DNA from: a virus | Strand: one strand, 5' to 3' | Virus record (IMG/VR): IMGVR_UViG_3300036761_003779 | Coordinates: 1-64,000 of that record | DNA length: 64,000 bases | Shown here: positions 1 to 64,000 of the stretch, in pieces | Layout: every line of letters begins with the position of its first letter | Numbering within the stretch: the first letter of the stretch is position 1 | The notes under the pieces: generated by a model | What the model was told of the DNA's origin: nothing | Database searches by the model: none | The model's input: only the letters and a program-made list of their open reading frames with translations | Program-made: the position numbers and the translations under genes

Positions 1-2268
1 CCCGTCCTCGTACATCCCCGCGGTCACGTAGCCCTCATGCCCCGCGATGTCGAACTTGTGCGTCCGGGAGGCCCGCTCCCGCGGGAGCTTCTCCCGCCCC
101 GGCGCCCGGGCAACCGCCGGCGCGACCCACTCCGCCGCCTTCTGCCCATGCCCGTTCTCCGGCCGCTTGACCGGCGCCAGGGGCTGCGCCCGCTTGCAGC
201 CGTCCCGGTAGACCGTGACCGCCTTCAGGCCCGCCTTCCACGCGGTCCGGTAGACGTTGGCCACGTCCTCCGACGTGGCCTCCTCCGGCAGGTTGACCGT
301 CTTCGAGACCGACCCGGAGAGGAACGGCTGGACCGCCGCCACCATCCCGACGTGCCCGCGCCAGGAGATCTGGCGCCCGGCCGCGTCCGCCGCCGCGCAG
401 TCGAAGACCGGCAGATCCTCCGGGAGGACCTCCGAGCCCTCCAGCGTCCCCCTCTCCCGCAGGTGCTTCAGCGTCAGCTCGACCTCCACCCCATCGTACT
501 CCATCCGCCCCAGCGCCGCGCGGATCGAGCCGTTCTCCATGAGCAGCTCACCGCCCCCGGAGAGCTTCTTCCGGGTGAGGAGGGCGAAGCCCGGCTCGAC
601 CCCGGTCGTGTCGCAGTCGAGCATGAAGGAGATCGTCCCCGTGGGCGCCAGGAGCGTCACCTGCGCGTTCCGATATCCAGAGTCCTCCCCATCCCGGAGG
701 GCGTCCGCCCAGGCGGCCCGCGCCGCCTCCAGGGTCTCGAGCCGCGCCAGCCCGGCGTCGATGCCCCGGAGGGCGTCCGCGTGGTTCTGGAGGACCGCCC
801 GCATTGGCCCGGCCTCGTAGCCCTCGAAGGGGTCGCGCGCCCGCGCCAGCCGCGCGCTCTCCCGGTAGGCGACGCCCGTCATCAGGGCGGTGATTGCCGC
901 CGCCTCCGCCCGCCCCGCCGTCGAGTCGTAGGGGAGCCCGGCCGCCATCAGGTAGGCGCCCAGGTTCGCGTACCCGAGCCCGAGCGGTCGGAAGCGCCGG
1001 GAGTTCTCCCCGATCCGCTTCGTGGGGTACTTGGCCCGGTCGACCAGGACCTCCTGCGCGGTGATCGAGACCTCCACCGCCGCGGAGAAGGCCGCCGCGT
1101 CGAGCCCGCCGTCCGCGCGCTGGAACTTCCGGAGGTTGAGGGAGGCGAGGTTGCATGCCGAGTGGTCGAGGAATGCGAACTCCGCGCAGGGGTTCGTGGC
1201 GTTGATGCGCCCCGCTCCCGGGCAAGTGTGCCAGAAGTTGGCCGCGTCGTCGAACTGGAGGCCCGGGTCCCCGCAGGCGTGGGCGGCCGCCACAATCTCG
1301 TCCCAGACCTCCCGCGCCGGCACGGTCCGCAGGACCTCCCCGGAGGAGCGGGCGAGGAGCGGCCAGTCCGCGCCCCGCTCCGCCGCCTCCATGAAGGCGT
1401 CCGTCACCCGGACCGCGTTGTTGGCGTTCTGGTAGCAGACCGAGGCGTCCCCGTCGAGCCCGGCGCCGAAGCCCGCCTCCTCGAGCGCCCGCGCCTTCCG
1501 CTCCTCCGAGACCTTGCAGCGGGCGAAGTCGAGGACGTCCGGGTGGTCCACGTTGAGGATGACGATCTTGGCCGCGCGCCGCGTCTTCCCCCCGCTCTTG
1601 ATGACGCCCGCGAAGGCGTCGTAGCCCCGCATGAAGGAGACCGGCCCGGAGGCGGTCCCGCCGCCGTGGAGCGGCTCCTCCTTCCCCCGGAGCGGGGAGA
1701 GGTTCACGCCCGCGCCGGACCCGCCCTTGAAGATGAGCCCCTCCGTCGTGGCCAGCTCGAGGATGCTCTCCATCGAGTCCTCGACCGCGTTGATGAAGCA
1801 GCCCGAGCACTGCGGCCGCGCCTCGACGCCGACGTTGAACCAGACCGGGGAGTTGAAGGAGAGCCGCTGCGTGAGGAGGAGGAAGACCAGGTCATCCCGG
1901 AAGGCGTCCCGGTGGGCCCGGTCTGGGAGGTAGCCGTCCGCCAGGCCCCAGTCCGCGATGGCGTCGGCCACGCGCGCCACCAGCTGCCGGACCGACCCCT
2001 CCCGCTCCACCGTCCCGAGGCGCCCGCGGAAATACTTGGAGGCGACGACGTTCACCGCCATCTGGCTCCAGCCCTCCGGCGCCTCGACGTCCCGCTGCTC
2101 GAAGAGGACCGCGCCGTCCGCGCCCTCGATCCGCGCCGTCCGAGTTGTCCACGGACCCGCGGCGTCCCAGACGTCCCCGTCCTCCGGGGCAAACCGCCTC
2201 CGGGCCTGGGTCGCTCTCCTCTCCGACTGCGGCGCCTCATCGACAACAACGGACGGGCTGCTCTCCAT
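1..2268 (-). CDS. nrdJ: Class II (adenosylcobalamin-dependent) ribonucleotide reductase, C-terminus runs off the window edge
   Basis: Manual minus-strand translation (absent from the ORF track): ATG at 2268 after GGAGGAG; motifs FNSPVWFN, QCSGCFI, GGSGAG, SGGKTRRAA, TNPCAE, CNLASLNL, GLGYANLG, APTGTISF, SVSKTVN, VTVYRDGCK. Confidence 0.95.
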   Translation of the reverse strand, partial: MESSPSVVVDEAPQSERRATQARRRFAPEDGDVWDAAGPWTTRTARIEGADGAVLFEQRDVEAPEGWSQMAVNVVASKYFRGRLGTVEREGSVRQLVARVADAIADWGLADGYLPDRAHRDAFRDDLVFLLLTQRLSFNSPVWFNVGVEARPQCSGCFINAVEDSMESILELATTEGLIFKGGSGAGVNLSPLRGKEEPLHGGGTASGPVSFMRGYDAFAGVIKSGGKTRRAAKIVILNVDHPDVLDFARCKVSEERKARALEEAGFGAGLDGDASVCYQNANNAVRVTDAFMEAAERGADWPLLARSSGEVLRTVPAREVWDEIVAAAHACGDPGLQFDDAANFWHTCPGAGRINATNPCAEFAFLDHSACNLASLNLRKFQRADGGLDAAAFSAAVEVSITAQEVLVDRAKYPTKRIGENSRRFRPLGLGYANLGAYLMAAGLPYDSTAGRAEAAAITALMTGVAYRESARLARARDPFEGYEAGPMRAVLQNHADALRGIDAGLARLETLEAARAAWADALRDGEDSGYRNAQVTLLAPTGTISFMLDCDTTGVEPGFALLTRKKLSGGGELLMENGSIRAALGRMEYDGVEVELTLKHLRERGTLEGSEVLPEDLPVFDCAAADAAGRQISWRGHVGMVAAVQPFLSGSVSKTVNLPEEATSEDVANVYRTAWKAGLKAVTVYRDGCKRAQPLAPVKRPENGHGQKAAEWVAPAVARAPGREKLPRERASRTHKFDIAGHEGYVTAGMYEDG

Positions 2269-2288
2269 GGAATCTCCTCCCGGGTTTG

Positions 2289-2642
2289 CTAGTACCCCAG
2301 CACGTCCAGGCGCCGGAGGTAGTGAAGGCGGAACGTCTCGAGGGTCTTGTCCGTTGCGGGCCTGCTCTCGATCTCCTCGTACACGAAGCGCGCGACCTCC
2401 CCCGCGATGTGCCTGTCCTCTTTGGCCAGGGCATTGATGAAGGGCGCCACGTCGAGGATCTCCCGGTCCAGGTGAGACCAGTCGATCAGCCGCTTCATCT
2501 CCTCCAGGGGGTAGCGCCGCGCAAAGGACGGGCGCTGCCAGCGCCCGAAGCGCGCCTCGAAGTCCCCGTCCCGCTCCGTGAGTTTCCCCAGCCGCTCCAC
2601 GGCCAGGTCCACGAGCGCGCCCGGGGTCGTCAGCTTTGTCAT
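2289..2642 (-). CDS. Hypothetical protein
   Basis: MTKLTTPG... ORF with phage-like codon use, packed against nrdJ. Confidence 0.65.
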   Translation of the reverse strand: MTKLTTPGALVDLAVERLGKLTERDGDFEARFGRWQRPSFARRYPLEEMKRLIDWSHLDREILDVAPFINALAKEDRHIAGEVARFVYEEIESRPATDKTLETFRLHYLRRLDVLGY

Positions 2643-2644
2643 CT

Positions 2645-2857
2645 CTACTCTCCCGCGCAGGTCTTGCAGACCAGTATCCTGGACTGACCCGGTCCGGCTC
2701 CCGGCGGGATTGTCTGAAGCTCCTGCACCGGGAACTCCCGCCCGCAGCGGAAGCACGCGCACGCGCGCGCCCCGAGGAGCGCGCCCGGTTCCGCGGCCGG
2801 GTCGCTCCTCCTGACGGACGTTTGCCGAACCTGTCTGCCGGAGAGCTGGAGCTTCAA
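2645..2857 (-). CDS. Small zinc-ribbon protein
   Basis: CFRC...CKTC; TTG start; fills the gap between neighbours. Confidence 0.45.
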   Translation of the reverse strand: MKLQLSGRQVRQTSVRRSDPAAEPGALLGARACACFRCGREFPVQELQTIPPGAGPGQSRILVCKTCAGE

Positions 2858-2922
2858 GGGGTCCCTCGCAACGGAGGTTCCAGGCTACCGCCGCCCCCTC
2901 CCCCGCCGCCAGGAAGATGCCT

Positions 2923-3555
2923 TCATTGACCCGGCGGAGGCGGGAGGACGCCCGGCGGGGGGTCCCCCGGGATCCATAGCCGCCGCTCCGCCTTCTGGAC
3001 CTCCGCGATCCGCTCCTTGAGCTTCACGAAGATGGGCCGGATCTGCTCCGGGATCTTCTCAGCCCCCGCCGCCTCGATCGCCGCCAGGACCTCCGCCGCG
3101 CGCTGCGGCTCCTTGGCCTGGAGGAGGAGGGAGATGGCGAGCGTCCCGTCCTGGATCTCGCTTCCCAGTTCCCGGGCGATCTCCCAGAGCCGCTCCCCCG
3201 TCTTCCGCCGCTCCTCCAGGTCGTCCCCCTCCGCCGTCCGCGGCCGCGCCGCCACCTGGTGGAGCCCCTTCCGCTCCACCATCAGGTCCTGCTTCCTCTT
3301 CAGCGCCTCCCGCGCGCCCTCGTCCCAGCCCGGGTGCTTCTTGTCCAGGAAGGTCTCCACGGAGGCCACGAGGAGGGTGGTCGCATTGCTCGCGGTCATG
3401 AGGGAGTTCATCGCCTTGAAGACATTATCCAGGCCATGCTCGACGTGGTTCAGCCTGGCCTCCTGCGTCTTCTGCTTCTCTCGGACCTCCTCCTCGAACG
3501 ACTTCTTCTTCTGGCGCGCGCCCTTGATGGCGCGCAGGCTACCCTTGTCCGGCAT
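2923..3555 (-). CDS. Hypothetical coiled-coil/helical protein
   Basis: GGAGG RBS before MPDKGS; protein-like composition. Confidence 0.75.
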   Translation of the reverse strand: MPDKGSLRAIKGARQKKKSFEEEVREKQKTQEARLNHVEHGLDNVFKAMNSLMTASNATTLLVASVETFLDKKHPGWDEGAREALKRKQDLMVERKGLHQVAARPRTAEGDDLEERRKTGERLWEIARELGSEIQDGTLAISLLLQAKEPQRAAEVLAAIEAAGAEKIPEQIRPIFVKLKERIAEVQKAERRLWIPGDPPPGVLPPPPGQ

Positions 3556-3898
3556 CGTCTTCTCCTCCAATCAGCTTCAGCGCGGCCTCCCCCTCGTTCC
3601 GGAGGACCGCGTGGACCACATGAACGACCAGGCGCCAGAAGGCCCCGGCCTGTTTGTCCCGCGGCAGCTCGAGGTCCGCCTCCGCCTCGAGGAGCGCCTC
3701 GTGCTGCTCCGCGGAGAGGAGCGGCCCGGCCAGCCGGATCCGGTCCGCGGAGACCGGGGAGCGGAGGTCCCGCGTCACCTGGACGCGGAGGTCCCGCGCC
3801 ACCTCCTCCGGGATCTCCGGCCGCTCCCCGGCGGCCCGGTAGACCTCCAGGAGCCATGCCAGGGTCGACTTCCGCACAACCGCGTAGCCGTCGCTCAC
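3539..3898 (-). CDS. Hypothetical protein
   Basis: GTG start overlapping the upstream stop; VSDGYAVVRKSTLAWLL... Confidence 0.65.
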   Translation of the reverse strand: MSDGYAVVRKSTLAWLLEVYRAAGERPEIPEEVARDLRVQVTRDLRSPVSADRIRLAGPLLSAEQHEALLEAEADLELPRDKQAGAFWRLVVHVVHAVLRNEGEAALKLIGGEDDAGQG

Positions 3899-4536
3899 GG
3901 GAGCACCTCCACGTCCTGCCCGAGCCGGTGCGGCGCCCGCCCGTCCGTCAGGTCCGCCAGGATCGAGGCCGCGCGCTCGACCGGGAACGTCCCGACGCCC
4001 GCCGGGACCTCCGTCACCCGCCGCTCCCCGGTCAGCTCCGGGAACCAGGCGCAGTAGACCCCCAGCGCCGGCGGTCGGTGCCAGTAGGCGAGGAGGTCCC
4101 GGAGCCCCCGCACCAGCGCGGCCTCCGGGTGGACGCGGAGCATGCCGATCCGCTCCGGCGTGACCGTCGCCTGGAGGAGCGGCCCCGCCAGGGAGAACCG
4201 CTTCAGCGGCGCCCGGAGGTTCAGCAGCTCGAGGAGGAGCCGGACCCCGCCGACGACGTAGCCCTGGAAGGCGGTCCCCCAGCACGCGCGCTCCCGCTCC
4301 AGCGGGTGGCGCAGCGCCAGGTACGCGACCGCCTCCACGTCCCGGAGGTTCCCCTCCGGGAAGGAGGTCCAGGAGTAGGTGGCGCCCGGGTTCCGCCAGC
4401 GCGCCTCCTCCCCGTCCTCCTCCAGCTCCGCCGTCGAGAGGTCGTCGTGGACCAGGACCGCGTGGTCCCGGGAGAGCAGCTCGTCGACGACGTGTGAGCC
4501 TAGGAAACCAGCACCACCGGTCACAAGTACCTTCAT
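3895..4536 (-). CDS. NAD-dependent epimerase/dehydratase-like (SDR) protein, short and degenerate
   Basis: N-terminal MKVLVTGGAGFLGSHVVDELL...DDLST; only 213 aa and no clear YxxxK. Confidence 0.75.
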   Translation of the reverse strand: MKVLVTGGAGFLGSHVVDELLSRDHAVLVHDDLSTAELEEDGEEARWRNPGATYSWTSFPEGNLRDVEAVAYLALRHPLERERACWGTAFQGYVVGGVRLLLELLNLRAPLKRFSLAGPLLQATVTPERIGMLRVHPEAALVRGLRDLLAYWHRPPALGVYCAWFPELTGERRVTEVPAGVGTFPVERAASILADLTDGRAPHRLGQDVEVLP

Positions 4537-4886
4537 CGCCCCCACCTCCCCTTCTTCCCCGCGCGCCGCTTCGGGCGGAGCAGGATCGACTGGTCCTCCA
4601 CGTCCACGTCGAGGACCTCCATCCACCAGCCCTTGACCGGCCCGACCTCGTCCCCGACGTTGAAGCGCGGCCAGCCGTCCGGGACCACCGCGCCCGGCGG
4701 TGGCTCGGAGTCCGGGACCCGCGCCGCCTCCGCCGCGCGCGCCCGCGCCAGGACCTGCTCGACCGTCTCCTCCGGCCGCGGGTTGACGCGCCCGAGGAGG
4801 ACGTCCCCGACCTTCTTCGACCCCTCCCCGAAGGCCGCCCGCACGTTCTCGGCGACCGCGTGGATCCGCCCGCTGTCCGGGTTCAT
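4533..4886 (-). CDS. Hypothetical protein
   Basis: MNPDSGRIH...; ATGA-type overlaps on both sides. Confidence 0.7.
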   Translation of the reverse strand: MNPDSGRIHAVAENVRAAFGEGSKKVGDVLLGRVNPRPEETVEQVLARARAAEAARVPDSEPPPGAVVPDGWPRFNVGDEVGPVKGWWMEVLDVDVEDQSILLRPKRRAGKKGRWGR

Positions 4887-5221
4887 CGATTCACCCCGTC
4901 CTCCCGCGCCGCGTCGAAGGCCAGGTCCCCGGCCACGTCGCAGGCTTGGCACTCCCCCAGCTCGTTCCCGTGCGGGCACTGCGCGCGCCGGACCAGCGCG
5001 GCCGCCTGGACCTGCGCCGTCTCGTCCCAGGCCAGGGCCACGAACTCCGCGTCCGGCGGCCCGGCCTCGAGCGCGCCGTCCCGGACGCGCCGGAGCGCCT
5101 CCCGGAGCGCCGGCCGCCCGGGCAGGTTCGCCTCCGGCCCCTCGTCCAGCAGCGACTCGTCCACCTCCGTCTCGAAGACCTCCTTGACGCGGTAAACTTT
5201 GACATACACGGAGTCAGCCAC
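4883..5221 (-). CDS. Hypothetical protein with C-terminal Cys/His motif
   Basis: GGAGG RBS plus GTG; CPHGNELGECQAC. Confidence 0.65.
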   Translation of the reverse strand: MADSVYVKVYRVKEVFETEVDESLLDEGPEANLPGRPALREALRRVRDGALEAGPPDAEFVALAWDETAQVQAAALVRRAQCPHGNELGECQACDVAGDLAFDAAREDGVNR

Positions 5222-5684
5222 TTTGAGCCTCCGTTTGTTGAATCTTCCTGAGGTGAGTCCAATGACGTTCCCCGCGCGGCCTCCGCTCCGGGTGCAGCCT
5301 GGAACCACATCGATCTCCCCGCGCAACCCGCTCTGGGTGAGTCCTCGAACCATGCCGCTCCCCACGCGCCGTCCGTCCCTTCTCCTCCCGATCCGCTACA
5401 TTCTCCGCGTGGGTCCCCGGAATCAGGTGCGCCGGGTTGCAGCAGGGCGGGTTGTCACACGTGTGGCGGACCGCCTCCGCATCCGTCGGACCAAAGGTCA
5501 GCTCGTAGGCCACGCGGTGAGCCGTCTCCTGCTTTCGGTTCCTGTAGAACCGCCCATAACCCTTCTTGATCCGGAAGGCCATCCAGGGCCAGCATGCGTC
5601 AGGTCCTCCGGATACATCCACCTTGGACCAGAAGCGTCGGGCGTCCCGCTCTCTGCGTTTGTCTTCCTTCACGTCATGCGCCAT
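5214..5684 (-). CDS. HNH homing endonuclease (free-standing)
   Basis: RFWSKVD..CWPW..GYG..HRVAY..VRHTCDNPPCCNPAHL..N. Confidence 0.9.
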   Translation of the reverse strand: MAHDVKEDKRRERDARRFWSKVDVSGGPDACWPWMAFRIKKGYGRFYRNRKQETAHRVAYELTFGPTDAEAVRHTCDNPPCCNPAHLIPGTHAENVADREEKGRTARGERHGSRTHPERVARGDRCGSRLHPERRPRGERHWTHLRKIQQTEAQSG

Positions 5685-6796
5685 TTCTTCACCTCCTTGT
5701 CCAGCGCGGCCCGCGTCCGGTTCCCGGCGTCCCCGTCCACGACCAGCTCCCGGGACCGCTGGAAGGTCCGGACGGAGGTGGTCAGCGCCTCCGCCGTCTC
5801 CACGTAGTAGCCGAGCCTGCGGAGCGCCTCCCGGACCTCGTCCGGCGTGTCGACCGCGCCCGCGACGCCCGGGTTGAAGTTCTCCAGGTCCTCCTCCGCG
5901 CGGTCCCCCTGACGCTCGGAGATGGCCCGCATCATCCAGGGCTCGTCCGAGTCCTGGAACGGGTCGTCGACGTCGTCCAGCTCCGCCAGCCAGGGGAGGT
6001 CGTCCACGTGCGTCCGGTCGTAGAGGACCGCCTCCCGGATGGCGGCCGCGTCCGGCATGTACACGCAGTCATTCTTCTGCGGGTGGAGGTTGTGGTGGCA
6101 GAGCATCCACTCCGGGCGGAGCTTCCCCGGGTACATGGCGGAGAGGTAGCGGAGGAGGACGATGACCGTGGCCACGCTCCCCCGGCTCCAGGTCTCCCAC
6201 CAGGTCCCCCGGACGTTCGTCACCTCCCCGGTGAACTTCGAGGTCCACCCCTCCGGCCACCAGTAGAAGTCGAGGTCCGCCGGGTCCGCGTCCGCCTGGG
6301 CGCGGAAGGCGTCCATCGACATCCCCTGGACGAGCGCCGGCGGCCGCCCCTTCCGCTTGGGCCACGGCCGGAGGATCCCGGCGTTCCGGACCTCCGTGCC
6401 CGCTAGGAAGCGGTTGACCCAGCCGGCGTGCCAGGACGGCTTGTCCGGCGGGACGACCTGGATCGCCTCCGCCCGGAGGTCCCGGTCCAGCTCGAGCTTC
6501 CGCCGGACCTCCGCGAAGGCCGGGTCCAGCCCGCGGGAGACCACCCAGTTGGAGGAGGCCCGCTGCTCCAGGACGAAGTGCCTGACCGTCCCCGCGAACC
6601 GCGTCCCCGCCGTGAAGTGGAGGACGTGCCCGATGGGCGCACCGTCCCGCCACGCCTCGTAGCAGTTCTTCGAGGGCCAGCGCGGGTGGACCGCCTTCAG
6701 GGTGACGCGGACCAGCTCCGCGGAGTAGACCGCCAGGCGGGCGAAGAAGTCCCGCGCCTCCGCCTGGGTGTAATGTTCCACGATCTTCTTGCTCAT
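5669..6796 (-). CDS. N-acetylmuramoyl-L-alanine amidase-like endolysin with C-terminal peptidoglycan-binding domain
   Basis: VLHFTAG, SSNWVV, WHAG..N...GTE, HHNL..KNDC; C-terminal LRRLGY..VRTFQ..LVVDGDAGNRT. Confidence 0.85.
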   Translation of the reverse strand: MSKKIVEHYTQAEARDFFARLAVYSAELVRVTLKAVHPRWPSKNCYEAWRDGAPIGHVLHFTAGTRFAGTVRHFVLEQRASSNWVVSRGLDPAFAEVRRKLELDRDLRAEAIQVVPPDKPSWHAGWVNRFLAGTEVRNAGILRPWPKRKGRPPALVQGMSMDAFRAQADADPADLDFYWWPEGWTSKFTGEVTNVRGTWWETWSRGSVATVIVLLRYLSAMYPGKLRPEWMLCHHNLHPQKNDCVYMPDAAAIREAVLYDRTHVDDLPWLAELDDVDDPFQDSDEPWMMRAISERQGDRAEEDLENFNPGVAGAVDTPDEVREALRRLGYYVETAEALTTSVRTFQRSRELVVDGDAGNRTRAALDKEVKKWRMT

Positions 6797-7209
6797 TTGT
6801 CTTCTCTCCTCAGGTCCTCGACCACGAAGACGCCCAGGATCAGGAGCGGCGGCCCGGGGTCAATCCAGCGCTCCTTGATGGTCCAGTGCCCCTTCTCCTC
6901 CTGGTTGAGCTTCTCGACGATGACCCGGATCTCCCGGGATGAGAGCCGGATGAAGCCGGGTTCGTGTCCGCGCTGCCGCAGGCGCCGGCGGATCTGGGAC
7001 GTGACGGAGGCCAGGATCCGGTGGAAGCGCCGGACCGGATGCTCCATGAAGCCGAAGCCCGGGCACTTCAGGCAGGACGCGCCGCAGCGCGGGCACCGGC
7101 AGCCGCTCCCGCTCTCCGGCGGGATGGGGACCGCCGGGCAGCGGCATCCGCGTCGGCGGTACAGCCGCTCGTCCCCCCGCATGAGGAGGAAGTCGTCGTC
7201 CACGTCCAT
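6793..7209 (-). CDS. Hypothetical Cys-rich protein
   Basis: CRC..CRCPRC..CLKC; overlaps the amidase start. Confidence 0.55.
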   Translation of the reverse strand: MDVDDDFLLMRGDERLYRRRGCRCPAVPIPPESGSGCRCPRCGASCLKCPGFGFMEHPVRRFHRILASVTSQIRRRLRQRGHEPGFIRLSSREIRVIVEKLNQEEKGHWTIKERWIDPGPPLLILGVFVVEDLRREDK

Positions 7210-7233
7210 CTTGCAGAACAGCGCGCACCTCCG

Positions 7234-7554
7234 TCACTTCCGCGTCCGTCGCCCGAAGCGCCAGAACTTCCGCGCCTCCTCGGTCCCAATGACCCTCCAC
7301 AGGTCCCGCCGGTGAACGACCGCCCGCTCCGCCCCCGCCTCGATGGCGCCGTCCCCGGTCACGTTCCGCGGGTCCACGTCCCGCCCGTCCAGCCTGCTGA
7401 TGACCCAGTACTCACCGAAGAGCGTGAGGAGGGAGCACCCCCTCAGGACCGCGTAGTCGCGCGGGTCCGCCCCCAGGAGCCCCTCCTCCGCCATGGCCAT
7501 GCCGACGATCTCCGCCCTGGACCCCGGCCGCAGCTTCACGTCCTTCAGCTTCAT
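7234..7554 (-). CDS. Hypothetical protein
   Basis: MKLKDVKLRPG...; coupled to the upstream stop. Confidence 0.65.
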   Translation of the reverse strand: MKLKDVKLRPGSRAEIVGMAMAEEGLLGADPRDYAVLRGCSLLTLFGEYWVISRLDGRDVDPRNVTGDGAIEAGAERAVVHRRDLWRVIGTEEARKFWRFGRRTRK

Positions 7555-8531
7555 CTTCTATCCGTGATGAGCGTGGGGGTGGACCCCACCCGCGGGAGGA
7601 AGGCCAGGCGGACGCGGGAGAGCCCCCGCGGCCGACCCAGCCGCTTCCAGAGGGCCCAGGAGAGGTCCGTCACCGCCCGGAAGCGCCAGCCCTGGGGCGG
7701 CCGCGTCCGCGTCCAGATCCGCCAGCGCCCGTCCGGGACCGCGTTCTTGAGTCGCCCGGTGTAGATCCCCCACGGCCCGGCGTCCATGACGCGCGCCACC
7801 ACGCAGCGCCCCGTGGCCTCCGCGCACACCTGGACGCGCCGGCCGCAGCCGAGGCGCCGCCAGTGCCGGTGCGCAATGTGGACCTGCGCCTCCGTGTAGC
7901 GCCCGCCGCACGCCAGCTCCCCCCGGTTCCAGCCGTCCCCCGGCTTATAGACACTTAACCTCCCAACTTGAACTACTAGACCTATATCCTCCGGTAGTGG
8001 TAGACTAAGATCATGAACTACGTAACTATTACGTCTTTTCTTGAGCGAGTATCCACCGGAGAAGGGTGTTGGCTCTGGAATGGCCGAATTATGGCCGGAG
8101 GATACGGAACACTCGGGGGCGGAAAGCGCGGCGTGAGCGTCTACGCTCACCGCATGTCCTACATGCTCTTCATCGGAGAGATTCCCCCGGGTGTCTGTGT
8201 CCTCCATCGATGCGACAACCCACGGTGTGTGAAGCCAACGCACCTTTTCCTCGGGACGCAGGCGGACAACAACCGGGACATGAAGGAGAAAGGCCGCGCC
8301 CGCGGCCCGTACCTCAGAGGAGAATATCACCCAGCGGCCAAACTTCGGGACGAACAAGTCATCGAAATTAGGGCCGCGCACTCCTCCGGGGAGTCCACCC
8401 GACGGTTGGCAGAACTCTACGGTGTACGTAGAAGGCTGATCACCGAGGTTGTAGCCGGACGTACCTATATTCACGCAGCCTCCGAGCGTTAGGAGGAGGA
8501 GCGCCAGGAGGAGGGAGATCAGGGTAGCCAC
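7551..8531 (-). CDS. RlpA-like (double-psi beta-barrel) lipoprotein, putative lytic transglycosylase, with a ~160-aa insert
   Basis: Signal peptide and lipobox LLLLTLGGC; C-terminal SVY..GELACG..AHR..LGCG..VQV..TGRCVVARVMDAGPW..TDLSWA; the middle is the antisense of an HNH gene. Confidence 0.75.
   Translation of the reverse strand: MATLISLLLALLLLTLGGCVNIGTSGYNLGDQPSTYTVEFCQPSGGLPGGVRGPNFDDLFVPKFGRWVIFSSEVRAAGAAFLLHVPVVVRLRPEEKVRWLHTPWVVASMEDTDTRGNLSDEEHVGHAVSVDAHAALSAPECSVSSGHNSAIPEPTPFSGGYSLKKRRNSYVVHDLSLPLPEDIGLVVQVGRLSVYKPGDGWNRGELACGGRYTEAQVHIAHRHWRRLGCGRRVQVCAEATGRCVVARVMDAGPWGIYTGRLKNAVPDGRWRIWTRTRPPQGWRFRAVTDLSWALWKRLGRPRGLSRVRLAFLPRVGSTPTLITDRR
7977..8006 (+). promoter_or_regulatory. 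Putative leaderless sigma70-type promoter for the nested HNH gene
   Basis: TAGACC-18 bp-TAGACT with an extended -10 TG; the -10 sits 6 nt before the ATG at 8013; AT-rich patch. Confidence 0.4.
8013..8492 (+). CDS. HNH homing endonuclease nested antisense in the RlpA-like gene
   Basis: CWLWNG..GYG..YAHRMSY..VLHRCDNPRCVKPTHLFLGT..DN, then GEYHPAAKL and a C-terminal HTH; visibly lower GC than flanks. Confidence 0.92.
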   Translation: MNYVTITSFLERVSTGEGCWLWNGRIMAGGYGTLGGGKRGVSVYAHRMSYMLFIGEIPPGVCVLHRCDNPRCVKPTHLFLGTQADNNRDMKEKGRARGPYLRGEYHPAAKLRDEQVIEIRAAHSSGESTRRLAELYGVRRRLITEVVAGRTYIHAASER

Positions 8532-8725
8532 TTGTCGACCCCGGCGCGGATGTTCTGGAGCGCCGTGGCCATCTTCTCCGTGACCGCCTGGTGCTCCTCG
8601 ATCCAGTCCTTCATCCCCGTGACCTTCTCCAGGACGGACTCCTTGAAGTCCTCCGCCCGCTCCGGCAGGTCGTCCAGGTCGGTCAGGATCTCCTCGGCCA
8701 GGTCCAACGCCTCGTCCGGTTCCAT
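8519..8725 (-). CDS. Hypothetical protein
   Basis: 68-aa acidic helical ORF with GGAGGAG RBS. Confidence 0.75.
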   Translation of the reverse strand: MEPDEALDLAEEILTDLDDLPERAEDFKESVLEKVTGMKDWIEEHQAVTEKMATALQNIRAGVDKWLP

Positions 8726-8726
8726 G

Positions 8727-9089
8727 TCACTCCTCCAGCAGCTTCTTGACGCGAGGCTTCATCTTAACATGCCCCGGCCGCGTTGGTCCTCTGTTAATGC
8801 GCCTTACCTCCCGCGGAGGGAGGAGCGCCCAGCCGCGGAGGTCCAGCTCGTCGACCAGGACCTCCGCCGCGCGGTGGACCGCGTCGCGCCCGGCCACCGG
8901 GTTGTCCCGCTCCACCTCGCTGAAGACCTCCTCGACGTCCTTCCAGGGGATGGCGCGCCGCGCGTCGAACACCACCCTGATCCCCTCCTTGATCCGCCGC
9001 ACGCGCCGCTCCAAGGTCTCGAGCGCCTCCAGCGCCGCCTCCAGGACGTCCTCCCGATCCGCGGCATGCAGGTCGAGCCATCTGGTCAT
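8727..9089 (-). CDS. Hypothetical protein
   Basis: MTRWLDLHAAD...; coupled to the resolvase stop. Confidence 0.7.
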   Translation of the reverse strand: MTRWLDLHAADREDVLEAALEALETLERRVRRIKEGIRVVFDARRAIPWKDVEEVFSEVERDNPVAGRDAVHRAAEVLVDELDLRGWALLPPREVRRINRGPTRPGHVKMKPRVKKLLEE

Positions 9090-9787
9090 GCGGAGGTCTC
9101 CCTCTGCGCAAACGGCGTGGAGAGGATGTTCTCCGGCCGCTGCTTGCTCGTCCGCGTGAAGACTCGCCGCTCCGCCTCCGGGAGGTCCTCCAGCCGGAGG
9201 GTCCCCGCCCGGAGCGCCACCTCGCTCCGGAGCAGCTGCGCAATGACGAAGGCGTCCGCGACGTTCCCGCCGGCGCCCGTGGTCTTCCCGAACTCGAGGA
9301 AGTTGAGGTCCCACCTGTCCCGGCATGCGATGACCACCTCCGCCTTCTCCGCGTTCCCGTTCCCCGTGGCGAACATCTTGACCGCCTGCACGTCGTAGAC
9401 CCTGTAGGGGATCCCCCGGGCCCAGAGGAGGAGGCGGACGACCGCTCCGACCTCCCCGAGGTGATGGGAGTAGGCCATCCGCGCCAGGGCGTAGTCCTCG
9501 AGCGCGGCGTGCGCCGGTGTCCACTCGCTCAGGAAGCCGCCCAGCTGAACGCGAAGGTCCTCGAGCCGCGCCGCGCGCCCGGCCTCGTCCCCCGCCCGCA
9601 CCTCCCGGGGAGGGAGCGCCCCGCGCTCGCGGAGCGCCTTGGCGCCCGACTTCGTGTCCGCCCAGAAGAGGACGCCCAGGAGCTTCCCCGCCGCGTCCAG
9701 CGCGACCGCCGCCGTCCCGGTGGCGGACTGGTCGATCCCGATCACCGCGGCCGCCTCCGCCGCCTTGTACAGCCGCTTCTCAGCCAC
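9086..9787 (-). CDS. RuvC-like Holliday junction resolvase
   Basis: IGIDQSATGTA, ALEDY, VKMFATGNGNAEKAEV, NVADAF. Confidence 0.85.
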   Translation of the reverse strand: MAEKRLYKAAEAAAVIGIDQSATGTAAVALDAAGKLLGVLFWADTKSGAKALRERGALPPREVRAGDEAGRAARLEDLRVQLGGFLSEWTPAHAALEDYALARMAYSHHLGEVGAVVRLLLWARGIPYRVYDVQAVKMFATGNGNAEKAEVVIACRDRWDLNFLEFGKTTGAGGNVADAFVIAQLLRSEVALRAGTLRLEDLPEAERRVFTRTSKQRPENILSTPFAQRETSA

Positions 9788-10625
9788 GCTCCCTCCTGTC
9801 CCGGAGTAGCCGCGATGCGGCCGCCCGGACCTGCGCCGGGTCCCGGTCCACGTACACGCACCGGCGCCCCGCCCGGTCCGCCGCCACGAGCGTGGTCCCG
9901 GTCCCCCCGAAGACGTCGAGGACCAGGCCGCCCTCCGGGCAGCCGGCCCGGACCAGCGCCTCAACGAGGTCCAGGGGCTTCTGCGCGCGGTTCAGGTCCA
10001 CGCCGTCCCCCCGCTTCAGCCGCTCCGACTGGTTGACGACCCCGCGCTCGACCCAGTTCGGGCAAACCGCCGGGACCCACTCCCCGCCCGGGTGGGCCAC
10101 GAAGTAGTTGCGCTGCCGCGGCATCGCGTCGAGGTCGAAGAAGGCGCCCGGCGCCTGCCCCACGGCTAGGAACTCGCAGGCGGAGACGAAGGTCCGCTTC
10201 CGGACGGAGCAGGCCGGATTCGGCTTGCACCAGACGAAGGAGGCCCGGACGTCGAAGGCCGCCTCCCGGAGCCACCGCTTGATCAGGGAGAGCCACCAGT
10301 CCGAGGTCCAGATCCAGGCGTTCCCCGCCGGGAGGTCCCGCGCCGCCCCGACCAGGGAGCGGAGGAGCGCCTCCAGCTCCGGCTCCGGGAGCCGGTCCCA
10401 GGACTCGTTCAGGGCATGGTCCTTGTGCCCGGTCATGTTCCCGATGACCGCGTCGGACGAGACCGCGTAGGGCAGATCCGTGAGGAGGAGCGCCGGCGGC
10501 CCCTCCACGCGGGCGAGGACCTCCCGGAGGAAGTCCGCGTCCGCCGCGTCCCCGCAGGCCACCACGTGCCCCCGCGCGTCCTCCCAGATAAAGCCGGGGA
10601 CGATCTCGACCGCGAGCCGCTTCAC
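9780..10625 (-). CDS. N6-adenine/N4-cytosine DNA methyltransferase (beta class)
   Basis: Catalytic TDLPY precedes QKP..L...VLDVFGGTGTT (SAM-binding). Confidence 0.88.
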   Translation of the reverse strand: MKRLAVEIVPGFIWEDARGHVVACGDAADADFLREVLARVEGPPALLLTDLPYAVSSDAVIGNMTGHKDHALNESWDRLPEPELEALLRSLVGAARDLPAGNAWIWTSDWWLSLIKRWLREAAFDVRASFVWCKPNPACSVRKRTFVSACEFLAVGQAPGAFFDLDAMPRQRNYFVAHPGGEWVPAVCPNWVERGVVNQSERLKRGDGVDLNRAQKPLDLVEALVRAGCPEGGLVLDVFGGTGTTLVAADRAGRRCVYVDRDPAQVRAAASRLLRDRRERG

Positions 10626-11080
10626 CCTCCGACCTCAGGCCATGGACCCGTCCACTGATTCCTCCCAAACCGTTCCGGACACGTCTTCGAGCCATGCCGC
10701 TCCCCCCGCGCCGTTCGTTCCGGTCTGGTCCGCCTTCCGTGACTCTCCCCACGCGCCCGCCTATCCGGTGAAACGGAGTCCCTACCCCGCGCGGTCCGCC
10801 CCTTCGCGTCCCGGTCCGCGACGTTGTCCGCGTTGGTCCCGAGGAAGAGGTGGTCCGGGTTCACGCAGGATGGGTTGTCGCAGCGGTGGAGGATGCATAG
10901 ATCCTCCGGGATCGCCCCGTTGAGTAAAGAGAAGGCCACGCGGTGCGCGCAGTGCCGCCTCCCGGCAACTGTGAAGAGCCCGTAGCCGGAGCGCGTCTTT
11001 ACCCCAAGCCACTCCCAGCACCCGTCCGCCTTCCTCACCTTTGACCAAAATCTCTTCTCTATTGGGACATTCCTACTCAT
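10622..11080 (-). CDS. HNH homing endonuclease (free-standing)
   Basis: RFWSKV..CWEW..GYG..HRVAF..LHRCDNPSCVNPDHL. Confidence 0.9.
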   Translation of the reverse strand: MSRNVPIEKRFWSKVRKADGCWEWLGVKTRSGYGLFTVAGRRHCAHRVAFSLLNGAIPEDLCILHRCDNPSCVNPDHLFLGTNADNVADRDAKGRTARGRDSVSPDRRARGESHGRRTRPERTARGERHGSKTCPERFGRNQWTGPWPEVGG

Positions 11081-13280
11081 TCCAAGCTCCGCTTCTATCC
11101 TCCGCCTCCCAGCGGTGGACCACGACCACGTTCCGGAACTCCCTCCGGACGTCTGCATGAGTTATTAATGATACTTGCCGGATCCCCAGGTCCTCCAGCC
11201 CGCCGAGGAGGAGGGCGTGGAGCGCGGCCCGGTTCGGCTCGTCCAGCGCGCCGTCCGGCTCGTCGACTAGGAGGGACTCGCAGCGGACCCGCCGCCGACT
11301 CCCGGGGAGCGCCGCCAGCCCAAGGCGGACGCCCAGGCTCAGGAGGACCTTCCCGCCGCCGGAGTCCAGCTCCCAGGCGGACTCGTGCTCGCCGTCCAGG
11401 ACCTCGAGCCGCAGCTCGTCCCGCCGCTTCCGCCGCCGCGGCGCCCCGCACAGCCGGCAGAGGTGGGTCCGCTCCGCCTTCTCGAACGGCGTCCCGCAGC
11501 CCACGCAGGCCGGCTCCCAGTCCTTCAGCTCCCGGGTCGGCGCGAACCGGACCCGGAGCGGCGTCCGGAGGACCTCGAGGACCCGGTTCATGTTGGCCTC
11601 CGCCGACCCAAAGGCGTTCTCCAGCTCCCGGCTCGGGATCCCCGCCGCGCCGAAGGCGTAGGCGGCCCAGGCGGTGAGCTCAAGCTCGCGCCGCGCCGCG
11701 CCCCGCCGCCCCTCCAGGTCCGCCCGCTCCGCCGCCGCGCGCTCCAGCCCGGCCGCCTCCGCCCGCGCGTCCGCCGCGACCCGCTCCGCCTCCCGGAGCG
11801 CCTCCCGCGCCTCCCGGAGGGCGTCCGCCGCCCCCGCCAGCGTCCGGGACTCCGGGACCGCCGGGAGGGTCTCGAGCCGCTTCCGCGCCGCGTGGAGCGC
11901 CCGGCCCACCTCCGTCCGCCCCAGCCGACCCCGCTCCACCTCCCCCGCGGCCGCCTCCGCCGCCCGCTTCCGGGCGGTCAGGTCCGCCATCGCCTGCGCC
12001 GGCGTCGCCGCGCCCCGGAGCGCCCGCAGCTCCCGGACCTCCTCCTCCGCGGAGGCCACGTCCGAGCGCGCCATGCCCAGGCGCCAGTCCACCTCGTCGA
12101 TCTCCGTCTCCAGCGCCATCATCCGGCGCCGGTGCCCGAGCCCGTCCACCTTCATCCCGGCCAGGACCGCCTCGTCCCGCGCCACCCGGTCACAGGGCTC
12201 CCGGAGGACGGGGCAGACCCCGGTTCGGCTCTCCACCAGGGCGTTGTACTTTTCCAGTAAGGCTAGACGAGCATGCCCCTCCTCCCGCAGCGCGTCCTCC
12301 GCCCGGTGGAGCGCGGCAAGCGCCTCCTCCGCCGTCCCCCGCATCTCCCCGAGCGCGGCCTCCCGCTCCTCGAGCCGCCGCGCCCGCTCCGCCCGGTCCG
12401 CCGCCGCGCGGTAGGCGGTCTCCGCCTCCGGGACCGCCGCCTCCGCCGCCGCCGCCGCGTCCTCCGCGTCCCGTCGCTCCTGCGCCAGGGCGTTCTCCAG
12501 CCGCCGGACCTCCGCCCCCGCGGCGTCCCGCTCCCGCCGCTTCCCCTCCCGCGCCTCGTCCGCGGCCCTGGCCACCACATGGCGCTGGAGCGCCTCCTCC
12601 GCTTCCAGGCGCGCCGCGTCAAGGGCCAGGTCCGCTCCCCTTGCCCGCTCCCGCATCTCCTCCCCCCGGGCCAGCAGGGCGCCCAGGCGCACCTCCTCCG
12701 CGTCCAGCGCCCGGAGCGTCGCCTGGGCCCGGAGCATCCGCCGCCGCGCCAGGTCGGCCCGGGGCACCCAGCGGTCCGTCCCGAACCAGGGCGCCACCAC
12801 GCGCCGCTTCTCCCCGGCGGTCAGGCGCATGAAGGCGTGGACGTCCCCCTGCGCCGCCGCCATCGTCAGGGCGTACTCCTCCCGGGAGAGCCCCACGACC
12901 TCGTCCCGGACCGCCGCCTCGAGGTCCGCGTCCGAGACGTGGGCGCCGTCGATGGTCCGGATCGGGTCCCCGCCCGCCGTCCGCCCGCGCCGGAGGACCC
13001 AGGAGCGCCCGTCCGAGGACTCGACCTGCGCCTCCGCCCAGGCGTCCTCCTTCCCCCGCGCCAGCCGGTGGGGGAGGTCCTCGACGCGCCCGCCGCGGGT
13101 GGCTCCGAAGAAGACGTACATGGGCACGTCCACCGCCAGCCACGATTTTCCAGCCCGGTTGGAACGGTCGCCCGCGCCCTCGTACTCCCCGACGAAGACC
13201 GTGACGCCCGGGCCCAGCCGGACCTCCCACTCCGCGAGGAATGGTCCCAGGTTGTTGACGGTCAGCCGCGTGAGGATCAC
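11073..13280 (-). CDS. SbcC/Rad50-like SMC ATPase
   Basis: SNRAGKS Walker A, QG Q-loop, long coiled coil, SGGGK signature, LLVDEPDGALD Walker B, ITH. Confidence 0.9.
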   Translation of the reverse strand: MILTRLTVNNLGPFLAEWEVRLGPGVTVFVGEYEGAGDRSNRAGKSWLAVDVPMYVFFGATRGGRVEDLPHRLARGKEDAWAEAQVESSDGRSWVLRRGRTAGGDPIRTIDGAHVSDADLEAAVRDEVVGLSREEYALTMAAAQGDVHAFMRLTAGEKRRVVAPWFGTDRWVPRADLARRRMLRAQATLRALDAEEVRLGALLARGEEMRERARGADLALDAARLEAEEALQRHVVARAADEAREGKRRERDAAGAEVRRLENALAQERRDAEDAAAAAEAAVPEAETAYRAAADRAERARRLEEREAALGEMRGTAEEALAALHRAEDALREEGHARLALLEKYNALVESRTGVCPVLREPCDRVARDEAVLAGMKVDGLGHRRRMMALETEIDEVDWRLGMARSDVASAEEEVRELRALRGAATPAQAMADLTARKRAAEAAAGEVERGRLGRTEVGRALHAARKRLETLPAVPESRTLAGAADALREAREALREAERVAADARAEAAGLERAAAERADLEGRRGAARRELELTAWAAYAFGAAGIPSRELENAFGSAEANMNRVLEVLRTPLRVRFAPTRELKDWEPACVGCGTPFEKAERTHLCRLCGAPRRRKRRDELRLEVLDGEHESAWELDSGGGKVLLSLGVRLGLAALPGSRRRVRCESLLVDEPDGALDEPNRAALHALLLGGLEDLGIRQVSLITHADVRREFRNVVVVHRWEAEDRSGAWNE

Positions 13281-13810
13281 TCCGCGCCCTCCTCCGGGAC
13301 GTGAGCCCAGATCTTCCGCCGCGCAATCAGGCTGACGAGACTGCGGGAGACCCCCAGCGCCTGCGCAATCGCGGTCTTTGACTCTCCCTCGGCAACGCAG
13401 CTCCGGATAACCTGCACGCGGGGAACGTCTATCTTCGCCGCCCCGTTCACGGGTCCACGCGCCAGCCGTTCCGGACGTTGGCGGGTCCAGTGCGCGTCCC
13501 CGCCCACGGAGACGTGCCGCCCACGGTCAAGACAGTCTGCGTTATTCTCCGCCACGGTCCCGGCGAGGAGATGAGCTGGATTGCAGCAGGGAGGGTTGTC
13601 ACAGGAGTGCCTCACCGTTGGCGCCGGGATCTCCCCATACGTTAATTCGTAGGCAACCCGGTGGGCACGCCTCCTCCAAATGAGTCCGTAGCCCTTCTTG
13701 CTCCGGGATCCGGTCCAGGGCCAGCAGGCGTCCGGACCGCCGCTCCGGTCCACCTTCGCCCAGAACCGTGTAGCCCACCTTTCCCTATTCATCCGTTGAC
13801 CTTTTAGCAT
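13277..13810 (-). CDS. HNH homing endonuclease with C-terminal HTH
   Basis: RFWAKVD..CWPW..HRVAY..VRHSCDNPPCCNPAHL; HTH KTAIAQALGVSRSLVS. Confidence 0.9.
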   Translation of the reverse strand: MLKGQRMNRERWATRFWAKVDRSGGPDACWPWTGSRSKKGYGLIWRRRAHRVAYELTYGEIPAPTVRHSCDNPPCCNPAHLLAGTVAENNADCLDRGRHVSVGGDAHWTRQRPERLARGPVNGAAKIDVPRVQVIRSCVAEGESKTAIAQALGVSRSLVSLIARRKIWAHVPEEGAE

Positions 13811-13820
13811 CTTGATATCC

Positions 13821-14231
13821 CTACTCGGTTGCGCCGGCGTCCGCCTCCCGGGCCAGCGCGGCGGCAAAGGCCACGCGCTCCGCCGGCTCCGGCGCCCGGA
13901 CCTCCTCCGCGAAGATGCGGAGGGAGTCCTCCAGGGGCAGCTCCGCCGCGTGCCGCGCGTCCCGGGCGTCCCGCCGCCGGGTCACGTGGACGACCGGCGC
14001 CCGGCAGGAGACCGCGCCGGCGGCCAGGACCGCCGCCCGGATGGCGTCCCGGTCCAGCTCCGCGACCCGCTCCTCCGCGACCCGGAGGACCAGCTTGACG
14101 CTCGCGCCCGCGATCCCCTCCGGGATCCCCAGGCCGGCAAGGCGCCCGTCCCAGTCCTCGCCCAGGTCGAAGGACAGCTCCACGACCGGGGTCACCGGAA
14201 GCGGGATGAACTCCTCGCGGACCTTAGACAC
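13821..14231 (-). CDS. Putative C-terminal part of a split SbcD/Mre11
   Basis: EFIPLP..PVVEL..ASVKLVL..IRAAV..AGA..; resembles the capping/Rad50-binding half missing from 14496-15239. Confidence 0.6.
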   Translation of the reverse strand: MSKVREEFIPLPVTPVVELSFDLGEDWDGRLAGLGIPEGIAGASVKLVLRVAEERVAELDRDAIRAAVLAAGAVSCRAPVVHVTRRRDARDARHAAELPLEDSLRIFAEEVRAPEPAERVAFAAALAREADAGATE

Positions 14232-14496
14232 CGCTGTCCTCCCGGAGCGCCTCAAGCAGCTCGGCGTGCTCCCGCCGGACGTCCGCCTCCACGCGCTTGA
14301 GCGCCTCCGCCAGGGTCTCCCCCGGGTTGACCGTGACCGTGGCGCCGCAGCCGACCTCGAGCATGTCGTACCTTCCGAGGTTCACTTTTCTACTGATCTG
14401 GACCCACGCCCGGTCGTCCTCCCGCGGCGCCCGCGCCCGCTGGACCCCGCTCCCGCCCTCCGGCGGGACCATCCGCTTGACCTTCGGCTCGTCCAT
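14224..14496 (-). CDS. Hypothetical protein inserted between the SbcD halves
   Basis: GGAGG RBS; RKVNLGRYDMLEV motif of small phage proteins. Confidence 0.7.
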   Translation of the reverse strand: MDEPKVKRMVPPEGGSGVQRARAPREDDRAWVQISRKVNLGRYDMLEVGCGATVTVNPGETLAEALKRVEADVRREHAELLEALREDSGV

Positions 14497-15239
14497 CAGA
14501 CCTCCGCGAGGATGGCGCCCTTGGGATCGGCCGCCTCCCCGAAGTCGACGTGGATAGCGGAGCCCACCACCGTCACGTTCCCGACCGCCTGGTGGCGGTG
14601 GATGTGCCCCGCGTAGACCCGGAGGACCCGTGGGTCCGCCAGGAGGACCGCCGGGATCCGGAGTCCAACGTCCCGCTGGGTGACGTCCCACTCGTTCCGC
14701 TTCGCGCCCGGCACCTCCAGGTGCGTGAAGGCCAGGACGCGCCCGCCCGCCCCGGCCTCCGCAAGCGCCGCCTCCGCCGCCTGGTCCATCAGGTCCTGCT
14801 CCGCCGCGCCCCCGAACACGGTCCGCGCCTCCCACGCCGTGACGAACGGGAGGAACAGGAGGACGGACCCCCGCCGGACGGTCCGGGACCACGGCGTCAG
14901 CAGGACCTGCGGGAGCCGCTTGAACCCCATCAGCGGGGAGAGCGCGTTCACCATCCCCCGCGTGGGCTTGTCGTGGTTCCCCGCCAGGACGAAGGCCGCG
15001 CGCCCCTCCTTCCCCGCCGTCCACTCCGCGACCGCCCGGAGGTACTCGAAGGCCGCCTCGTAGGCGTCCGGCCCCGGCCGCGGCGAGTGGAAGAGGTCCC
15101 CCAGGTCCACGTAGACGTCCGGGTCCCGCTCCCCGAGCAGCTCCACGCAACGCGCCAGGACGCGCCGCTGCTCCTCCAGCCGGCTCTCCCCGTCCGAGGA
15201 GAGCCCCAGGTGCTTGTCCCCGGTGACCAGGAGCCTCAT
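14496..15239 (-). CDS. SbcD/Mre11 metallophosphoesterase nuclease domain
   Basis: GDKHLG, LGDLFH, GNHD, FTH, AGHIH, VGS..VDFGE. Confidence 0.9.
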   Translation of the reverse strand: MRLLVTGDKHLGLSSDGESRLEEQRRVLARCVELLGERDPDVYVDLGDLFHSPRPGPDAYEAAFEYLRAVAEWTAGKEGRAAFVLAGNHDKPTRGMVNALSPLMGFKRLPQVLLTPWSRTVRRGSVLLFLPFVTAWEARTVFGGAAEQDLMDQAAEAALAEAGAGGRVLAFTHLEVPGAKRNEWDVTQRDVGLRIPAVLLADPRVLRVYAGHIHRHQAVGNVTVVGSAIHVDFGEAADPKGAILAEV

Positions 15240-15514
15240 CGCTTCTCCCGCAGGTACTCGAGCGCGGCGTCCAGGATCGCCTCCTCCCGCACGTCCAGCT
15301 CCACCTCCCCGGCCCGCACCTCCCGGACCGCTCGGACGTAGGACGCGGTGAGACTTGCCATCCGGAGAAGCGCCCGGTCGTCCTCCGGGAGCGGCTGCGC
15401 CAGGGCGCCCACGAGCGTGGAGAGCAGCGCCTCCGGCGGCACGTCCGGGATCCGGAAGCTCAGCGCCTTGAAGAAGGTCACCAGGCGCTCGTCAGTCGGC
15501 GGCCGCGGTTGCAT
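15236..15514 (-). CDS. Hypothetical protein
   Basis: 92-aa ORF coupled to its neighbours. Confidence 0.65.
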   Translation of the reverse strand: MQPRPPTDERLVTFFKALSFRIPDVPPEALLSTLVGALAQPLPEDDRALLRMASLTASYVRAVREVRAGEVELDVREEAILDAALEYLREKR

Positions 15515-16619
15515 CCAGCTCCTCCGCCAGCGCCGCGTACCTTGGCGCGCCGTCCTCCCCGGGCTCCCGGAGCCAGGTGAGGAACTTGGTCTTGTTCGCG
15601 GCCACCGTCTCCCCGCGGTAGAGGTAGCCGGTCCCGTTCTTGAACTCTACGACGCCCCGGGTGACCGCCTCCTCCCGGACCTCCCGCGCCAGGTCGAGTC
15701 CGATCTCCGTCCCCTTCTCCGTCCCGGTCGCCGAGTAGAAGTAGGCGACCTCCTCCAGGTGCGGCCCCATCGAGTTCTTCTCCACCACCATCTCGTGCTT
15801 CTCCCCCGCGAGCGCGCCCTCCTTCGCGTCCCCCGCCTTGACCCGCGCCGCCGCCGTGACCCGGAGCCGCCAGCCGGAGTCGTACTCGACCGCCCGCCCG
15901 CCCTTCACCGTGTAGGTCTTCTGCCCCGGCATCGCGTCCAGCTTCTGGCTCTCCCGCTGGACGAAGACGAAGGACTCGTCCCGCTCCAGCGTGGGGACCA
16001 GGCGGTCCAGCCAGCGGGAGTTGAGCATCGCCCGGAGCGGGTAGCCCCTGGACTCGACCTTCCCCGCGAGCAGCTCCTCCAGCTCCGTGGAAGGCGTCAG
16101 CCGGTTGATGGAGTCCACCCCGACGACGCAGAACGCCTCCGGCTGGAGGTCCCCCGCCGCCTTGGCCGCCCGGAACTTCCCCCGGAACTCCTCCACCTTC
16201 TCGATGCACTCCTCGTACGTCTTCGGCTTGTAGTAGGCGATCTCCCCCAGGTTCCCGCAGATGGCCCGGAACCACTTGAGGTCCACGGCCCGGCACTCCG
16301 CGTCCACGAAGAGCCCCAGGCCGCCGGTGACCCAGGCCGCGTGGAGCAGCTCCGCGAGCAGGAGGGTCTTCCCGCCCTGGCTCGGCCCGTGGAGAGCCCC
16401 GACCATCCCGCCCGGGATCCCCCCGCACTTCATGGCGCGGTTGAGGGAGGTCAGCCGCGTCCGGAGGAACAGGGGTGGCTTCACGTCCGACCAGAGCTGA
16501 AACCCGTCGATGCCCCCGATGAGCTTCGACAGGCGCTTGCTCCGCGCGCTCACCGGCGGGTCCTTCCCGCGCTCCTCCTCCCCGGAGGGCGGTGCCTCCC
16601 GCTTGACCCTCGTCGCCAT
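15492..16619 (-). CDS. RecA/UvsX-like recombinase
   Basis: GGIPGG..HGPSQGGKT, FVDAE, GVDSI, GGRAVEY, VEKN. Confidence 0.9.
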   Translation of the reverse strand: MATRVKREAPPSGEEERGKDPPVSARSKRLSKLIGGIDGFQLWSDVKPPLFLRTRLTSLNRAMKCGGIPGGMVGALHGPSQGGKTLLLAELLHAAWVTGGLGLFVDAECRAVDLKWFRAICGNLGEIAYYKPKTYEECIEKVEEFRGKFRAAKAAGDLQPEAFCVVGVDSINRLTPSTELEELLAGKVESRGYPLRAMLNSRWLDRLVPTLERDESFVFVQRESQKLDAMPGQKTYTVKGGRAVEYDSGWRLRVTAAARVKAGDAKEGALAGEKHEMVVEKNSMGPHLEEVAYFYSATGTEKGTEIGLDLAREVREEAVTRGVVEFKNGTGYLYRGETVAANKTKFLTWLREPGEDGAPRYAALAEELDATAAAD

Positions 16620-17875
16620 CAGAACGCCTCGTCAGGGTTGGTCACATACTTGGCGCCGCAGTTGGGGTGCGGGCACTTCTCCGCCGTCTGCGGGACCGCC
16701 TCGTGGCACTTCGGGCAGATGTCGTAGGGCTCGTCCGGCCCGGGCTTCCAGCCCAGCTCATTGGCCGGCTCCGCCGCCTTCTTCTCCCGCTTGGCGGTGG
16801 GGGCGGGCTTCCTCTCCGGCTCCTTGACCGCGGGCTTCTCGGCGGGCTTGGGGGCGGGCTCCGGCTCGGGCTCCGGCTCGGGCTCCTCCGCCGCCGGCTC
16901 CTCCTCCGGCTCCTCCATGACCTCGTCGCCCGGGAGCTCCTCGTCCGCCGGGGGCTCCTCCGGCTCCTCCTCCACCTTCTTGGTGCGCGGCGCCGGCGTC
17001 GCCTTCTTCCCCGTCTTCCCCGCGGGCTTCTTGAAGACCTCGTCCGCGTTCTCGATGACGACCTCGATGTCGTCCCGGATCAGCGCCGCCGTCAGGGCGG
17101 ACATCATCTCGTCCGGGTCGGAGAGCTTCAGCTCGTCCTCCAGGTCCGGAGCGTCCCCCTCGAGGAGGGCGTTCAGCTCCTCGTCGTCCCCGGGGGACTC
17201 CTGCACGCGCGCCCGCGCGCTGTACATGTCCGTCCCGCGCTCCGCGTCGTGGAACTCGATGATGAACGGATAGGGCGTGAAGTAGGGGTTGCCCGCCTCC
17301 TCCCCGCTCTCGTCCATCTCGGAGTCGATCTCCTTCCGGATCTCGACCGCCAGAGTCTTGGCCCCGGAGAGGACCTCCACCTTCAGCTTCTCCGGCCGCT
17401 TCCCCTTCCCGTCCCCCACCTTGATGGCGGCGGTGACGAAGTCCGCGTTCGGCTTGAGCGAGCGCCGGTAGTCGTAGCCGTCCAGCCCGAGGATCTCCCC
17501 CTTGCTGAACTCCGTCTTCCCGCGGCCGCTCCCGACGGCGAGGATGACCTCGTCCGGGTCGATGTCCTCCCGCTCCGAGAGGATGGACCGGAGGGTCTGG
17601 AACGGGCACGCCTTCGGGTCCTTCGGGACGTTGTAGGGGAGGGACATGACCTTCTTCTTCCCGGTCTCCTTCCCCTTGTCGTCCTTCTCCGCCAGCTCCC
17701 GCGGGAACCACACGCGGAGCCGGTCGTGAAGCTCGCTCCCCGGGTGGAGGTAGATCTTGGCCTTGGGCTTCCAGTCCATCCGGTCCGCCCCGCGGCCCCG
17801 CGTCTGGGCCACCTCGCGCAGGCGGGCCACCTTGGCCCGCGCCGCCTCCAGCCTCTGCTCCTTGGTCATGCTCAT
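16619..17875 (-). CDS. Putative ssDNA-binding protein with acidic/Pro-rich tail and C-terminal zinc ribbon
   Basis: Position between polymerase/mediator and RecA; very acidic C-terminal half; CPKC..CPHPNCG; function inferred from context. Confidence 0.5.
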   Translation of the reverse strand: MSMTKEQRLEAARAKVARLREVAQTRGRGADRMDWKPKAKIYLHPGSELHDRLRVWFPRELAEKDDKGKETGKKKVMSLPYNVPKDPKACPFQTLRSILSEREDIDPDEVILAVGSGRGKTEFSKGEILGLDGYDYRRSLKPNADFVTAAIKVGDGKGKRPEKLKVEVLSGAKTLAVEIRKEIDSEMDESGEEAGNPYFTPYPFIIEFHDAERGTDMYSARARVQESPGDDEELNALLEGDAPDLEDELKLSDPDEMMSALTAALIRDDIEVVIENADEVFKKPAGKTGKKATPAPRTKKVEEEPEEPPADEELPGDEVMEEPEEEPAAEEPEPEPEPEPAPKPAEKPAVKEPERKPAPTAKREKKAAEPANELGWKPGPDEPYDICPKCHEAVPQTAEKCPHPNCGAKYVTNPDEAF

Positions 17876-18456
17876 GACTCCTTCTCCTTCTGCCCCCTCC
17901 TGGGGAGCATGTTTGGGTCCACGCCGCGGCGCGACATCACCAGGTCGGTCTGCTTCCGCAGGGAGGCGGCCCGGGACTCCCACGCCTCGAACATGTGCTT
18001 CATCAGGTTCTTGGCCCGCTCCAGGTCGATCCGAGCCTTGGCCCAGCGCCGGTACTCCGGGATGTGGGCGGCAACCCAGTTCTCGACCATCTCCTGCGTC
18101 ACCTGCCCGGACTGCCGCCCGTCCCGCTTCGCCTTCTCCAGGGACTCCCGGGCCTGTCCGCTCCACTCCGTGTAGGCCACGCGCCAGTCCAGCTCGAACT
18201 CGTCGAGGTCCTCCGTCGCCACCTGGAGGAGCATCCCCGCGCGCCGGAGGTTGGCGTCCACCTCGTCCAGCGCCCGGTGGATCAGGTCCGGGTTCGTCCG
18301 CCCGTCCCCGATGGTCAGCCCCTTCTCGAGCCGCTCCCAGACCTCCTCCACGTTGACGTTCCGGAGGCGGTCCTTCAGGAAGCCGCAGCGCGCGCCCCGC
18401 GTGGCGTGGGCGTCCAGGCTGGCCGTGGAGCGGAGCATCTTCGTTCGGGCTTCCAT
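17872..18456 (-). CDS. Helical protein, possible UvsY-like recombination mediator
   Basis: Coiled-coil character, VTQEMVENWV motif, location. Confidence 0.45.
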   Translation of the reverse strand: MEARTKMLRSTASLDAHATRGARCGFLKDRLRNVNVEEVWERLEKGLTIGDGRTNPDLIHRALDEVDANLRRAGMLLQVATEDLDEFELDWRVAYTEWSGQARESLEKAKRDGRQSGQVTQEMVENWVAAHIPEYRRWAKARIDLERAKNLMKHMFEAWESRAASLRKQTDLVMSRRGVDPNMLPRRGQKEKES

Positions 18457-18466
18457 CCGTCACCTC

Positions 18467-21337
18467 TCATCTGGCAGTAGACCGGATGCGTGGGCTCCGG
18501 CGCAGCTCCTCGATGTCCTCCGGCCGGAGGAGGGCGCGCGCGTTCTCCCGGATCTGGGCCACCGCCTTGGCGACCCGCTTCGGGTCGAGGAGCCATCGCT
18601 GGTACCGCTCGACCAGCTCCCCCCGCCGGCGCCGCTTCTCGACGAACCACGCCTGCCAGTCCCGCTCCGGGAAGCAGACCTCCAGGATCCGGAGGCTGGC
18701 CGGATAGATCACGCGGTCCCAGTAGTATTCCGCCGCGTACCGGATGCCGCCGGCCGCCTCCTCGAAGTCCTCCCGGGTGACCCCCTGGAGGGTCGGCTTC
18801 GTCCCGGTCACCACGTACTCGATCTTCATCCCCACGTAGTATTCCCGCCCGTGCTCCCGGATCTCGTCCGCCAGCTTCACGTGGAGGGTCTTCGTCTTGT
18901 AGCGTTCCGGGTCCTTCGAGATCCCCTTCGAGATGCAGACCTCGTCCGCGCTCAGCCGCCCCTCCGCGCAGCGGGTGAACTCCGGGGCAACGATGTCCCG
19001 CTCGATCTCATCCCCGCTCAGCCGGTCCATGAGGATGGCGTCGAGGACCCGCTGCTGGAGCCGGCGCGTCATCCCGGAGAAGTCCGACCGCATGACCTCG
19101 AGCCCCTTCACCTCCACGTGGTCCGTGATCGCGCCCTTGTGCGCCAGCATGCGGCCCGCGTACCTCTTCTTGCAGACGAAGAAGATCCGGTCGAAGACGT
19201 CCTCGAACTCCAGCTCGACCATGTTCCACTTCAGGTTGCAGCCGCACCCCTCCAGGATCCGGAAGTAGCGGTCCTGGCAGTAGGCGGCGAACCGCTTGCC
19301 GATGGCGTCCAGCTCCGCGGCCCGCGCCTCCTCCGTCTCCCACTCCCGGTCGGAGGGCGCAAGCTGGATGTAGATGGAGTCCGTGTCCCCGTAAAGCGGC
19401 GAAAAGCCGTTCTCCTTGGCGTACTCCGCCGTCTTGAGGATGAAGGACCGCCCGGAGAGGGTGATGGACTCCGCCAGCTCCGTGTCGTAGTAGCGGCTCC
19501 GCGGGTTCCCCATGTCCCCGTAGAAGCTCAGGCCCAGCCGCTTGAAGGAATAGGCCAGGCGGTAGTACAGGAGGTACATGTCGTCCTGGGTGGTCCCGGT
19601 CACCTTCAGCCGCTCGTGCTGGAGGTCCGTGTACTTCTTCCGCCGCTCCAGCGTCTTGACGAACATCTGGGAGATGTACCCCTCCCGGTCGAGCCGGAAG
19701 GTCGAGCCGCCCTTCGTCTCCCCGGAGTCCACCACGACCTCCGGGCAGCGGCACAGCTCCCCGGGCGCGTAGCTCCCCCGCTCCTCCTCCTTGACGATGG
19801 TCTCCGGGCTGATGTTGAAGGCCCGGACCATCGACGGGTACAGGCTCTTGAAGTCGAAGGCCGCCACGTTCCGGTGCATCCCGACGACGGGTGGGAAGAC
19901 GTAGGCGCCCTCGTAGGGCTCCGGGCGGCCCGGGCTCCAGTACCGGGTGATGAAGTGGTGCCCCTCCTTGAAGCCCTTCTTCAGGAGGAGCTGGTCGATC
20001 TTGGTCGAGATGTTCCAGTCGTTCGGGAAGCCGTTGGCCACGCGGCAGAAGATCTGCTCGATGGCCACGAAGCCCGTGAACGCCTCCAGCTTCCGGAGGA
20101 TCTTGGCGTCGTAGCGGTTGTACTCCTCGAGCAGCTCCGGGTCGTGCCGGTAGAGGTTGATGAACTTCGGGACCACCCCCGGGTGGCGCTCCCGAAAGGG
20201 CTTGCGCCAGTCGATCTTCCGCATCTTGAGGACCTTGTCCCCAATGGAGCCCAGCCCGAAGGACACCGCGTCCGCGCCGGCCCGGATGTAGTGGCGCTTG
20301 AAGACCGGGAGCGGGTCCGCGAAGAGGTGCTTCCGCCAGTCGATCTGGATCCGGTGTTTCCGCATCCGGTAGATGATGACCGGGAAGTCGAACCCAAAGC
20401 CGTTCCAGGCGGCGATGACGTCGTACTTCTCCACGCAGAGCCGCTTCCACTCGAGGAGCATCTCCCGCTCCGCCTCGTCCGTCTCCGCCCGGAGGCGGAG
20501 GAAGCCGCAGTCCTCCGGGTCCTGCTCGAAGTGGTCCCCCTCCCAGGCGATGGACAGGATCCGGTTCTGCTCCTTCCGGTCGAAGCCGCCCACGGAGTCG
20601 TCCGTCTCGATGTCGAAGAAGCCCATGCGGTAGTGCGCCTGGACGTGGAGGTCGTAGTCCGTCAGGAACCGCTGCTTGGGGGTGAGGTCCGCCTCCAGCG
20701 GCTCGAGCCCCTTCCGGCGGCACCACTCGACGGTCTCATGAATAGGCGTCCACCGCTCCCGGTCCTGCGGGAAGCGGACGGCGTGCGGCCGCTCCCCCAG
20801 GACGTAGGGCGCCATCCACATCGCCCCGGCCTCCGGGTCCCCCACCCGGCGGAAGCAGGCGTCGTGGTCGATCTTGGGGTACTTGTAGGGCACGTACACG
20901 CGGACGAAGCGGTCCGGGAAGTCCGGGTCCGGGACCACCCGCTTGGCGTGGTTCCGGCAGAGCCAGGCCCACTTCTCCGCCGGCACGCGCTCGTAGTCCG
21001 CCCGGCTCAGGAAGAAGTACCACTCGAACGGGTGGACCTCCTTGACCCGCTTCCCCGTCGCCGGGTCCCGGGACATGAGGACGATGTCCTCCCCCTCCGA
21101 CCAGCCGTGGTAATACTCCCGGTCGTTGAAGAAGCGGGCGTCCTTCATCTCGTCGAAGTCCGCGGCGTCCCGGAGGTCCACCACGTCCCGCTTGTCGTGG
21201 ACCTGCTCCGCGTCGATCTGTTGGGCGTAGAAGGCCCGCTGCGCGACCTTCTTCTTCCCGTCGAAGTCGCCGACCAGCCCCTGGCTGTCCGCGTCGCTCA
21301 GGAGCGAAGCGCCCGCCCGGAAAGCGCCGCCCGCCAC
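18467..21337 (-). CDS. Family B DNA polymerase
   Basis: Exonuclease FFDIET, AWNGFGFDFP, YNRYD; polymerase FDFKSLYPS, K..GLSFYG, YGDTDS, KKRY, KGLE; start position approximate. Confidence 0.95.
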   Translation of the reverse strand: MAGGAFRAGASLLSDADSQGLVGDFDGKKKVAQRAFYAQQIDAEQVHDKRDVVDLRDAADFDEMKDARFFNDREYYHGWSEGEDIVLMSRDPATGKRVKEVHPFEWYFFLSRADYERVPAEKWAWLCRNHAKRVVPDPDFPDRFVRVYVPYKYPKIDHDACFRRVGDPEAGAMWMAPYVLGERPHAVRFPQDRERWTPIHETVEWCRRKGLEPLEADLTPKQRFLTDYDLHVQAHYRMGFFDIETDDSVGGFDRKEQNRILSIAWEGDHFEQDPEDCGFLRLRAETDEAEREMLLEWKRLCVEKYDVIAAWNGFGFDFPVIIYRMRKHRIQIDWRKHLFADPLPVFKRHYIRAGADAVSFGLGSIGDKVLKMRKIDWRKPFRERHPGVVPKFINLYRHDPELLEEYNRYDAKILRKLEAFTGFVAIEQIFCRVANGFPNDWNISTKIDQLLLKKGFKEGHHFITRYWSPGRPEPYEGAYVFPPVVGMHRNVAAFDFKSLYPSMVRAFNISPETIVKEEERGSYAPGELCRCPEVVVDSGETKGGSTFRLDREGYISQMFVKTLERRKKYTDLQHERLKVTGTTQDDMYLLYYRLAYSFKRLGLSFYGDMGNPRSRYYDTELAESITLSGRSFILKTAEYAKENGFSPLYGDTDSIYIQLAPSDREWETEEARAAELDAIGKRFAAYCQDRYFRILEGCGCNLKWNMVELEFEDVFDRIFFVCKKRYAGRMLAHKGAITDHVEVKGLEVMRSDFSGMTRRLQQRVLDAILMDRLSGDEIERDIVAPEFTRCAEGRLSADEVCISKGISKDPERYKTKTLHVKLADEIREHGREYYVGMKIEYVVTGTKPTLQGVTREDFEEAAGGIRYAAEYYWDRVIYPASLRILEVCFPERDWQAWFVEKRRRRGELVERYQRWLLDPKRVAKAVAQIRENARALLRPEDIEELRRSPRIRSTAR

Positions 21338-21888
21338 CGCGCCGCCTCCGCCTCCCGCGCCGTCCACCGCCGGAGAGTCGCCACCGGGTGCCGGAGGAGG
21401 ACCGCCTCCGCCAGCGTCCCGTCCACCCTCCTCTTCGCCCCGAAGCTGCTTAACCCGAGGTGGGCGCCAGCCGCCCGTCCGAGGACCAGGATGATCCTCA
21501 GGCTCGTCAAGGAGGTCATCTCCAAGGTCAGGTGGGTCCTCGCGCATGCGTCAACCTCCGCCGGAGTCGGGCCCCGGTTCCCTGGAGTAGCGCATTTGAG
21601 CGCATTCGTGGAGTAGACCGCGGAGAGGTCCAGGCCGGAGAGCCGCGCCAGCTCCCAGAAGGCCCGCTCCGCGCCCTGAAGTTTTGGTGGAACTTTCCCA
21701 TACCGCTGGAACACCGCCAGGTATGGGATGACAAAGGCGCCCTTCACGCCGTCCGCCGCCCGGACCGCCGGGTTGATCCCGACCACCGCGACCTCCGCGT
21801 CCCCCGGCCCGAACCCCACGCATCGCGGGAGGCCGGAGGAACCCAGCGGGCACGCCCGGCAGTCCGCGGTCTCCCGCCGGAGGATCAC
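21298..21888 (-). CDS. Uracil-DNA glycosylase superfamily protein (family 4-like, Fe-S Cys)
   Basis: CRACPL, VVGINP, YSTNALKC..NRGP..E...C, LVLGR, LRHP. Confidence 0.85.
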   Translation of the reverse strand: MILRRETADCRACPLGSSGLPRCVGFGPGDAEVAVVGINPAVRAADGVKGAFVIPYLAVFQRYGKVPPKLQGAERAFWELARLSGLDLSAVYSTNALKCATPGNRGPTPAEVDACARTHLTLEMTSLTSLRIILVLGRAAGAHLGLSSFGAKRRVDGTLAEAVLLRHPVATLRRWTAREAEAARWRAALSGRALRS

Positions 21889-22418
21889 GGCTCCTCGAGG
21901 TGCAGGCTCCCGATGAGGAGGGTCAGGCGGGTCTCCCGGTAGGTGACCGCCTCTGACATCCCCACGACGCTCCACGCCACCCAGAGGTGGTTCAGGACGT
22001 CCAGCGGGAGGAGCGGGACCGCCCGCTCGCTCCGCATGAACCCCAGGACGTGGAGGGCGTCCTTGCGGCCGCGGAGGACCTGGATCGCGGACGGGCACTT
22101 CGGGGGCGGGAGGACGGAGACCATCCGCCGGGAGGTCCGCTCCTCCCCCGGGAAGCGCAGGCGGAGGGCGCGCGAGTGCGCCCGGTAGTCCTCCGCCTCC
22201 GCGTCCCAGTGCTCGAGGAGCGCCGGGTCCATCTTCCTCACCAGCCCCCGCGCCGCGTCCTCCCCGTCCAGGAGCCGCTCCGTCGAGAGCCGGAGGACCG
22301 CGCCGGCCGCCTCCCGCCAGTTCCGCCCGTCGACGCGGACCAGCGCCCCCGTCTGCCGGACCTCCTCGACCGCGCGCTCGACCGCGCGCTCGATCTGCTC
22401 CGCCAGCTCCGCGCTCAT
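21885..22418 (-). CDS. Short thymidylate-synthase-fold protein, dCMP-modifying type
   Basis: SRR..PPKCPSAIQVL..FMRS..D..IGSLHL aligns by eye to T4 dCMP hydroxymethylase motifs. Confidence 0.7.
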   Translation of the reverse strand: MSAELAEQIERAVERAVEEVRQTGALVRVDGRNWREAAGAVLRLSTERLLDGEDAARGLVRKMDPALLEHWDAEAEDYRAHSRALRLRFPGEERTSRRMVSVLPPPKCPSAIQVLRGRKDALHVLGFMRSERAVPLLPLDVLNHLWVAWSVVGMSEAVTYRETRLTLLIGSLHLEEP

Positions 22419-23428
22419 CTCTGCCGCCCCTCCCAGCCGGGGAACGCCTCCGCCAGCTTGTCCGCAAAGCGCCACTCGTGGTTCGCCTCGACGCCCCCGC
22501 CCTCCCGGATGTCCATCCACTCGAACTTGAGCGCCGTTCGGAGGTCCGGCTCCGTCATCCTCCCGACGCCCAGGACCTCCTGGAGCCGGTCGAGGTCCTC
22601 CGGCGCGTGGACAAAGTCCCCCTTGTAGTCGAGGTCGGCGCGCCACTCCGGGTCGAGGTCCACGCCCGTCACCTCCTCCACCATCCGCACGATCTCCCCG
22701 TACTGGAGCCAGAGCCCGGAGGCCACCGGGATCTTCCCGGAGAGCCGCTTCTCCGCCGCGTGGGTGATGACCTCCGCGATGAACTCGTGCGGCGTCACCT
22801 CCTTCACCTTCAGCGGGTCGAGCGGGAGGAACGGCCGGCGGTCGTAGACCCCGGCCGCGCACTTGAGGAGGTCCGCCACGCAGGAGTTCCCGTCCCGCAT
22901 CCCGCCGAAGCCAAAGGACGGGTAGACCTGGAGGAGGTGGTCCTGGACCCCACGCTCCCGGAAGGTCGACTCCATCAGGAGGCGCCCGGCCAGCTTGGTC
23001 ATCCCGTAGCGGGTGAGCGGGTTCGCCGGCGTCCGGTTCACCTCGATGGGGCGGTCCAGCCCGTAGGCGGCCGGCTCCATCTCCGCGGCGGTGGCAAGTA
23101 GGACCGTGTAGACCCCGCGCCGGGAGAGGACGTCCGCCAGCGCCTGGACCGCGGACACGTTGCAGCTCCAGGCGTCCTCCGCGTGCGCCTCGCAGCGGGT
23201 CGTCCCCACGAGCGCGCCGGAGTGGAAGAAGGCGTCCGGCCGCTCCGCGTCGAGCCAGGCCAGGTAGACCGGGCTCCGGAAGTCCGGCTCCTCCGCCCCG
23301 GTGGACGGGCTGACCCAGCGCGGGACCTCCTGCGCCGGCGGGGAGACCCGGACGTGCCCCGCCGTCTTCAGGTACTCGTCCAGGACGGACGCCAGCATCC
23401 CGCTGTCACCAGTGAGTGCGTACCTCAT
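22415..23428 (-). CDS. NAD(P)-dependent NDP-sugar epimerase/reductase (extended SDR, RmlD-like)
   Basis: LTGDSGMLA, HSGA, NV, YGMTK catalytic motif. Confidence 0.85.
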   Translation of the reverse strand: MRYALTGDSGMLASVLDEYLKTAGHVRVSPPAQEVPRWVSPSTGAEEPDFRSPVYLAWLDAERPDAFFHSGALVGTTRCEAHAEDAWSCNVSAVQALADVLSRRGVYTVLLATAAEMEPAAYGLDRPIEVNRTPANPLTRYGMTKLAGRLLMESTFRERGVQDHLLQVYPSFGFGGMRDGNSCVADLLKCAAGVYDRRPFLPLDPLKVKEVTPHEFIAEVITHAAEKRLSGKIPVASGLWLQYGEIVRMVEEVTGVDLDPEWRADLDYKGDFVHAPEDLDRLQEVLGVGRMTEPDLRTALKFEWMDIREGGGVEANHEWRFADKLAEAFPGWEGRQR

Positions 23429-23924
23429 GTATGACCTCCTCCTCGCTTCGGTTCGTGTCGATGACGTGGACCTCCCCGCCCAGGTCCCGGTACAGCCGCG
23501 CCGCCTCCCGGAAGGCGTCCAGCTGCTCCCGGAGCCGCCGCGGGGGGCGTCCGCCGCGCCGCGTCGCGCGCGCCTCGAGGACCTCCGCCGGCGCCTCGAG
23601 GACAAAGACCCGGGCGTCCCCCGCCGCCCGGGCCACCTCCCGGACAAAGTCCCAGGGGACCGGGCGGCCGCGGAGCCCGTCGTACACCACGTTCGAGAGG
23701 ACCCAGCGGTCCACGATCGCGCGGAGGAACGGGGCGAGGGCGGCCACCGTCAGCGCGTGTTGCGCGCCGTGGACCTGGAGGTCCCGAGACGTCAGCGGGT
23801 GGAGCCAGGTCAGCTCCCCGTGCCGGCCCGGATCATCGAAGACCGGGAGGTCGTAGAGCGAGGCCAGCGACTTAGCCAGCGTGGACTTGCCCACGCAATT
23901 GGCGCCCTCGAGGACGCGGATCAC
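23406..23924 (-). CDS. dNMP (thymidylate-kinase-like) kinase
   Basis: LEGANCVGKST P-loop, IVDRW..S..VY. Confidence 0.85.
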   Translation of the reverse strand: MIRVLEGANCVGKSTLAKSLASLYDLPVFDDPGRHGELTWLHPLTSRDLQVHGAQHALTVAALAPFLRAIVDRWVLSNVVYDGLRGRPVPWDFVREVARAAGDARVFVLEAPAEVLEARATRRGGRPPRRLREQLDAFREAARLYRDLGGEVHVIDTNRSEEEVIHEVRTHW

Positions 23925-25087
23925 GGCCGCCTCGACGCGGACCAGTCCGCGGAGAGGTCCCGCGGCTCCCGCTCCTCCCCGGACGGTCCGGCGGAGAAGC
24001 CGCCCGTGGGGTCCGCGGCGTCCCCGGCCATCACGGTGAAGAGGTCCGCCTCCTCCGCGCTCCCCGGCTCGTAGCCGAAGAGGAAGCGATCCCGGGCGGA
24101 AAGCGGCCAGCCCTCCGGGCGGTCCTCCCCGGCGTCCGGGATCCGGACGCCCAGCTGCGCGGCGATGGTCGCCCGGTCCGAGCAGCTCTCGTTGAAGTCC
24201 GCCACGCTGTAGTCCAGGTCCGGCGCCCCCGGCGCGGAGCGGACCCGGTTCCGGCCGCAGCTCCGGAACAGGCACCCGAACGCCTCCGACATCGTGTGCG
24301 CCTTGTGATAGCCGCACGCCCCGGAGAAGTCGCAGCCCGGGCGGAGGTGCATCCCGAGGAGCGGGAAGGCGTCCCACTTCAGGAGCCGGTCCCGGAGGAG
24401 CCAGGCCACCGCCACGGTGTCCTCCGCCTCGGAGAAGGTCATCCGCCGGGCGCACATCCCCTTCAGCGCCATGAAGTTGATGCTCAGGGAGAAGCGGTGG
24501 ACCACGGAGATCGGGAGCGCCGTCCGCGCCTCCTGCCAGCTCCCCTTCCCCGCCTCCACGATCTCCCGGTAGACGTCCTTGGCGTGACGCGCCAGGGAGA
24601 CCAGGCCCGCGAGCTTCCGCTCGTCCCGGAAGGACGCCTCGTGGAAGCGGAACGGGATGTCCAGGTGGTTATTGTCCCGCGTCCCCATCGACGCGAAGAC
24701 CACGCCGAGCCGCGCCCGAGCGATCTGCTCGAAGGACCACCGGGAGAGGTTCTCCACGGAGAAGGTGAACTGGGGCGCCTCCATCGCCAGGGGGAGCGCC
24801 TGACCGCGGAGGACCGCGCGGACGACCGCCTCCCGCGCCTCCGGGGAGGCGTCCTCCCAGCGCTGCCGCATCGAGGTCCGCCAGGTCCCCCAGGTCGACG
24901 TGGCCATGCAGTACATGGCCCGGTAGGGGTTCCGCGAGGCGTCGAGGAGGTCCACGCGGATCCCCTCCACGCCCCGGTAGAAGCGGGTGTCGAACTCCGG
25001 GGAGGCGGAGGGCGCCGTCCCCATCAGCTCCCGGAGCTTCCGCAACTCCTCCACGCGCTCCGCGCCCGTCTTGACATCCGTGCTCAT
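23921..25087 (-). CDS. Divergent ThyX-like flavin-dependent enzyme
   Basis: E..QFTF.V..LSR...QIARAR, QEARTALP, N..AL...CARR; the canonical RHRx7S motif is altered. Confidence 0.75.
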   Translation of the reverse strand: MSTDVKTGAERVEELRKLRELMGTAPSASPEFDTRFYRGVEGIRVDLLDASRNPYRAMYCMATSTWGTWRTSMRQRWEDASPEAREAVVRAVLRGQALPLAMEAPQFTFSVENLSRWSFEQIARARLGVVFASMGTRDNNHLDIPFRFHEASFRDERKLAGLVSLARHAKDVYREIVEAGKGSWQEARTALPISVVHRFSLSINFMALKGMCARRMTFSEAEDTVAVAWLLRDRLLKWDAFPLLGMHLRPGCDFSGACGYHKAHTMSEAFGCLFRSCGRNRVRSAPGAPDLDYSVADFNESCSDRATIAAQLGVRIPDAGEDRPEGWPLSARDRFLFGYEPGSAEEADLFTVMAGDAADPTGGFSAGPSGEEREPRDLSADWSASRRP

Positions 25088-26064
25088 CTCGTCCTCCTCT
25101 CCCGGGCGATCCGGAGGACCGCCTCAAGCGCCCGCGCCGGGTCCGCCGCGCGGTGGGCCCCGGCGACCTCTCGCCCCGCGTTCAGCTCGTTCTCGACCAG
25201 GACCACGGGCACGCCCGCGGAGACCACCTCCGCCGCAATGACCGGGTCGTCCTCCAGCATCGCCAGGAGCCCGGGGAACCGCTCCACGATCCGCCGGTGC
25301 TTCTCCCGGTCGAAGAGGACCGCCTCGTGCCGGAGCCCGTTGGCGTCGAGCCACTCCAGGGTGTCCGCGTAGATCCGGCTGAAGCGCCAGTAAGGCCGCG
25401 CGGAGAGGAGGACCACGTTCAGCCCCTCCGCCCGGAGCCCGTCGAGGAGCGCCTTCGCGCCCGCCCGGACGCGCTGCTCCCGCTTCGCGCCGCTCTCCCG
25501 GTAGCGGTCCTTGAGCTCAAGGTAGCGCCGCGCCCCCAGCTCCCCCCGGAGCGCGGAGAGGAAGGGCACGTCCCCGCGCCGCTCGAAGGAGAACTCCGGA
25601 ACGGTCTGGCAGACCCACTCGCAGAACACGGCCGGGTAGTCCGAGAGGACCCCGTCGATGTCGACGGCCACGACCCGCTCCGACCCGGGCGGGATGGCCC
25701 GGAGGCGCTGCTCCATCCCGTAGCGGTACTCGACCACCTGGGTCTTCCGCTCGAACTCCTCCTCGATCTCCTCCGCGGAGAAGTCCCAGACGTTGGCCAG
25801 CCCGAGGAGGAACTTGAGGCAGTCGATCCACTCCTCCAGCACGTTCGTCCGGATCACCGGGTCCGGGCTCTGGCGGTGCATCTTCCAGGAGGTCTCCCCC
25901 AGCAGCTCGTGAAGCTCCCCCTCCACGTGGAGGACGAACTCCTTGGACCAGTGGATCCGGTCCGTCGGGGAGAGCGCCCGGACGTCCCCCAGGCCGCGGT
26001 CTGCGAAGAAGCGCCGGTTGAACTCCATCTGCCTCGCCAGGAGGTCCCTGAACGCCTCAGACAT
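25084..26064 (-). CDS. MazG/dimeric dUTPase-dCTPase domain fused to a HAD nucleotidase
   Basis: E..ELL..SWK.H..EEWID..KF; C-terminal VDIDGVL, SARP, EDD. Confidence 0.85.
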   Translation of the reverse strand: MSEAFRDLLARQMEFNRRFFADRGLGDVRALSPTDRIHWSKEFVLHVEGELHELLGETSWKMHRQSPDPVIRTNVLEEWIDCLKFLLGLANVWDFSAEEIEEEFERKTQVVEYRYGMEQRLRAIPPGSERVVAVDIDGVLSDYPAVFCEWVCQTVPEFSFERRGDVPFLSALRGELGARRYLELKDRYRESGAKREQRVRAGAKALLDGLRAEGLNVVLLSARPYWRFSRIYADTLEWLDANGLRHEAVLFDREKHRRIVERFPGLLAMLEDDPVIAAEVVSAGVPVVLVENELNAGREVAGAHRAADPARALEAVLRIARERRTR

Positions 26065-26959
26065 GGGACACCAGGTCCCGGAGCGCCTCCTCCGCCACGT
26101 CGTGGAGCCGGATCCGGTGGTCCCAGCGGGCCATCCTCCCCATGTGCCGGACCAGCCCGCCGGACTCCTCCGCCGGCCGCGGCTCCCCGAGGACCTGGAG
26201 GAGGGCGTCCCGGACGACCCAGGAGCCGTTCACCACCTCGGGGAACCAGGGCGGGGTGTCCCCGTTGAACTCGTAGGCGAAGGTCCCGCCGGGGAGGATC
26301 GTGACCCGGTCAAACGGGATGCGCGGGTCCGTCACGTAGACCCAGCGGAGGCCGGCGTCCCGCGCCACCCGGAGGGCGTCCGCCCAGGCCATCCCCTCCG
26401 CAAAGGACTTCCTCCCGATGCACCAGGTCCCCTCCCGCCGGAGGAGCCCGTCGAAGGCCGGCGCCGGGAGGGTGTTCACCAGCAGGCCGGTCTCGTACAG
26501 CTCGTCCCCCGCCTCGACGCGCACGCGCCCCGTGGCGGGCTCGGGTCGGACGAACGAGACCTTACCCAGCCAGACGCGCACGCGCGCCTCCAGGGCTGCG
26601 CAGAGGGCATCGACGGTGGTACGGAAGCACGTCAGGAGCCCGGGCGCCCCGGAGGAGACCGCGGAGGAGGGCGCCGCCGCCGGCCGCCCGCTCCGGCGGA
26701 GGTACTCCGCCCGCTCACCCGGCGTGACGTCCTGCGTCACCCCCCGGGGACCCCAGAAGCCGAACCGGACCTCCTCCGTGTCCGCCGGGAGGCCGAGGTC
26801 CCGGAGGACCGCGGCCATGCCCGGGGAGGACCAGAGGTGGCTCGGGGCCAGGCGCCGCGTCTCCGCGTCCCCGCCCGGCCGCTCCCCCAGGCAGGGCGCC
26901 CGGAGGAGGTGGGCGCAGAGGAGGCCGACCGGCCCCGCCCCAATCACGAGAGCGTCCAT
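26057..26959 (-). CDS. FAD-dependent oxidoreductase, UDP-galactopyranose-mutase/HemY-like
   Basis: VIGAGPVGL, LVNTLP, WVYV.DP.IPF.RVT, GRMARWDH. Confidence 0.7.
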   Translation of the reverse strand: MDALVIGAGPVGLLCAHLLRAPCLGERPGGDAETRRLAPSHLWSSPGMAAVLRDLGLPADTEEVRFGFWGPRGVTQDVTPGERAEYLRRSGRPAAAPSSAVSSGAPGLLTCFRTTVDALCAALEARVRVWLGKVSFVRPEPATGRVRVEAGDELYETGLLVNTLPAPAFDGLLRREGTWCIGRKSFAEGMAWADALRVARDAGLRWVYVTDPRIPFDRVTILPGGTFAYEFNGDTPPWFPEVVNGSWVVRDALLQVLGEPRPAEESGGLVRHMGRMARWDHRIRLHDVAEEALRDLVSHV

Positions 26960-26971
26960 GTCTCCCCTCCT

Positions 26972-28369
26972 CTACTTGCTCTTGGACTTGGGGGGCTTCT
27001 TCCCGTACCGCTTGAAGACCGCCTCGGACATCCGGAGCGCCTCCTTGGCGACGTCCCCGCGGTAGATGTAGTTGTCCCGCCCGTAGTGGCGCCGCTTCCG
27101 CTCCTCCGGCGGGTAGAAGTCGCAGCCCTCCGCCAGGTCCTTCCCGAAGAAGCCGTCCTCCACGCAGAAGCAGACCCGGAAGCCCCGGAGCATGACGCTG
27201 ATGCGGCGGACGTGGTCGACGTCCCAGTACGAGGTGAACTGTTTGCTCACCGACTTGGTCCAGCCGTCCGGCATCTTCTCCGTGAGGACCTCGTTCAGCT
27301 TCTGCGCCTCGATCCCGTGGACGTCCGCCCCCCGCGCGGAGGCGGTCCGCCGGCGGGTCTCCGCCGCCTCGACCTCCTTGAGGAGGACGTCCTTCGTCTT
27401 CCGCGTGTTGTTGGCCGTGATGGCGATACCCAGCGACTTCGCCCTCGCCTGGATCTCCTCGAGCTTCATCTCCGGGTCCTCCTCTCCTTCGTCGTCCGAG
27501 ATTGCGGCGCCGCACGCCCAGCAGCGCTTCATGTCCCCGTCGATGGGCGCGTTGCAGCGCCCGCACACGTAGTCCAGCTCGCGCTCTCCGAGCTTCCCCA
27601 TCACCTCCTCGTAGGCCCCCCGGACCGTCCGCTCCGTCACGTCGACGTCGAGGACCTCCTTGGCCGACTCGCGGAGGGTCTGCAGGGAGAGGACTTTCCA
27701 CCGGGGTCCCTTCTCCGGGACCACTGCCGTCGCGTTCTCCATCAGTACCTCCTTCAGCTCATCACTAGACGAGATGAGGTCCCTCATGCGCCGCGCCGCG
27801 GAGGGGACCCGAAGCGCCCGGTTGCCAACAAGCGCCGGCGCGGGCAGCTCCCCGCTGAGGAGCTGAACGAGCAGCGCCAGCGCCTCCCCGGAGATCCGCG
27901 CCTCCGCCCGCCGGAGGAGGTCGGAGAGGATGAGCCGCTCCTCCTGCCCCTCGTCCGCCTGCTCCGGAAGCTCCTCGACCACGATCTCCTCCGGCCGGAG
28001 GAGGCGCCGCGCCGCCCGCCGCATCGCCATCCGGGCGGAGATCTCCACGAAGGTCTCGATGCCGACCAGCTCCACCTCCCCGCGGACGCGGTGGACCTCC
28101 CGGGCGTGCGCCCGGAGGTCCCGCCGGTCGAGGAACGTCCGGCCGCAGACCGGACAGAAGTGGAGGAACCGCCGCGCGCTCCGGGAGAGGGAGAGGAGCC
28201 CCTCCACCCGGAGGTCGTCCAGGTCCGCGGTCGGGGCAAGGTTCGTGAAGCGGTTGAGCGCCTCGAGCCCCGCCCGGCGGAGCCACGGTTCGTACTCATG
28301 GGCAACCAGATTGAAGTTGAAATCCGTTGGGTTGGCACGATACTGGAGCAGCGCGGACTCTCTCCTCAT
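26972..28369 (-). CDS. Sigma70-like protein with an inserted C2H2 zinc finger and a C-terminal zinc-ribbon region
   Basis: DLDDLRVEGLLSL..ARRF / IETFVEISARMAMRR resemble sigma region 2; CPVC..H...VH; CGRC..CWAC. Confidence 0.55.
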   Translation of the reverse strand: MRRESALLQYRANPTDFNFNLVAHEYEPWLRRAGLEALNRFTNLAPTADLDDLRVEGLLSLSRSARRFLHFCPVCGRTFLDRRDLRAHAREVHRVRGEVELVGIETFVEISARMAMRRAARRLLRPEEIVVEELPEQADEGQEERLILSDLLRRAEARISGEALALLVQLLSGELPAPALVGNRALRVPSAARRMRDLISSSDELKEVLMENATAVVPEKGPRWKVLSLQTLRESAKEVLDVDVTERTVRGAYEEVMGKLGERELDYVCGRCNAPIDGDMKRCWACGAAISDDEGEEDPEMKLEEIQARAKSLGIAITANNTRKTKDVLLKEVEAAETRRRTASARGADVHGIEAQKLNEVLTEKMPDGWTKSVSKQFTSYWDVDHVRRISVMLRGFRVCFCVEDGFFGKDLAEGCDFYPPEERKRRHYGRDNYIYRGDVAKEALRMSEAVFKRYGKKPPKSKSK

Positions 28370-28404
28370 GCGGCCTCCGGGGGGTGGGACGGGATAGGAT
28401 CTGG

Positions 28405-28433
28405 ACCCTAGCCGCATTCTTTCTCTGTGTAAA
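28405..28433 (-). promoter_or_regulatory. Sigma70-like promoter with a conserved spacer box
   Basis: TTTACA-17 bp-TAGGGT; spacer contains GAGAAAGAAT. Confidence 0.55.
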
Positions 28434-28452
28434 GGGTAAAGTTGGAACATGC

Positions 28453-29175
28453 TCAAACCGTTATCTTTTCGCTCGTCGCAAGCACGCTCCGGACCGACGA
28501 CCCGTACCAGGCCGCGCCCGCCTTCGGGGGGACCCCGCGGGCGTTCAGCATGTCCGCGATCTTGTGGGAGGAGATCCCGTCCGCCCGCGCCGCCCGCATC
28601 TCCTCGAGGACCGCCGCCTCCGCCGGGTCCGGGAGCAGCCGGTCCCCCTCCCGCCGGAAGCCGAAGGGCGTCCGCCCGAAGACCCGGCCGGTCGCCCGGC
28701 AGCGCGCCGTCGCGTCCCGGCAGCGGGCGGAGATCATCTCCCGCTCCATCTCCGCCATGGCGGCGAGGATGGTCATCGTGAACCGCCCGTGCGGCGTCGA
28801 CGTGTCCATCTGCTCCCGGACGGAGACGAAGCCGCGCCCGGCCCGGGCCAGGTCGGAGACCACGGTCAGGAAGTCGAGGGTGGAGCGGCTCAGCCGGTCG
28901 ATGGCGTAGACGATCAGGGCGTCCGCCTCCCCATCCAGGACCGCCTCGAGCGCCCGGCGGAGCGCCGGCCGCTCCAGGTTCTTCCCGGAGAGCCCGGCGT
29001 CCACCTCGACGCGGAGGAGGTCCGCGTCCGTCAGCGCCGCGTAGGCGCGGAGCTTCTCCTGCTGATCCCCGAGAGAGACCCCGCCGCGCGCCTGCTCCTC
29101 CGTCGACACCCGGGCGTAGCCGATCAGGCGGGTCCGCCCCTCCGGGCGGAGCATCTTCGTCCGTGGCCGCGCCAT
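28453..29175 (-). CDS. Serine recombinase (resolvase domain plus short recombinase domain)
   Basis: IGYARVSTEEQ, DAGLSG...RPAL, DRLSR, E.ER..IS.R, PFGF. Confidence 0.92.
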   Translation of the reverse strand: MARPRTKMLRPEGRTRLIGYARVSTEEQARGGVSLGDQQEKLRAYAALTDADLLRVEVDAGLSGKNLERPALRRALEAVLDGEADALIVYAIDRLSRSTLDFLTVVSDLARAGRGFVSVREQMDTSTPHGRFTMTILAAMAEMEREMISARCRDATARCRATGRVFGRTPFGFRREGDRLLPDPAEAAVLEEMRAARADGISSHKIADMLNARGVPPKAGAAWYGSSVRSVLATSEKITV

Positions 29176-29402
29176 CAGAGCACCTCCAGGACCGCGAAGA
29201 GGGGGACCTTGACGGAGAGCCGGCCGGTCGCGCAGGCGTTGACCGCGTTCGCGGCGAACCAGGCCAGGCGCTCCGCGTCGACCACCAGGACGCGGAGGGT
29301 CACGCGGTTGACCTTCTGGATCTGGCAGCGGCCCCAGAAGTTCACCAGGATCTCCGCCCCCGTCTTGAGCGCCTTCAGCTCCTCCACCGTCGGCTTCGCC
29401 AT
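29175..29402 (-). CDS. Hypothetical small protein
   Basis: AAGGAG RBS; directly downstream of a promoter. Confidence 0.7.
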   Translation of the reverse strand: MAKPTVEELKALKTGAEILVNFWGRCQIQKVNRVTLRVLVVDAERLAWFAANAVNACATGRLSVKVPLFAVLEVL

Positions 29403-29426
29403 GTTGTTCTCCTTGTTCACCCTTAC

Positions 29427-29454
29427 ATCTTAGCTTCGAGAAAGAATCTGTACA
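29427..29454 (-). promoter_or_regulatory. Sigma70-like promoter with a conserved spacer box
   Basis: TGTACA-16 bp-TAAGAT; near-copy at 31021-31048. Confidence 0.65.
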
Positions 29455-29460
29455 GGGGTA

Positions 29461-29496
29461 AAATGAGGGGGAGGCGTTTTTTTTCGCCTCCCCCTC
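29461..29496 (-). terminator. Intrinsic terminator after the UvrD helicase
   Basis: Perfect 12-bp stem GAGGGGGAGGCG/CGCCTCCCCCTC, 8-nt loop, followed by ATTTT on the minus strand. Confidence 0.7.
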
Positions 29497-29508
29497 CCGG
29501 CCTCCCGG

Positions 29509-30978
29509 TCAGCGGACGTAGACCAGCTCGGCCCGCGCGCGGGTGATGGCAACGTACAGGCAGTTGCTCTCCTGCCCGCCCTCCCGGAAGGAGTCCCGGA
29601 GGAGCCACACGCGGTCCCGCTCGAGCCCCTTGGCGCGGTGGGCGGTGGAGAGGGTCACGCGGGAGGCGTCGTCCGTGTCCGAGAACAGCTCCTCCAGGCG
29701 GGTCTTCAGCTCCGCCGTGGTCTCCGCCTCCGGGGCCAGGGCGCGGAGGCAGGCGCAGCGGTCCGAGAGCGCCTCGATCAGGCTCATCTCCGCGTCCGCG
29801 GAGATGAGCTTCTCGCGCTCCCGGTCCTCGTACGCCTCGAGCCAGTCCATCAGGTCCGCCGTGGTGGCGCACTTCGACTTCTCGACCATCCCGAGGATCT
29901 GGCCGAGGACGTCCCGCCCCTGGATGGCGGCCGGGATCCGGTTCCGGAGGAGGTCGAGGCAGATGGGGAGGAGCGGCGCGTTGGCGCGGCAGATGACGAA
30001 GTCGCCGCGGCGGACCTCCGCCAGCATCTTGGCGGCGGTCGAGTCCCGGACAATCCCGACCGGGTTCGAGGCGTCCGCCTCGTAGTCCGGGACCAGGCGC
30101 TTGGCCTCCGCGACGATGGAGGTCCCGCAGCGGTAGGTGCGGGGGAGGAGGAGGGTCCGGGCGTTCAGCTCGGAGACCATCCGGCCGAGGAAGCCGGAGT
30201 CCGCCGCGCGCCAGCCGTAAATGGCCTGGCGGTCGTCGCCGACGGCGATGAGCTGTCCGCCCCGCCTCACGCTCTTGCGGGCCAGCTCGAGCTGGGAGGG
30301 GTTCATGTCCTGCGCCTCGTCCACCACCACCAGGTCGTGCTGCCAGGGGGTGAGGCCGAAGTGGTGGGGGAACCAGAGCTGGTCGTCGAAGTCCACCTTC
30401 GAGCGGTCCGCGGCGGAGACCTCCATGGCCCGGGCGGCGAGCCGCGCGAGCGCCTCGATCTCCGCGTCCTCGTCCGCCACCCCGTAGCGGCGCCCCAGCT
30501 CCTCGATGGCGGCGAGGTCCGCGGGGTCCGTCAGGGTGATCTTGGCCAGCGTCGCCAGGCGCTGGACCTTCCCCTCCGGGCTGATGACCTTCTCCGCGGC
30601 CGCCGCCAGCTGCCGGCACGCCTCCCACGCCGCGTCCCGCCCCTTCTTGGCGTCGACCTCGATCCCCTTCCCCCACGCCTTCTTCACGGTGGCCAGGCCG
30701 ACGGAGTTCAGGGTCTTGGCGGAGGCGGTCTTCCAGTCCAGCCCGGCCTCCTGCAGCCGCTGGTCCAGCTCCTTGGCGTTCTTCACGTTGAAGGCGCAGG
30801 TGAGGACCTTCCGGGAGGCGTTCTTCCGGCAGTACCGGATGACCGCCTCGATGACCGTGGTGGTCTTGCCCGTCCCCGCGCGGGCGAGGATGACGAGGTC
30901 CCGGCGGACCGCGTGGATGGTCTCGACCGCCGTGAAAATGGCCTCCTGGTAGGTGCTCCAGCTCTTCGTCGTCTTCAT
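29509..30978 (-). CDS. UvrD/Rep-like SF1 helicase
   Basis: ARAGTGKTT, AFN, VVDEAQD, VGDDRQAIYGWR, TYRC, STAHRAKGLE, YVAITRA. Confidence 0.93.
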   Translation of the reverse strand: MKTTKSWSTYQEAIFTAVETIHAVRRDLVILARAGTGKTTTVIEAVIRYCRKNASRKVLTCAFNVKNAKELDQRLQEAGLDWKTASAKTLNSVGLATVKKAWGKGIEVDAKKGRDAAWEACRQLAAAAEKVISPEGKVQRLATLAKITLTDPADLAAIEELGRRYGVADEDAEIEALARLAARAMEVSAADRSKVDFDDQLWFPHHFGLTPWQHDLVVVDEAQDMNPSQLELARKSVRRGGQLIAVGDDRQAIYGWRAADSGFLGRMVSELNARTLLLPRTYRCGTSIVAEAKRLVPDYEADASNPVGIVRDSTAAKMLAEVRRGDFVICRANAPLLPICLDLLRNRIPAAIQGRDVLGQILGMVEKSKCATTADLMDWLEAYEDREREKLISADAEMSLIEALSDRCACLRALAPEAETTAELKTRLEELFSDTDDASRVTLSTAHRAKGLERDRVWLLRDSFREGGQESNCLYVAITRARAELVYVR

Positions 30979-31020
30979 GGTCGGCTCCTTTTTGGGACTC
31001 CGAGTTGTGCTCACATCCTC

Positions 31021-31048
31021 ATCTTAGCATAGGGAAAGAATCTGTCCA
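31021..31048 (-). promoter_or_regulatory. Sigma70-like promoter with a conserved spacer box
   Basis: TGGACA-16 bp-TAAGAT with extended -10 TG. Confidence 0.65.
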
Positions 31049-31112
31049 TCAGAAAAGCGCAGGTGGAGGCACTTTGTATCCGCCGGCTCGATAGACCTGG
31101 GATGAGGGGAGG

Positions 31113-31340
31113 TTAGGAGCGGCCGCGAATGGGCGTCTCGAGGTAGGACACGGCGTCGGCGGAGAGGATCCACCACCGCCGGCTCACCGGGTCCTGATGA
31201 GCGCGGAGCTTCCCGGCGCGGATGTCGTAGAGGACCGCCACGCGGGAGACCCCCCGGAGGCGCGCCACCTCCGGGATGCTGAAGAAGTTGCGGATCGGGA
31301 CGCGCCGCGCCACCGCCCCGCCTGCCTGCGTTGCCATCAT
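31113..31340 (-). CDS. Excisionase/MerR-like HTH DNA-binding protein
   Basis: SIPEVARLRGVSRVAVLYDIRAGKLRA...RWWI. Confidence 0.75.
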   Translation of the reverse strand: MMATQAGGAVARRVPIRNFFSIPEVARLRGVSRVAVLYDIRAGKLRAHQDPVSRRWWILSADAVSYLETPIRGRS

Positions 31341-32470
31341 CTCACCCTCCTGCTCCGGAACCGGACCGCCAGCCGCTTCCGCTCCTCCGGCGGCCGGAGC
31401 GCCTCGAGGAGCGCCCCCTCGGGGGCGTCCCCCGGGTCCGTCCCCGCCGGGAGCGGCCGGAACTCGACCCGGGCCCAGGGGGACAGGTGCTCCTCTATGG
31501 TACTCCATAGAGTTTTACCACCCTCATCCCCGTCCGCCACGTGGATGACGACCGGGACCCCCCGGAGGCGCCGCGCCTGCTTGGGGTAGATCCGGCCGCC
31601 GAGGACCGCGACAACGTTCCCCGGCGAGACCGGGGAAACGCCCGGCTCCCGGAGGAGGAGCGCCCGGACCCGCTCCGCGTCGAAGATGCCCTCGACCAGC
31701 GCCGCCGGCCGGGAGGCGTCGATCCCGTCCGGCGCCCAGAGGACCCCGGCGTCCTTGACGAAGGGGAGCCCGGGGCAGTAGCGCCCCTTCAGCTTGGACG
31801 GAACTTTGAAGATCGAGCGGACGTACCAGTTGACCGCGCGCCCGCCCTCCCGGATGGGGAACAGGATCCCCGGGACCGTCCGGGCGAGGCAGGCCACGTC
31901 CCCCGCGGCGGAGACCGCCCGGAGGTCCAGCTCCGCGGCCCGGTCCGCGGAGATGCCCCGCCGCTCCAGGTAGGCGAGGAACTCCGGGCGCGCCCCCGCG
32001 ACCGGCCGGTTTGGCGGCCAGGTCAGCTCGCGCCAGTCCGGCGGCCGGACCGCCGCCGCGCGCCGGGAAAGCGCCTCCTCGAGCGCGGCCTCCCCGCTCC
32101 CGTCCTCCCGGACGTACTCCGCCCGGAGCCAGGCAAGCGCGGCCGCGCGCTCCTCCTCCCGCGGCCCGCGGTCCCAGACCTCGCCCCGGCAGCGGGCCAC
32201 GAGATCCGCGAAGTCGAGCCCCTTCAGCGGCCCGCCCGGGTGGCTCCAGCAGTTGAACCAGCCGAGCCGCGCGCGCCCCTCCCCGTCCGTGACGTCCTCC
32301 ACGCAGACGTGGAAGGAGGGGTTGCTCTCCCGGTGCTCCGGGTCCGGGCACTCGAGGTAGGCGTCCGACCCGTTCCGGTAGGCGATGACCATGCCAAGGT
32401 CCGCCAGGACCTCCTCCAGGTCGAGCCGGCGGAGGAGCCGCTGCGTCCGCTGGATGTCCCGCTGGCTCAC
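31337..32470 (-). CDS. DNA primase (CHC2-like Zn finger plus Toprim)
   Basis: CP...H.E.NPSF..FNCWSH; YL..RGI; LVEGIFDA; DGDEGG. Confidence 0.88.
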   Translation of the reverse strand: MSQRDIQRTQRLLRRLDLEEVLADLGMVIAYRNGSDAYLECPDPEHRESNPSFHVCVEDVTDGEGRARLGWFNCWSHPGGPLKGLDFADLVARCRGEVWDRGPREEERAAALAWLRAEYVREDGSGEAALEEALSRRAAAVRPPDWRELTWPPNRPVAGARPEFLAYLERRGISADRAAELDLRAVSAAGDVACLARTVPGILFPIREGGRAVNWYVRSIFKVPSKLKGRYCPGLPFVKDAGVLWAPDGIDASRPAALVEGIFDAERVRALLLREPGVSPVSPGNVVAVLGGRIYPKQARRLRGVPVVIHVADGDEGGKTLWSTIEEHLSPWARVEFRPLPAGTDPGDAPEGALLEALRPPEERKRLAVRFRSRRVR

Positions 32471-34788
32471 TTGCGCCCGTCGAAGTCGGTCGTGTGCGCG
32501 CCGACGCGGCAGATCTTAGGGTCGAAGAGGAAGCCCGCCGTCAGGTTCTGCGGCCCGCGCCGCTGCTTGGCGACCTTGACCTCCATCACGTCCTCGTCCG
32601 CGCTCTCCGGGTCGTAGTATTTCGAGCGGTGGAGGAGGAGGATCAGGTCCCCCACCTCCTCGTAGCCGCCGGAGTTCTTCAGCTCGTCTAGCCGCGGCCG
32701 CGGGTTCCGGGTCCGCTTGATGCGCCGGATCTGCTGGACCACGACTGCGCAGAACTTCCGCCGCTTCCCGAGCTTCTTGAGGCGCCGGAGGGCGTCCGTC
32801 ACCTCCGCGGGTTTGAGCTCACCCTGGAGGAGGTACTCAAAGAGGTCCAGGATGACGACGTCGAAGTCGTCCTCCTCCACGCGCATCTCCAGGTCGTCGA
32901 GGGAGGAGACCTCGTCGTCGAAGGTCACCAGCCCCGAGTCGAGGATCGCCCGGGCGGACCGCTCCATCCGGAAGACCTCCTCGTCCGTCAGCTGGTCCGG
33001 GGTCTTCACCAGCTTCTCCGCCTCCACCTTCGCGTTCGCGCAGAGCATCTGGTCGACGACGGAGGCGGTCCCCGCCTCCACCGGGCAGTTCAGGACGCGC
33101 CGGCCGGCGAGGACCTGCCGGAGCGTCAGATTGGAGCAGAAGGTGCTGTTATGAGTGGGGATCATCCCTTCCCCCGCAAGGTACACCCCATCCGGAGCGT
33201 CTACCTCGATGCAGCGCACCGGGACGCTCTCCACTGGCTCGATCATCTTTACGAAGCGCCGCTGTCTGCGCGGGGAGCGGTACGACTCGAAGTGGTTCTG
33301 CTTCCGCCCCAACTTGAAGAGGTCCCCGCGATCCAGCGAGAACCACATCCGGTAAGAAACGCTCGTCTCCGGGCATCTCCCCTTCACGGCTCGCTCCCCG
33401 GTTCCAACCCGGTAACCGAGGGAGCGAACTAACTGTAGGGCGTCAAGGAAGAGGGCGCGGTTACAGAGGTCCAGTCGAACGGTCCGCCCGTAGTTCTCAA
33501 CGTACCCGTCGGTGTCTAGGAGCCCCGCCAGAAGCTCCCTCCGCTGCAGCTCTGACGCCCTGAGGTAGAGCTGCGGGATGTGTTTGTTCCCCAGGAGCCC
33601 CGCCTCACGCAGCTTCTTCTTCAGCCCAATGACGTTATACGCTCTGAAATTTCTCCTGCTCCAGCTGCTAACCCTCACCTCATACCCGTCCAGCTCCACC
33701 CGCCTGGGGATCTCCGGATCCTCGGAACCAAACCGCCCATCCGCGGCGCCCCCGTCCCCGAGCCATACCCCAAGGGTGTACGGTTCGATCGGAAGCATGA
33801 CTTCCGGCAGGTCCAGCGGCGGGAAAGGTTCCACGGAGTGGTTTAGTCGATCGTCTTGGTTCACCCGGAGCGTCCGCGCAAGCTCTACCGTCGTCCGCAC
33901 CGATCCACTCCCCCCTCCCTTCCGCTCCCGGTCGGTTCGGGTGAGCCAGAGGTGCTCGGCGTCCGCCACGAGCGAGGACCCGTCCGAGAAGACCACCCGG
34001 AAGCATGGCCTCCGAAGGAGGACCTCCCCGACCTTACGCACGGAGCGCCGCCTACCATCCGAACCAAAGACGGTCTCGCCGACGGAGATGGAACCCATCT
34101 CCACCCAACCGGCGGGCGTCGGGATCTTGGTGTCCAGCGCCAGCGCCTTGCCCATCCCCGGGCGCGCCGCCAGGACGACGAGGTCCCCGGGCTTGAGGCC
34201 CGCGTACAGGTGCTCGTCCAGGCCCGTGAAGCGGAGCGGGACGAACCGCGGTGACTTCCCGGACCGGGACTCCTCGAGGTCCGCCATCCACTCCGCGTGG
34301 AGCGCCCTCCCCTTCTTGACCCGCGTCGCGGAGGAGCCGGCGTCCCGGAGCTTCTTGACGATGGAGAGGGCGTGTCCCTGCGCCTCCTCCAGCCCGGCGT
34401 TCGGGTCGTCCATCGAGGCGTAGAGGGAGGCGAAGTCCTCCCCGGCGGAGAACTTGGCCGCGTCGCGGCGGAGCTGGTCCAGGTGAATCGACAGGTTCTC
34501 CGGCGGGAGCGGCTCGAACTGCTCCTCGAGCTTCCGGAGGTAGGCGAGGTCGACCTCCCCGGCCCCCAGCTGAACAACGCTGTCCGCCGCGTAGGAGGCG
34601 CCCCGCTTCCGGAGTTCCCGGAGCGCGGCCGCGATGGCGCGGTGCCGCGGGTGGTTGAACAGCTCCGGCCGGAGGGCGCCCGCCTCCCGCTGGAAGGCCG
34701 CCGGGTCCCGGACGAGGGCGCCGAGGACCACCTGCTCGTTGTCCACGTTCACGTCGATTAGGAGCGTCCCGGAGTCCCGCTTGCTCAC
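32467..34788 (-). CDS. dnaB: DnaB-like replicative helicase containing an intein
   Basis: EQVVLGAL; LAARPGMGK|intein|STF; VILD; QQIRR; PRLDELKNSG..EE.GD..LLLHR; KQRRG. Confidence 0.9.
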   Translation of the reverse strand: MSKRDSGTLLIDVNVDNEQVVLGALVRDPAAFQREAGALRPELFNHPRHRAIAAALRELRKRGASYAADSVVQLGAGEVDLAYLRKLEEQFEPLPPENLSIHLDQLRRDAAKFSAGEDFASLYASMDDPNAGLEEAQGHALSIVKKLRDAGSSATRVKKGRALHAEWMADLEESRSGKSPRFVPLRFTGLDEHLYAGLKPGDLVVLAARPGMGKALALDTKIPTPAGWVEMGSISVGETVFGSDGRRRSVRKVGEVLLRRPCFRVVFSDGSSLVADAEHLWLTRTDRERKGGGSGSVRTTVELARTLRVNQDDRLNHSVEPFPPLDLPEVMLPIEPYTLGVWLGDGGAADGRFGSEDPEIPRRVELDGYEVRVSSWSRRNFRAYNVIGLKKKLREAGLLGNKHIPQLYLRASELQRRELLAGLLDTDGYVENYGRTVRLDLCNRALFLDALQLVRSLGYRVGTGERAVKGRCPETSVSYRMWFSLDRGDLFKLGRKQNHFESYRSPRRQRRFVKMIEPVESVPVRCIEVDAPDGVYLAGEGMIPTHNSTFCSNLTLRQVLAGRRVLNCPVEAGTASVVDQMLCANAKVEAEKLVKTPDQLTDEEVFRMERSARAILDSGLVTFDDEVSSLDDLEMRVEEDDFDVVILDLFEYLLQGELKPAEVTDALRRLKKLGKRRKFCAVVVQQIRRIKRTRNPRPRLDELKNSGGYEEVGDLILLLHRSKYYDPESADEDVMEVKVAKQRRGPQNLTAGFLFDPKICRVGAHTTDFDGRK
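33148..34146 (-). mobile_element. Class 3 intein with LAGLIDADG endonuclease in the DnaB P-loop (333 aa)
   Basis: Starts with Ala (ALALDT); HLW / VRCI / PTHN WCT triad; LGVWLGDG and LAGLLDTDG; +1 Ser. Confidence 0.9.
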
Positions 34789-35435
34789 GCGCCCCTCCTC
34801 GTCCCGCCGGTCAGGGCGGCCACCTCGAAGTAGCGGAGGAAGTCCCGGAAGCGCGGGGAGAGCCCCGGGAGCCGCTTGCCGGAGGCGTCCGCCTCCCCGT
34901 CCACGTTCCCCGTCAGGATGACGGACCGCTCGTCCTCCCAGCGCCGCTCCACGACGGACTCCACGAACTGCTCCTCCCCTCGGTAGCCGGCGACGCGCGC
35001 CACGTCGTCGATCAGGAGGAGGGAGCAGGAGTCGAGCCGGTCCCTGGTGGCGCTCCGACGCTCCTCGTCCTCCCCCTCCTCCTCCCGCCCGGAGAGGGAG
35101 CGGAAGCGGAGGTCCGCGAGCTGCGGCACCCGGATGAAGAGCGGCGAGAAGCCCGGCGGGCAGCGCCCGTCCGACGTGCCCAGGTACGCCTGGAGGAGGA
35201 GCCAGCAGGCGGCCCGGGTCTTCCCGCTCCCGAAGGGTCCGCTCAGGAGGAGGAAGACCGGCTCCGTCAGGAAGCGCCGGGAGCGGAGGGTCTCCCCGAT
35301 CGCGGCGATCTGGTCCAGCGCGGCGAGGTAGTCCCCGGAGGCGCCCGGTCGCATGCCGTCGAGGTCCAGGCGGGCGAACTTCCGCGGGCACGCCGTCCGC
35401 GGGAGGAACTTGCTAAGCTCGACCTCGCTCATCAT
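34785..35435 (-). CDS. DnaC/IstB-like helicase loader ATPase
   Basis: LSGPFGSGKT, LLLIDDV, ILTGN. Confidence 0.85.
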   Translation of the reverse strand: MMSEVELSKFLPRTACPRKFARLDLDGMRPGASGDYLAALDQIAAIGETLRSRRFLTEPVFLLLSGPFGSGKTRAACWLLLQAYLGTSDGRCPPGFSPLFIRVPQLADLRFRSLSGREEEGEDEERRSATRDRLDSCSLLLIDDVARVAGYRGEEQFVESVVERRWEDERSVILTGNVDGEADASGKRLPGLSPRFRDFLRYFEVAALTGGTRRGA

Positions 35436-35439
35436 CCGG

Positions 35440-36678
35440 TCAGACCTCCTCCCCGACGTGGAGCTTCACCTGGCTCAGCGGGATCCCCAGCTTCTCCGCC
35501 TTCCGCCGCCGCTTCTCCTGGATCTCCGCCGCCTTCTTGTCCCAGTGCGCCCGGTCCTCGCCCCAGGCGTCGTTTACCTCGACCGGGGAGGGCGCCTTCC
35601 CGCCTCCCCTGGGTCTATCCAGGGATGCCAGCACGGCCGGGTTCCTCGGGAGGATGTGATACGCAAGACTGACCGGGTGTCCCGCGCCCTCCGCCTTCGC
35701 GAGGATCCCGTCCACCGCGTCCCGCCACCGCTCCCCGGAGGCCCCGAGGTGAAGCTCCGTGTAGTTCCGGCAGGTCCTGGCGACGCGCAGCTCGTAGGCG
35801 GAGTCACACGGGGCGAAGGCCGGGTCCTCCGATCCCCGGGCCTCCCGATAGCGGCAAACCCAATACCCGACCAGGTCCGCGTCCCGCCAGTTGGAGGGGT
35901 TCCTCCGGCGCCAGCCGTTCCACTTCGGGCGGGTGGACGGCTCCGGGCGAATCTTATCCGCGTCCTTTATCCGGGCCAGGAGGGAGCGTTCCTCCTCCCG
36001 GAGCTGCTGGACCTCGAGGGAGCCCCCCTCCAGGTTCAGTCCCCGGAGCTTCTCCCGGACCTCCCGGAGTTGATCCCGGAGGGGCCCGCCTCCCTCGGGA
36101 TGTCCCGGGAGACCCGCGGCGTCCGCGGGTCTTTTATCCGGTTCCCCATTTTCTCCGTGCTTATTTCTTATGGGAGGGTCCAGGTGACCCCCCCGAATGA
36201 GCCCGTCGGGGGGGTCCAGGTGACCCCCCGGATGCGCGTTTTCCGGGGGGGTCAAGGTGACCCCCCCGTTCGCGGGCGGTTCGACCGCGCTCGCCTCGTC
36301 CCCCGGCTCGACGCGGAGGGTGACGCGGCCGCGCTTCAGGTACGCCCTCCCGGCCTCCGCCGCCTGCGTCGGGAGGAAGGTCTCGACGTCCACCACCGTC
36401 GTCCCGCGTCCGTTCCGCCGGTGCGTCCGGTGAGCGTAGCCCTTCCGCTCCAGACCGTCGAGCGCCCGCCGGACGTTCCGGCGGTCCTTCCCGAGCCAGC
36501 TCCCGACGTTCTGCATCGACGGCTGATCCCCGCTCATCTCCACGTTCTCCCGTCCGTGGAAGGCAATGAAGACCAGTTTCTCCGCGTCCGTCAGGTCCGG
36601 GGCGCAGAGGACCGCGCGGCATGCTACGAAGAAGTAGTAAGAATCCTTATTACTTACGTCAATAGTACGCTCAGACAT
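35440..36678 (-). CDS. Phage replication initiator (N-terminal winged HTH)
   Basis: LTDAEKLVF..PSMQ..G.DRRNVRRALDGLERKGY; upstream of DnaC/DnaB; contains iterons. Confidence 0.75.
   Translation of the reverse strand: MSERTIDVSNKDSYYFFVACRAVLCAPDLTDAEKLVFIAFHGRENVEMSGDQPSMQNVGSWLGKDRRNVRRALDGLERKGYAHRTHRRNGRGTTVVDVETFLPTQAAEAGRAYLKRGRVTLRVEPGDEASAVEPPANGGVTLTPPENAHPGGHLDPPDGLIRGGHLDPPIRNKHGENGEPDKRPADAAGLPGHPEGGGPLRDQLREVREKLRGLNLEGGSLEVQQLREEERSLLARIKDADKIRPEPSTRPKWNGWRRRNPSNWRDADLVGYWVCRYREARGSEDPAFAPCDSAYELRVARTCRNYTELHLGASGERWRDAVDGILAKAEGAGHPVSLAYHILPRNPAVLASLDRPRGGGKAPSPVEVNDAWGEDRAHWDKKAAEIQEKRRRKAEKLGIPLSQVKLHVGEEV
36172..36267. repeat. Three iteron-like repeats GGGTC(C/A)AGGTGACCCCCC, putative replication origin
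   Basis: Spacing 36 and 37 bp; quasi-palindromic; adjacent AT-rich tract at 36130-36171. Confidence 0.7.
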
Positions 36679-37096
36679 TGTAGCCCTCCGCCCGGAAGCG
36701 TCTGGTGGCCTCCTCGATGATCTCCCGCCGCGCCAGGGAGTGCGCCGGCGCAATCCGGTGGTCCTCCGGGATCCTCACCCGCAGGTCTACCTTCGTCCCC
36801 CTCTTCTCGTAGGTCCGCCGCACGAACCCACGCTCCACCAGCCGCCGGATCGCCCGAGCGGCGGTCGCTCGGGAGATTCCCAGGATGGAATAGAGGATCC
36901 CCATCCGGAACTCCGGCCCGGCAAGGTAGGAGATCCCGAGGTACACGATGCGCTCCGTTGGGGTCAGCTCGACGTCCAGGAGGATCGGGAGCGGCGCCGG
37001 GACGGACTCGTACTCCCCCGGGTCCGTGACGTCGAACCGACGCGGGGTGACGTCCCCCCGCAGGAGCAGGTCGACGACGGTGAGTTTTTCTCTCAT
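36671..37096 (-). CDS. Winged-HTH protein
   Basis: LTPTERIVY..LGISRATAARAIRRLVERGFV. Confidence 0.7.
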   Translation of the reverse strand: MREKLTVVDLLLRGDVTPRRFDVTDPGEYESVPAPLPILLDVELTPTERIVYLGISYLAGPEFRMGILYSILGISRATAARAIRRLVERGFVRRTYEKRGTKVDLRVRIPEDHRIAPAHSLARREIIEEATRRFRAEGYNV

Positions 37097-37166
37097 CTTG
37101 AACCACCTGTAGAGTTTTGAAACCGGAACCTAGTCCAGTCTTAGACGGATCTGAAGTAGGATGCGC

Positions 37167-39941
37167 TCAGGACAGTCGGCGGAACGGGAGGGCGCGGATC
37201 CGCGCCTGGAAGAACCGCCCCTTGCTCCCCGCCGCGAGTAGCTCCGGGAGGAGCGGCCCGGCGCCCGGGTAGACGTACTCGGCGCCCTTCCTGAACCGGA
37301 CGAGGAGGTCCTCCCCGTCCCGGCGGACCGCCGCGAGGTTCTCGCTCTCGACCGCGACCCAGCCGCCCGCCGCCGACGCCGGCCCGGGCTCAGCCTCCAG
37401 CCCCCGGAGCAGCTCCGGCGTCAGCTCGACCCGCTCCCCGGCCCGCTCCGAGAACCAGGCCCGGTGCGGCGCCTGGACCGCGTTCCGGATGGCCCGGGCG
37501 TGCGACCGGAGCGGCCGGACGAGGCGGTCCCAGAAGTAGAAGTACACGGCGTCGACCTTCCCCTCGTGCCGACGCTTGAGGCGCCCGACCTGCTGCGTGA
37601 ACCGCCCCGGGTTTGCCGCCGCCGGCGTCATGCCGAAGCCGCGGTCGAGCCGCTTCACGTCCATCCCCTCGTCCGCCACCGTCGTCCCGACCGCCACGCG
37701 GAGGGTCCCGTCCTCGAGCCCCTCCGCCGTCCGGTCCTGCTCCTTCGCGTCCCGCCCGCCCATGAGGCGCCCGGCGTGGACGCCCCGCCGCTTCAGCCAC
37801 GCCTGGATCTCGAGGCACATCTCCCGGCGGTCCGCGAGGAGGAGGCACGTCCGCCCGGCGGCGATCTCCGGGAGGAGGTACTCGAGGACCCGCGCGCGCC
37901 GGCGCTCGTCCCGCGTGGCCGCGTCGAGCATCTCCGCGTAGGTGTTCAGCGGCCCCGCAAAGTGGGTCTCCTTCGCCCAGCGGCGGACCGCCGCCGTCCC
38001 CGTCTCCCGCTCCAGCCGCTCGAAGCCGGCCGCCTCCAGCTCCGCCTCCCGGTTCAGGTCGAAGGCGAAGTCCGTCGGGACCACGACCACGTCCACGGGG
38101 ACGATGCGGTTGAAGCGGTCCAGGTCCTCGTCCCGGATCTCGAAGAGGACCCGCGGCCCGCGCGCCGTCCCGCCGCCCCGCTTCGGGACGTACTCGACCC
38201 CGAAGGCGTCGAAGAACAGCGGCTCCTTCTTGTCCCGCCGGTGCGGCGTGGCGGTGGCCGCCAGCCGGTTCCGAGCCGGGAATAAACTGATACATTCCGA
38301 GAACGTAGACGCGGCGCAATGGTGCGCCTCGTCAAGTATCAGCGTCCCCCAGCGGTTCACCCAGCCCGGGTCCGCCTTGACCTTGTTCAGGACGGAGCGG
38401 ATCATCCCGACGATCAGGTCCCCGTCCCGCTTCTCCCGCCCGTAGAGGACACCGATCCGCCGCTCCGGGACGGAGAACCGCGCCGCCGCCTTCCCCACCC
38501 ACTGCCGGAGGATCCGCTCCGTGTGGCAGAGCACCAGCGTCCGCTCCCCGAGGTCCGAGATGGCCTTGAGCAGGATCTCCGTCTTCCCGGAGTTGTGATG
38601 CCAGAGACCTCCGGCCCAGTAGTTCCCAAAGACCGGGACGTTGAAGTCAAAGTACGGCTCCGCCGGGACCGCCCGCGCGGAGAGGACCCGGACGAACTCC
38701 ACTGGACCCGGGTTATAGGTCCCTGTTAAGATGGACCCACCTAGAGGTGACTCGGATGAGAGAACGCCAGATGTGGGACAAAGCGCGCCGTCAGCGAGCC
38801 GCGGAGCTGTACCGCTCCGGACTCCTCCTAGAGGAGGTGGCGTCCGCCCTTGGGACGAGTCGGAACCGCGTCCGGGAGGCGCTCCGAACGCTTGGGGTGG
38901 AGGTTCGCCCGACTGCGTTCCAGAAGGGCGGGCTGACCGGTCGGAGGAACCCGAATTGGAAGAGCGATCGCCGGGTGGATGAGGATGGATACGTCCTCCT
39001 TCGGGTCCCGGGACACCCGGACGCAAAGCCGGGGGGATGGGTACTCGAGCACCGCCTGGTGATGGAGGGTCTTCTTGGGCGCCGCCTGACCGCGGAGGAA
39101 GTGGTCCATCACCGAAACGGAGATCGAGGAGACAACCGTCCGGAGAACCTCCAGCCGTTCGACTCCAATGGAGCGCATCTTGCGCATGAGCTTCGAGGGA
39201 GGACGCCGAACTGGACGGAAGGAGGACGCCAACGGACCCTGGACGGCCTGGAGCGGTGGCGTGGAGAGCTTCATAGATCTCACGGGCGGAGAGGAAATGG
39301 TGGCCGTCCCAGAAGAGGTGTCCCGGCCTGACGCGGAAGGTCCCCACCTCCGTCTCGATCTCCACGAGCTGCGCCGCCTCGAACATCACCGGCGGGAGCG
39401 CCGCGGAGACCACGGGACCGTTCGGTCCCATTGCCCAGACGTGGAAGGGCGCGCCCTCCGCCCAGCGCTGGAGGGCGGTTACATCGCTCCCGTCCGTTGG
39501 GTCTCGAATAACGGTAGATCCGTGGATACAAGCGCACGGGCCGACGAGGATGCCGGCGCGCCGGGCGACGAGCGCCTTGGCCGCGCTCCGCTGGTCCGGC
39601 CCCAGCTCCCACTCCGGCGGGCTCCGGTAGACGAAGGGGAGCGGCCCGGTCCCGCGGACCGTCCGGTCCACGGGCTCGATCTCCGCGCCGACCCGCGCCA
39701 GGAGCCGCTGGAGGACGACCCAGCCGCCGCGCGGGAGGAGGAGGTCCTCCCCCTCGTCCAGCACCAGGCTGAGCTTCCGCGGGGTCTCCCCCGTCCAGAA
39801 GCCCATGTTCGACTTCTTCCAGAACTCCGGGTTGTCCACCTCGAACGCCTCCCGGACCTCCCGGAGGGAGAGCCCGGCGTCCTTGGCCGCGCGCTTGCTC
39901 AGGCGGAGGTGGGCGTCGACGACGACCTTCAGCTTGACCAT
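37167..39941 (-). CDS. SF2 (ResIII/XPB-like) helicase with an intein and a C-terminal KTSC domain
   Basis: GPCA|intein|SGKT, LILDEAHH, ATATP.R, EGMD, QQVGR; KTSC-like VESENL..L.VRF..G..Y.Y..SKGRFF. Confidence 0.88.
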   Translation of the reverse strand: MVKLKVVVDAHLRLSKRAAKDAGLSLREVREAFEVDNPEFWKKSNMGFWTGETPRKLSLVLDEGEDLLLPRGGWVVLQRLLARVGAEIEPVDRTVRGTGPLPFVYRSPPEWELGPDQRSAAKALVARRAGILVGPCACIHGSTVIRDPTDGSDVTALQRWAEGAPFHVWAMGPNGPVVSAALPPVMFEAAQLVEIETEVGTFRVRPGHLFWDGHHFLSAREIYEALHATAPGRPGSVGVLLPSSSASSLEAHAQDALHWSRTAGGSPDGCLLDLRFGDGPLPPRSGGAQEDPPSPGGARVPIPPALRPGVPGPEGGRIHPHPPGDRSSNSGSSDRSARPSGTQSGEPPPQAFGAPPGRGSDSSQGRTPPPLGGVRSGTAPRLADGALCPTSGVLSSESPLGGSILTGTYNPGPVEFVRVLSARAVPAEPYFDFNVPVFGNYWAGGLWHHNSGKTEILLKAISDLGERTLVLCHTERILRQWVGKAAARFSVPERRIGVLYGREKRDGDLIVGMIRSVLNKVKADPGWVNRWGTLILDEAHHCAASTFSECISLFPARNRLAATATPHRRDKKEPLFFDAFGVEYVPKRGGGTARGPRVLFEIRDEDLDRFNRIVPVDVVVVPTDFAFDLNREAELEAAGFERLERETGTAAVRRWAKETHFAGPLNTYAEMLDAATRDERRRARVLEYLLPEIAAGRTCLLLADRREMCLEIQAWLKRRGVHAGRLMGGRDAKEQDRTAEGLEDGTLRVAVGTTVADEGMDVKRLDRGFGMTPAAANPGRFTQQVGRLKRRHEGKVDAVYFYFWDRLVRPLRSHARAIRNAVQAPHRAWFSERAGERVELTPELLRGLEAEPGPASAAGGWVAVESENLAAVRRDGEDLLVRFRKGAEYVYPGAGPLLPELLAAGSKGRFFQARIRALPFRRLS
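38703..38751 (+). promoter_or_regulatory. Putative promoter and RBS for the antisense HNH
   Basis: TGGACC-18 bp-TAAGAT with extended -10 TG; GAGGTG before the ATG at 38756. Confidence 0.45.
38756..39331 (+). CDS. HTH-HNH homing endonuclease encoded antisense within the intein
   Basis: N-terminal HTH; G..NPNWK..DGY..EHRLVME..LGR.L...EVVHHRNGDRGDNRPENL. Confidence 0.92.
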   Translation: MRERQMWDKARRQRAAELYRSGLLLEEVASALGTSRNRVREALRTLGVEVRPTAFQKGGLTGRRNPNWKSDRRVDEDGYVLLRVPGHPDAKPGGWVLEHRLVMEGLLGRRLTAEEVVHHRNGDRGDNRPENLQPFDSNGAHLAHELRGRTPNWTEGGRQRTLDGLERWRGELHRSHGRRGNGGRPRRGVPA

Positions 39942-39972
39942 GCGGGGAGGTAGGCGGGATGAGCCGGTGAGC

Positions 39973-40452
39973 TCAGAACTTCTTGGCCTCGACCTGCTCC
40001 AGGGAGGCCGGCGGGGGCTCCAGCTTCGGGAGCCGCCGCGCCGCGGGCTTCGCCGCCGGCGGGAGCCGCCGGACCGGCGCCTCGAGCCGCTCCCGCATTG
40101 CCGGCGTTATGACGCGCCGCGCGGTCGCCAGCTGGAGGACCGCCTTGGTCAGCTCCGCCTGCCCGCGCGCCACCTCGTCCCGGAGCTTCTCCGTCCGCGC
40201 CTCGCAGGCCCGCGCCACGGCGTCCAGGTCCGCCCGGCTCGCCCGGGCCCACTCCTGGAGCTGGGTCACCTGCTGCGCGGACTCCGAGTTGACGGCCCGG
40301 ACCGTGTCCCGGGAGGCCGCCTGGCGGCCCTGGATGGCCGCGAAGGCGCCCGGGAGCGCGGCCAGGAGGTAGGCCAGGACGTAGGCCAGCGGACGTCCCC
40401 AGCGCTGTCCCGCGCGCTGTAGCGCGGTGGTCTCCTCGGAGGGCTCAGGCAT
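39973..40452 (-). CDS. Membrane-anchored coiled-coil protein
   Basis: N-terminal hydrophobic segment followed by a coiled coil. Confidence 0.65.
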   Translation of the reverse strand: MPEPSEETTALQRAGQRWGRPLAYVLAYLLAALPGAFAAIQGRQAASRDTVRAVNSESAQQVTQLQEWARASRADLDAVARACEARTEKLRDEVARGQAELTKAVLQLATARRVITPAMRERLEAPVRRLPPAAKPAARRLPKLEPPPASLEQVEAKKF

Positions 40453-40846
40453 CCTTCTTCTCCGTTGACGCCAGCAGCGCCGGCGTGATGGCCGGGTAGG
40501 CTTCCCCGGTCCGCTTCCTCCGGAGGTCCGAGACCGCCTCCCGGAGGGTCCCCGCCAGGGTCCGGACCCCCTCGGAGGCCCGGCCCGCCAGGTCCGCGGC
40601 TGCCATGGCCCGGACGTGCCCCCGCCTCGACCGGAGCCCGCGCTGCGCGTTGAGCGCCGCCGCGAGCTGCGCCTCCGTGATCATCCCCCGCCGGACCATC
40701 AGCTCCCCCAGGAGTTCGTCCTGCGACATCCGCTTCTGCTCCTCGAGGACCGCCCGGAGGTCCTCCCGCGTCACCGCCTCCATCTTGACCAGGATCATCC
40801 CGATGGAGAAGACCTCCGTGTTGTCCCGCGGGTCCTGCTTACTCAC
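40445..40846 (-). CDS. Stand-alone MshEN-like (T2SSE_N) protein
   Basis: Tandem IGMILVKMEAVTREDLRAVLEEQ and LGELMVRRGMITEAQLAAALNAQ. Confidence 0.7.
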   Translation of the reverse strand: MSKQDPRDNTEVFSIGMILVKMEAVTREDLRAVLEEQKRMSQDELLGELMVRRGMITEAQLAAALNAQRGLRSRRGHVRAMAAADLAGRASEGVRTLAGTLREAVSDLRRKRTGEAYPAITPALLASTEKKDA

Positions 40847-41064
40847 TTGAAGCTCCTCCGGAGTTCCTCCAGCTCCTTCAGCGTGTTGGTCATCGTTCCG
40901 TGGACCTCCGCGCTCTGTTTGACCTGCGCCGTCGCCAGCTCGTAGAGCTTGTCCGAGAGCTGAACGGACCGCCGCCAGAGCGTGGTAACCGCGAGGAGGA
41001 GGGCAACGCAGAGGATGCCCCAGGGGGCACCGGACTTGAGCAGACTCGAGAAGAGTGCATCCAA
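40843..41064 (-). CDS. Small single-TM holin-like protein (BhlA/UviB-like)
   Basis: 73 aa; GAPWGILCVALLL TM followed by a coiled coil. Confidence 0.6.
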   Translation of the reverse strand: MDALFSSLLKSGAPWGILCVALLLAVTTLWRRSVQLSDKLYELATAQVKQSAEVHGTMTNTLKELEELRRSFK

Positions 41065-41190
41065 TTTCGTCTACCTTGCACCTTACAGGTTTCCCTACAA
41101 GAGTAGCGCTGGATCTTCTGAAGGACCGCAGAATTGAGCGGCGAGGGTGAGGTTACCTAGCCGGAGGTCCGGGGGGTTCTGCGCGGCGCT

Positions 41191-41391
41191 CTAGGAATTG
41201 AGCCTGAACGCTTTGACCGCCCTGGCCCTCAGTTCGGCGATGCAGTTGACGCAGAGGGTCGGGGCGGGGGGCGGTCCGGTCCGAACGCAGGCGTGGCACC
41301 CTTCCTTACCGCACTCGCAGACCCGCTTCTCCAGGGCGGACTCGCTCTGGGTTTTGCAGTTTCCGCACTTGTTGTCAGCCCAATTTGGCAT
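41191..41391 (-). CDS. Small Cys-rich zinc-binding protein
   Basis: Four Cys pairs in 66 aa; GAAAGGA RBS. Confidence 0.6.
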   Translation of the reverse strand: MPNWADNKCGNCKTQSESALEKRVCECGKEGCHACVRTGPPPAPTLCVNCIAELRARAVKAFRLNS

Positions 41392-41441
41392 TGGTCACGT
41401 CCTTTCAGATTGCTCTCCGGGACCGGCTCCCGGTCTCCGGG

Positions 41442-44288
41442 TTACACCACGTTTCTAGCCTGGACCCTCGCGAGGGAGAAGTTGCTGGGGTCGTTCTTGT
41501 CGGCGGCGGCAACCGCCGCCCAGCCACCCAGAACGGCGGCGGCACCGTCGAACGTGAGGTCCCCGATCGCCGTGCCCGTCAGGGTGATCGCGACCCCGGC
41601 GGTCTCCAGGTACACCTGACTCGCGTCCCGGGCGTAGACCCCGGAGAGGGCGTTCAGGCCCGTGATGGCGCCCTCGAAGTAGACGGTCGAGTTGCGGAGG
41701 TACACCCCGTGCGGGCTTCCGGAGAAGTCGCAGTCCTTGAAGGCCGCCGCCCCTCGGCTCATGTACACGCCGGGACTGGGCGGGGTCACCGAACCCCAGG
41801 GGATGAACCCACCGAAGAAGCTGTCGGAGTTCAGGTTGTAGAAGTCGGAGTAGGCGCCGTTGAAGTCCAGCTCCTTGATCCGGGTGCCGAAGCCGGTGAA
41901 GAACCCCGAGTTGTGCGCGGCGTTGAGGGCAGCGTGGTTGAAGAACCCGCCGTCGATGGTGTGGAAGCCGTCGTTCCACTCGTAGAGGGCGTCGAACATG
42001 GCGGTGACGCCGTCTCCACCCGAACTCCCCACGCCCGCCTGGTTGGCCGGGATCGTGACCGACAGGTCCAGCGTCGCGGGGTCGTACACCGTGAAACCCA
42101 GGGTGGTCCCGCCCTTGCAGAGGATGACCCCAAACCTCCAGATGGTGTACAGGTTCCCCAGGACGCAGGCGGACATCACCACGTCGTTCTTCCCTCCGCG
42201 CCCGCACACGTTGAAGGGCGCGAACCCCGTGAACGTGATCCGCTGGAAAAGAACGGTCCCATCCCCCTCCAGGGCGACCAAGTTGCCGAGGTGGTAGCTG
42301 AAGTCGTAGGGAGCGGGTGCCGTGAGGGCGATCTCGGTCGCAGGCTGGACGATGCGGAACGTGGCCCCGGGACCGGGGTCGACCGAGAAGAGTACAGTCG
42401 GGATGACGGTCGTGGCGATGTTGGCCCGGACGGTGCGGAGGTCCCCGAGCGCCGGACCGCTGGTGATCTCCACCATCAGACCCGTGAACTGGTCCACGGG
42501 GAATGTCAAGGTGGAGAGGCCGATCGACGTCAGGCTGTTGATGTCGGAGACCCAGGGGGAGCCGGCGTTGTCGGCAACCACGGTCAGGCCCGCGCCGCCG
42601 TCGACGAGGATGTGGGCGGTGTCGGCAACGTCCCGCTCGAGGGTGTCGTTCCAGGCCCAGTCGAAGCCGGGACCCTCCAGGTTGACGTGGACGTTGTGCC
42701 GGACGTAGTGGGGGATCTTGGCGTAGACCCCCGCCCTCGTCTGCACCGCCGTGGCCGGCGTCAGCCCGTCGTTGGCGTCGTCCCCCGTGACGCTGTTGGC
42801 GTAGAGTACCATGTCGGCGACGGTTGCGCTGTGGAACCCGGGGTCATTCTTCGTGACGTAAGGGTTGGTCGCGGCGGGGGTTCCATAGCTTCCAGCGAGA
42901 GCCGCCTTCTCCCCAGCGGAGGGATCGTTGGGGGTTCCCGTGAACGTCATCGAGCCGGTGCCAGCCACGTACCCCTCGACGTGGCTGTTGCGGAGCGTGA
43001 CGACGCCGTTGTTCGTGTGGGTTCCTCTCACGAAGCTGTCGTAGGCAAGGAGGGTGAGCCCGGCCGGAACCGTCACCGCGCCGGCCGCGCCCCACCGGCA
43101 CGCCTGCGGGGCCACGGTGTAGAGGGAGGTCCCGCCGATGGCGTACGAGACCGCTCCGCTCTGGAACACGCCGTTGGCGAGCAGCGTGCCGTCCTTGCCG
43201 GTCGACGGGATGGGCAGGGTGTCGTTCATCGTGAGGCTGAGCGCGCCCTGGAGCTGCCCGCCCGCGATGTAGGACCAGGCCACGTTCACGAAGGCGATGG
43301 CGCACTCGCTGTACGGGGTGTCCATCGAGAAGTTGTTCACGCAGGTCACGGCCAGCGTGCCGGTCCCCGTGAACTTGCAGTGGTCCCAGAACACGTCGTT
43401 GAACGCGCTCGCGGGTCCGGCTGGGCCGGTGATGACCACTGGCTTGCTGAAGATGAGCCCGCTCACCAGCAGAGCCTTGAGGTTGCTGTTCAGCGCGGCG
43501 GACTGGAGCGCGTTACCGGCGACCGGGTTGATGGACACGTAGCCGTCGGCCTGGAGCTTGAGGTACTGGAGACCGAGGTGCTCGAGGAGCAGGTTCTCCA
43601 CGTAGATGCCGGAGGCGATCTCGATGACGTGGTAGGCCGCCGAGCCCAGCGCGGCGACCGCGTTGATCGCCGCCTGGATGGTCTTGTACGGTCGCTCGGC
43701 GGACCCGTCGGCGGTGTAGACGTCCGCCCGGCTGCCGTCAACGTGGTGCTTGAACTGCTCCGGGAAGATCGTGTCCAGCTTGGTCCGGTACTCGTTCCCG
43801 GTGGCCGGCGTGCCGTAGGTTCCGGCCAACGCTGCTTTCTCCCCCGCGGTTGGGATCGTCGAAATTGCGTCCGCGCCCCCGTCCTCATGGTCGCTCCCGT
43901 GGGTGTCCGGGATCTGCGGGTCCGCCGCCTGCCCGGAGAGCCCCGCGATCGAGATCTCGTCCGCGCCTCCGTCCTCGTGCGTCGAGGCGTGGAGACCGGG
44001 CGCCGGGCCGGAGACGGTCAGGCCCGGCGTGCTGTACTCCGGTTGACCGTCCCACTCGTAGTCGACGCTGGCGGCCTGCGCCTGGAGCGCCGTGAAGTCC
44101 CCGGCCTCGAGCCCCCCGCTGACGCCGTTGATCGGGTCAACGGTCAGACTTGGGCGAAGCTCCGAGGTGACGTTGACCGCCTGCCCGCGCGCCGGTGGCG
44201 CCGCTGAGGCGGGTATCTTCGGTGCGGATGGTTTCCCGCGCGCCAGTGTCACCCGTGAGCCGGTCTTGTTGAAAGCGTACAGTGCCAT
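41442..44288 (-). CDS. Large virion/fibre protein with probable beta-helix domains
   Basis: DGSAERPYKTIQAAIN and GDDANDGLT motifs typical of beta-helix starts; internal repeats. Confidence 0.65.
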   Translation of the reverse strand: MALYAFNKTGSRVTLARGKPSAPKIPASAAPPARGQAVNVTSELRPSLTVDPINGVSGGLEAGDFTALQAQAASVDYEWDGQPEYSTPGLTVSGPAPGLHASTHEDGGADEISIAGLSGQAADPQIPDTHGSDHEDGGADAISTIPTAGEKAALAGTYGTPATGNEYRTKLDTIFPEQFKHHVDGSRADVYTADGSAERPYKTIQAAINAVAALGSAAYHVIEIASGIYVENLLLEHLGLQYLKLQADGYVSINPVAGNALQSAALNSNLKALLVSGLIFSKPVVITGPAGPASAFNDVFWDHCKFTGTGTLAVTCVNNFSMDTPYSECAIAFVNVAWSYIAGGQLQGALSLTMNDTLPIPSTGKDGTLLANGVFQSGAVSYAIGGTSLYTVAPQACRWGAAGAVTVPAGLTLLAYDSFVRGTHTNNGVVTLRNSHVEGYVAGTGSMTFTGTPNDPSAGEKAALAGSYGTPAATNPYVTKNDPGFHSATVADMVLYANSVTGDDANDGLTPATAVQTRAGVYAKIPHYVRHNVHVNLEGPGFDWAWNDTLERDVADTAHILVDGGAGLTVVADNAGSPWVSDINSLTSIGLSTLTFPVDQFTGLMVEITSGPALGDLRTVRANIATTVIPTVLFSVDPGPGATFRIVQPATEIALTAPAPYDFSYHLGNLVALEGDGTVLFQRITFTGFAPFNVCGRGGKNDVVMSACVLGNLYTIWRFGVILCKGGTTLGFTVYDPATLDLSVTIPANQAGVGSSGGDGVTAMFDALYEWNDGFHTIDGGFFNHAALNAAHNSGFFTGFGTRIKELDFNGAYSDFYNLNSDSFFGGFIPWGSVTPPSPGVYMSRGAAAFKDCDFSGSPHGVYLRNSTVYFEGAITGLNALSGVYARDASQVYLETAGVAITLTGTAIGDLTFDGAAAVLGGWAAVAAADKNDPSNFSLARVQARNVV

Positions 44289-44334
44289 TCTCAGCCTCTC
44301 TTTTCTTACGTGCTAGGGGCACGTTTTGCGCTGT

Positions 44335-44592
44335 CTAGGTGAGGTTCCCCATCGCGTCCCGCCAGTCGGTCCCGTCGGACCAGTTGGGAGCGCGGTCGTC
44401 CACGTTCCAGATCGAGGAGCCCGGCGGAACCTTGCTCGCGTCCGGTCGCGTTGCGTTGCTGTACACCCGGGCGTTCAGCTCGTTGAGGAGGCGCGGGAGG
44501 GTAAGCCCGATCGGTCGCGAATTTCCGCCCTCCGTGATGCCCTCCCCGCCGGCGAAATGGTTGTCCCTGAGTGGAAAGTTGAACTCTGGCAT
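44335..44592 (-). CDS. Small virion-associated hypothetical protein
   Basis: GGAGAG RBS; NATRP..WNV..PNWSDGTDWRD motif. Confidence 0.7.
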   Translation of the reverse strand: MPEFNFPLRDNHFAGGEGITEGGNSRPIGLTLPRLLNELNARVYSNATRPDASKVPPGSSIWNVDDRAPNWSDGTDWRDAMGNLT

Positions 44593-44674
44593 GAGGATTC
44601 TCTCCGTTTCTAGTGAACCTTGATGTCACAAGTATAGCCACACCCCCGGAACCGCCATGCTCGTAAATGTATCC

Positions 44675-45166
44675 CTAGCGGACCGCGGCCGCCGTCCCAG
44701 CGCAGATCCCGCCGCCAAGGAGGAGGCCCAGGCCCATCGTTAGGTAGCCGGACTTGTACCAGGGTTCGGAGACAGAGAGCCGCTCCAGGGACCGCTCGTA
44801 GAGCGCGGAGCGCCGGAGGAGGTCCCCCTCCAGGGCGGTCCGCTTCTCCCGCTCCGCGGTAAGCGCCGCGTCCGCCGTCTTCACCGTGGCCGCCGCACGC
44901 GCCGCCGCCTCCCGCTTGGCCGCCTCCAGCTCGAGGGCCAGTCGCGCGGCCCGGGCGTCCAGTTCCGCGAGCGTCCTGGCCAGCGCCGCCGGCGTCAGGA
45001 GGATGCCGGCAAACGGCGCCTTCTCCCCGGCCGCTACCATGGCCCGGCGGAGGTCCTCAGCCGCGGGGGGTGGGGTCGCCCCGCCCGAGGGCTCCGCCCA
45101 GGATCTCGTCCAGCCGGCGGAGCAGAGCGTCAGGATCGCCAGCCATGTCACGGTACTTCTGAGCAT
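44675..45166 (-). CDS. Exported membrane protein, possible spanin partner
   Basis: Signal peptide, coiled coil, C-terminal TM; overlaps the upstream gene out of frame. Confidence 0.55.
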   Translation of the reverse strand: MLRSTVTWLAILTLCSAGWTRSWAEPSGGATPPPAAEDLRRAMVAAGEKAPFAGILLTPAALARTLAELDARAARLALELEAAKREAAARAAATVKTADAALTAEREKRTALEGDLLRRSALYERSLERLSVSEPWYKSGYLTMGLGLLLGGGICAGTAAAVR

Positions 45167-45431
45167 TGTCCGCATCGAGCGCCTCCAGTCTCGTCTTCTT
45201 CCACTCCGCGATGTCACGGATCTCCGCCTCCAGCTCCCGGGCAACCCGCTCCGTCGCCTCCCGCCCCCGCTTCTCCGCGGCCGCCTCCGCCTCCAGGCGG
45301 GTCCGCTCGGAGTCGATCAGGCCGGCGCGGTCCACCGCCGGCGCCGCCTTCTTCCGGAGGAGAAGCCAAAGGCCGAGGAGCACCAGGCCCACGGCCCCGC
45401 CGCCCAGGAGCATCCAGCCCCACCAGGGCAT
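45057..45431 (-). CDS. i-spanin (Rz)-like protein
   Basis: N-terminal TM plus coiled coil; follows a holin-like gene. Confidence 0.55.
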   Translation of the reverse strand: MPWWGWMLLGGGAVGLVLLGLWLLLRKKAAPAVDRAGLIDSERTRLEAEAAAEKRGREATERVARELEAEIRDIAEWKKTRLEALDADNAQKYRDMAGDPDALLRRLDEILGGALGRGDPTPRG

Positions 45432-45432
45432 C

Positions 45433-46134
45433 TCAGCCCTCCTTCTTGGCCGGCGCGGCCGCCGGCTGGGTGGCCGGGAACATCGCCACCTTTTCCGCGA
45501 TGTCACGGATCTCCGCCTCCCGCCCCCGCTTCTCCGCGGCCGCCTCCGCCGCCGGCGTCGCCTTCGGGACCGCCGGCGCGGCGACCGCCATCGCGGACTC
45601 CGCCTCCGGGATCTTGGCCAGGATGAGGGCGCGGAGCTTCTCCTTGGCCTTCTCGGACCCCATCAGCTTGGCGTCCACGCTCCGGATCAGGTCGAAGGCC
45701 CACTCCTCCTTCTGCGCGCCCGTGCTCTTAGGCTTCCCCTCCCCGAGGGCGGTCGACGCCTTCTTCTCCGCGTACAGCGCCGCCTTCCCGGCCAGGCTGT
45801 CTAGAGTCGCCAGGTCCACCTTGATCCCCAGCTTCCGCAGGAGCAGGAACCCGAGCGCGGAGATGACCGGGACGAAGATGGCGAGCGCCGCGATCAGGAG
45901 GTCCACGAGGAGGGACTGCCACCAGCTCTGCTCCCCGGCCGCCTTGGGCGCCTCCGCCGCCGGCGTCGCCTTCGGGACCGCCGGCGCGGCCGCCGGCTGG
46001 GTGGCCGGGATCATCGCCACCTTTCCCTCGACCTTCAGTACCGCCGCCGGCTTGGCATCCGGCGCCGCGTTGGCCGCCGGCGCCGCGGCGATAAGGAGGG
46101 ACAGAATGGTCAGGACTACCAGCTTGCGTCTCAT
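45433..46134 (-). CDS. Holin-like membrane protein with signal peptide
   Basis: AAGGAG RBS; TM segment, then A..AALYAE..GAQK..A resembling LL-H-type holins. Confidence 0.55.
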   Translation of the reverse strand: MRRKLVVLTILSLLIAAAPAANAAPDAKPAAVLKVEGKVAMIPATQPAAAPAVPKATPAAEAPKAAGEQSWWQSLLVDLLIAALAIFVPVISALGFLLLRKLGIKVDLATLDSLAGKAALYAEKKASTALGEGKPKSTGAQKEEWAFDLIRSVDAKLMGSEKAKEKLRALILAKIPEAESAMAVAAPAVPKATPAAEAAAEKRGREAEIRDIAEKVAMFPATQPAAAPAKKEG

Positions 46135-46157
46135 GCGAGTTCTCCTTGTCTGGGGGT

Positions 46158-46391
46158 TCATGTCGACTCCCCGTAGGGCGGGTTGGGGGAGAGGTCTGCC
46201 TCGGCAAACGCCGTCCGGTCCTCCACCAGCCCGCGCCGGTTCTCCGCGTCCTTGACGTACTCGACCGTGACCCCGCGCCGGCACTGCGCGACGATGGTCA
46301 CTGCATGGCCCGTCAAGAGCGGGTCGTCTCCGAGGACTGGGGGGTCCCCGGTCCAGCGCTTCACGTTCACGTCCTTGCTCAGTGCGGCCAT
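46158..46391 (-). CDS. Hypothetical protein
   Basis: GGAGG RBS; MAALSKDV. Confidence 0.65.
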   Translation of the reverse strand: MAALSKDVNVKRWTGDPPVLGDDPLLTGHAVTIVAQCRRGVTVEYVKDAENRRGLVEDRTAFAEADLSPNPPYGEST

Positions 46392-46405
46392 ATGGCCACC
46401 TCCTC

Positions 46406-46693
46406 TCAGGTCACGTCGCCGTTGAAGGCGGTCCACTCCCAGAGCTTCACCCCGCCGCTCCAGCCCGACACGGGCGCGTAGATGGAGATCGGCGGGTCCC
46501 AGGTCAGGTGTTTCCCCGCCTTCTTGAAATGAGCCGGGTGCGCCGGAACGCCCTTCAGCCGGACCTCGTAGTCGTCCGGGAGGTCGTCCTTCACCGTGTG
46601 TTTGACCACCGTCCCGCGCTGCCCATGTCTCGTGGACTTCCCCGGCCCCGCCTCGAGGACCCGGGCGTCCAGCGCCTTCTCCGGCCTTGCCAT
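46406..46693 (-). CDS. Hypothetical protein
   Basis: AAGGAG RBS; MARPEKAL. Confidence 0.7.
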   Translation of the reverse strand: MARPEKALDARVLEAGPGKSTRHGQRGTVVKHTVKDDLPDDYEVRLKGVPAHPAHFKKAGKHLTWDPPISIYAPVSGWSGGVKLWEWTAFNGDVT

Positions 46694-46697
46694 CTGT

Positions 46698-49211
46698 CTA
46701 CTCCTTCGGCCCGGCAACGATGATCTCGTCCCAGACCTCCATGTGGTCTACCTCGAAGCGGCGGACGTTCGTCCCCAGGACGCCGACCTGGCTCACGTGG
46801 AGGAAGGGCTGAACCCGCTTGTCCAGCCAGTCGGAGGCGCCCAGGCCGGCGAGACGGATATTCAGGGCGCTCACGGAGGACATCCCGGTCATCCAGTAGC
46901 TGATCGAGTTGACGGAGGTGTCCACCTCGAAGTAGAACTCCAGCCAGCCGGAGTCGTTGTTCGTGTTCCCGGAGGAGTCGAAGGTGGCCGCCGGTGCGCT
47001 GTTGTCGACCGGCCCGCCGGTTGAGCAGCGGGAGAACAGCTCCCAGTTCGCGCCGACGTTAGCGGTGTCATAGACCCGGAACTGGATGCACTCCGTTGTG
47101 GTCAGGCTGTTGAAGATCCCGAGCCCGTACCAGACGCACTGGTTGACCTGAATGGGGCGCGCCCGGGCGTAGAAGCGGAGCCGGCGGTAAACCGCCCCGG
47201 AGGTCCGGAGGATCCAGCAAGCCGGCCCCTCCCAGGAGAGCCCGTCCCCGGAGGCAATCCCCGCCGTGTCGATGTGGAGGATGTCCCCCTGACCCTGCAT
47301 CCCGGTGCCAAAGATGTTCGTGTCGTTGAAGGAGGACGTCCCGCCGTTCCCCCAGGTTCGCGCCCACCACCGCTCGCTCCCCGGGAGCCCGATGGCCGAC
47401 TCCGCGTAGTCGAAGCGGTCGACGAAGCGGTGGACGTCCGCCATCCGGCCGAAGGGCGTCCAGCGCATGATCTCCGTCCCGCGCTCGTCGAAGAGCCCAA
47501 CCTGCCGGGTGGAGGGCTTCCCGAAGATGGGACCACTCGTCTGCTGCATTGGCTTGACGTTGAGCGCGTACTTGTCCGCCGCGCCCGACCCCTGAACCAG
47601 GGTCCGGAGGTCCAGGCCGCACTTCGTGTGAACCCCGGACTCCGCACCCACCGTCCCGATCCACTGCCCCAGTTGGAGGCGGCCACCCGGGCTCCCGTAG
47701 GCGGGCGCGTCGAAGTCGAGGCTCAGGAGGTCCCGCTGGTCCATCATCCCGGTCGTTGAGCTGATCCGGTTGTTCTTGGCGTTGACTAGCTTCCCGTAGC
47801 CGCGGCTCGGGGCAAGTGTGAGCATCGGCGTGCTGCTCCCGTTCCCGTCGATCCCGGGGAGGAGGAGCCCGAGCCAGTGGAGGATCGTCGAGGGTGCCGC
47901 GGAGGGCAGACCGTTGGAGAAGACCATGCGCGGCTGCATCACGGAAGCGACCTGACCGGTGAGTGCCGGCCAGGCCGGGGTGACTCCCGTCTGGAAGTCC
48001 CGGCATGCGACGGTGTTCGCCCCGACGCTGACGAAGGCGTACACGCCCGCGTAGGCGCCCGTCTTGAGCCAAATGAACTGAACGTCCTTGTCCAGGTACC
48101 AGGCCAACGGGTTGGCGGAGGCGAAGGTGATCGTGTCCCCGGAGATGCTGCAGTTCTCGTTCCGGATCCCCCCGAACTCCTGGCAGAGCAGGAGCGGGAC
48201 GGAGGAGACGTCCCCCATGAGGACCTCCAGGCTGAGCTGGAAGTAGTCGGTGCTGGCGAGCCGGCTGAGTCGGAGCTGCGCATTGTGGAGGTCGTCCGGT
48301 CCGGCGGAATCCGTGTTCATCTCCACCGCGCCGGCGTCCACCTCGATGGCGCGTCCGGAGCCCGCGGAGCCCGTACCGTCGTAGGCCAGGTCGAGGGTCG
48401 GCGGCATGAGGCCTGCCGTCACGTCGATCTGCCCCGCCGTGCTGAAGGCCACCGGCGTCCCGCCGGCACCCACGCCCGTCACCGAGCCGAGGTAGACGTA
48501 GGGATCCGTCACGCTCAGGTCCGTGTTCCTCCGGACCGTCACCCCGGTGGCCGCCGCCGTATAGTCGGTGGCCAGGACGGAGGCGGAGCCGCTCCCCTGC
48601 CCGAGGAGCCCGGTCGTCACGACCACGTTTTGTCCGCCGGTCCACTGCACCGGGAGGTCCCGCTCGATGGCAACGTCCTCCTCCACGGTCTTCGGGGAGT
48701 TCAGCCACACCGTGACCTTCCGGCCGGCGTGGGAGACCCCGGACTCGAAGAGGGCGTCCACCACGAAGCGGAGCGTCCCGGCCACCTCCGTTACGCTGTT
48801 CGGGTTCCCGGAGAGCCCGATCCGGTCCTCCAGCATGTCGTAGTCGAGGAGCCCGGTCCGCGGGTTCCGGTCGATCCCCGTCGGGGTGAGGCAATGCCGC
48901 ACGGCCGCGTAGTAGGTGACCCCCACCGTGTTCTGGAACTGGATCCCCGTCGCGTCCCCGGACGCGAGGGTGAGGATCAGGACGTGCCCCTCCCCGTCGA
49001 GGCACTCGACCGGGAGCGCGTCCACCTTGAACTTGTCCGCCCCGTCCGCGGAGAGGGTGGCGGTCCCGAAGACCCCGCGGCGGCCGCCAACCACCCGGTG
49101 GAGGGTCTCGTACAGCTCCTCTGCCAGGTAGTCAAAGAAGGTGTCCTTGAACCGCGTCTGCGGGAGGTGCCGCTTGTCCGCGAAGTTTGTCCTGAGGTTC
49201 CCGGTTGGCAT
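46698..49211 (-). CDS. Tail fibre/receptor-binding protein
   Basis: 837 aa, Gly/Thr/Ser-rich beta composition, follows the baseplate wedge gene. Confidence 0.6.
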   Translation of the reverse strand: MPTGNLRTNFADKRHLPQTRFKDTFFDYLAEELYETLHRVVGGRRGVFGTATLSADGADKFKVDALPVECLDGEGHVLILTLASGDATGIQFQNTVGVTYYAAVRHCLTPTGIDRNPRTGLLDYDMLEDRIGLSGNPNSVTEVAGTLRFVVDALFESGVSHAGRKVTVWLNSPKTVEEDVAIERDLPVQWTGGQNVVVTTGLLGQGSGSASVLATDYTAAATGVTVRRNTDLSVTDPYVYLGSVTGVGAGGTPVAFSTAGQIDVTAGLMPPTLDLAYDGTGSAGSGRAIEVDAGAVEMNTDSAGPDDLHNAQLRLSRLASTDYFQLSLEVLMGDVSSVPLLLCQEFGGIRNENCSISGDTITFASANPLAWYLDKDVQFIWLKTGAYAGVYAFVSVGANTVACRDFQTGVTPAWPALTGQVASVMQPRMVFSNGLPSAAPSTILHWLGLLLPGIDGNGSSTPMLTLAPSRGYGKLVNAKNNRISSTTGMMDQRDLLSLDFDAPAYGSPGGRLQLGQWIGTVGAESGVHTKCGLDLRTLVQGSGAADKYALNVKPMQQTSGPIFGKPSTRQVGLFDERGTEIMRWTPFGRMADVHRFVDRFDYAESAIGLPGSERWWARTWGNGGTSSFNDTNIFGTGMQGQGDILHIDTAGIASGDGLSWEGPACWILRTSGAVYRRLRFYARARPIQVNQCVWYGLGIFNSLTTTECIQFRVYDTANVGANWELFSRCSTGGPVDNSAPAATFDSSGNTNNDSGWLEFYFEVDTSVNSISYWMTGMSSVSALNIRLAGLGASDWLDKRVQPFLHVSQVGVLGTNVRRFEVDHMEVWDEIIVAGPKE

Positions 49212-49220
49212 GTCTTCTCC

Positions 49221-50756
49221 TTATGACGGCCCGCCGCCCGTCCCGTAGATCCCGATGGACATCTCCGGGCCGATCCGGACGGACTCGAGTGGGTGCCGGA
49301 ACATCTCCACGTAGGTAGCCGTGAGACGCTGGGACGTCCCGGCGGCCAGCTCCAGGCACCCGGAGACCAGAGCGGAGTCCGTGACCTCCCCCAGGTGCTT
49401 CCCGTCCAGCTCCGCCTGGATGAGGTTCCCGCCACCGCTGACCGGGGTCACGTCCACGGCAAAGGTGTAGTTCAGGTCGAAGTGGAAGACCGGGAGCGGG
49501 ACCGTCAGGAGGGAGGTCCGCGCGCCGGCCAGGACCCGATCGACCGTCACGGTGGCGCCGACCCCGCCCGTGGCGGTGAGGCGCAGCGCGTAGAAGTTGG
49601 AGGCGTCCTGGTGGTAAAAGCGGAACTCCCCCCAGCGCCCGACCACGTTCATCCCCAGCCGGAACCGCGCCAGGGCGTAGTAGTTGACCCAGGTCCCGGA
49701 GTTGTCCCGATCCACCCGGATCACGGAGTCCTCGACGCCGCTCAGGAGCTGGACCTCCCCCGCGTCCTGGTCCGAGGTCGCCTCCCCGGAGACAACGGTC
49801 CAGTCGAAGGTCCGCCGGAAGGAGTCCAGGAAGGTCACGTATCGGATGAAGATCCGCTCATTGGCCGAGCGGAGGACCCGGGTCAGGTTCTCGACCAGCT
49901 CCCGGTTCAGGTCCCCGTTGTCCGGGACCCGGAGGTCCGAGCAGTACTCGTCCGGGTCCACGCCCACCCGGTAGCTGTTCTCGAAGAGGGGCTCGCCCCC
50001 GGGCGCCAGGCCCAGTGCGACGGAGGGCGTGCTGACCTTGTTCTCCAGGGTCAGCGGATCCCAGTAGGAGGTGAGCGTGGCCACCACCCCCCGGGTCGTC
50101 AGACAGGTGACGCGGACCCGATGTGGGACCGCTTCCCCGCTCCCCAGGAGCCCGTTCACGCTGAAGTGGATTAGCCCGGGTCCGACCACCGTGACCTCGT
50201 CCGGCGGGATGGAGACCTCCATCCCCGGCGCGTCGATGAGCCACGGGTCCACGTCCGGGATCTCCTCGAAGCCCAGCTCCGCGGAGTCGACCAGGACCCT
50301 GAAGAGGAAGTAGTTGACGATCCGGACCTCCCCCACCATGACCGCCTCGAGGACCTCCTGGAGGCCCGCCTCCGTCCCCTTCCGCTTCCAGGTCCGGACG
50401 GCCATTGCGACGAGCCGCCGCAGCTCCGCCTCCGTGAGGTTCCCGGTGAGGTAGTCCAGGGTGGAGGTCAGGCCGACGAGCCACTTGACGTGCTTCAGCG
50501 CCGCCAGGGTGGTGTGCTCCACGTCGTAGAGGAGACGGAGGGTCTGAACCCGCTCGTACGTGTCCTCGAACTCGCTCTGCGCCGCCGCCAGCCAGCGGAG
50601 GATCAGCTCCCCTCCCTCCGCCTTGTCCGAGTCCCGGAGGGACTGGATGAGCATCATGTAGATGTCGTGCGGGAACGCCTCCGCCTCCATCGTCCGGTAG
50701 GCGATAAAGGAGATCGCGGAGGGGTCGATGGGATTGTTGACAAGGTCGGAGATCAT
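49221..50756 (-). CDS. Baseplate wedge protein (P2 gpI-like) with a C-terminal lectin-like domain
   Basis: L.H..WLVG..ELRRLV..A...WKRKGTEAGL motif. Confidence 0.7.
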   Translation of the reverse strand: MISDLVNNPIDPSAISFIAYRTMEAEAFPHDIYMMLIQSLRDSDKAEGGELILRWLAAAQSEFEDTYERVQTLRLLYDVEHTTLAALKHVKWLVGLTSTLDYLTGNLTEAELRRLVAMAVRTWKRKGTEAGLQEVLEAVMVGEVRIVNYFLFRVLVDSAELGFEEIPDVDPWLIDAPGMEVSIPPDEVTVVGPGLIHFSVNGLLGSGEAVPHRVRVTCLTTRGVVATLTSYWDPLTLENKVSTPSVALGLAPGGEPLFENSYRVGVDPDEYCSDLRVPDNGDLNRELVENLTRVLRSANERIFIRYVTFLDSFRRTFDWTVVSGEATSDQDAGEVQLLSGVEDSVIRVDRDNSGTWVNYYALARFRLGMNVVGRWGEFRFYHQDASNFYALRLTATGGVGATVTVDRVLAGARTSLLTVPLPVFHFDLNYTFAVDVTPVSGGGNLIQAELDGKHLGEVTDSALVSGCLELAAGTSQRLTATYVEMFRHPLESVRIGPEMSIGIYGTGGGPS

Positions 50757-50766
50757 GCGTCCCTCC

Positions 50767-52155
50767 TCACGGCTCCGCCTTGACGGAGAGCTGGTACGAC
50801 GCTCCCAACGTCTGCGGCGTGGTGATCACCTTCACGCGGTCCGGGGCAATCCGCTCCACGATCTCCGCGCGGAGCCCGCCCGAGAAGACGTAGGCGGAGG
50901 GGTTGATGAGGTCCGCGTTGTCCGCCATCTCCCGGTCGAAGGCCACCTCCAGGGTCCGGGAGCTGGTGGCGACGACGGAGGTTACACGCGGGTGGGAGAC
51001 CACCGCCATGTAGTCCGAGAGCGCCCCCGTGATGGAGGCCCCGGTGACCGTCTCGAGGTCCCCGACCACCTCCAGTCGGTACGCCTCACCGTCCGTCGTG
51101 AGCGGGATGATCAGCCGCACCGTCGTGGAGTTGACGACCACCACCGCGGTCGGGTGGAAGACCCCGGCGGGGAGGCCAATGTACAGCGCTGTCAGCTCGT
51201 AGCTAAGTGGGTCCCGGAGGGCGTCCCCGGGCTCCCCGAGCAGCTCCATGGCGTAGGCAAAGTGGAGCGTGATCTCGCTGTCCCCCGTCTGATCCGTGGT
51301 GATAAACCCGGTGACGTTGAAGGTCTGGAAGGAGTAGACCGTCATGCCCGCGTTCGGGATCGGGGAGGCGTTGTCCTGCGCGGTTACGCGGACCCGACAG
51401 AGCATGTCCGGCTCGAACGGGACAACGTGCTCGATCCAGTAGCGGTAGCCGTTCGGGAGCGCGGTCCGCGAGGCCGGGTAGCCCGGCTGCTCCGCGTCGT
51501 TCTGCCAGATCGTCTCCCAGGTCCCGGCGCCGCGGTCCAGCTCGATCTTGGTGGCGTCGACGTTCACGCCCGTCTCATCGTCGACAACCTCCAGGATGAT
51601 GTCCGCGTCCAGGGCGACGATGGCCTGACCCGGATAGGGGTCCTGGTTCTGGAGCACCGGCGGGTCGATGTCCGGGTCGATGTCGATGGACGTGTCCGCC
51701 TGGAAGCCGGCAGCGAGGCCCCAGAACTCGTGGAGCGTCGAGGCGTCCGGGAGGTCCGTCCCGCCGACGGTGGTGAACTCCACCTGCGGCGTCGTCCCGT
51801 CCCCGCCCACGACCACGTGCCCGTAGGTGTCAGTCAGGTGCCGGACGAGGAGGGTATATTCCCGCGGCCGGACCGGGAACTCCTCCGTGACCAGGTCGAC
51901 CGTGGCGGAGTTGACCAGCTCAACCCAGAGGACGTACAGGCGCCGCCCGGTCTCCTTCTCCCGGAGGTGGTAGTTGTCCGGGTTCCCGATGAGGGAGGAG
52001 GCCGGGTCCACGCTCAGCGGCCACTCGAAGGTCACGCGGCAGCGGCAGGAGAGCCCCGTGGCGCTCGCCCCCGTGACCTCCGTCCCAACAGGCTCTATGC
52101 CCTCCGAGAGGGTGAGGACGTCCGCCCCGAAGGAAAAGGCGTTCACGATCCTCAT
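50767..52155 (-). CDS. Ig-like domain virion protein
   Basis: Repeated V.F...M....P..Y / V.L.T..Y.L.V Ig modules. Confidence 0.65.
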   Translation of the reverse strand: MRIVNAFSFGADVLTLSEGIEPVGTEVTGASATGLSCRCRVTFEWPLSVDPASSLIGNPDNYHLREKETGRRLYVLWVELVNSATVDLVTEEFPVRPREYTLLVRHLTDTYGHVVVGGDGTTPQVEFTTVGGTDLPDASTLHEFWGLAAGFQADTSIDIDPDIDPPVLQNQDPYPGQAIVALDADIILEVVDDETGVNVDATKIELDRGAGTWETIWQNDAEQPGYPASRTALPNGYRYWIEHVVPFEPDMLCRVRVTAQDNASPIPNAGMTVYSFQTFNVTGFITTDQTGDSEITLHFAYAMELLGEPGDALRDPLSYELTALYIGLPAGVFHPTAVVVVNSTTVRLIIPLTTDGEAYRLEVVGDLETVTGASITGALSDYMAVVSHPRVTSVVATSSRTLEVAFDREMADNADLINPSAYVFSGGLRAEIVERIAPDRVKVITTPQTLGASYQLSVKAEP

Positions 52156-54593
52156 GAGAGCACCCCCAGCGCGTAGGTGTGCCGCGCGTCCTCGGTCAGA
52201 AGCCCCTCCGCCCAGACCGTGTGCGTGTTCAGGTGGATGACCACGACCCGGTTGACGGCCTGGCCCCAGTCAAGGTTGCAGACCAGGAACTCGTCAGAGC
52301 CGTCCCGCGCGTAGGCGATGGCGGAGACCGCCAGGAAGGGCGGGAGGATGTCGTGGTTGGACCCGGGCTTGTAGACCGGGCAGCCGTACTCGAACGCCCA
52401 CGCCCCGGGCCACTCCGAGACGTAGATCCCGTCGTCCGTGGCCACGTACAGCCGCGTGGGGGAGGGGCGGAGGGCCAGCCGCCACTGGGCCACGTACGAG
52501 GCCGGGTAGTGCGGCCACTCCTTCATGTACTGCGTGGCAAACGGGAAGCCGTCGAAGCCCGCCTCCCAGGCGGTCTTGGGGGCGGAGCGGATCCTCCGCG
52601 TGCTTGTCTCGATCCAGAGGACCTGTCCGGAGGGGTCGAAGGCGCACCACTCCACGCCGTCCTCGTCCACGGAGTAGGTGCTCTCCGGGTTCGGGGCGGC
52701 CGCCAGGAAGTTGCCGGGCTTCGAGCGGAAGATCTCCAGGCCGAGGCCGCCGCCCACCGCCCAGTGAAGGTAGCCCCCGGAGTCCTCCTGGTCGTAGAGC
52801 GCGACGGAGTTGCTCCCGTAGGTCTTCACCGCCCAGTCGTCGTAGTCCCCCTGGTACCCCTTCCCGGCGTTTCGGTGGACCAGCGCCCCGGAGGCGTGCT
52901 GGCTCCCGCAGTAGAAGCCCCCGCAGATCGTCGAGGCCGCCAGCCGGTGAATCCGCGCCCGGTCCAGGCGGAAGTCGATGAGGATGGCCCCACCCTCGAC
53001 CGTCCAGGAGCAGCCCACGCTGTAGGAGATCAGGAGGACCCCGTTGCACCACGCGACCCGGTGGACGTAAGGGCTCGAGCCGTCGTGGAGGAGGTTGTTC
53101 GTCCCCCGGTTGAAGCCCATCCAGAGCTTCTTCGCCGCCGCGTCCATCAGCTCGATGGAGGTGGCGGTTGTCAGCACGGCCAGCTCCGCCGGCATGTCCG
53201 CCAGGAGGCCGCGCTCCGCGCCCGCGACCGCCCCCTCCCGGTACCAGCCGGCCCGGTTGGACGTCAGGCCGGAGTTGATGGCGAAGCTCGAGAACTTCAC
53301 GGAGCCCGTCCGGGAGGCGGACCCATCCATCCCAAGGTGGACGTAGACGTCCCCCTGCAGCGACGCGTGGGTGTAGTTGCTCCCAACCTGGACCCACGTG
53401 GCGCCGCTCCAGCGGTAGCCGGAGAGCGTCCCGGCAACCCGGGTGATCCGCAGCTTCCCGGAGACGTCCGAGGTCGTGAAGGTCCCGAGGGAGACCCAGG
53501 TCCCGGACTGCTCCCGCGCCGCCTCGTAGCGCCCGCCGGAGACGTTCCCGCGCCGCTGGATCTGGAAGTCGTTCGACCCACCGGCGCCGCCCACGTTGGC
53601 GGCAACGAACATGATCGCGGTGATCTCGTCCCCGCTGACCGTGTAGGCGGCGAAGTCGGCCTGGATGTCGAAGTCCCCCGTCAGGAGGACCCACTTCAGG
53701 TCGGAGGTCACGCGCGCGGTCTGGTAGCCCCAGGCCGGCGTCCCAAGGTGCGTGAACGTCAGCTCCCCGTCCGCGGTCAGCGTCGCGGTCCCGTAGGCGT
53801 CCGACCACCCAAGCGGGTCCTCCCCCGGGAAGCGCCACGCCAGCCGGTTCTTCCCGCCCGCCATCGACCCGAAGCCGCCCGGCCCGCACTCCTCCCCGTG
53901 GTCGTAGAAGCGCCCGTTGCGTGCCGCCCCCGTGTGCCCGAGGCCCGGCGTCCCGAACGTCCCCCGCGTCGTGTCGACGAGGATGGCGTCGTAGTGCCAG
54001 GCCGCGTTCGCCGTCTCCCGCCCGTCCGCGTCGTAGATGTCGTCCCCCCAGTCCGAGAGCCCGGAGCCCGGGAGGGACAGCTCCCAGTTGAGGGTGTCCT
54101 CCGCCCCGCCGCGGTCCAGGGCGCCGAGGAGGACGCCCCGGCTCTCCCCCGCGACGGCGTCGTGGAGCAGGATCCGGTCCGCCGGGCGCGTGAACTCGAC
54201 CGCGCCCGCGAAGAGGTGGACCAGCCGGTCCTCCAGGCTCCCCGCCTGCGCGCTCTCGTCCGCCCGGGACATGAGCTGGTCGCCGAGCGTGAGCGGGTCC
54301 GCGCCCCAGAGCCGCGGCTGCCGCGGGTCGAGCCCGGGGTTAAGGAGCGCCGCCGCGTCGAAGGCCCCGGCCCCGGGGTCCGGGCCGCTCGGGGTCCCCG
54401 CCCCGTCGTCACCCGTCACGTCCAGCGGGCTCCGGCTCGCCCGCCCCGGAACGCGCTGGCCCATCCCGGCCGCCTGCCCGCCCACGCCCTCCGCGGCCGC
54501 CGGCCCGCCCGCGTCCGCCTGCTCCCCGGCGTCAAACGCCCCGCCGCCGGGGTAGGAGTTGGTGGGGAAGTTGTCTCGCTCTTGGTCCGCCAT
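52152..54593 (-). CDS. Virion protein (beta-propeller with lectin-like insert), paralogue of 54595-56322
   Basis: 813-aa ORF sharing motifs with its neighbour. Confidence 0.65.
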   Translation of the reverse strand: MADQERDNFPTNSYPGGGAFDAGEQADAGGPAAAEGVGGQAAGMGQRVPGRASRSPLDVTGDDGAGTPSGPDPGAGAFDAAALLNPGLDPRQPRLWGADPLTLGDQLMSRADESAQAGSLEDRLVHLFAGAVEFTRPADRILLHDAVAGESRGVLLGALDRGGAEDTLNWELSLPGSGLSDWGDDIYDADGRETANAAWHYDAILVDTTRGTFGTPGLGHTGAARNGRFYDHGEECGPGGFGSMAGGKNRLAWRFPGEDPLGWSDAYGTATLTADGELTFTHLGTPAWGYQTARVTSDLKWVLLTGDFDIQADFAAYTVSGDEITAIMFVAANVGGAGGSNDFQIQRRGNVSGGRYEAAREQSGTWVSLGTFTTSDVSGKLRITRVAGTLSGYRWSGATWVQVGSNYTHASLQGDVYVHLGMDGSASRTGSVKFSSFAINSGLTSNRAGWYREGAVAGAERGLLADMPAELAVLTTATSIELMDAAAKKLWMGFNRGTNNLLHDGSSPYVHRVAWCNGVLLISYSVGCSWTVEGGAILIDFRLDRARIHRLAASTICGGFYCGSQHASGALVHRNAGKGYQGDYDDWAVKTYGSNSVALYDQEDSGGYLHWAVGGGLGLEIFRSKPGNFLAAAPNPESTYSVDEDGVEWCAFDPSGQVLWIETSTRRIRSAPKTAWEAGFDGFPFATQYMKEWPHYPASYVAQWRLALRPSPTRLYVATDDGIYVSEWPGAWAFEYGCPVYKPGSNHDILPPFLAVSAIAYARDGSDEFLVCNLDWGQAVNRVVVIHLNTHTVWAEGLLTEDARHTYALGVLS

Positions 54594-54594
54594 G

Positions 54595-56322
54595 TCACAC
54601 CACCAGGAAGCCGTGCGCGGTCATCGCGCCCGCCTCCTCCAGGGTTGGGTGCGTCACCGCCCGGATGACCACGTCGTCGTGGCACCGGACCGCGAAGGCG
54701 CCGCCCAGTGGCCAGGAGGAACCGACGAGGTAGTCCGTCTTGAGCGCGCGGAGGAGCTGGATCCGCTGGACCGCCGCGGTCTCCCCCGGGAGGACCTCCC
54801 CGCCGGGCGGGCTCCCAAAGACCCCGCCCCCGCCGCCGCCCGCGATCGTGTAGCAGAGGTCGTACCCAAGGGAGACCCGGTGGACCCGCCAGACCCCGGA
54901 GGCGCCCCCGCAGTACACGTGGTTGGCGCCAACCGCGAGGGAGGTGACCGCCTCCGGAAGCTCCACCGCGGCGGAGATCCGGCCCCGGAGGTCCCCATGC
55001 CCGGCGGTGAGCGGGTCCACGAGGACCCCGCGCCGGTAGTCTAGGCCGGCGCGGATCAGCCGGTTCTGCTGGCTCCACCACATCTCCCCGGACCGCCCGA
55101 AGGCCACCCGCCGGATGTCCCCGACGTTGTAGACGAGGGCGGAGGGATTCTGCCAGTACTGGAACTGACCCGCGTTATTGAGGAACTCGACGACCTCCAG
55201 CCCGTCCTCCCCGACCTGCGCCGCCCAGGCCCGCCGCGGGTCCGCCGGGTCGACGGAGACCGCCAGCGCGTGGACGTCCTCGTTGTTGATCCAGAGGGAG
55301 GGGGAGACCCCCGTGGGCGTCCACGGGTTCCCCGTGTTCCGGTTGACGATGGTCTGCCCGGCGGTCAGCCACCAGTGCCCGTCCGCGCGGATCAGCTGAC
55401 CCGCGTTCTGCCCGGTGGCCTTGAAGTCCACCGCGAACAGGCCGCCGTTCTCCCAGGAGTTGGTCCGCATGCCCGCGTACAGGACCCCGTTGACCATGCA
55501 GACGTCCCGGACGGACTCCACGCCCCGGCCCAGGAAGTGGAACTCCGTGGAGGTCGCACTGTTCCCCAGCCTGAACCGCATCCAGACCGTCAGCGTCCCG
55601 CCGGCGTGGTAGAGGTCCAGGTCGTAGATCACCACCTCCAGCCGGTCGACGATGATCAGGGCCAGGTCCGGGAAGTCGTCCCGGACCCCGCGGTCCTGGG
55701 AGGACGCCTCGGACGCCCAGGGCGCCCAGACCGGCCCCGCGTCCTCCACGCCGTTCGTGTACTTCTTCCCGTTCTGCGCGTAGCCGGAGAAGCCGCCCGC
55801 CGTCGGGGTGTGCCAGGCGTCCTTCGTCGCGTCGTAGACGAAGGCCCGGTACACCCAGTACGTCGTCAGGTGCTGATGCCCGTCCGCGTCGAGGGTCGGG
55901 AGCTGCGCGTTGTACTGCGGGTCCGCCCCCTGCCACCGGCGGTCCCGGTCGAGCGGCGCCGTCACCCCCTGCACGCCGTTCTGGTTCTCGGAGGAGAACC
56001 AGGCCCGCGTCGACAGCTGCAGCTCCACCGTCGGCGCCGCGTCGCTGTACCCCACCCCCGCCGCGCGCGTGCCGTCCGCCTCCGCGGCGTCCGCCTCCGC
56101 GGAGCCCTCCGGGAGCCGGAGGCCCGTAGAGAACTCCGGCTGCGGGCGCCTCGGTCCGCCGGCGTCCAGGAAGCGGTAGGCGTCGCATGCGCCGGCCGCG
56201 GGCTTTGGCCCCACCTCCTCCCCCGCCGGCGCCTCCGCCGGCCCGGGGAGGATCTTCTGGAGGTCCTTCCCGATGTCGAGGAGGAGCCGGTCCTCCAGGG
56301 CTCCTGCGCACGTCCTAGCCAC
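54595..56322 (-). CDS. Virion protein (probable beta-propeller)
   Basis: 575 aa; VRDVCM..GVLYAG and VTSLAV..VYCG blade-like repeats. Confidence 0.65.
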   Translation of the reverse strand: MARTCAGALEDRLLLDIGKDLQKILPGPAEAPAGEEVGPKPAAGACDAYRFLDAGGPRRPQPEFSTGLRLPEGSAEADAAEADGTRAAGVGYSDAAPTVELQLSTRAWFSSENQNGVQGVTAPLDRDRRWQGADPQYNAQLPTLDADGHQHLTTYWVYRAFVYDATKDAWHTPTAGGFSGYAQNGKKYTNGVEDAGPVWAPWASEASSQDRGVRDDFPDLALIIVDRLEVVIYDLDLYHAGGTLTVWMRFRLGNSATSTEFHFLGRGVESVRDVCMVNGVLYAGMRTNSWENGGLFAVDFKATGQNAGQLIRADGHWWLTAGQTIVNRNTGNPWTPTGVSPSLWINNEDVHALAVSVDPADPRRAWAAQVGEDGLEVVEFLNNAGQFQYWQNPSALVYNVGDIRRVAFGRSGEMWWSQQNRLIRAGLDYRRGVLVDPLTAGHGDLRGRISAAVELPEAVTSLAVGANHVYCGGASGVWRVHRVSLGYDLCYTIAGGGGGGVFGSPPGGEVLPGETAAVQRIQLLRALKTDYLVGSSWPLGGAFAVRCHDDVVIRAVTHPTLEEAGAMTAHGFLVV

Positions 56323-56572
56323 CGACTACCTCCGTGAACCCGTCGCTCCAGACCTTCATATCCCCCTCCCCGGAGGAGACGAGCGCGGTCACTGCCGGGA
56401 TCCCCGCCCATGCCGTGGCCGGGTCCGCCTCAAAGACCGCGGAGATCTCGTCCCCCGGGAAGTCCGCCGCCGTGGCGTCCCTCGCCGCCTGCGCCGCCCC
56501 GGCGTCCTCGTGCGGTCCCATGACGCCCCAGCCGTGCTCCCCGGCCCGCTTCCAGCTGTAGAAGTGCTTCAC
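56315..56572 (-). CDS. Hypothetical protein
   Basis: GAGGAGG RBS, GTG start. Confidence 0.65.
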   Translation of the reverse strand: MKHFYSWKRAGEHGWGVMGPHEDAGAAQAARDATAADFPGDEISAVFEADPATAWAGIPAVTALVSSGEGDMKVWSDGFTEVVGG

Positions 56573-56585
56573 GACGCGCCTCCTC

Positions 56586-57230
56586 TCAGATCGTCACCAG
56601 CTTCAGGGTGTACTCGATGAGTAGCACCTGACTGGCCGTCTTGTTGATGATCACCGCCCGCCCCGCGGCGTCCTTGATCCGGACGCGGCAGATACGGGCG
56701 CGGCTCACATACCCTGCCACGGAGTCCGCGTCCGCGGCAAAGTGGATCCCCACGGACCTGATGTCGCTGGAGACCCCCTCCGAGGGGAGGAATAACCACC
56801 GGCTCCGGCACTCCACCGACTCCCGCCCATCCCCGGCCACCGCGATCCGGGTGGTCTCGATCACGTCCTCGACGAACCGCTTGCCCCCACCCCCCGCCGT
56901 CTCCGCCTGGGTGTACATAGTCTCGTAGTAGCCGGTGGCAAGCTCCTCGTACGTGGGCTCGGAGGCGGTCGTCATCAGGGTAACGATCCCGAGTGCCGCG
57001 GCCGCCGTCCCGCCAAGGTCGAAGGGGTCCGTCACGTCCGGACCGCCCATCAGCTGGGAGAAGAGGAAGGCCGCGAAGTTGTCGAAAACCAGGTTCCGCG
57101 CCCGGTATCCCCCCAGGAGCGGGAGCCCGCGGAGGAGGGCGTCCGCCTCCCCCCGCCGGAGCGCCGCGCGGAAGTCCGCGTCCCGGAGTCCCCGGGCGTC
57201 GCGGTGGGTCAGTTCGAAGGTCCCTTGCAT
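56586..57230 (-). CDS. Tail/baseplate structural protein, paralogue B
   Basis: Shares KRF.ED.IE and RWLFLPSEGVSSDIRS with 57242-57877. Confidence 0.75.
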   Translation of the reverse strand: MQGTFELTHRDARGLRDADFRAALRRGEADALLRGLPLLGGYRARNLVFDNFAAFLFSQLMGGPDVTDPFDLGGTAAAALGIVTLMTTASEPTYEELATGYYETMYTQAETAGGGGKRFVEDVIETTRIAVAGDGRESVECRSRWLFLPSEGVSSDIRSVGIHFAADADSVAGYVSRARICRVRIKDAAGRAVIINKTASQVLLIEYTLKLVTI

Positions 57231-57241
57231 GGCCGCCCCTC

Positions 57242-57877
57242 CTACACCGTGACGAGGGTGGCCACGTACTCGACGAGGAGGACGTGACGGTTCGTCTTGT
57301 TGATGATGATGGGGAGCCCCGCCTGGTTCTTCAGCCGGATCCGAGCGAAGCGGTAGGTGTAGGATTCGTAGAGGTAGTCTCCATCCAATCGGAAGTAGAC
57401 GGCCAGGGATCGAATGTCACTCGAGACCCCCTCCGAGGGGAGGAACAGCCACCGCTCCCGGAGGGTGATCTCCTCCCGCCCGTCGGGCGCGCACTGGATC
57501 TGATGCGCCTCAATGTGGTCCTCGATGAACCGCTTCGCACCCGCTCCCGCGGTGTTCGGTTGCGTGGAGGGTCCACCGTAGTACTGCTCCGTCCACTCCG
57601 TGTAGGTTGGCTCCGCGTCCAGGGTGCAGAGGTTGAGGTGCGCGAACGCGGCCGCGGATGAGTTCAACGCAATCTGAGCGTACCCAGCCCCGGACATCAG
57701 GTTGACGAACTGGTAGACGGCGAACCAGTTGAAGATCAGGTTCTCCCCCTCCGCCTTCCGCTCCGTCGGGAGACCCCGGAGGAGGGCGTCCAGCTCCCCC
57801 GCCCGGGCGGCCGCGCGGAAGTCCTCGTCCCGGAGATCCCGCGACGCCTTCAGCTCGAGCTTGAAGTGACCGATCAT
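57242..57877 (-). CDS. Tail/baseplate structural protein, paralogue A
   Basis: Tandem paralogue of 56586-57230; AGGAGG RBS. Confidence 0.75.
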   Translation of the reverse strand: MIGHFKLELKASRDLRDEDFRAAARAGELDALLRGLPTERKAEGENLIFNWFAVYQFVNLMSGAGYAQIALNSSAAAFAHLNLCTLDAEPTYTEWTEQYYGGPSTQPNTAGAGAKRFIEDHIEAHQIQCAPDGREEITLRERWLFLPSEGVSSDIRSLAVYFRLDGDYLYESYTYRFARIRLKNQAGLPIIINKTNRHVLLVEYVATLVTV

Positions 57878-57886
57878 GGCGCCCTC

Positions 57887-60205
57887 CTAAGCCACCGGCA
57901 GGTCGCCGGAGACGTTGACCCGGTAGATGATGGTGAGCGCCTCCAGCGGGAGCTTCCGGACGACCTGGGTCAGGCCCGTCTTCTGCTCCTGGGAAGTGGA
58001 GAGCCCGAGCTTGGCGTTGGCCGTCCCGCCGGCCGCCGTCGACACCTTGTCGAGCTGGCTGTTGTAGCCGGCCACCGTGGCCCGGATCCAGAGGAAGCCG
58101 GCCTGGCTCCGGATCGCCTCCAGCCCGTAGCCCCGGAGCTGCTTGTTCAGGGCGTCCGCGACGGTCTGGACGTCGTTGTTTGCGATGCTCCCGGACGTGA
58201 CCAGGCTCCCGAAGCTGAAGGTCCGCCAGACGCCGACCGGCCCGGGCGTCCCCGGCCCCGTCGGGGCGCCGGAGGTCGCCAGCTTGACCGCGTCGTCCAC
58301 CCCCGCCGTGAAGGTGATCGAGGCCAGCTCCTCCATGATGTAGAACTCCGCCACCTCGACCGCCTTGGAGGTCACGAACGCCTGCCCGGACGTGATCTTG
58401 ATCCCCCGGGTCGCGCGCGGTGAGTTGAACCTGAACTCATAGCCCCGCTCCCCGCCGTCGAAGATCTCCGTGGCCTTCCCAGAGCCGGTGAAGTCCACCT
58501 CCGCGCCCACGTCCGTCCAGTGGAGCGGCTGCGCCGGCTCGAGGAGGTTCGGGTCCCCGCCCACCTTGCTCGCATCCAGGAACTGGATCTTGAAGGTATT
58601 GAGGCAGTTGTCCTTAGGCGTCCCGGGCGGGAGGACGATGCGGACCCCGTGGACGTTCTGGTCCGCGGCCCAGATCCGCGCCAGCTCGTGCGGCCCGGTC
58701 ACGTCTACACTCCGCCACTTCCGCTCCCCGAGGTCCACGACCCCGGTGCTCGCCTCCGCCTCCACGTTCCCGTCGAAGGCGCCGTCCCCGGTGCTCACCG
58801 TCACGACCTGCGCCGCGAAGCCGGCGGTCTCGTTGGAGACCGCCTCCAGGACGAGGACGTCCCAGGAGGTCAGGACGGTGACGATCCGCTTCGCCCCGTT
58901 GTTCCCGGCACCGGAGCCGGAGATGTCCAGCGTTCGCCCCTCGTCCGCGGCGGTGAAGTTCCCGTTCTTCATCCGGACCCGCTTGTCGCTGGCCCAGATC
59001 TGATCCCCGACCGCGGTGGCGACGGACCGCTCCGTCACGTCCTCGTTCGAGGTCTGGTAGTAGCCCGCGCCATGCCCGTCCCCGAGGAGGTCCCCCAGGA
59101 CGTACTTGTAGAGGGAGGTCGACTCGTGGACGTACACCCGGTCGGAGATCCCCTGGAGGAGCGGCGGGAGCCCGATGACGGAGCGGACCCCGACGAGGCT
59201 GTCCGCCTCCCCGTCCCCGCACTGGATCCCGGCGGCCAGGCCGACCGCCTTAATGGGGAGGTTGTCGATGTAGTCGTCCGCGATCTCCAGCGCCGTCCCG
59301 CCGGTCATCCCGGAGACCGTGAGCGTCCCGCCGGTGTGCGTGATGGTCTTCGCCCCGATGGCGCCGCCCGTGTCGTGGGCGAGGGAGACGATCCCGGAGC
59401 CGCCGTTCGAGGCGGTGATGAAGAGCGTCGTAGCCAGGAGGGAGTTGACGACCGCGATGGTCAGGTCCCGCATCTGGTCCGCGGTCTCCGTCCCGGCGAA
59501 GCGGATGGGGACGTGGTTCGCCGGGTCCCCGTCCCACTCCGCCACGGAGGCGTCCGAGTCAAACTCGAACGTGAGCGCGTCGTTGATCCCGTCCGGGAGC
59601 GTGAACGTCGAGCCGTTCAGCCCGCCCGTCGAGCCGGCCGGGACGGTCACGGAGCCCGTGGCGTAGGTGGGCGTGTTGGCCTGCGCGAAGAAGACGTACT
59701 CAATCTCGCGGTAGGGTGCAGTTGTAGGGTACGCGATGGAGTTCCGCTTCATCCCCGGCCCGGTCGTGTCCGAGATCAGGATGGCGCGAACGCCCTTCCC
59801 CGGGAGCGCCGGGTTGACCGGGACCCGCGCATCGTACGCCCCGTCGCTCTCCGCCCACTTCACGCGGGCGTCCCCCGCCTTTGGCGGGATCGCCTCCGGG
59901 TGGTCCGCCGCCATGAAGAAGGCCGGGAACGGGTTGGTCGTCTGAGAGATGACGATGTCCGTGGGCACGTAGGGTCCGCCCGGGTGCCCAATGAGGGCGC
60001 GGTGCATGAAGGCGGAGAGCCCACGCTTCGTGATCTTGTTCTTGCTCCGGAGGTCCTGGAGCGGGTCAACCCGCGGCGACCACTCCCCGTCCGCCCCGTG
60101 GAGGAGAAGGTCCTCCAGCTGCAGCGGCCGCCCAGCGGCGTCAATGCCGCGCTGCCTGATGAACCGGAACGAACCGGAGATCCCAGCGAAGCCCTTGCCC
60201 TTCAT
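57887..60205 (-). CDS. Large tail structural protein with a discoidin/F5-8-like domain
   Basis: AFDGN..W..FKIQ..W..F..P.ATRGIKI..VAEF. Confidence 0.6.
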   Translation of the reverse strand: MKGKGFAGISGSFRFIRQRGIDAAGRPLQLEDLLLHGADGEWSPRVDPLQDLRSKNKITKRGLSAFMHRALIGHPGGPYVPTDIVISQTTNPFPAFFMAADHPEAIPPKAGDARVKWAESDGAYDARVPVNPALPGKGVRAILISDTTGPGMKRNSIAYPTTAPYREIEYVFFAQANTPTYATGSVTVPAGSTGGLNGSTFTLPDGINDALTFEFDSDASVAEWDGDPANHVPIRFAGTETADQMRDLTIAVVNSLLATTLFITASNGGSGIVSLAHDTGGAIGAKTITHTGGTLTVSGMTGGTALEIADDYIDNLPIKAVGLAAGIQCGDGEADSLVGVRSVIGLPPLLQGISDRVYVHESTSLYKYVLGDLLGDGHGAGYYQTSNEDVTERSVATAVGDQIWASDKRVRMKNGNFTAADEGRTLDISGSGAGNNGAKRIVTVLTSWDVLVLEAVSNETAGFAAQVVTVSTGDGAFDGNVEAEASTGVVDLGERKWRSVDVTGPHELARIWAADQNVHGVRIVLPPGTPKDNCLNTFKIQFLDASKVGGDPNLLEPAQPLHWTDVGAEVDFTGSGKATEIFDGGERGYEFRFNSPRATRGIKITSGQAFVTSKAVEVAEFYIMEELASITFTAGVDDAVKLATSGAPTGPGTPGPVGVWRTFSFGSLVTSGSIANNDVQTVADALNKQLRGYGLEAIRSQAGFLWIRATVAGYNSQLDKVSTAAGGTANAKLGLSTSQEQKTGLTQVVRKLPLEALTIIYRVNVSGDLPVA

Positions 60206-60272
60206 CTCTTCCTCCACGCGGACCAGCGGGTCCGCATCTGGCCCACCGCGGCGCGTCCGCGGGGAGCGGTTG

Positions 60273-62723
60273 TTAGGTCGTCGGCGGGACGATGGAGACC
60301 GTCAGGGACCCGCTATCCAGGAAGGGCAGCTCGTCCTCCGACATCTCCACGTCCGCGGCCGGGTCCGTCACGTCCACGTCGAACACGTTCCCGGGGGAGA
60401 TCTGGAAGATCTCGGACTCGATCCGGGAGAGCGGGACTCGACCCCCGAACCGCCACACGAACTGCGCGCCGTCCGAGGTCTTGGCGGTGGGGGAGAGGAG
60501 CGTGGCCAGAGTCGTCTTTACCAGAGACTCCGTGAGCGCCGCATTTGCCTCGATAACCACGGTGATCCCGAGGAGGCGCGGCGTGAAGTTGATGACCGTG
60601 ACCTCCGTGTTGGCCTGACCGACCCCGGTCACCCCGGTGATCGGGTTCCCGTTGAAGTATTCCTCCAGCTCGTCCTTGACGGAGGAGGAGATGGCCACGC
60701 CGTTCGTCCCCACCACGATGAGCTTGATGGTCTTCGGCCCGAAGCCCTCCTCGACCGCCTTGGCGCGCACGACCGGCCGCGTCCCGGCGGAGGAGGTGAA
60801 GGCCAGGGCCAGGGTCTCGTAGTCCTCCGGCGCGACCGCCCGGTTCCCCGTCCGGAGGGAGGCCGGACCCTCCTCCTTCACGAGCGCCAGGGACTCCTCG
60901 GAGGCGCCGTCCGCCTCCCGCCACCCGGAGGCCGGGCGCGGGTTCGTGACGGACTTGACCCAGGAGGAGCCGTCCGAGTTCACGATGATGGTGTCCGCCC
61001 CCACGTTCCCCTCGTCCGTCGCGTTGGAGCGGTACTCGAACCGGATGTTATCCGTCCCGAGCGGCGGGACCTTCCCGTGCGTCCCGTCCCCGAACCGGAC
61101 CGTGAGGACTCCCTGCGCGTTCTGGTCGACGACGAAGTGCCGGTCCTTCGGGCCGGAGGTGACGAGGGAGTCCCCGTCCACGGTCAGGTTGCTCCACTCG
61201 ATCTCCCCGCCGCCCTCGTCCACGAAGACCGCCACCGTGTCCCGGAGGCCCGGGGAGGTGGCTAGGACGAACTCCTGCCCCGGGTTCCCGTCGGAGGAGA
61301 CCAGGGGCTCGCTCTCGACCGTCTCCCCCTGCACCGCGTCCTGGAGGACGTACTGGCTCCCCCCGTCGATCCGGACCCGGTTCAGGACCGGCTCCGTGGG
61401 GGTGGAGACGGAGATCACGCGGTAGCGGAGGAAGAAGCCCTCCACGCTCTGGACCGCGACCGGCTGCCAGTTCTCCCGGAGGGTCTGCGGGAGCGTGAAG
61501 GTCAGGTCCCCGTCCTCCGTCAGGTCCGTCGTCCCGTCGTCCTGTTCCGGGAGCGGGTTCCAGTCCGTCCCCACGGAGTAGTCCTCCGGGTCCACGGAGG
61601 GCGTCCCGGACTGCCCCAGGAAGCCGCTCGACTCGACCAGGTTCTTCCCGCCGGAGAAGTAGGACTTGACCACCTCGTACACGCCCGTCGGGAGGTACGT
61701 CATCCGGATCAGCGCGCCGCTCCGGTCCGGGGTCCCGAGGAGGGAGGTGAGCTCGAACTGGAAGGAGGCGCCGATGTTCACGACGTCGTCCGGGGTCTCG
61801 TCCGAGAGGTCCGGGTCGTAGTATTCCCAGACGCCCGTGATCCCGGCGCCCACCGTCTGGAGGGTCACCCCGAGCTGGTCCCACATCGCGTACAGGGAGC
61901 CGAAGTACAGTTTGTCCCCCGCCTCGACGCTCGCCCAGGGCGTCCAGTAGGGCGCGCCGGAGGTGTTCACGTCCGAGGCGTGGTTTGAGGAGAAGGCCCG
62001 GATGGTCCAGGTGAGGTTGGTCTCCAGGATGAAGAGCGGGTCCTCCCCGCCCAGCGTGGCCGCCAGCCGGACGCGGGAGAGCGCCCCGGTCTGGAGGACC
62101 GCCGCGATGATGAAGGTCCCGTAGTTGCCCAGGGAGGAGTTCCCCAGCTCGACCTCCTTCCCGATATCCGCGGTGGAGACCGCCATCGAGGCGGACTCGA
62201 ACGCGGTCGGGTCCCCGAAGACGGTGACGCCGTCCGTCCCGCCCCGGTCCTTCTCCAGGGCGAAGGCCGCGTCGAGGACGTTCGACGGCCCGACGTACAG
62301 CTCGTCGATGACCTCGAACGGGACTGGTTCGGACTCCTCCGTCCGCTCCGTCTCGAAGAGCGCCGCCGCCTCGAGGACCTGGACCGAGGTGGACGGGACC
62401 TGCGCCAGCTCGATCAGCAGCTCCGCCACGCCCGAGCTGTAGTCCCGCATCTGGAAGTCGATGAGCTTCAGGAGGAGCCGCGCAGAGTCCGCCAGTTTGC
62501 ACGTGGGGAGGAGGTTCTCACAGGCCGCCAGGTCGAGGAGGACGTTGTTCAGGTGTCCGACGAGCGCGAAGGCCCGCTCGAGCTGGATGAAGGGCTCCTC
62601 CGCTACCTCGGAGGAGACCTCCGGCGCGTTCACCCGGTTGAAGATCCGGAGTCGCCGGAGGATCTCTGCATAATAAAACCCCGAAAACTGGAAGTCAGGG
62701 ACGATGATCTTGGTGGTACTCAC
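60273..62723 (-). CDS. Baseplate J / T4 gp6-like wedge protein
   Basis: VRFGDG..GK.PP, GNVGA..I, VTNP..ASG..DGASE, NRAV..EDYE. Confidence 0.9.
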   Translation of the reverse strand: MSTTKIIVPDFQFSGFYYAEILRRLRIFNRVNAPEVSSEVAEEPFIQLERAFALVGHLNNVLLDLAACENLLPTCKLADSARLLLKLIDFQMRDYSSGVAELLIELAQVPSTSVQVLEAAALFETERTEESEPVPFEVIDELYVGPSNVLDAAFALEKDRGGTDGVTVFGDPTAFESASMAVSTADIGKEVELGNSSLGNYGTFIIAAVLQTGALSRVRLAATLGGEDPLFILETNLTWTIRAFSSNHASDVNTSGAPYWTPWASVEAGDKLYFGSLYAMWDQLGVTLQTVGAGITGVWEYYDPDLSDETPDDVVNIGASFQFELTSLLGTPDRSGALIRMTYLPTGVYEVVKSYFSGGKNLVESSGFLGQSGTPSVDPEDYSVGTDWNPLPEQDDGTTDLTEDGDLTFTLPQTLRENWQPVAVQSVEGFFLRYRVISVSTPTEPVLNRVRIDGGSQYVLQDAVQGETVESEPLVSSDGNPGQEFVLATSPGLRDTVAVFVDEGGGEIEWSNLTVDGDSLVTSGPKDRHFVVDQNAQGVLTVRFGDGTHGKVPPLGTDNIRFEYRSNATDEGNVGADTIIVNSDGSSWVKSVTNPRPASGWREADGASEESLALVKEEGPASLRTGNRAVAPEDYETLALAFTSSAGTRPVVRAKAVEEGFGPKTIKLIVVGTNGVAISSSVKDELEEYFNGNPITGVTGVGQANTEVTVINFTPRLLGITVVIEANAALTESLVKTTLATLLSPTAKTSDGAQFVWRFGGRVPLSRIESEIFQISPGNVFDVDVTDPAADVEMSEDELPFLDSGSLTVSIVPPTT

Positions 62724-63157
62724 GCTTCACCTCCCATGGCCCCGGAGTAGTTGACCCGCGGGGAACTCTGGAGGGCGTCTTTCAGGTTGCTCTCGACCTC
62801 CCCCTCCCGGTCCGCCTCCAGGTCGACGTACTTGACGCGGGCGATCAGCTCCTCCCCGGCGTTCTCCATCACGAGCCCATCCTCCGGCGCCAGGCGGGCG
62901 ATCTCCGCCTCCCGGAGCCGGGCGAAGAAGCGGGTGACCTCTCGGCGCGCGCGGACCATGACGGAGGCCGCGTTGACGGAGAAGACGATCTGCTCGGAGA
63001 TGCCGACCTCGACGCCCCCGCCGGTCTGGAACGGGTTGCGGGAGTAGTTGGGCGTCAGCCCCACCCGGATGCACTGCTCCGTGTAGGGCGTCCCCTGGAT
63101 CAGCTGGGCGCCCCCGCGCTTGTTGGTCCGGACCGGCACCGCGAATCCTTTGGCCAT
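62720..63157 (-). CDS. Baseplate wedge subunit (gpW/gp25-like)
   Basis: Size and position between the spike gene and gpJ; KGFAVP. Confidence 0.6.
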   Translation of the reverse strand: MAKGFAVPVRTNKRGGAQLIQGTPYTEQCIRVGLTPNYSRNPFQTGGGVEVGISEQIVFSVNAASVMVRARREVTRFFARLREAEIARLAPEDGLVMENAGEELIARVKYVDLEADREGEVESNLKDALQSSPRVNYSGAMGGEA

Positions 63158-63165
63158 GCTCCTTC

Positions 63166-63915
63166 TTACTCCGTCTTACATTTGGTGGACAACCAAGTGT
63201 TCTTGGCCGCCTTGAAGGCGTTCACCGCGGAGAGGTACGTCCCCGCCGCCGTGGTCGCAGCCGTGACCCCGGAGGACTGCGCCTGCCAGGCCGCCTGCAG
63301 CGCCTCGAAGGCCACCTTGAGCGGTACCAGCGGCCCGGTGCAGGCGGACGCCAGCGCCGTGTACTGCGTCACGTTCGCGTCCGCGCAGGTCTGGCACGTC
63401 CCGAGGTACGTCTGGAGGGCGGTCACCCAGGCCGCCTCCGCGGTCAGGTACGTCTCGAGCTGCATGTTGAAGGTGTCCCCGCGCATCAGCGGGTGAGAGG
63501 CGTCCTCCTCCCCGAGCCGCGTCTTGGCGGAGATGAGGGCCAGGATCCCCTTCTTCCGATCGAAGAGGAGGACCAGCTCCCCCACCTTCATGCCGCCGCG
63601 CTCCGTCGGGTCCGAGGCGAACTCCGTCGGGATGGCGTCCTTGTCCGTGTACTGCGCGCCGGTCCACCGCGCGGAGGTCTCCCCCGCGGACCGCTCCCGC
63701 CCGGACTCGACCTCTACCTCGACGAGGGAGCCCACCTTCGGGACCATATAGAAGCCCTCCCCCTTGCCGGCAAACGGCCAGGAGGCCGGGATCCAGGTCT
63801 CGTCGTCCCCCAGGTTCTGACCCTCCAGCACCGCGTCGACCTGGACCTGGAGGCGCCCGAGCTTCTTGGGGTCCTCATTCTTGAGGACCTTCCCAAAGTG
63901 CTTCTCCGGGATCAT
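63166..63915 (-). CDS. Baseplate spike (gp5/gpV, OB-fold)
   Basis: GKV...DPKKLGRLQVQV..WI..GFYMVPKVGSLVEVE.E.G. Confidence 0.85.
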   Translation of the reverse strand: MIPEKHFGKVLKNEDPKKLGRLQVQVDAVLEGQNLGDDETWIPASWPFAGKGEGFYMVPKVGSLVEVEVESGRERSAGETSARWTGAQYTDKDAIPTEFASDPTERGGMKVGELVLLFDRKKGILALISAKTRLGEEDASHPLMRGDTFNMQLETYLTAEAAWVTALQTYLGTCQTCADANVTQYTALASACTGPLVPLKVAFEALQAAWQAQSSGVTAATTAAGTYLSAVNAFKAAKNTWLSTKCKTE

Positions 63916-64000
63916 GCGTCCGCCTCCTCCTGCTTGGCCCCGGAGATGTTCCGCGGCGTCCCGACGACGGACTTCAGGGCTACCTTGTTGGCGGAGAACT
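63912..64000 (-). CDS. C-terminal fragment of the upstream baseplate hub gene
   Basis: ...FSANKVALKSVVGTPRNISGAKQEEADA*, stop overlapping the spike ATG; identity inferred from position only. Confidence 0.45.
   Translation of the reverse strand, partial: FSANKVALKSVVGTPRNISGAKQEEADA

Follow-up and report, generated by a model that had tools for sequence, protein, structure and literature searches.

The window, by which we mean the whole 64,000-nucleotide stretch of viral DNA analyzed here (IMG/VR record IMGVR_UViG_3300036761_003779, positions 1 to 64,000), contains a phage gene into which a complete HNH endonuclease gene has been inserted on the opposite strand and in codon register, and which is probably still translatable across that insert with neither an intron nor an intein to help. 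The overall explanation that we favor, with somewhat better than even confidence and from sequence comparison, is that the HNH gene was copied antisense and in register into a spacer of its host gene, and that the host would be translated through it to give a working product. To our knowledge, homing endonucleases are thought to persist in genes only by way of intron or intein removal, or else to reside between genes. If true, our explanation would mean that a homing endonuclease gene can also persist in coding sequence by virtue of a stop-free reverse strand and a site that tolerates a long, floppy insert.

The composite host ORF (7551..8531, minus strand, GTG start, 326 aa) comprises a leader, the host-frame reading of the insert and a DPBB domain. 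The HNH_3 homing-endonuclease gene (8013..8492, plus strand, ATG start, 159 aa) is complete, matches both Pfam and PHROG profiles and lies nested within the open host frame, both ORFs being found where a sequence-only reading of this DNA had placed them. Host and HNH codons alike occupy positions 3k to 3k+2 and so overlap codon for codon, and because the two frames share this register, a stop on the host strand needs an HNH codon TTA, CTA or TCA. The HNH reading frame contains none of these, versus 8 and 8 in its other two frames. The lower GC content claimed for the HNH gene is evident (0.54–0.62 across 7900–8500 versus 0.69–0.77 on both sides), with GC3 at 0.64 in the HNH gene versus 0.95 in host genes. 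Counting against our favored explanation, the insert-frame codons are rare for this genome. At its N-terminus the composite ORF (MAT-L-I) resembles two alleles discussed below, P0096 (MAAS-L-I) and P0095 (MAAA-L-T), a likeness that supports the GTG start at 8531; this start overlaps the 3′ end of an upstream 68-aa gene, an arrangement also present in L004, a sister phage. The sequence is real, since a second sediment study contains identical pieces that carry the insert.

That the HNH gene is an insertion was borne out by alignment, which gave about 30 homologues without the ~165-aa middle part. The sister phage L004 carries a syntenic insert-free gene (L004:3884..4420) with 75% identity in the domain and the same neighbors, the close allele P0096 is likewise insert-free (162 aa, versus 326 aa for the window protein, with 88% domain identity), and the insert is also absent from L011, L012 and 26 further homologues. 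In insert-free homologues the domain starts at about residue 15–30, and the insert occupies the short variable spacer that separates the hydrophobic leader from the conserved GRLSVYxPGDG domain start, in agreement with the earlier proposal of a tolerant linker site. P0095 is a second insert-bearing allele, with the same length (326 aa), site and register and an open frame; at this one site, the window and P0095 thus carry an HNH gene and P0096 and L004 do not. P0095 was found among called proteins of 179–571 aa, a sample that misses broken-frame alleles and is to that extent biased, and a protein search with its insert matched only P0095 itself. In the host frame of the insert the window and P0095 share 67 of 159 residues (42%). 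By contrast, when the HNH frame of P0095 is deduced from the residues that its antisense strand can still encode, the amino acid of the window HNH can still be encoded at 121 of 159 positions, 97 of them among the first 110; shuffled columns yield 30.7 ± 4.7. HNH residues thus stay encodable while host-frame residues diverge, so that the HNH protein sequence is conserved and the host frame merely held open; as judged from these two alleles, the differences between them mostly preserve the HNH protein and not the host-frame peptide.

The inserted foreign DNA measures about 0.5 kb (7967..8474, borders uncertain by ~10 nt) and is delimited by the drop in GC and by its absence from insert-free alleles. 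Its borders derive from a blastn comparison of the window with L004, in which homology ends at 8528 and restarts at 7966, leaving a gap of 561 bp in the window versus 102 bp in L004. In relatives from peat and wetland samples (contigs of four runs) the likeness breaks off at 8526 and 7937, and among the contigs of these four runs none was insert-free and bridged the insertion site. The HNH gene is preceded by an AT-rich region (7967..8012, plus strand, GC ~0.4), the host-frame reading of which, DLSLPLPEDIGLVVQ, is stop-free. No Shine–Dalgarno sequence was seen in this region. TAGACT, 6 nt ahead of the HNH ATG, is a putative −10 box for a leaderless mRNA; a scan of 7400–9000 gave no sigma-70 consensus promoter, and the leaderless promoter suggested earlier for the HNH gene is accordingly not supported. 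An inverted repeat of 10 nt without mismatches surrounds the start of the HNH gene, but it was within chance expectation and was dropped. On the other side of the border, the codons that open the domain's conserved motif (V-GRLSVYK; 7944..7966, minus strand) are AT-rich and unlike those of the host, reading AGG TTA AGT GTC TAT AAG, where L004 has CGC CTG AGC GTC TAC CGG at the GRLSVYK site; TTA occurs in host genes at 1.2 per 1000 codons. Probably this AT-rich stretch either came in with the element as flanking sequence or is a target site that has been recoded.

The HNH ORF scores 43.5 bits against Pfam HNH_3 (E 2.4e-11; curated cut-off 24.8), also matches phrog_1872 (5e-31, profile positions 27–152 of 166) and has the architecture of a beta-beta-alpha-metal core followed by a C-terminal helix-turn-helix. 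Within the catalytic motif LHRCDNP...HLFLGT..DN, residues H65, D68, P70, H77 and G81 are invariant in an alignment with six relatives. Its AF2 model has a mean pLDDT of 78, and the top PDB match in Foldseek, a weak one, is I-HmuI (1u3e; E 5e-3, probability 0.97, TM 0.35–0.38), while a PDB sequence search gave no match. Searching viral contigs with the HNH protein returned relatives at 42–54% identity only, none of them adjoining a DPBB gene. At its 3′ end the HNH gene runs into the native hydrophobic leader of the host gene (codons 1–19, MATLISLLLALLLLTLGGC; 8475..8531, minus strand), which was delimited by blocks of codon usage and GC and is host-like in GC. The six codons that end the leader, L14–C19, lie opposite the last five HNH codons (the tail AASER) and the HNH stop (8475–8492), and the overlap of the purported lipobox codons with the HNH end is therefore real. 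The lipobox itself fared less well: the motif LTLGGC is literally there, but a K/R n-region is missing from the leader and no Cys is conserved in insert-free homologues, for which reasons the term is unsupported. LTLGGC is confined to the window, and in most insert-free homologues the leader is devoid of Cys. A lipid anchor, too, is not supported, since the Cys codon is an HNH Ala codon read in antisense and the Cys is missing in insert-free alleles. AF2 predicts a helix at leader residues 2–16.

The C-terminal part of the composite protein (residues 190–326 plus the stop codon; 7551..7964, minus strand) was assigned to the DPBB domain from homologues, AF2 and Foldseek. Of the evidence, 93 homologues match only this part, and residues 180–315 are modeled at pLDDT >93 and placed by Foldseek among DPBB proteins, namely PA4485 (4avr_A; E 2.6e-6, TM 0.80), kiwellins, expansins and designed DPBBs. 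By this model, the protein's C-terminal part has a genuine DPBB fold. Pfam DPBB_1 is matched below threshold (E 0.0027, 18.3 bits versus a gathering score of 28.8); the whole 326-aa protein matches no Pfam family at E ≤ 0.01, and only 3 of 30 family members match DPBB_1 at that level. The earlier designation as an RlpA-like lipoprotein therefore stands as to the DPBB fold, but not further: the DPBB_1 cut-off is missed, the SPOR domain is absent from Pfam matches, of which weak DPBB_1 is the sole one, and there is no conserved lipobox, in all of which the window family is unlike RlpA. The order of its motifs, LSVY...LACGG...HIAHR...GCG.xVxV...TGRCV...MDAGP, presumably echoes that of the RlpA DPBB motifs, and with RlpA/PA4485-type proteins it shares the DPBB fold, PA4485 being the best structural match. 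A PDB sequence search with the DPBB family profile and two scans of a genome set of 185,579 species gave no match, and the family has been seen only on viral or metagenomic contigs. Between leader and domain the protein is as featureless as had been described, host-frame residues 18–177 having pLDDT <50 and no Pfam match even at E ≤ 10.

The window DPBB domain retains all conserved family columns (15/15 invariant, 21/21 near-invariant), with 0 departures at 41 family-conserved columns, and P0095 also keeps every family-conserved DPBB residue. Private changes number 5 in the window, versus 3 in insert-free P0096 and 10 in L004, and dN/dS relative to L004 comes to 0.23, lower than in three neighboring genes (0.33, 0.34 and 0.50). 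Judged by these substitutions, the domain is not decaying. If the HNH gene often homes into fresh alleles, however, an undecayed domain tells little about how well the insert is tolerated. The DPBB gene itself may be dispensable.

Codon choice within the HNH gene bears on whether the host frame has been kept open by selection. None of the 18 codons in the CTN and TCN boxes ends in A, whereas 22 of the 72 in the remaining four-fold boxes do (Fisher p 0.0034); the gene thus uses 31% A-ending codons elsewhere and none in CTN or TCN. Calibration on eight other HNH genes raises the probability to ~0.04, and avoidance of antisense-stop codons is accordingly suggestive (p ~0.003 raw, ~0.04 calibrated), not decisive. 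These same eight genes lend weight to a possible, if rather unlikely, alternative, in which the insertion disabled or badly crippled a dispensable gene and the open frame is a by-product of an in-register landing in GC-rich DNA that was then inherited; the long protein would then fail to function or be produced too sparsely to be of use. Three of the eight are free of antisense-register stops, the simulated chance of an open frame under host codon usage is up to 0.44, and an open antisense frame in codon register is common in GC-rich HNH genes. In line with a crippled gene are further the terminator-like hairpin inside the insert on the host strand (8308–8291), the splitting of the locus by the source's own gene caller, which called a 199-aa protein (P0094) starting at the GTG of residue 128 (8150), and the count of HNH genes, with seven in the window's phage versus 0 in L004, from which it follows that the insertions may be recent. 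Against it, two strongly diverged inserts (42% host-frame identity, as above) are both open and sit before domains that keep all family-conserved residues, DPBB dN/dS lies below that of the neighbors, and A-ending codons are missing from precisely the CTN and TCN boxes. That a full-length 326-aa protein is made and works is suggested, though not proven, by the open frames of two alleles that have diverged, by a domain free of decay and by the avoidance of antisense-stop codons. The overlapping pair would in that case offer a natural system for two-strand selection, and the contrast of seven HNH genes with none in the sister phage would be of use for recognizing mobile elements in phage genomes. 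Annotation would be affected as well, in that gene callers at present split or truncate such genes, that of the window included.

In our favored explanation, a free-standing HNH_3 (I-HmuI-like) gene would have been copied, together with its own short AT-rich 5′ region, into a phage gene, landing antisense in the variable leader-to-DPBB spacer, with its codons exactly aligned to those of the phage gene and with a length that is a multiple of three. The insert would not be removed, translation of the invaded gene would continue across the endonuclease gene in reverse complement, and the 326-aa product would consist of the leader helix, a ~165-aa floppy linker without fixed structure and an intact DPBB domain. 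We propose that such a protein would still work because the linker separates an anchor or export leader from a self-contained domain. The endonuclease would be expressed from the other strand and, if active, would presumably cut insert-free alleles near the GRLSVYxPGDG coding sequence, upon which repair would copy the element in. Its presumed substrate is insert-free DNA of the L004 or P0096 type, that is, the leader followed by GRLSVYRPGDGWN, and the recoded AT-rich flank would shield the carrier allele. Whether some HNH lineages have adapted to a backwards, codon-aligned life in coding genes, with selection purging TTA, CTA and TCA and the host translated through, we consider an even call. 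Besides introns and inteins, this would be a third way for homing endonucleases to do no harm, and tolerant linkers, such as the spacer between a leader and a domain, would be the favored sites.

It is improbable that the DPBB domain is made alone from a start inside the insert (such as the ATG of residue 109 or the GTG of residue 128), to be released without its leader at lysis. In-frame ATG and GTG codons do exist within the insert, and database gene callers picked internal starts (P0094, P0097), but no in-frame ATG, GTG or TTG occurs for ~60 codons upstream of the domain, and the GGGAGG right before the domain precedes only an out-of-frame GTG. Moreover, the hydrophobic leader sits directly before the domain in nearly all full-length homologues aligned, and therefore appears to be needed. 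Very improbable is removal of the insert, whether it were a group I or II intron holding an antisense ORF, an intein, or a segment skipped by translational bypass: antisense endonuclease ORFs have been reported inside actinobacteriophage inteins (bioRxiv 10.1101/2025.01.02.630785) and the host-frame insert starts right after a Cys, but an Rfam scan of 7300–8800 on both strands at E ≤ 10 gave four chance-level hits and no intron family, only ~46 nt of insert lie outside the HNH ORF, residues 1–192 match no Pfam family at E ≤ 10 and no Hint or intein domain and show no fold (pLDDT <50 at 18–177), the intein C-terminal junction HN-[CST] is absent before GRLSVY, and two alleles preserve frame and phase, something for which an intron would have no need. 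The sequence-only reading, which took the insert for neither intron nor intein, agrees with this outcome.

Free-standing phage HNH endonucleases resemble the window element in their HNH_3 family and the domain order of I-HmuI of SPO1, as well as in foreign base composition, presence/absence polymorphism between close phages and a recoded flank. I-HmuI is encoded within an intron; mob and seg genes either are intergenic or break a gene into two parts that are translated separately, as T4/Aeh1 mobE splits nrdA. In the window, by contrast, one continuous host ORF runs through the element. The actinobacteriophage inteins mentioned above, which hold antisense LAGLIDADG or VSR-like endonuclease ORFs, share with the window an antisense endonuclease in an in-frame insertion and a host-frame reading without recognizable structure; they differ in nuclease family (HNH_3 in the window) and in that they splice at the protein level, whereas the window has no intein blocks and its insert would remain in the protein. 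The closest published precedent is the "hidden HNH" of the ShiLan domain and Pacc40, which are inserted into DNA methylase genes of mycobacteriophages (Arsenault, Gosselin and Gogarten 2025, PMC11855218), of which the window locus is an antisense variant. Common to both are an HNH ORF in an insertion missing from close homologues, a stop-free host frame without intron or intein features, a host-frame peptide of poorly predicted structure and the lack of a Shine–Dalgarno sequence before the HNH gene, for which leaderless initiation was proposed in the ShiLan case (PMC11855218). The words antisense, reverse, opposite and complement are absent from that paper. The ShiLan HNH gene lies on the same strand in another frame, inside a catalytic domain, whereas that of the window lies on the opposite strand in codon register, in the leader-to-domain spacer of a DPBB gene.

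The IMG/VR virus record comprises 105,878 bp, of which the window represents the first 64 kb. A minus-strand host ORF of 326 aa with a GTG start runs from 8531 to 7551 and encloses, on the plus strand, an ATG-initiated HNH ORF of 159 aa (8013 to 8492). Positions 3k to 3k+2 hold codons of both ORFs, which thus overlap codon for codon; only TTA, CTA or TCA in the HNH frame would place a stop in the host frame. None of these occurs in the HNH frame, with eight in each of the other two frames, and the remaining two antisense frames contain 9 and 8 stops, so that an antisense HNH gene does lie within an unbroken host ORF, as the sequence-only reading had it. Public gene calls shorten the host gene and both leave out the leader: P0094, the source call (7551–8150, minus strand, 199 aa), starts at a GTG at 8150, and P0097, a call of 307 aa from another assembly and identical to the window, at a GTG at 8474. 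Contigs of a second sediment study contain window-identical pieces, some within the insert. The plus-strand ORF encodes a full-length HNH_3 endonuclease, scoring 43.5 bits against Pfam HNH_3 (cut-off 24.8) and matching phrog_1872 at 5e-31, and it aligns with its relatives over GCWxW...GYG...AHR...VLHRCDNPxCVxPxHLFLGTxxDN and a C-terminal helix-turn-helix; I-HmuI is its top, but weak, structural match. Its base composition is foreign, with a GC3 of 0.64 versus 0.95 for host genes and a GC content across 7900–8500 of 0.54–0.62 versus 0.69–0.77 in the surroundings, which bears out the lower GC remarked on earlier; the phage as a whole is at 70% GC. The region 5' of the HNH gene is AT-rich and lacks a Shine-Dalgarno sequence; the ATG is preceded at 6 nt by TAGACT, and a promoter scan of the locus found no consensus promoter.

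Judged by comparison with related alleles, the HNH-containing stretch is an insertion. The sister phage carrying the insert-free gene L004 (105,443 bp) shares the window's gene order (methylase, two small genes, a 68/70-aa gene, the host gene, a 106-aa gene, a Cys-rich gene and an amidase), and its version of the host gene measures only 173–178 aa. In blastn of the window against L004, similarity ends at 8528 and restarts at 7966, leaving 561 bp between the flanks in the window versus 102 bp in L004. Searched exhaustively and without a profile, 1.84 billion representative proteins yielded 93 homologues of the host protein, nearly all about 130–200 aa long, that align to query residues about 185–318 only, the subject side beginning at about residue 15–30; their N-termini comprise a short hydrophobic leader followed within 5–17 residues by GRLSVYxPGDGxN. 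The closest insert-free allele, P0096 (162 aa, domain 88% identical), reads MAASLITVLLQLLSMSPSANVEW-GRLSVY at its N-terminus. Comparison with related genes, the check proposed from the sequence alone, thus provided insert-free alleles, L004 and P0096 among them. Judged by GC and codon style, the foreign DNA extends from near 7944–7966 to near 8474. Leader codons 1–19 are host-like. The conserved motif starts with the AT-rich codons AGG TTA AGT GTC TAT AAG, versus CGC CTG AGC GTC TAC CGG in L004; the window's version is probably either a target site that has been recoded or flanking sequence that arrived together with the element. A tandem 15-nt near-repeat lies at 8484–8513, GAGCGTTAGGAGGAG then GAGCGCCAGGAGGAG (13/15 identical), reading LLLAL then LLLTL on the host strand, its insert-proximal copy providing the stop of the HNH gene (TAG, which is CTA on the host strand); the repeat may have arisen by duplication at the junction, or may merely be Leu-rich low complexity.

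Structure prediction confirms a DPBB fold for the host domain. Pfam DPBB_1 falls short of its cut-off on the host protein (18.3 versus 28.8 bits) and reaches E<=0.01 in 3 of 30 family members; AF2 models residues 180–315 with pLDDT >93, and Foldseek matches this domain to PA4485 (E 2.6e-6, TM 0.80) and to further DPBB proteins, namely a cyanophage baseplate protein, kiwellins, loosenin, expansins and designed DPBBs. While the fold stands, the label of RlpA-like lipoprotein is not supported: the host protein has no SPOR domain, its leader no basic n-region, and the insert-free alleles no conserved Cys. In LTLGGC, the Cys codon lies antisense to an Ala codon of the HNH gene. An Amidase_2/PG_binding_1 endolysin is encoded two genes away, a proximity that fits a cell-wall role and is no proof of one. 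The leader-plus-DPBB family comprises 93 representative clusters, from viral and metagenomic contigs only, and no relative turned up in two scans of 185,579 prokaryote species, each represented by one genome.

We consider it somewhat probable, on sequence grounds, that the host gene is read through and functional. The HNH element would have been copied, antisense and in phase, into the spacer between leader and domain, directly upstream of the family's most conserved coding stretch, which the endonuclease could plausibly recognise; reading of the host ORF would continue through the element to give leader, floppy linker and DPBB domain, and the HNH would be expressed from the opposite strand out of the AT-rich region. 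The main rival, a host gene disabled or crippled with its frame open by chance and inheritance, is less likely, though a real contender, and the evidence that the open frame exceeds chance is mixed. Among eight other HNH_3 genes (four from the window, four from other viral contigs), three likewise lack antisense-register stops, and with amino acids fixed and codons drawn from host usage the frame stays open in 44% of simulated draws, both in keeping with chance. Against chance, the simulated proportion falls to 0.10 with relatives' codon usage and to 0.013 with GC3 alone, and A-ending codons of this HNH make up 0/18 in CTN or TCN versus 22/72 across six four-fold boxes (Fisher p 0.0034), the chance of 0/18 being about 0.04 once calibrated for CTA/TCA rarity in other HNH genes (ratio 0.54). 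Translation of the domain from an internal start is improbable. Splicing or bypass is more improbable still: neither strand matches an Rfam intron family at E<=10, the HNH ORF takes up all but about 46 nt of the insert, the insert's host-frame reading has no Pfam match at E<=10 and a pLDDT <50 across residues 18 to 177 (AF2), and no HN-[CST] junction precedes GRLSVY, so that, as far as these tools can tell, the insert is neither intron nor intein, as had been proposed. A terminator-like hairpin (8308–8291, minus strand; 7 pairs, 6 G-C, T-rich tail) lies inside the insert and would, if active, end host transcription ahead of the DPBB domain; as two comparable matches lie on the plus strand within the HNH gene, such hairpins are probably chance matches.

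Searching with the leader-plus-insert part only retrieved a second insert-bearing allele, P0095 (326 aa, 2,271-bp Logan contig), comprising leader, insert and DPBB domain; it came from called proteins of 179–571 aa, so that broken alleles were possibly missed. Its domain is 86% identical to that of the window, and 67/159 host-frame insert residues are identical. Its antisense strand can encode the window's HNH residue at 121/159 positions, versus 30.7 +/- 4.7 in a shuffled-column control; 97 of these fall within the first 110, which cover the catalytic core. The differences thus mostly spare the HNH protein and alter the host-frame peptide; by this pattern the HNH appears to be under purifying selection, the host frame merely being kept open. 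Domain identities among window, P0095 and P0096 are about equal (0.86–0.88), so that insert presence does not track the domain tree, a disjunct distribution that would be expected of homing. As a counterweight to broken alleles having possibly been missed, the length-free representative search returned, over the insert part of the query, only distant ORFs from public collections with no DPBB attached (P0058, P0089, P0090 and P0091; 129–198 aa), which match the insert's host-frame reading only, at 30–38% identity, and resemble antisense readings of further HNH genes annotated as proteins. The host domain shows no sign of decay in family columns, private changes or dN/dS: it keeps 15/15 invariant and 21/21 near-invariant columns, departs from none of 41 columns >=80% conserved among 26 other homologues (P0095 from one), and carries 5 private changes (insert-free P0096 3, L004 10), and its dN/dS versus L004 is 0.23, while three nearby genes give 0.33, 0.34 and 0.50. 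The absence of decay would be weak evidence if the element had arrived only very recently or kept homing into fresh alleles.

Among published cases, the ShiLan "hidden HNH" of mycobacteriophage methylases (PMC11855218) comes closest. It follows the same logic, but its HNH shares the strand of the host gene and occupies a different frame, and antisense examples are not mentioned in that paper. Endonuclease ORFs of the LAGLIDADG and VSR-like types are reported on the antisense strand within inteins (bioRxiv 10.1101/2025.01.02.630785), but those inserts splice; the present case joins the two features, an antisense HNH and a non-splicing insert. Across the whole record, seven stretches score above the Pfam cut-off for HNH_3, at 5397–5522 (−), 8139–8276 (+), 10820–10948 (−), 13541–13672 (−), 39050–39154 (+), 102518–102646 (−) and 105223–105354 (−), versus none in the syntenic sister of almost equal length. 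A second plus-strand HNH ORF (38747–39331, 194 aa, helix-turn-helix and HNH) lies antisense within a helicase ORF (37167–39941, minus strand, 924 aa) that is open across it, the codons of the two being out of register. A free-standing HNH_3 gene (10622–11158, minus strand, 178 aa) sits co-oriented between SbcC-like ATPase and DNA methylase genes, overlapping the ends of both, and its core shares 71% DNA identity with the antisense HNH at 8141–8270.

Follow-up and report, generated by a model that had tools for sequence, protein, structure and literature searches.

A recurrent six-gene phage module with a minimal thymidylate-synthase-fold protein as a candidate pathway for pyrimidine nucleotide modification

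Six overlapping genes of an uncultured high-GC phage may form a pre-replicative module that modifies pyrimidine nucleotides and supplies the phage family B DNA polymerase (PolB) with at least one non-canonical pyrimidine dNTP, a reading drawn from sequence that we hold tentatively, at a little short of an even chance. What is new here is that this module recurs in 63 distinct IMG/VR loci, together with a minimal thymidylate synthase (TS)-fold protein that is silent in Pfam. The window, a stretch of 64,000 nucleotides (positions 1 to 64,000 of IMGVR_UViG_3300036761_003779), comes from a genome rated complete by CheckV. The six genes lie at 21,885–26,959 on the minus strand, with neighbours overlapping by 4–23 nt, directly upstream of a family-4 uracil-DNA glycosylase (UDG) gene and the PolB gene on the same strand (Table 1). 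The first-pass annotation had described this coupled arrangement, and the identities it gave to five of the products (MazG-HAD fusion, ThyX-like protein, dNMP kinase, extended SDR and TS-fold protein) were confirmed by domain matches, folds and residues. Of the new cytosine hypermodification pathway that it proposed, the pyrimidine-modification part is tentatively upheld and a cytosine target is plausible, whereas the furanose part is weakly supported. Base modifications let phage DNA escape restriction and CRISPR defences and are a source of biotechnology enzymes. Surveys detect them chiefly through Pfam thymidylate-synthase matches, so a family without a Pfam domain is invisible to Pfam-based surveys.

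Table 1. Genes of the candidate module, labelled A to F, and the two genes that follow it.
Gene product	Positions	Strand	Basis or remark
F: FAD-binding protein, 300 aa	26057..26959	-	N-terminal GxGxxG; fold comparison
E: MazG/dimeric-dUTPase-type + HAD fusion, 326 aa	25084..26064	-	Pfam, PHROG, motif
D: divergent ThyX-family protein, 388 aa	23921..25087	-	Pfam Thy1, alignment
C: P-loop dNMP kinase, thymidylate-kinase-like, 176 aa	23406..23936	-	start GTG at 23936 or 23924
B: extended SDR, Epimerase/RmlD type, 337 aa	22415..23428	-	Pfam, YGMTK (YxxxK)
A: minimal thymidylate-synthase-fold protein, 177 aa	21885..22418	-	fold + active-site residues
Family-4-type uracil-DNA glycosylase	21298..21888	-	overlaps stop of A by 4 nt
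Family B DNA polymerase	18467..21337	-	start uncertain, GTG at 21337 likeliest

Protein A has the TS alpha/beta fold. Its Cys108, R97/R98 and R129/S130 correspond to the catalytic C146 and the phosphate-binding R126/R127/R166/S167 of ThyA, and Asp140 occupies the N177 position, where Asp is the dCMP-selecting residue; R21 of ThyA has no clear match in A. A-like relatives are only about 20% identical, yet R97, C108, R129, S130, D140 and H173 are invariant among 22 diverse members, aligning with ThyA R126, C146, R166, S167, N177 (as Asp) and H207. On alignment to ThyA, the folate-binding elements (E58, W80/W83, D169 and the C-terminal arm) were not found in A: ThyA residues 66–100 and 212–264 have no counterpart, the E58 position is variable, and R132 replaces D169, giving RSER where TS reads RSxD (the clade has R at this position, or L in two relatives). 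A role for A as a folate-dependent hydroxymethylase was rejected because these elements are missing. Searches with A itself returned no Pfam (including PF00303), PHROG or NCBIfam match and no tblastn match in 50,697 phage records. Pattern scans of IMG/VR recovered A on one contig only and a metagenome scan gave one 1.5-kb fragment, while in the ESM Atlas the feature search scored at most 0.82 and the structure search again returned TS families. A profile of A-like proteins matches T4 gp42 at 6e-21 and ThyA at 3e-14. The A-like family comprises at least 61 protein clusters, each labelled hypothetical and devoid of Pfam domains; judged by its complete dCMP-type active site and its place in a module common to dozens of phages, it looks functional and widespread.

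The module resembles the T4 pathway (gp56 dCTPase, gp42 dCMP hydroxymethylase and gp1 dNMP kinase) in combining an NTP pyrophosphatase, a TS-fold enzyme with Cys and Asp, a dNMP kinase and a phage polymerase, but it adds a ThyX paralogue, an FAD protein and an SDR, and it has no glucosyltransferase. Every nucleotide-binding and nucleophile position of gp42 is matched in the alignment with protein A; protein A is, however, 177 rather than 246 residues long, has no helix-B/E60 region, folate-binding segment or C-terminus, reads RSER instead of RSND, and is missed by PF00303. A second group of enzymes for comparison is the proven flavin/O2-dependent 5-hydroxy-dCMP synthases (RB69 gp48, DLP3 gp80 and HY126 AfhB; PDB 9iqu/9iqc), for which D169N is diagnostic (PMC13326640). 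Their signature, Asn at the D169 position with Asp at N177, is absent from the window's A (R132, D140), whereas A-like proteins with RS(Q/S)N + Asp, the pattern of the Mosigvirus (RB69-genus) enzyme, occur in 19 of 38 related loci. The window's clade is also 40–60 residues shorter than these synthases, and the associated genes for arabinose-5-P isomerase, kinase/pyrophosphorylase and arabinosyltransferase are absent here. By its motif, the RSER clade fits neither the hydroxymethylase type (RSxD) nor the hydroxylase type (RSxN).

Protein D matches Pfam Thy1 (42.4 bits; cut-off 24.8) and falls below the cut-off of the NCBIfam ThyX model TIGR02170 (26 versus 88 bits). It shares the Thy1 domain and the nucleotide-binding arginines with ThyX of T. 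maritima (TM0449) and M. tuberculosis, keeping counterparts of R74, R78, R80, R90, R147 and R174, but the ThyX motif RHRxxSxxxxS is replaced by RAR...G.RD, with S88 changed to Gly and Y91 to Asp. H53 (T. maritima numbering) is Ala across the family, and counterparts of H53, H79, S88 and Y91 are missing throughout its 193 cluster representatives. D further differs from these enzymes in a conserved C-terminal extension of about 100 residues with four Cys, and in being a second copy: the same genome encodes, away from the module, a canonical ThyX (Thy1, 3e-49; RHR intact) beside a dCMP deaminase. Both ThyX types were found in three of six complete genomes examined, and D is the sole ThyX-family gene in two complete relatives. 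A profile of 36 D-family members matches ThyX structures among PDB sequences at 6e-17, while searches of these sequences with single sequences or small profiles of A, F, D and E yielded no informative match. Inteins, which tend to sit in important enzymes, are inserted at several sites in D-family genes. The N-terminal half of E is an all-alpha MazG/dimeric-dUTPase-type NTP pyrophosphatase (dUTPase_2, 32.2 bits; cut-off 22.9) and the C-terminal half a HAD phosphatase with motif I DIDGV; E also matches PHROG 173 and 415. Protein C matches Thymidylate_kin (41.8 bits; cut-off 27), with the P-loop GANCVGKS, and scores under the equivalog cut-off of TIGR00041.

The first-pass annotation had suggested looking for the same gene neighbourhoods elsewhere; the module was found in the 63 loci. 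Among the 34 loci of at least 19 kb, all carrying D, the MazG/HAD gene is likewise present in 34, the flavoprotein gene in 33 and an A-like, Pfam-silent TS-fold gene in 27. F always lies immediately upstream of E in the related phages, and the module adjoins the polymerase gene, with UDG separate or fused, in 47 or more loci; phages with modified thymidine offer a precedent for coupling UDG to the polymerase (PMC13697223). In the nearest relatives (L004/5, L007 and L025) A is missing although F, E, D and C are all retained, so A is dispensable for the core. Some kinase and A-like proteins are fused. The module-bearing phages number dozens and come from soil, freshwater and marine habitats; marine members carry the 5-hydroxy-dCMP synthase signature, often with a GT4 transferase alongside, a combination that predicts glycosylated 5-hydroxycytosine far outside T4-like phages. 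The trio of F, HAD and ThyX-like genes also occurs in 83 cultured actinophage records, annotated merely as oxidoreductase, phosphatase and ThyX-like thymidylate synthase. In actinophages (e.g., Streptomyces phage PHTowN gp55/gp54/gp46) and in Pbunavirus F8, the same three families stand in the same order beside a replicative polymerase (DnaE), but the MazG half of E is missing in the cases seen and no A-like TS-fold gene occurs in the regions examined. Phage SP-15 was considered as a relative and dropped: its second Thy1 protein, gp130, was not matched by the D-family profile, and the 50 kb examined held no F-like gene.

The sugar chemistry suggested by the first-pass annotation hinged on F as a UDP-galactopyranose mutase (UGM)-like enzyme. 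F is indeed an FAD protein, and its model shows a fold of the UGM/protoporphyrinogen oxidase/amine oxidase type, with an FAD Rossmann domain and a beta-sheet domain as in UGM (Glf, including phage RL38J1 gp084). A bona fide mutase was rejected, as the helical UDP-binding domain of UGM is not seen in the model and F matches neither Pfam GLF nor any other family above threshold, only a 17-residue Rossmann motif. In structure comparison, VIA-align ranks UGM chains first, in a tie with protoporphyrinogen oxidase, and Foldseek places amine oxidases and renalase at the top. Protein B carries an Epimerase domain (42.6 bits; cut-off 20.9); among solved structures the nearest relative is MoeE5, a UDP-GlcA 4-epimerase, with whose catalytic motif YGMTK aligns, and its glycine motif is the variant GDSGMLA. 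Furanose-glycosylated cytosine would have F act as an NDP-sugar pyranose-furanose mutase and B tailor the NDP-sugar, with A or an unseen transferase attaching it. The features of F just described count against this, as does the RSER rather than RSxN type of the window's A. No nucleotidyltransferase was seen in the cluster, and the earlier observation that the window has no recognisable glycosyltransferase extends to the CheckV-complete genome, where Pfam GT1/GT2 are absent. We consider this reading very improbable. A role of B and F in virion or surface glycans is also unlikely, because of the strict linkage to nucleotide enzymes and polymerase.

A more serious competitor, which we nevertheless judge unlikely, is ordinary nucleotide supply, in which E turns dUTP/dCTP into dUMP, D works as a divergent thymidylate synthase and C as a thymidylate kinase, F and B are sources of reducing power or unrelated, A is regulatory or a vestigial dCMP-binding TS relic, and virion DNA is canonical. 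The Pfam labels dUTPase_2, Thy1 and Thymidylate_kin, the plain annotations in the 83 actinophage records, the absence of GT1/GT2 and the two relatives with D as their only ThyX all fit, as does the strong avoidance of 6-bp palindromes in the genome (median O/E 0.73; ACGCGT 1 observed versus 33 expected, GAGCTC 10 versus 73). Such avoidance suggests DNA open to cleavage by restriction enzymes; it argues against fully restriction-proof DNA and would be unexpected if C or T were wholly replaced by a restriction-blocking base. A plain dUTPase, ThyX and Tmk reading covers three of the six genes. However, the genome already holds a canonical ThyX and a dCMP deaminase, the D family has lost the ThyX residues listed above, the catalytic residues of A are invariant in a way unlike a relic, and dTMP synthesis needs neither a strictly conserved flavoprotein partner nor an SDR. 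Less probable still is a thymidine-centred hypermodification, with the flavoprotein, HAD and ThyX-like core equipping a uracil nucleotide with a C5 side chain derived from a sugar and A as a secondary, lineage-specific add-on. Conservation across the long loci is highest for D, E and F, the uracil-binding R90 and R174 have counterparts in D, UDG accompanies the module, and the genome encodes dCMP deaminase. In addition, Pbunavirus F8 has Thy1, HAD_PNKP and F-like FAD genes beside DnaE, and the DNA of F8 and 14-1 contains a modified thymidine of 362/390 Da (PMC12191111). The modified thymidines of F8 and 14-1 are sugar-alcohol/pentose derivatives. In F8 the modification is confined to T in TG, a pattern that an enzyme acting on the nucleotide pool would not explain. 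Moreover, the F8 matches to our family profiles are weak (8e-9 and 2e-7), its ThyX is far closer to canonical ThyX (108 bits), the SP-15 protein lies outside the D-family profile, A has an Asp and a Cys indicative of cytosine chemistry, and palindrome avoidance weighs here as well.

Under the preferred reading, a pyrimidine-modification module feeding PolB, the MazG-type half of E would convert dCTP and/or dUTP to the monophosphate, and A would bind dCMP through the Asp at the N177 position, its conserved Cys attacking C6 to generate a nucleophilic C5. Because the folate site of A is deleted, the electrophile would not be methylene-folate; one derived from flavin is more likely, on the model of the flavin/O2-dependent 5-hydroxy-dCMP synthases. 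D could act on a uracil-type nucleotide in a second C5 reaction of altered kind, or else handle flavin; F (FAD) and B (NAD(P)) would provide redox chemistry or tailor the side chain, the HAD half of E would take off a phosphate, and C would phosphorylate the modified dNMP. The adjacent UDG may clear uracil that enters DNA from an enlarged dUMP/dUTP pool. We regard as improbable, and somewhat more so than the thymidine-centred scheme, a version in which C5-carbon-linked, sugar-derived (polyol) pyrimidine nucleotides are made before replication by flavin-iminium chemistry. In this scheme an aldose or its phosphate would be bound as a flavin-N5 adduct by F, a UGM-fold protein stripped of the UDP-binding domain; C5, once activated in dCMP (via the Cys of A) and in dUMP (via D), would attack the iminium, which replaces methylene, and the side chain would then be trimmed by the HAD domain and the SDR. 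Such chemistry would account for the loss of folate elements in A and of His elements in D and, if real, would offer a biosynthetic route to pentose-derived thymidines like those in Pbunavirus DNA. Taken together with the ThyX paralogue and the orphan flavoprotein, the RSER type suggests reactions not yet described, and the presence of the flavoprotein/HAD/ThyX-like core in cultured actinophages makes that core testable now.

The full virus record comprises 105,878 bp and is 100% complete by CheckV, with the window forming its first 64 kb. Its G+C content is 70%, and the minus strand carries nearly all of its genes. Among the products are a class II ribonucleotide reductase, RecA, helicases, an endolysin, and baseplate and tail proteins of the myovirus type; the record is therefore that of a tailed phage that brings its own machinery for replication and nucleotide metabolism. 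Genes at the module were called with a GC3 frame plot and inspection of start codons, which recovered the six-gene set as the first-pass annotation had described it, with successive genes overlapping by 4-23 nt. Protein E combines a MazG/dimeric-dUTPase-type pyrophosphatase and a HAD phosphatase whose DxDG motif is intact, and C is a thymidylate-kinase-like dNMP kinase with a P-loop. B, an extended SDR, contains YxxxK; among solved structures, MoeE5, a UDP-GlcA 4-epimerase, is closest to it.

Module genes, the adjoining UDG gene and two genes beyond the window (G000, whole genome of the record)
Feature	Position	Strand	Basis or remark
F (FAD protein)	26057-26959	minus	GC3 frame plot, start codons
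E (MazG/HAD)	25084-26064	minus	GC3 frame plot, start codons
D (ThyX-like)	23921-25087	minus	GC3 frame plot, start codons
C (kinase)	23406-23936	minus	GC3 frame plot, start codons
B (SDR)	22415-23428	minus	GC3 frame plot, start codons
A (TS-fold)	21885-22418	minus	GC3 frame plot, start codons
Family-4-type UDG	21298-21888	minus	A overlaps UDG start by 4 nt; UDG runs into PolB
Canonical ThyX	G000:C1:100545-101393	minus	Thy1 3e-49, intact RHR
dCMP deaminase	G000:C1:101544-102239	minus	Adjoins canonical ThyX, outside window

A scan of IMG/VR with an alignment of D gave 65 loci, or 63 distinct ones once two additional cuts from the L001/L002 contig were discounted, and their module content was established with phmmer, BLAST clustering and profile searches run locally. 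In the set of 34 long loci (>=19 kb), D and E were each present in 34/34, F in 33/34, an A-like gene in 27/34 and an SDR in 22/34; kinases were frequent, and F lay immediately upstream of E in every locus where both were seen. A replicative polymerase adjoins the module; the window's relatives have PolB there, and the others a DnaE fused to UDG. The nearest relatives lacking A (L004/5, L007 and L025) retain F, E, D and C, and A is therefore accessory to a conserved core. A search with the HAD domain of E matched 83 cultured actinophage records. Streptomyces phage PHTowN has members of the F, E(HAD) and D families adjoining DnaE, namely gp55, gp54 and gp46, respectively; Gordonia DV-type phages and Mycobacterium cluster D phages are further carriers of the F-HAD-ThyX-like core. 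A link to SP-15 received no support from the D-family profile.

Protein D (388 aa) matches Pfam Thy1 with 42 bits, but its score for NCBIfam ThyX is far under that model's cut-off. Its family, comprising only 193 cluster representatives in an exhaustive HMMER search, is a separate subfamily of ~320-350 aa. A 36-member profile aligned with ThyX of M. tuberculosis and T. maritima (6e-17), with the counterparts of T. maritima R74, R78, R80, R90, R147 and R174 retained, whereas H53 and H79 are replaced by Ala (RHR to RAR), S88 by Gly and Y91 by Asp; the family also gains four conserved Cys in an extension of the C-terminus. Longer members contain inteins at several sites; those of P0025, P0026, P0031, P0054, P0075 and P0098 differ in insertion point, and some include LAGLIDADG or DUF559 endonuclease parts. 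In the marine clade (L033, L034, L037, L046, L056 and others; ~9950-11500), the D homologue consists of two overlapping ORFs in different frames, an arrangement repeated across many independent contigs. Splitting of the gene, programmed frameshifting or an insertion could account for it. These loci also encode GroES/GroEL, and their DnaE has a fused UDG domain.

Protein A was compared with E. coli ThyA and T4 gp42 in a MAFFT alignment and a residue table. ThyA S125/R126/R127, C146, Q151, R166/S167 and H207 are kept in A, and the N177 position is Asp, as in T4 gp42; Asp at this site is regarded as a dCMP selector (PMC13326640). The D169 position is Arg (RSER), and A lacks the ThyA segment ~66-100 (with W80 and W83), the conserved E58 and residues 212-264. 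A therefore retains the whole site for nucleotide binding and nucleophilic attack but lacks one for folate. Only ten close homologues came from direct searches. An iterated local profile search over the loci gathered via D extended the family to 38 loci with an A-like protein, 150-200 aa long. The profile is free of drift, since it matches T4 gp42 (6e-21), a Mosigvirus gp48-like protein (5e-20) and ThyA (3e-14). A-like genes usually come directly after the SDR gene, with the polymerase or D following, and in some cases form a fusion with a kinase.

Across 22 diverse A-like members, R97, C108, R129, S130, D140 and H173 are invariant. The D169 position, by contrast, varies over the 38 loci (Asn 19, Asp 8, His 5, Glu 2, Ser 2, Gln 1), with Arg limited to the window's clade, two of whose relatives have Leu. 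Asn-type proteins read RSQN...D...S.H.F, the same pattern as in the Mosigvirus (RB69-genus) enzyme. D169N TS homologues produce 5-hydroxy-dCMP, and this residue has been put forward as diagnostic (Lee et al. 2026, PMC13326640); the RSER subtype of A fits no proven signature. A GT4 glycosyltransferase lies within 10 kb in 9/34 long loci, and those that also have an A-like gene carry the RSxN type in all cases except one. In a big protein collection, the A-like family comprised at least 61 clusters (127-201 aa), none with a Pfam domain and all annotated as hypothetical at source; Pfam likewise failed to detect 5/6 A-like proteins tested from related loci. L010, from a related phage, has two TS-fold genes (9321-9983 and 13004-14178), one Pfam-detected (PF00303, 1.7e-11) and the other of a minimal RSSD type directly followed by a dCMP-deaminase-like ORF (HAE...PCxxC).

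Of the readings considered, we tentatively favour the one in which the module performs pool-level pyrimidine modification. A would be a folate-independent C5 enzyme directed at dCMP, and D an altered ThyX whose target is either a uracil-type nucleotide or flavin; E would provide monophosphates and a phosphatase step, C would re-phosphorylate the modified product, and F and B would contribute redox or tailoring steps. Modified DNA is favoured by gene logic parallel to that of T4, by the conserved A-like active site, by the redundant canonical ThyX, and by the UDG/polymerase linkage, which the module shares with phages containing modified thymidine (PMC13697223). Ordinary dTTP supply is rather unlikely. 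The canonical ThyX gives the phage two ThyX-family genes, and both types occur in 3/6 complete genomes examined, which makes it less likely that D is simply the thymidylate synthase of the phage. Thymidine-only modification of the Pbunavirus kind is less probable still. Compared with the genes of PHTowN, the counterparts in Pbunavirus F8 (Thy1, HAD_PNKP and F-like genes adjoining DnaE) are weaker, and the F8 link is real but weak. A sugar-like modified thymidine occurs in the DNA of F8 and 14-1 (PMC12191111).

Other features of the genome count against modified DNA. Six-bp palindromes are strongly avoided genome-wide (median O/E 0.73 versus 1.00 for all 6-mers; ACGCGT 1 observed versus 33 expected, AGGCCT 1 versus 25, GAGCTC 10 versus 73, and AAGCTT a single occurrence), and such avoidance usually indicates that the DNA encounters type II restriction. 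The 4-bp cores show no avoidance; O/E is 0.43 for CTAG and 0.47 for the TA dinucleotide. In addition, no GT1/GT2 transferase was found in the complete genome. The furanosyl-cytosine suggested by the first-pass annotation, which had proposed a cytosine hypermodification pathway, is very improbable.

The ATG at 21547 listed for PolB is in the UDG reading frame: over its initial 70-85 codons, the longest PolB ORF follows the GC3 frame of UDG. These codons are probably not translated as PolB, and the more likely start is thus the GTG at 21337, which has a purine-rich stretch before it. The UDG has the motif GINPA; family-4 enzymes usually have GEAPG, and GINPA recalls SMUG/family-5 variants. Whether this UDG acts on uracil alone or also on 5-substituted uracils could matter if the phage's pyrimidines are modified. 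Within the replication block, a serine-recombinase-like ORF (28453-29175) lies between a zinc-finger/sigma-like gene and a UvrD-type helicase gene; apart from this ORF, the phage looks lytic.

Follow-up and report, generated by a model that had tools for sequence, protein, structure and literature searches.

Introduction

Enzymes of the thymidylate synthase (TS) superfamily start most of the known pyrimidine hypermodifications of phage DNA, those leading to 5hmC, to 5hmU and, since 2025-2026, to 5hoC. TS mutagenesis has shown that D169/D221 is required for folate-dependent catalysis, and the meaning of an aspartate at the position of ThyA N177 for cytosine specificity was reportedly worked out by Graves et al. 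in 1992. Such an Asp marks cytosine-nucleotide specificity (PMC13326640), and it is found together with the TS fold in the flavin- and O2-dependent 5-hydroxy-dCMP (5hodCMP) synthases (PDB 9iqu, 9iqc), for which D169N is diagnostic (PMC13326640). These enzymes include RB69 gp48, DLP3 gp80, the RL38J1 enzyme and HY126 AfhB, and the verified ones form the TS branch that has Asn in place of D169; in RL38J1 a Tmk-like kinase and a phage UGM act alongside the synthase (PMC13326640).

Here we describe a much smaller TS-fold protein, mini-TS (P0001), encoded within a 64,000-nucleotide stretch of a virus genome (the window; IMG/VR record IMGVR_UViG_3300036761_003779, positions 1 to 64,000). Its probable role is to provide an altered cytosine for phage DNA, since the elements for gripping and attacking a cytosine nucleotide are kept and those that hold the folate are missing.

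A short coding gene coupled to its neighbours

The mini-TS gene occupies positions 21885-22418 on the minus strand, stop codon included, and encodes 177 amino acids. Its GC content at codon positions 1, 2 and 3 is 0.78, 0.47 and 0.99, a pattern that is absent from the in-frame stretch 5' of the ATG (0.98, 0.73 and 0.41), and the open reading frame is therefore a real, coding gene. The start overlaps the stop codon of the SDR gene upstream (ATGA), the stop overlaps the start of the downstream uracil-DNA glycosylase (UDG) gene (GTGA), and the gene is translationally coupled to both neighbours. In the translation, C108 lies within PPPKCPSAIQVL, residues 128-140 read MRSERAVPLLPLD and the C-terminus is GSLHLEEP; the codons for C108, M128, R129, S130, R132 and D140 were verified by hand in the DNA.

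Direct family searches of the protein against Pfam, PHROGs and NCBIfam gave no match, and it did not match PF00303 (Thymidylat_synt) at E ≤ 1. We aligned a family of 27 sequences, with identities down to ~20%, in which five distant members do match PF00303 over profile positions 88-223, the best at 22.2 bits (E = 8.6e-5), below the gathering cut-off of 24.3 bits. A truncated or frameshifted full-length TS could be ruled out, as all 27 relatives end 4-44 residues past the active-site His and none has the small domain.

Predicted fold and sequence homology

The AlphaFold2 model of mini-TS has a pLDDT of 94.3 and a pTM of 0.90. Foldseek returned 395 matches at E ≤ 1e-3, the top matches listed being TS or T4 dCMP hydroxymethylase (dCH) chains with a probability of 1.0, and VIA-align found 396 chains at Z ≥ 8, with a sharp drop to one further chain at Z 5-8. 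The matches comprise only TS-superfamily structures, with Z of 11.4-12.9 across 146-158 aligned residues, and residues 10-177 of the model align with residues 1-211 of E. coli TS. A structure search of the ESM Atlas again retrieved TS clusters; the feature-based search was uninformative, with scores of 0.78-0.82. The model thus has a TS-superfamily fold with a resemblance far beyond chance, as the original prediction had expected when it proposed superposition on TS and dCH as the check. The CMP 5-hydroxymethylase MilA (Z 12.9), L. casei TS (12.3), AfhB (9iqu, 12.2) and the complex with dCMP and FAD (9iqc, 12.0) differ by less than 1 in Z, so that the MilA, TS, dCH and AfhB matches are to be read as ties.

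At the level of sequence, two profiles were compared, one of the close family (A1) and one of the wider family (A2). Only A2 reached T4 dCH among the PDB sequences (E = 1.2e-6), scoring 31 bits vs 18 bits for AfhB-type hydroxylases; a single-sequence phmmer search and A1 returned only noise. Aligned with hhalign, A2 gave a probability of 94.8% with T4 gp42 (E = 5e-8), 90.4% with RB69 gp48 and 56% with E. coli ThyA, and A1 alone gave nothing significant against gp42 or gp48. T4 dCH being the best sequence-level match, the figures argue for a miniature folate-dependent dCMP hydroxymethylase of the T4 gp42 type with 5-hydroxymethyl-dCMP as its product, a reading that we consider doubtful on the grounds given below.

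The nucleotide-activating residues are kept

Eight residues are invariant in all 27 family members: E36, R97, C108, R129, S130, D140, S171 and H173. C108 (codon at 22095-22097, minus strand, as are all codons given here) is the predicted catalytic nucleophile, corresponding to ThyA C146 and T4 C148, and D140 sits at the cytosine-specifying position (ThyA N177, T4 D179), where the dCMP branch has Asp; retention of both had been proposed from the DNA alone and extends to the whole family. The T4 gp42 motifs adduced in support of that proposal, C148-TNTVQYL, MRSNDVVFGFRND179 and GSLHVY, are also correct. The substrate-loop motif M128-R129-S130-E131-R132-...-L136-...-P138-L139-D140 (21999-22037) was placed by alignment to T4 gp42 and ThyA, with R129 and S130 corresponding to ThyA R166 and S167. 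Towards the C-terminus, G170-S171-L172-H173 (21900-21911) corresponds to GSLH in T4 and GDTH in ThyA, with H173 equivalent to H207 and only four residues remaining after it. M128 and S171 are common to T4 gp42 and RB69 gp48 but not to ThyA, and E36 (22311-22313) has a Glu as its counterpart in T4 gp42 (TIEIIG) and in RB69 gp48, the ThyA residue being Ser28.

S96-R97-R98 (22125-22133) is the equivalent of the S125-R126-R127 phosphate clamp that is donated by the partner subunit in ThyA; the R98 position is Arg in 22 of the 27 members, Lys in three and Gln in two. Y78 (22185-22187), in the long helix 65-91, is Tyr in 19/27 and Phe in 7/27 and may correspond to ThyA Y94.

MilA as the top VIA match (20% identity, Z 12.9) and the replacement by E175 of ThyA Y209, which reads the 3'-OH together with H207, would both fit a different substrate, that is CMP as for MilA, dCDP/dCTP or a uracil nucleotide. 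We regard this as very improbable, given that the top match is tied with the others, that the invariant Asp at the N177 position argues against uracil and that PolB, UDG, the Tmk-like kinase and dUTPase_2 point to a setting of DNA replication and dNMP metabolism and not to a nucleoside-antibiotic cluster.

The folate-contacting elements are lost

At 177 residues mini-TS is shorter than ThyA (264), T4 gp42 (246) and RB69 gp48 (238), in line with the minimal architecture first ascribed to it. Compared with E. coli ThyA, ~30 residues of the small domain, the region bearing W80 and W83 and the last ~53 residues are absent, the latter because the protein stops four residues past H173; in the alignment the His is followed by ~13 residues in RB69 gp48, 28 in T4 gp42 and 57 in ThyA. 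Within the substrate loop, R132 aligns with D169 of E. coli ThyA and D171 of T4, and L136 with G173 and G175, respectively, so the change of RSxD to RSER and the loss of the Gly were correctly read from the DNA. The Y209 position is E175 (Phe in RB69 gp48), the phosphate ligand R21 is replaced by V29, and the L143 position is P105, three residues before the Cys, where the acidic residue is absent; the P105/L143 equivalence is judged from sequence only because the mini-TS loop is nine residues shorter than that of ThyA.

Across the 27 members the D169 position is Arg in 11, Leu in four, Cys in two, Glu in two, Asp in six, Ser in one and Asn in one (P0027), and none has Gly at the G173 position, where RB69 gp48 has Val. 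In the alignment, loss of D169 is specific to the subfamily of mini-TS (Arg, Leu or Cys) and that of G173 is family-wide. Six members of the same minimal architecture retain D169 together with Y209, so that folate use is compatible with a small size. The claim that the folate-contacting elements are gone therefore holds for mini-TS itself (D169, G173, the W80/W83 region and the lid) but does not extend to the whole family with respect to D169. R132 in place of Asp, L136 in place of Gly and Pro in place of the acidic L143-position residue set mini-TS apart from the folate-dependent dCMP hydroxymethylases, D140 in place of Asn177 and the missing C-terminal lid set it apart from ThyA, and Arg instead of Asn at the D169 position sets it apart from the 5hodCMP synthases.

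In a folate-dependent hydroxymethylase of this size, methylene-tetrahydrofolate (CH2-THF) would be stacked on the cytosine and, because there is no C-terminal lid, water would attack the exocyclic methylene. C-terminal deletions of TS have shown that a lid-less active site favours hydroxymethylation over methylation, and the open active site predicted here would do the same; PDB 1tda is among the VIA matches. The GSLH motif, which matches T4 exactly, the hydrophobic stretch L136-L137-P138-L139 in place of ThyA L172-F176, and the six members with D169 and Y209 are all consistent with folate use, and CH2-THF is presumably present in the infected cell, as the phage encodes a canonical ThyX. Against these stand the Arg, Leu or Cys that the subfamily has for the D169/D221 needed in folate-dependent catalysis, the absent G173, the missing C-terminus and W80/W83-bearing region, and the Pro at the L143 position, which is typically acidic in hydroxymethylases. 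Non-folate chemistry is plausible for mini-TS, and the original suggestion of a non-folate co-substrate has a published precedent in the flavin/O2-dependent 5hodCMP synthases; R132 instead of Asn, P105, the slightly closer match to T4 dCH and the minimal members that keep D169 speak against it.

The loss of the R21 ligand, D169, Y209 and the lid could also point to a non-catalytic or regulatory dCMP binder whose Cys is no longer catalytic, for example a scaffold for dNTP synthesis or a dCMP sensor, and T4 gp42 is itself part of the dNTP-synthetase complex. This seems quite unlikely, since the Cys and the nucleotide-binding set are invariant in 27/27 sequences down to ~20% identity, which is unexpected for a pseudoenzyme, and a kinase is fused to the protein in relatives.

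The mini-TS subfamily and its relatives

The subfamily is small, comprising 13 of the 27 sequences, is of high GC content and has Arg, Leu or Cys at the D169 position. The variation at this position among close relatives means that no specific cofactor contact is evident at residue 132. The subfamily has invariant residues of its own, E53, D77, H81 and P109; E74, D77 and H81 are spaced i, i+3, i+7 along one helix, and E/Q131 also belongs to its invariant polar set. P0024, a fusion of a Tmk-like kinase to mini-TS, and P0041 have the same stripped-down architecture and the same invariant residues, and the kinase domain of P0024 is homologous to the kinase encoded two genes from mini-TS.

Searches of P0024, P0015 and P0020 against viral contigs gave no match, and relatives were found on a single 1.5-kb contig among metagenome contigs and on none among genome contigs; one locus (L001) was the sole informative relative locus obtained from contig searches. 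Among 50,697 phage records, tblastn retrieved nothing related to mini-TS, the flavoprotein or the SDR.

A conserved module adjoining the DNA polymerase

The mini-TS gene belongs to a module of eight genes, all on the minus strand, that overlap by 4-8 nt. The first (26057-26959) encodes a 300-residue FAD-type Rossmann flavoprotein with a UGM/protoporphyrinogen-oxidase (PPO)/amine-oxidase fold according to its AlphaFold2 model (pLDDT 86) and Foldseek; by VIA, UGM (Z 18.9) and PPO (Z 18.2) are matched. It is followed by a protein with a dUTPase_2 domain (all-alpha, MazG-type NTP pyrophosphatase) and a weakly HAD-like C-terminal half (25084-26064), a divergent ThyX-like protein of 388 residues with a Cys-rich C-terminal extension (23921-25087; 42-44 bits vs Thy1), a Tmk-like (d)NMP kinase (23406-23924), and an extended SDR of the NDP-sugar 4-epimerase/RmlD-like type (22415-23398), in which YxxxK is present and to which MoeE5 comes closest among solved structures (E = 1.3e-6). 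After mini-TS come the family-4 UDG with a GTG start (21298-21888) and a family B DNA polymerase (PolB; 18467-21547, exact start uncertain). The same eight-gene order is found in a second complete phage, the two mini-TS proteins being 46% identical vs 74% for the ThyX-like proteins.

A search of the whole genome with PF00303 gave no match. A canonical ThyX (genome positions 100545-101321) and a dCMP deaminase, encoded elsewhere in the genome, serve dTMP synthesis, and the canonical ThyX rules out the module gene as the sole ThyX-family gene of this phage. The second phage has the divergent ThyX-like gene only, and the module gene may have neofunctionalised. The genome, rated 100% complete, gave no match to the glycosyltransferase families PF00535, PF00534, PF13692, PF13641, PF09198 and PF13439; phage glycosyltransferases are often invisible to Pfam, and a divergent one may be encoded beyond the reach of this six-family search.

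The module also raises the possibility of a two-protein catalyst, in which mini-TS would bind dCMP and activate C5 and a partner would deliver the group, a flavin-N5 adduct or a sugar-derived electrophile, yielding an undescribed substituent. That partner could be the divergent ThyX-like flavoprotein, the SDR or the UGM/PPO-like flavoprotein. Most of the cofactor half of the TS active site has gone, its folate contacts being replaced by the subfamily's own invariant polar set (E53, D77, H81, E/Q131); the coupling to the SDR, the gene order fixed in two phages, the ThyX-like protein being more conserved than mini-TS, and the lack of a glycosyltransferase hit in the six families point in the same direction. 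All of the evidence for a partner is nevertheless genomic context, we know of no TS-fold enzyme that needs one, the ThyX-like gene, as the sole ThyX-family gene there, may simply be the dTMP synthase of the second phage, and a glycosyltransferase could easily have been missed by Pfam. We therefore consider a partner-dependent enzyme improbable. Equally improbable, in our estimate, is a subfamily of TS-fold C5 activators that has neither the folate nor the known flavin signature and uses a new co-substrate or a module partner to install an undescribed C5 substituent; E53, E74, D77, H81 and E131 would then form a new site, and the substituent could be a group derived from a sugar and attached directly. 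For the NDP-sugar co-substrate of the original prediction the support is contextual, from the adjoining epimerase-like SDR and UGM/PPO-like flavoprotein.

Discussion

We propose that mini-TS is an enzyme that modifies dCMP at C5 within a DNA-modification pathway, with a probability of roughly 0.75. Pre-replicative action on the free nucleotide, with modification of dCMP at C5, is well supported; the whole proposal including hydroxylation to 5-hydroxy-dCMP is tentative, at somewhat less than even odds. In the proposed mechanism R129, S130 and H173 would bind dCMP, together with R97' and R98' from the partner subunit of a TS-type dimer, while D140 would read the N3/N4 face of the cytosine. Addition of Cys108 to C6 would render C5 nucleophilic, and C5 would then attack an electrophile other than CH2-THF, most likely, by analogy with AfhB and RB69 gp48, the distal oxygen of a reduced-flavin hydroperoxide, to give 5-hydroxy-dCMP once H5 is removed by a base, for which Y78 is a candidate, and Cys108 is eliminated. 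The dUTPase_2-type pyrophosphatase could supply dNMP and deplete the normal dNTP, the Tmk-like kinase would phosphorylate the product and the adjacent PolB would incorporate it, and the new hydroxyl may receive a sugar from the SDR and the UGM-like flavoprotein via a putative transferase.

Mini-TS shows how far the TS fold can shrink with every nucleotide-activating residue kept, to 177 residues without the lid, the small domain and the folate Asp. At the D169 position its subfamily carries neither the Asp of the folate state nor the Asn of the flavin state, which makes the subfamily a natural test of the D169 rule for predicting the products of TS homologues. The eight-gene module that adjoins the polymerase, with two flavoproteins, a sugar-nucleotide-type SDR and no recognisable glycosyltransferase in the genome, offers a starting point for finding a cytosine modification that may be new, in high-GC phages not yet cultured; if the product is plain 5hmdCMP or 5hodCMP, mini-TS is an ordinary member, of unusually small size, of a known type of pathway.

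In comparison with known systems, mini-TS keeps the central sheet, the SRR clamp, Cys146, R166/S167, P175 and H207 of E. coli and L. casei ThyA, whereas N177 (Asp instead), D169, G173, Y209, R21, the W80/W83 region and residues 212-264 are missing. MilA (PDB 5b6e) is similar in its TS fold over 154 aligned residues and its Asp at the N177 position, but unlike mini-TS it has 318 residues, is folate-dependent and ribonucleotide-specific, and is encoded in an antibiotic gene cluster. T4 gp42 (PDB 1b5d, 1b49, 6l18) shares the TS fold, the Cys in C-x3-(V/I)Q, M-R-S, the Asp at the N177 position, GSLH and the Glu at the E36 position, and its gene also lies near a family B DNA polymerase, its product acting alongside a dNMP kinase and an enzyme of the dCTPase type. 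It differs in its length of 246 residues and in keeping D171, G175, Y218, the E60 helix, the small domain and a C-terminal tail of ~28 residues following the His, where mini-TS has R132, L136, E175 and, for the acidic residue at the L143 position of T4, a Pro. The 5hodCMP synthases, which have 230-240 residues, differ in their Asn at D169, the L143E signature, the E58-type helix and the Y94-G motif, and, unlike in their systems, no DNA glycosyltransferase was detected with the six Pfam families in the mini-TS genome. They resemble mini-TS in the TS fold, the Cys and the cytosine Asp, in the loss of D169 and G173, in a replaced Y209 and in a short C-terminus, and their pathways include a dedicated dNMP kinase and NDP-sugar genes, much as the mini-TS module has a kinase, an SDR and a UGM/PPO-like flavoprotein.

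Results

A small homologue of thymidylate synthase

The minus-strand ORF at 21885-22418 translates into a 177-residue relative of thymidylate synthase (TS), P0001 or the mini-TS, and this translation contains all the motifs quoted in the original prediction (PPPKC(108)PSAIQVL, MRSERAVPLLPLD(140) and GSLH(173)LEEP). The ORF is a genuine gene. Its GC content at codon positions 1/2/3 is 0.78/0.47/0.99, against 0.98/0.73/0.41, the wrong periodicity, in the in-frame stretch 5' of its ATG. The ATG follows a ribosome-binding site of the GGGAGG type and shares an ATGA overlap with the stop codon of the gene upstream; at the other end, the mini-TS stop codon and the GTG start of the next gene downstream, UDG, overlap as GTGA.

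P0001 itself gave zero matches in Pfam, PHROGs and NCBIfam. Nine relatives with 45-88% identity, all metagenomic and without names, came from a word-indexed search among 5.8 billion proteins, and alignment A1 was built on them. When 1.84 billion cluster representatives were searched exhaustively with a profile, no more than 19 proteins reached E ≤ 1e-3, and the sequences of both searches were combined into alignment A2 (27 sequences). Five distant members match PF00303 in Pfam below threshold (best E = 8.6e-5), over profile positions 88-223, the catalytic core.

The AlphaFold2 model based on A2 has a pLDDT of 94.3 and a pTM of 0.90. Among the top matches that Foldseek listed from the PDB, every one is either a thymidylate synthase or T4 dCMP hydroxymethylase (dCH), with probability 1.0 and TM by query of 0.52-0.67. 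VIA-align of the model returned MilA (5b6e; Z 12.9, 154 aa, rmsd 3.1), L. casei TS (Z 12.3), the dCMP hydroxylase AfhB of phage HY126 (9iqu; Z 12.2) and 9iqc with dCMP and FAD bound (Z 12.0); Z was at least 8 in 396 chains, with nearly none between 5 and 8. Matches in BFVD are phage TS or dCH models. At the sequence level, the A2 profile matched T4 dCH (E = 1.2e-6) and AfhB (E = 0.015) among PDB sequences, and hhalign gave 94.8% for T4 gp42, 90.4% for RB69 gp48 and 56% for E. coli ThyA. Together, the structure and sequence matches establish the TS fold, as had been predicted, and TS homology. The family is closer to the dCMP-acting branch than to ThyA.

Residues kept and lost

Residue equivalences were taken from an alignment of P0001 with T4 gp42, RB69 gp48 and E. 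coli ThyA. S96-R97-R98 corresponds to the phosphate clamp S125-R126-R127 of ThyA, C108 to the nucleophile C146, R129-S130 to R166-S167, P138 to P175 and H173 to H207. M128 and S171 occupy the positions of Q165 and D205, where T4 and RB69 likewise have Met and Ser, and D140 lies at the position of N177 (D179 in T4). E36, R97, C108, R129, S130, D140, S171 and H173 are invariant in 27/27 sequences of A2, and the Asp at the N177 position upholds a cytosine nucleotide as the substrate type.

Elsewhere the site differs from that of ThyA: P109 is found at H147, E131 at C168, R132 at D169 (D171 in T4, Asn in RB69), L136 at G173 (Val in RB69) and E175 at Y209, and V29 replaces the R21 ligand. Model residues 10-177 match ThyA 1-211, therefore the last ~53 residues of ThyA, which include the C-terminal lid closing over the folate, are missing from P0001. 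Between the N-terminal hairpin and SRR the model has only two helices (52-63 and 65-91), where ThyA has ~30 extra residues including the W80/W83 region, and the loop leading to the Cys is shortened by 9 residues. The replacement of D169 and G173, with the missing lid and W80/W83 region, bears out the proposed loss of folate elements.

The D169 position carries R in 11 of the 27 sequences, D in six, L in four, C and E in two each, and S and N in one each; the G173 position is Gly in 0/27, and Tyr at the Y209 position is seen only in sequences whose D169 position holds D or E. On these column counts the family splits into two branches, a low-GC branch that keeps the folate-like D169 and Y209, and a high-GC branch, including P0001, in which both are gone and E53, D77, H81, P109 and E/Q131 are invariant. 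The Y78 position is Y or F in 26/27; Y78 and E74 sit on a long helix and may be candidates for the Y94-type base. We found no TS homologue of such small size described in the literature.

A conserved gene module

The source record is a 105,878-bp IMG/VR virus rated 100% complete, with 70% GC and nearly all genes on the minus strand; the window is its first 64 kb. The mini-TS gene belongs to a chain of overlapping minus-strand genes: a Rossmann flavoprotein (26057-26959), a dUTPase_2 (MazG-type) domain with a HAD-like tail (25084-26064), a divergent ThyX-like protein of 388 aa (23921-25087; 42-44 bits against Thy1), a Tmk-like kinase (23406-23924), an extended SDR (22415-23398), the mini-TS, a family-4 UDG (21298-21888) and a family B DNA polymerase (18467-21547). 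The UDG sits directly between the mini-TS and the polymerase. The longest polymerase ORF overlaps the 3' end of the UDG gene by ~250 nt, thus the real start is probably internal, near 21337.

The module order is identical at locus L001 of a second complete phage (IMGVR_UViG_3300017963_000014). The mini-TS encoded there shares only 46% identity with P0001; the ThyX-like protein, at 74%, is far more conserved. In both phages a serine recombinase with Resolvase and Recombinase domains, at 28453-29175 (-) in the window and L001:3242-3991 (+), lies between a UvrD-like helicase and the module. P0024 is a family member in which a Tmk-like kinase is fused to a mini-TS; its kinase domain and the window kinase are homologous (29% identity over 113 aa, E = 4e-6), which provides a Rosetta-stone link between kinase and mini-TS.

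The 300-aa flavoprotein (AlphaFold2 pLDDT 86) has a GxGxxG motif and no Pfam family, and VIA-align placed UDP-galactopyranose mutase (UGM; Z 18.9) level with protoporphyrinogen oxidase (Z 18.2). Typical members of this fold have 360-500 aa, which makes 300 aa unusually short. The search returned 10 homologues besides the window's own, every one an unnamed metagenomic protein; contigs encoding flavoprotein homologues agree in length with contigs of mini-TS homologues (73,667, 101,817 and 19,888 nt). The SDR is translationally coupled to the mini-TS; its first glycine motif is unusual (TGDSGMLAS), its YxxxK is intact, and its closest solved relative is MoeE5, a UDP-glucuronate 4-epimerase (E = 1.3e-6). 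A shorter SDR-like ORF of 216 aa (3895-4545, minus strand) has an Epimerase match to the N-terminal Rossmann part only (profile positions 1-57). Mini-TS, flavoprotein and SDR have no relative in any cultured phage among 50,697 records, and six Pfam families of glycosyltransferases had zero matches anywhere in the genome.

The ThyX-like protein has a Cys-rich C-terminal extension and, aligned with the canonical ThyX of the genome, reads RFH...RDERK in place of RHR...QESQR; the RARLG...GTRD earlier taken as the altered motif aligns one segment before it. The canonical ThyX (Thy1 E = 7.6e-48, 163 bits, RHR...ESQRF) is encoded near the far genome end, at locus L006:7545-8321 (-) (genome 100545-101321), beside a dCMP deaminase at L006:8544-9125 (-) (genome 101544-102125), so ordinary dTMP synthesis from dCMP by way of dUMP is covered outside the module. 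The second phage has the divergent ThyX-like gene only, and a Pfam profile search found no PF00303 gene in the whole window-phage genome.

Other minus-strand genes include an OGG-like helix-hairpin-helix protein at L006:10161-10745 (genome 103161-103745), besides the UDG a second DNA glycosylase, and an N6/N4 DNA methyltransferase at 9780-10625 (PF01555, E = 3e-15), with which the DNA may be methylated after replication as well. Homing-endonuclease/LAGLIDADG matches at residues 610-666 of a 974-aa DnaB-type helicase ORF (32467-35391) suggest an intein.

Discussion

The invariant Cys, Arg/Ser, Asp and His, the kinase linkage and the location of the gene within a chain of nucleotide-metabolism genes that ends with the polymerase together make a pre-replicative enzyme likely, one that activates C5 of dCMP through addition of the Cys at C6. 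Lee et al. (NAR 2026, PMC13326640) report that dCMP is turned into 5-hydroxy-dCMP by TS homologues of RB69 (gp48), DLP3 (gp80), RL38J1 and others, which carry flavin in loosely bound form and take the oxygen from O2; the HY126 enzyme with flavin was solved by He et al. (PDB 9iqu, 9iqc), as cited there. According to Lee et al., use of dCMP is indicated by Asp at N177 and a non-methyl product by an acidic residue at L143, and Asn at D169 is diagnostic of hydroxylation (9/9 tested homologues with Asn were active). With this precedent, non-folate chemistry of the mini-TS is plausible, and we tentatively favour hydroxylation, the whole statement having a probability of roughly 40%.

Arg, Leu or Cys instead of Asn at the D169 position, Pro at L143, the marginally closer match to T4 dCH and the small architecture shared with the D169-bearing sister branch would suit a miniature hydroxymethylase, which we consider unlikely, or a new, partner-dependent chemistry, less probable still. 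The loss of D169, G173, Y209, the lid and the W80/W83 region, together with the sugar-nucleotide-type neighbours, points away from CH2-THF.

The mini-TS would represent the smallest class of TS-fold dCMP modifier, its subfamily having neither Asp nor Asn at the cofactor-deciding position and being embedded in a conserved, uncharacterised module. Known 5-hydroxy-dCMP synthases partner with a dedicated dNMP kinase, NDP-sugar genes, which include UGM in RL38J1, and DNA glycosyltransferases (PMC13326640). P0001 resembles these flavin hydroxylases in all of the losses and in the type of its neighbours, but differs from them in the Arg, Leu or Cys that its subfamily carries in place of the Asn.
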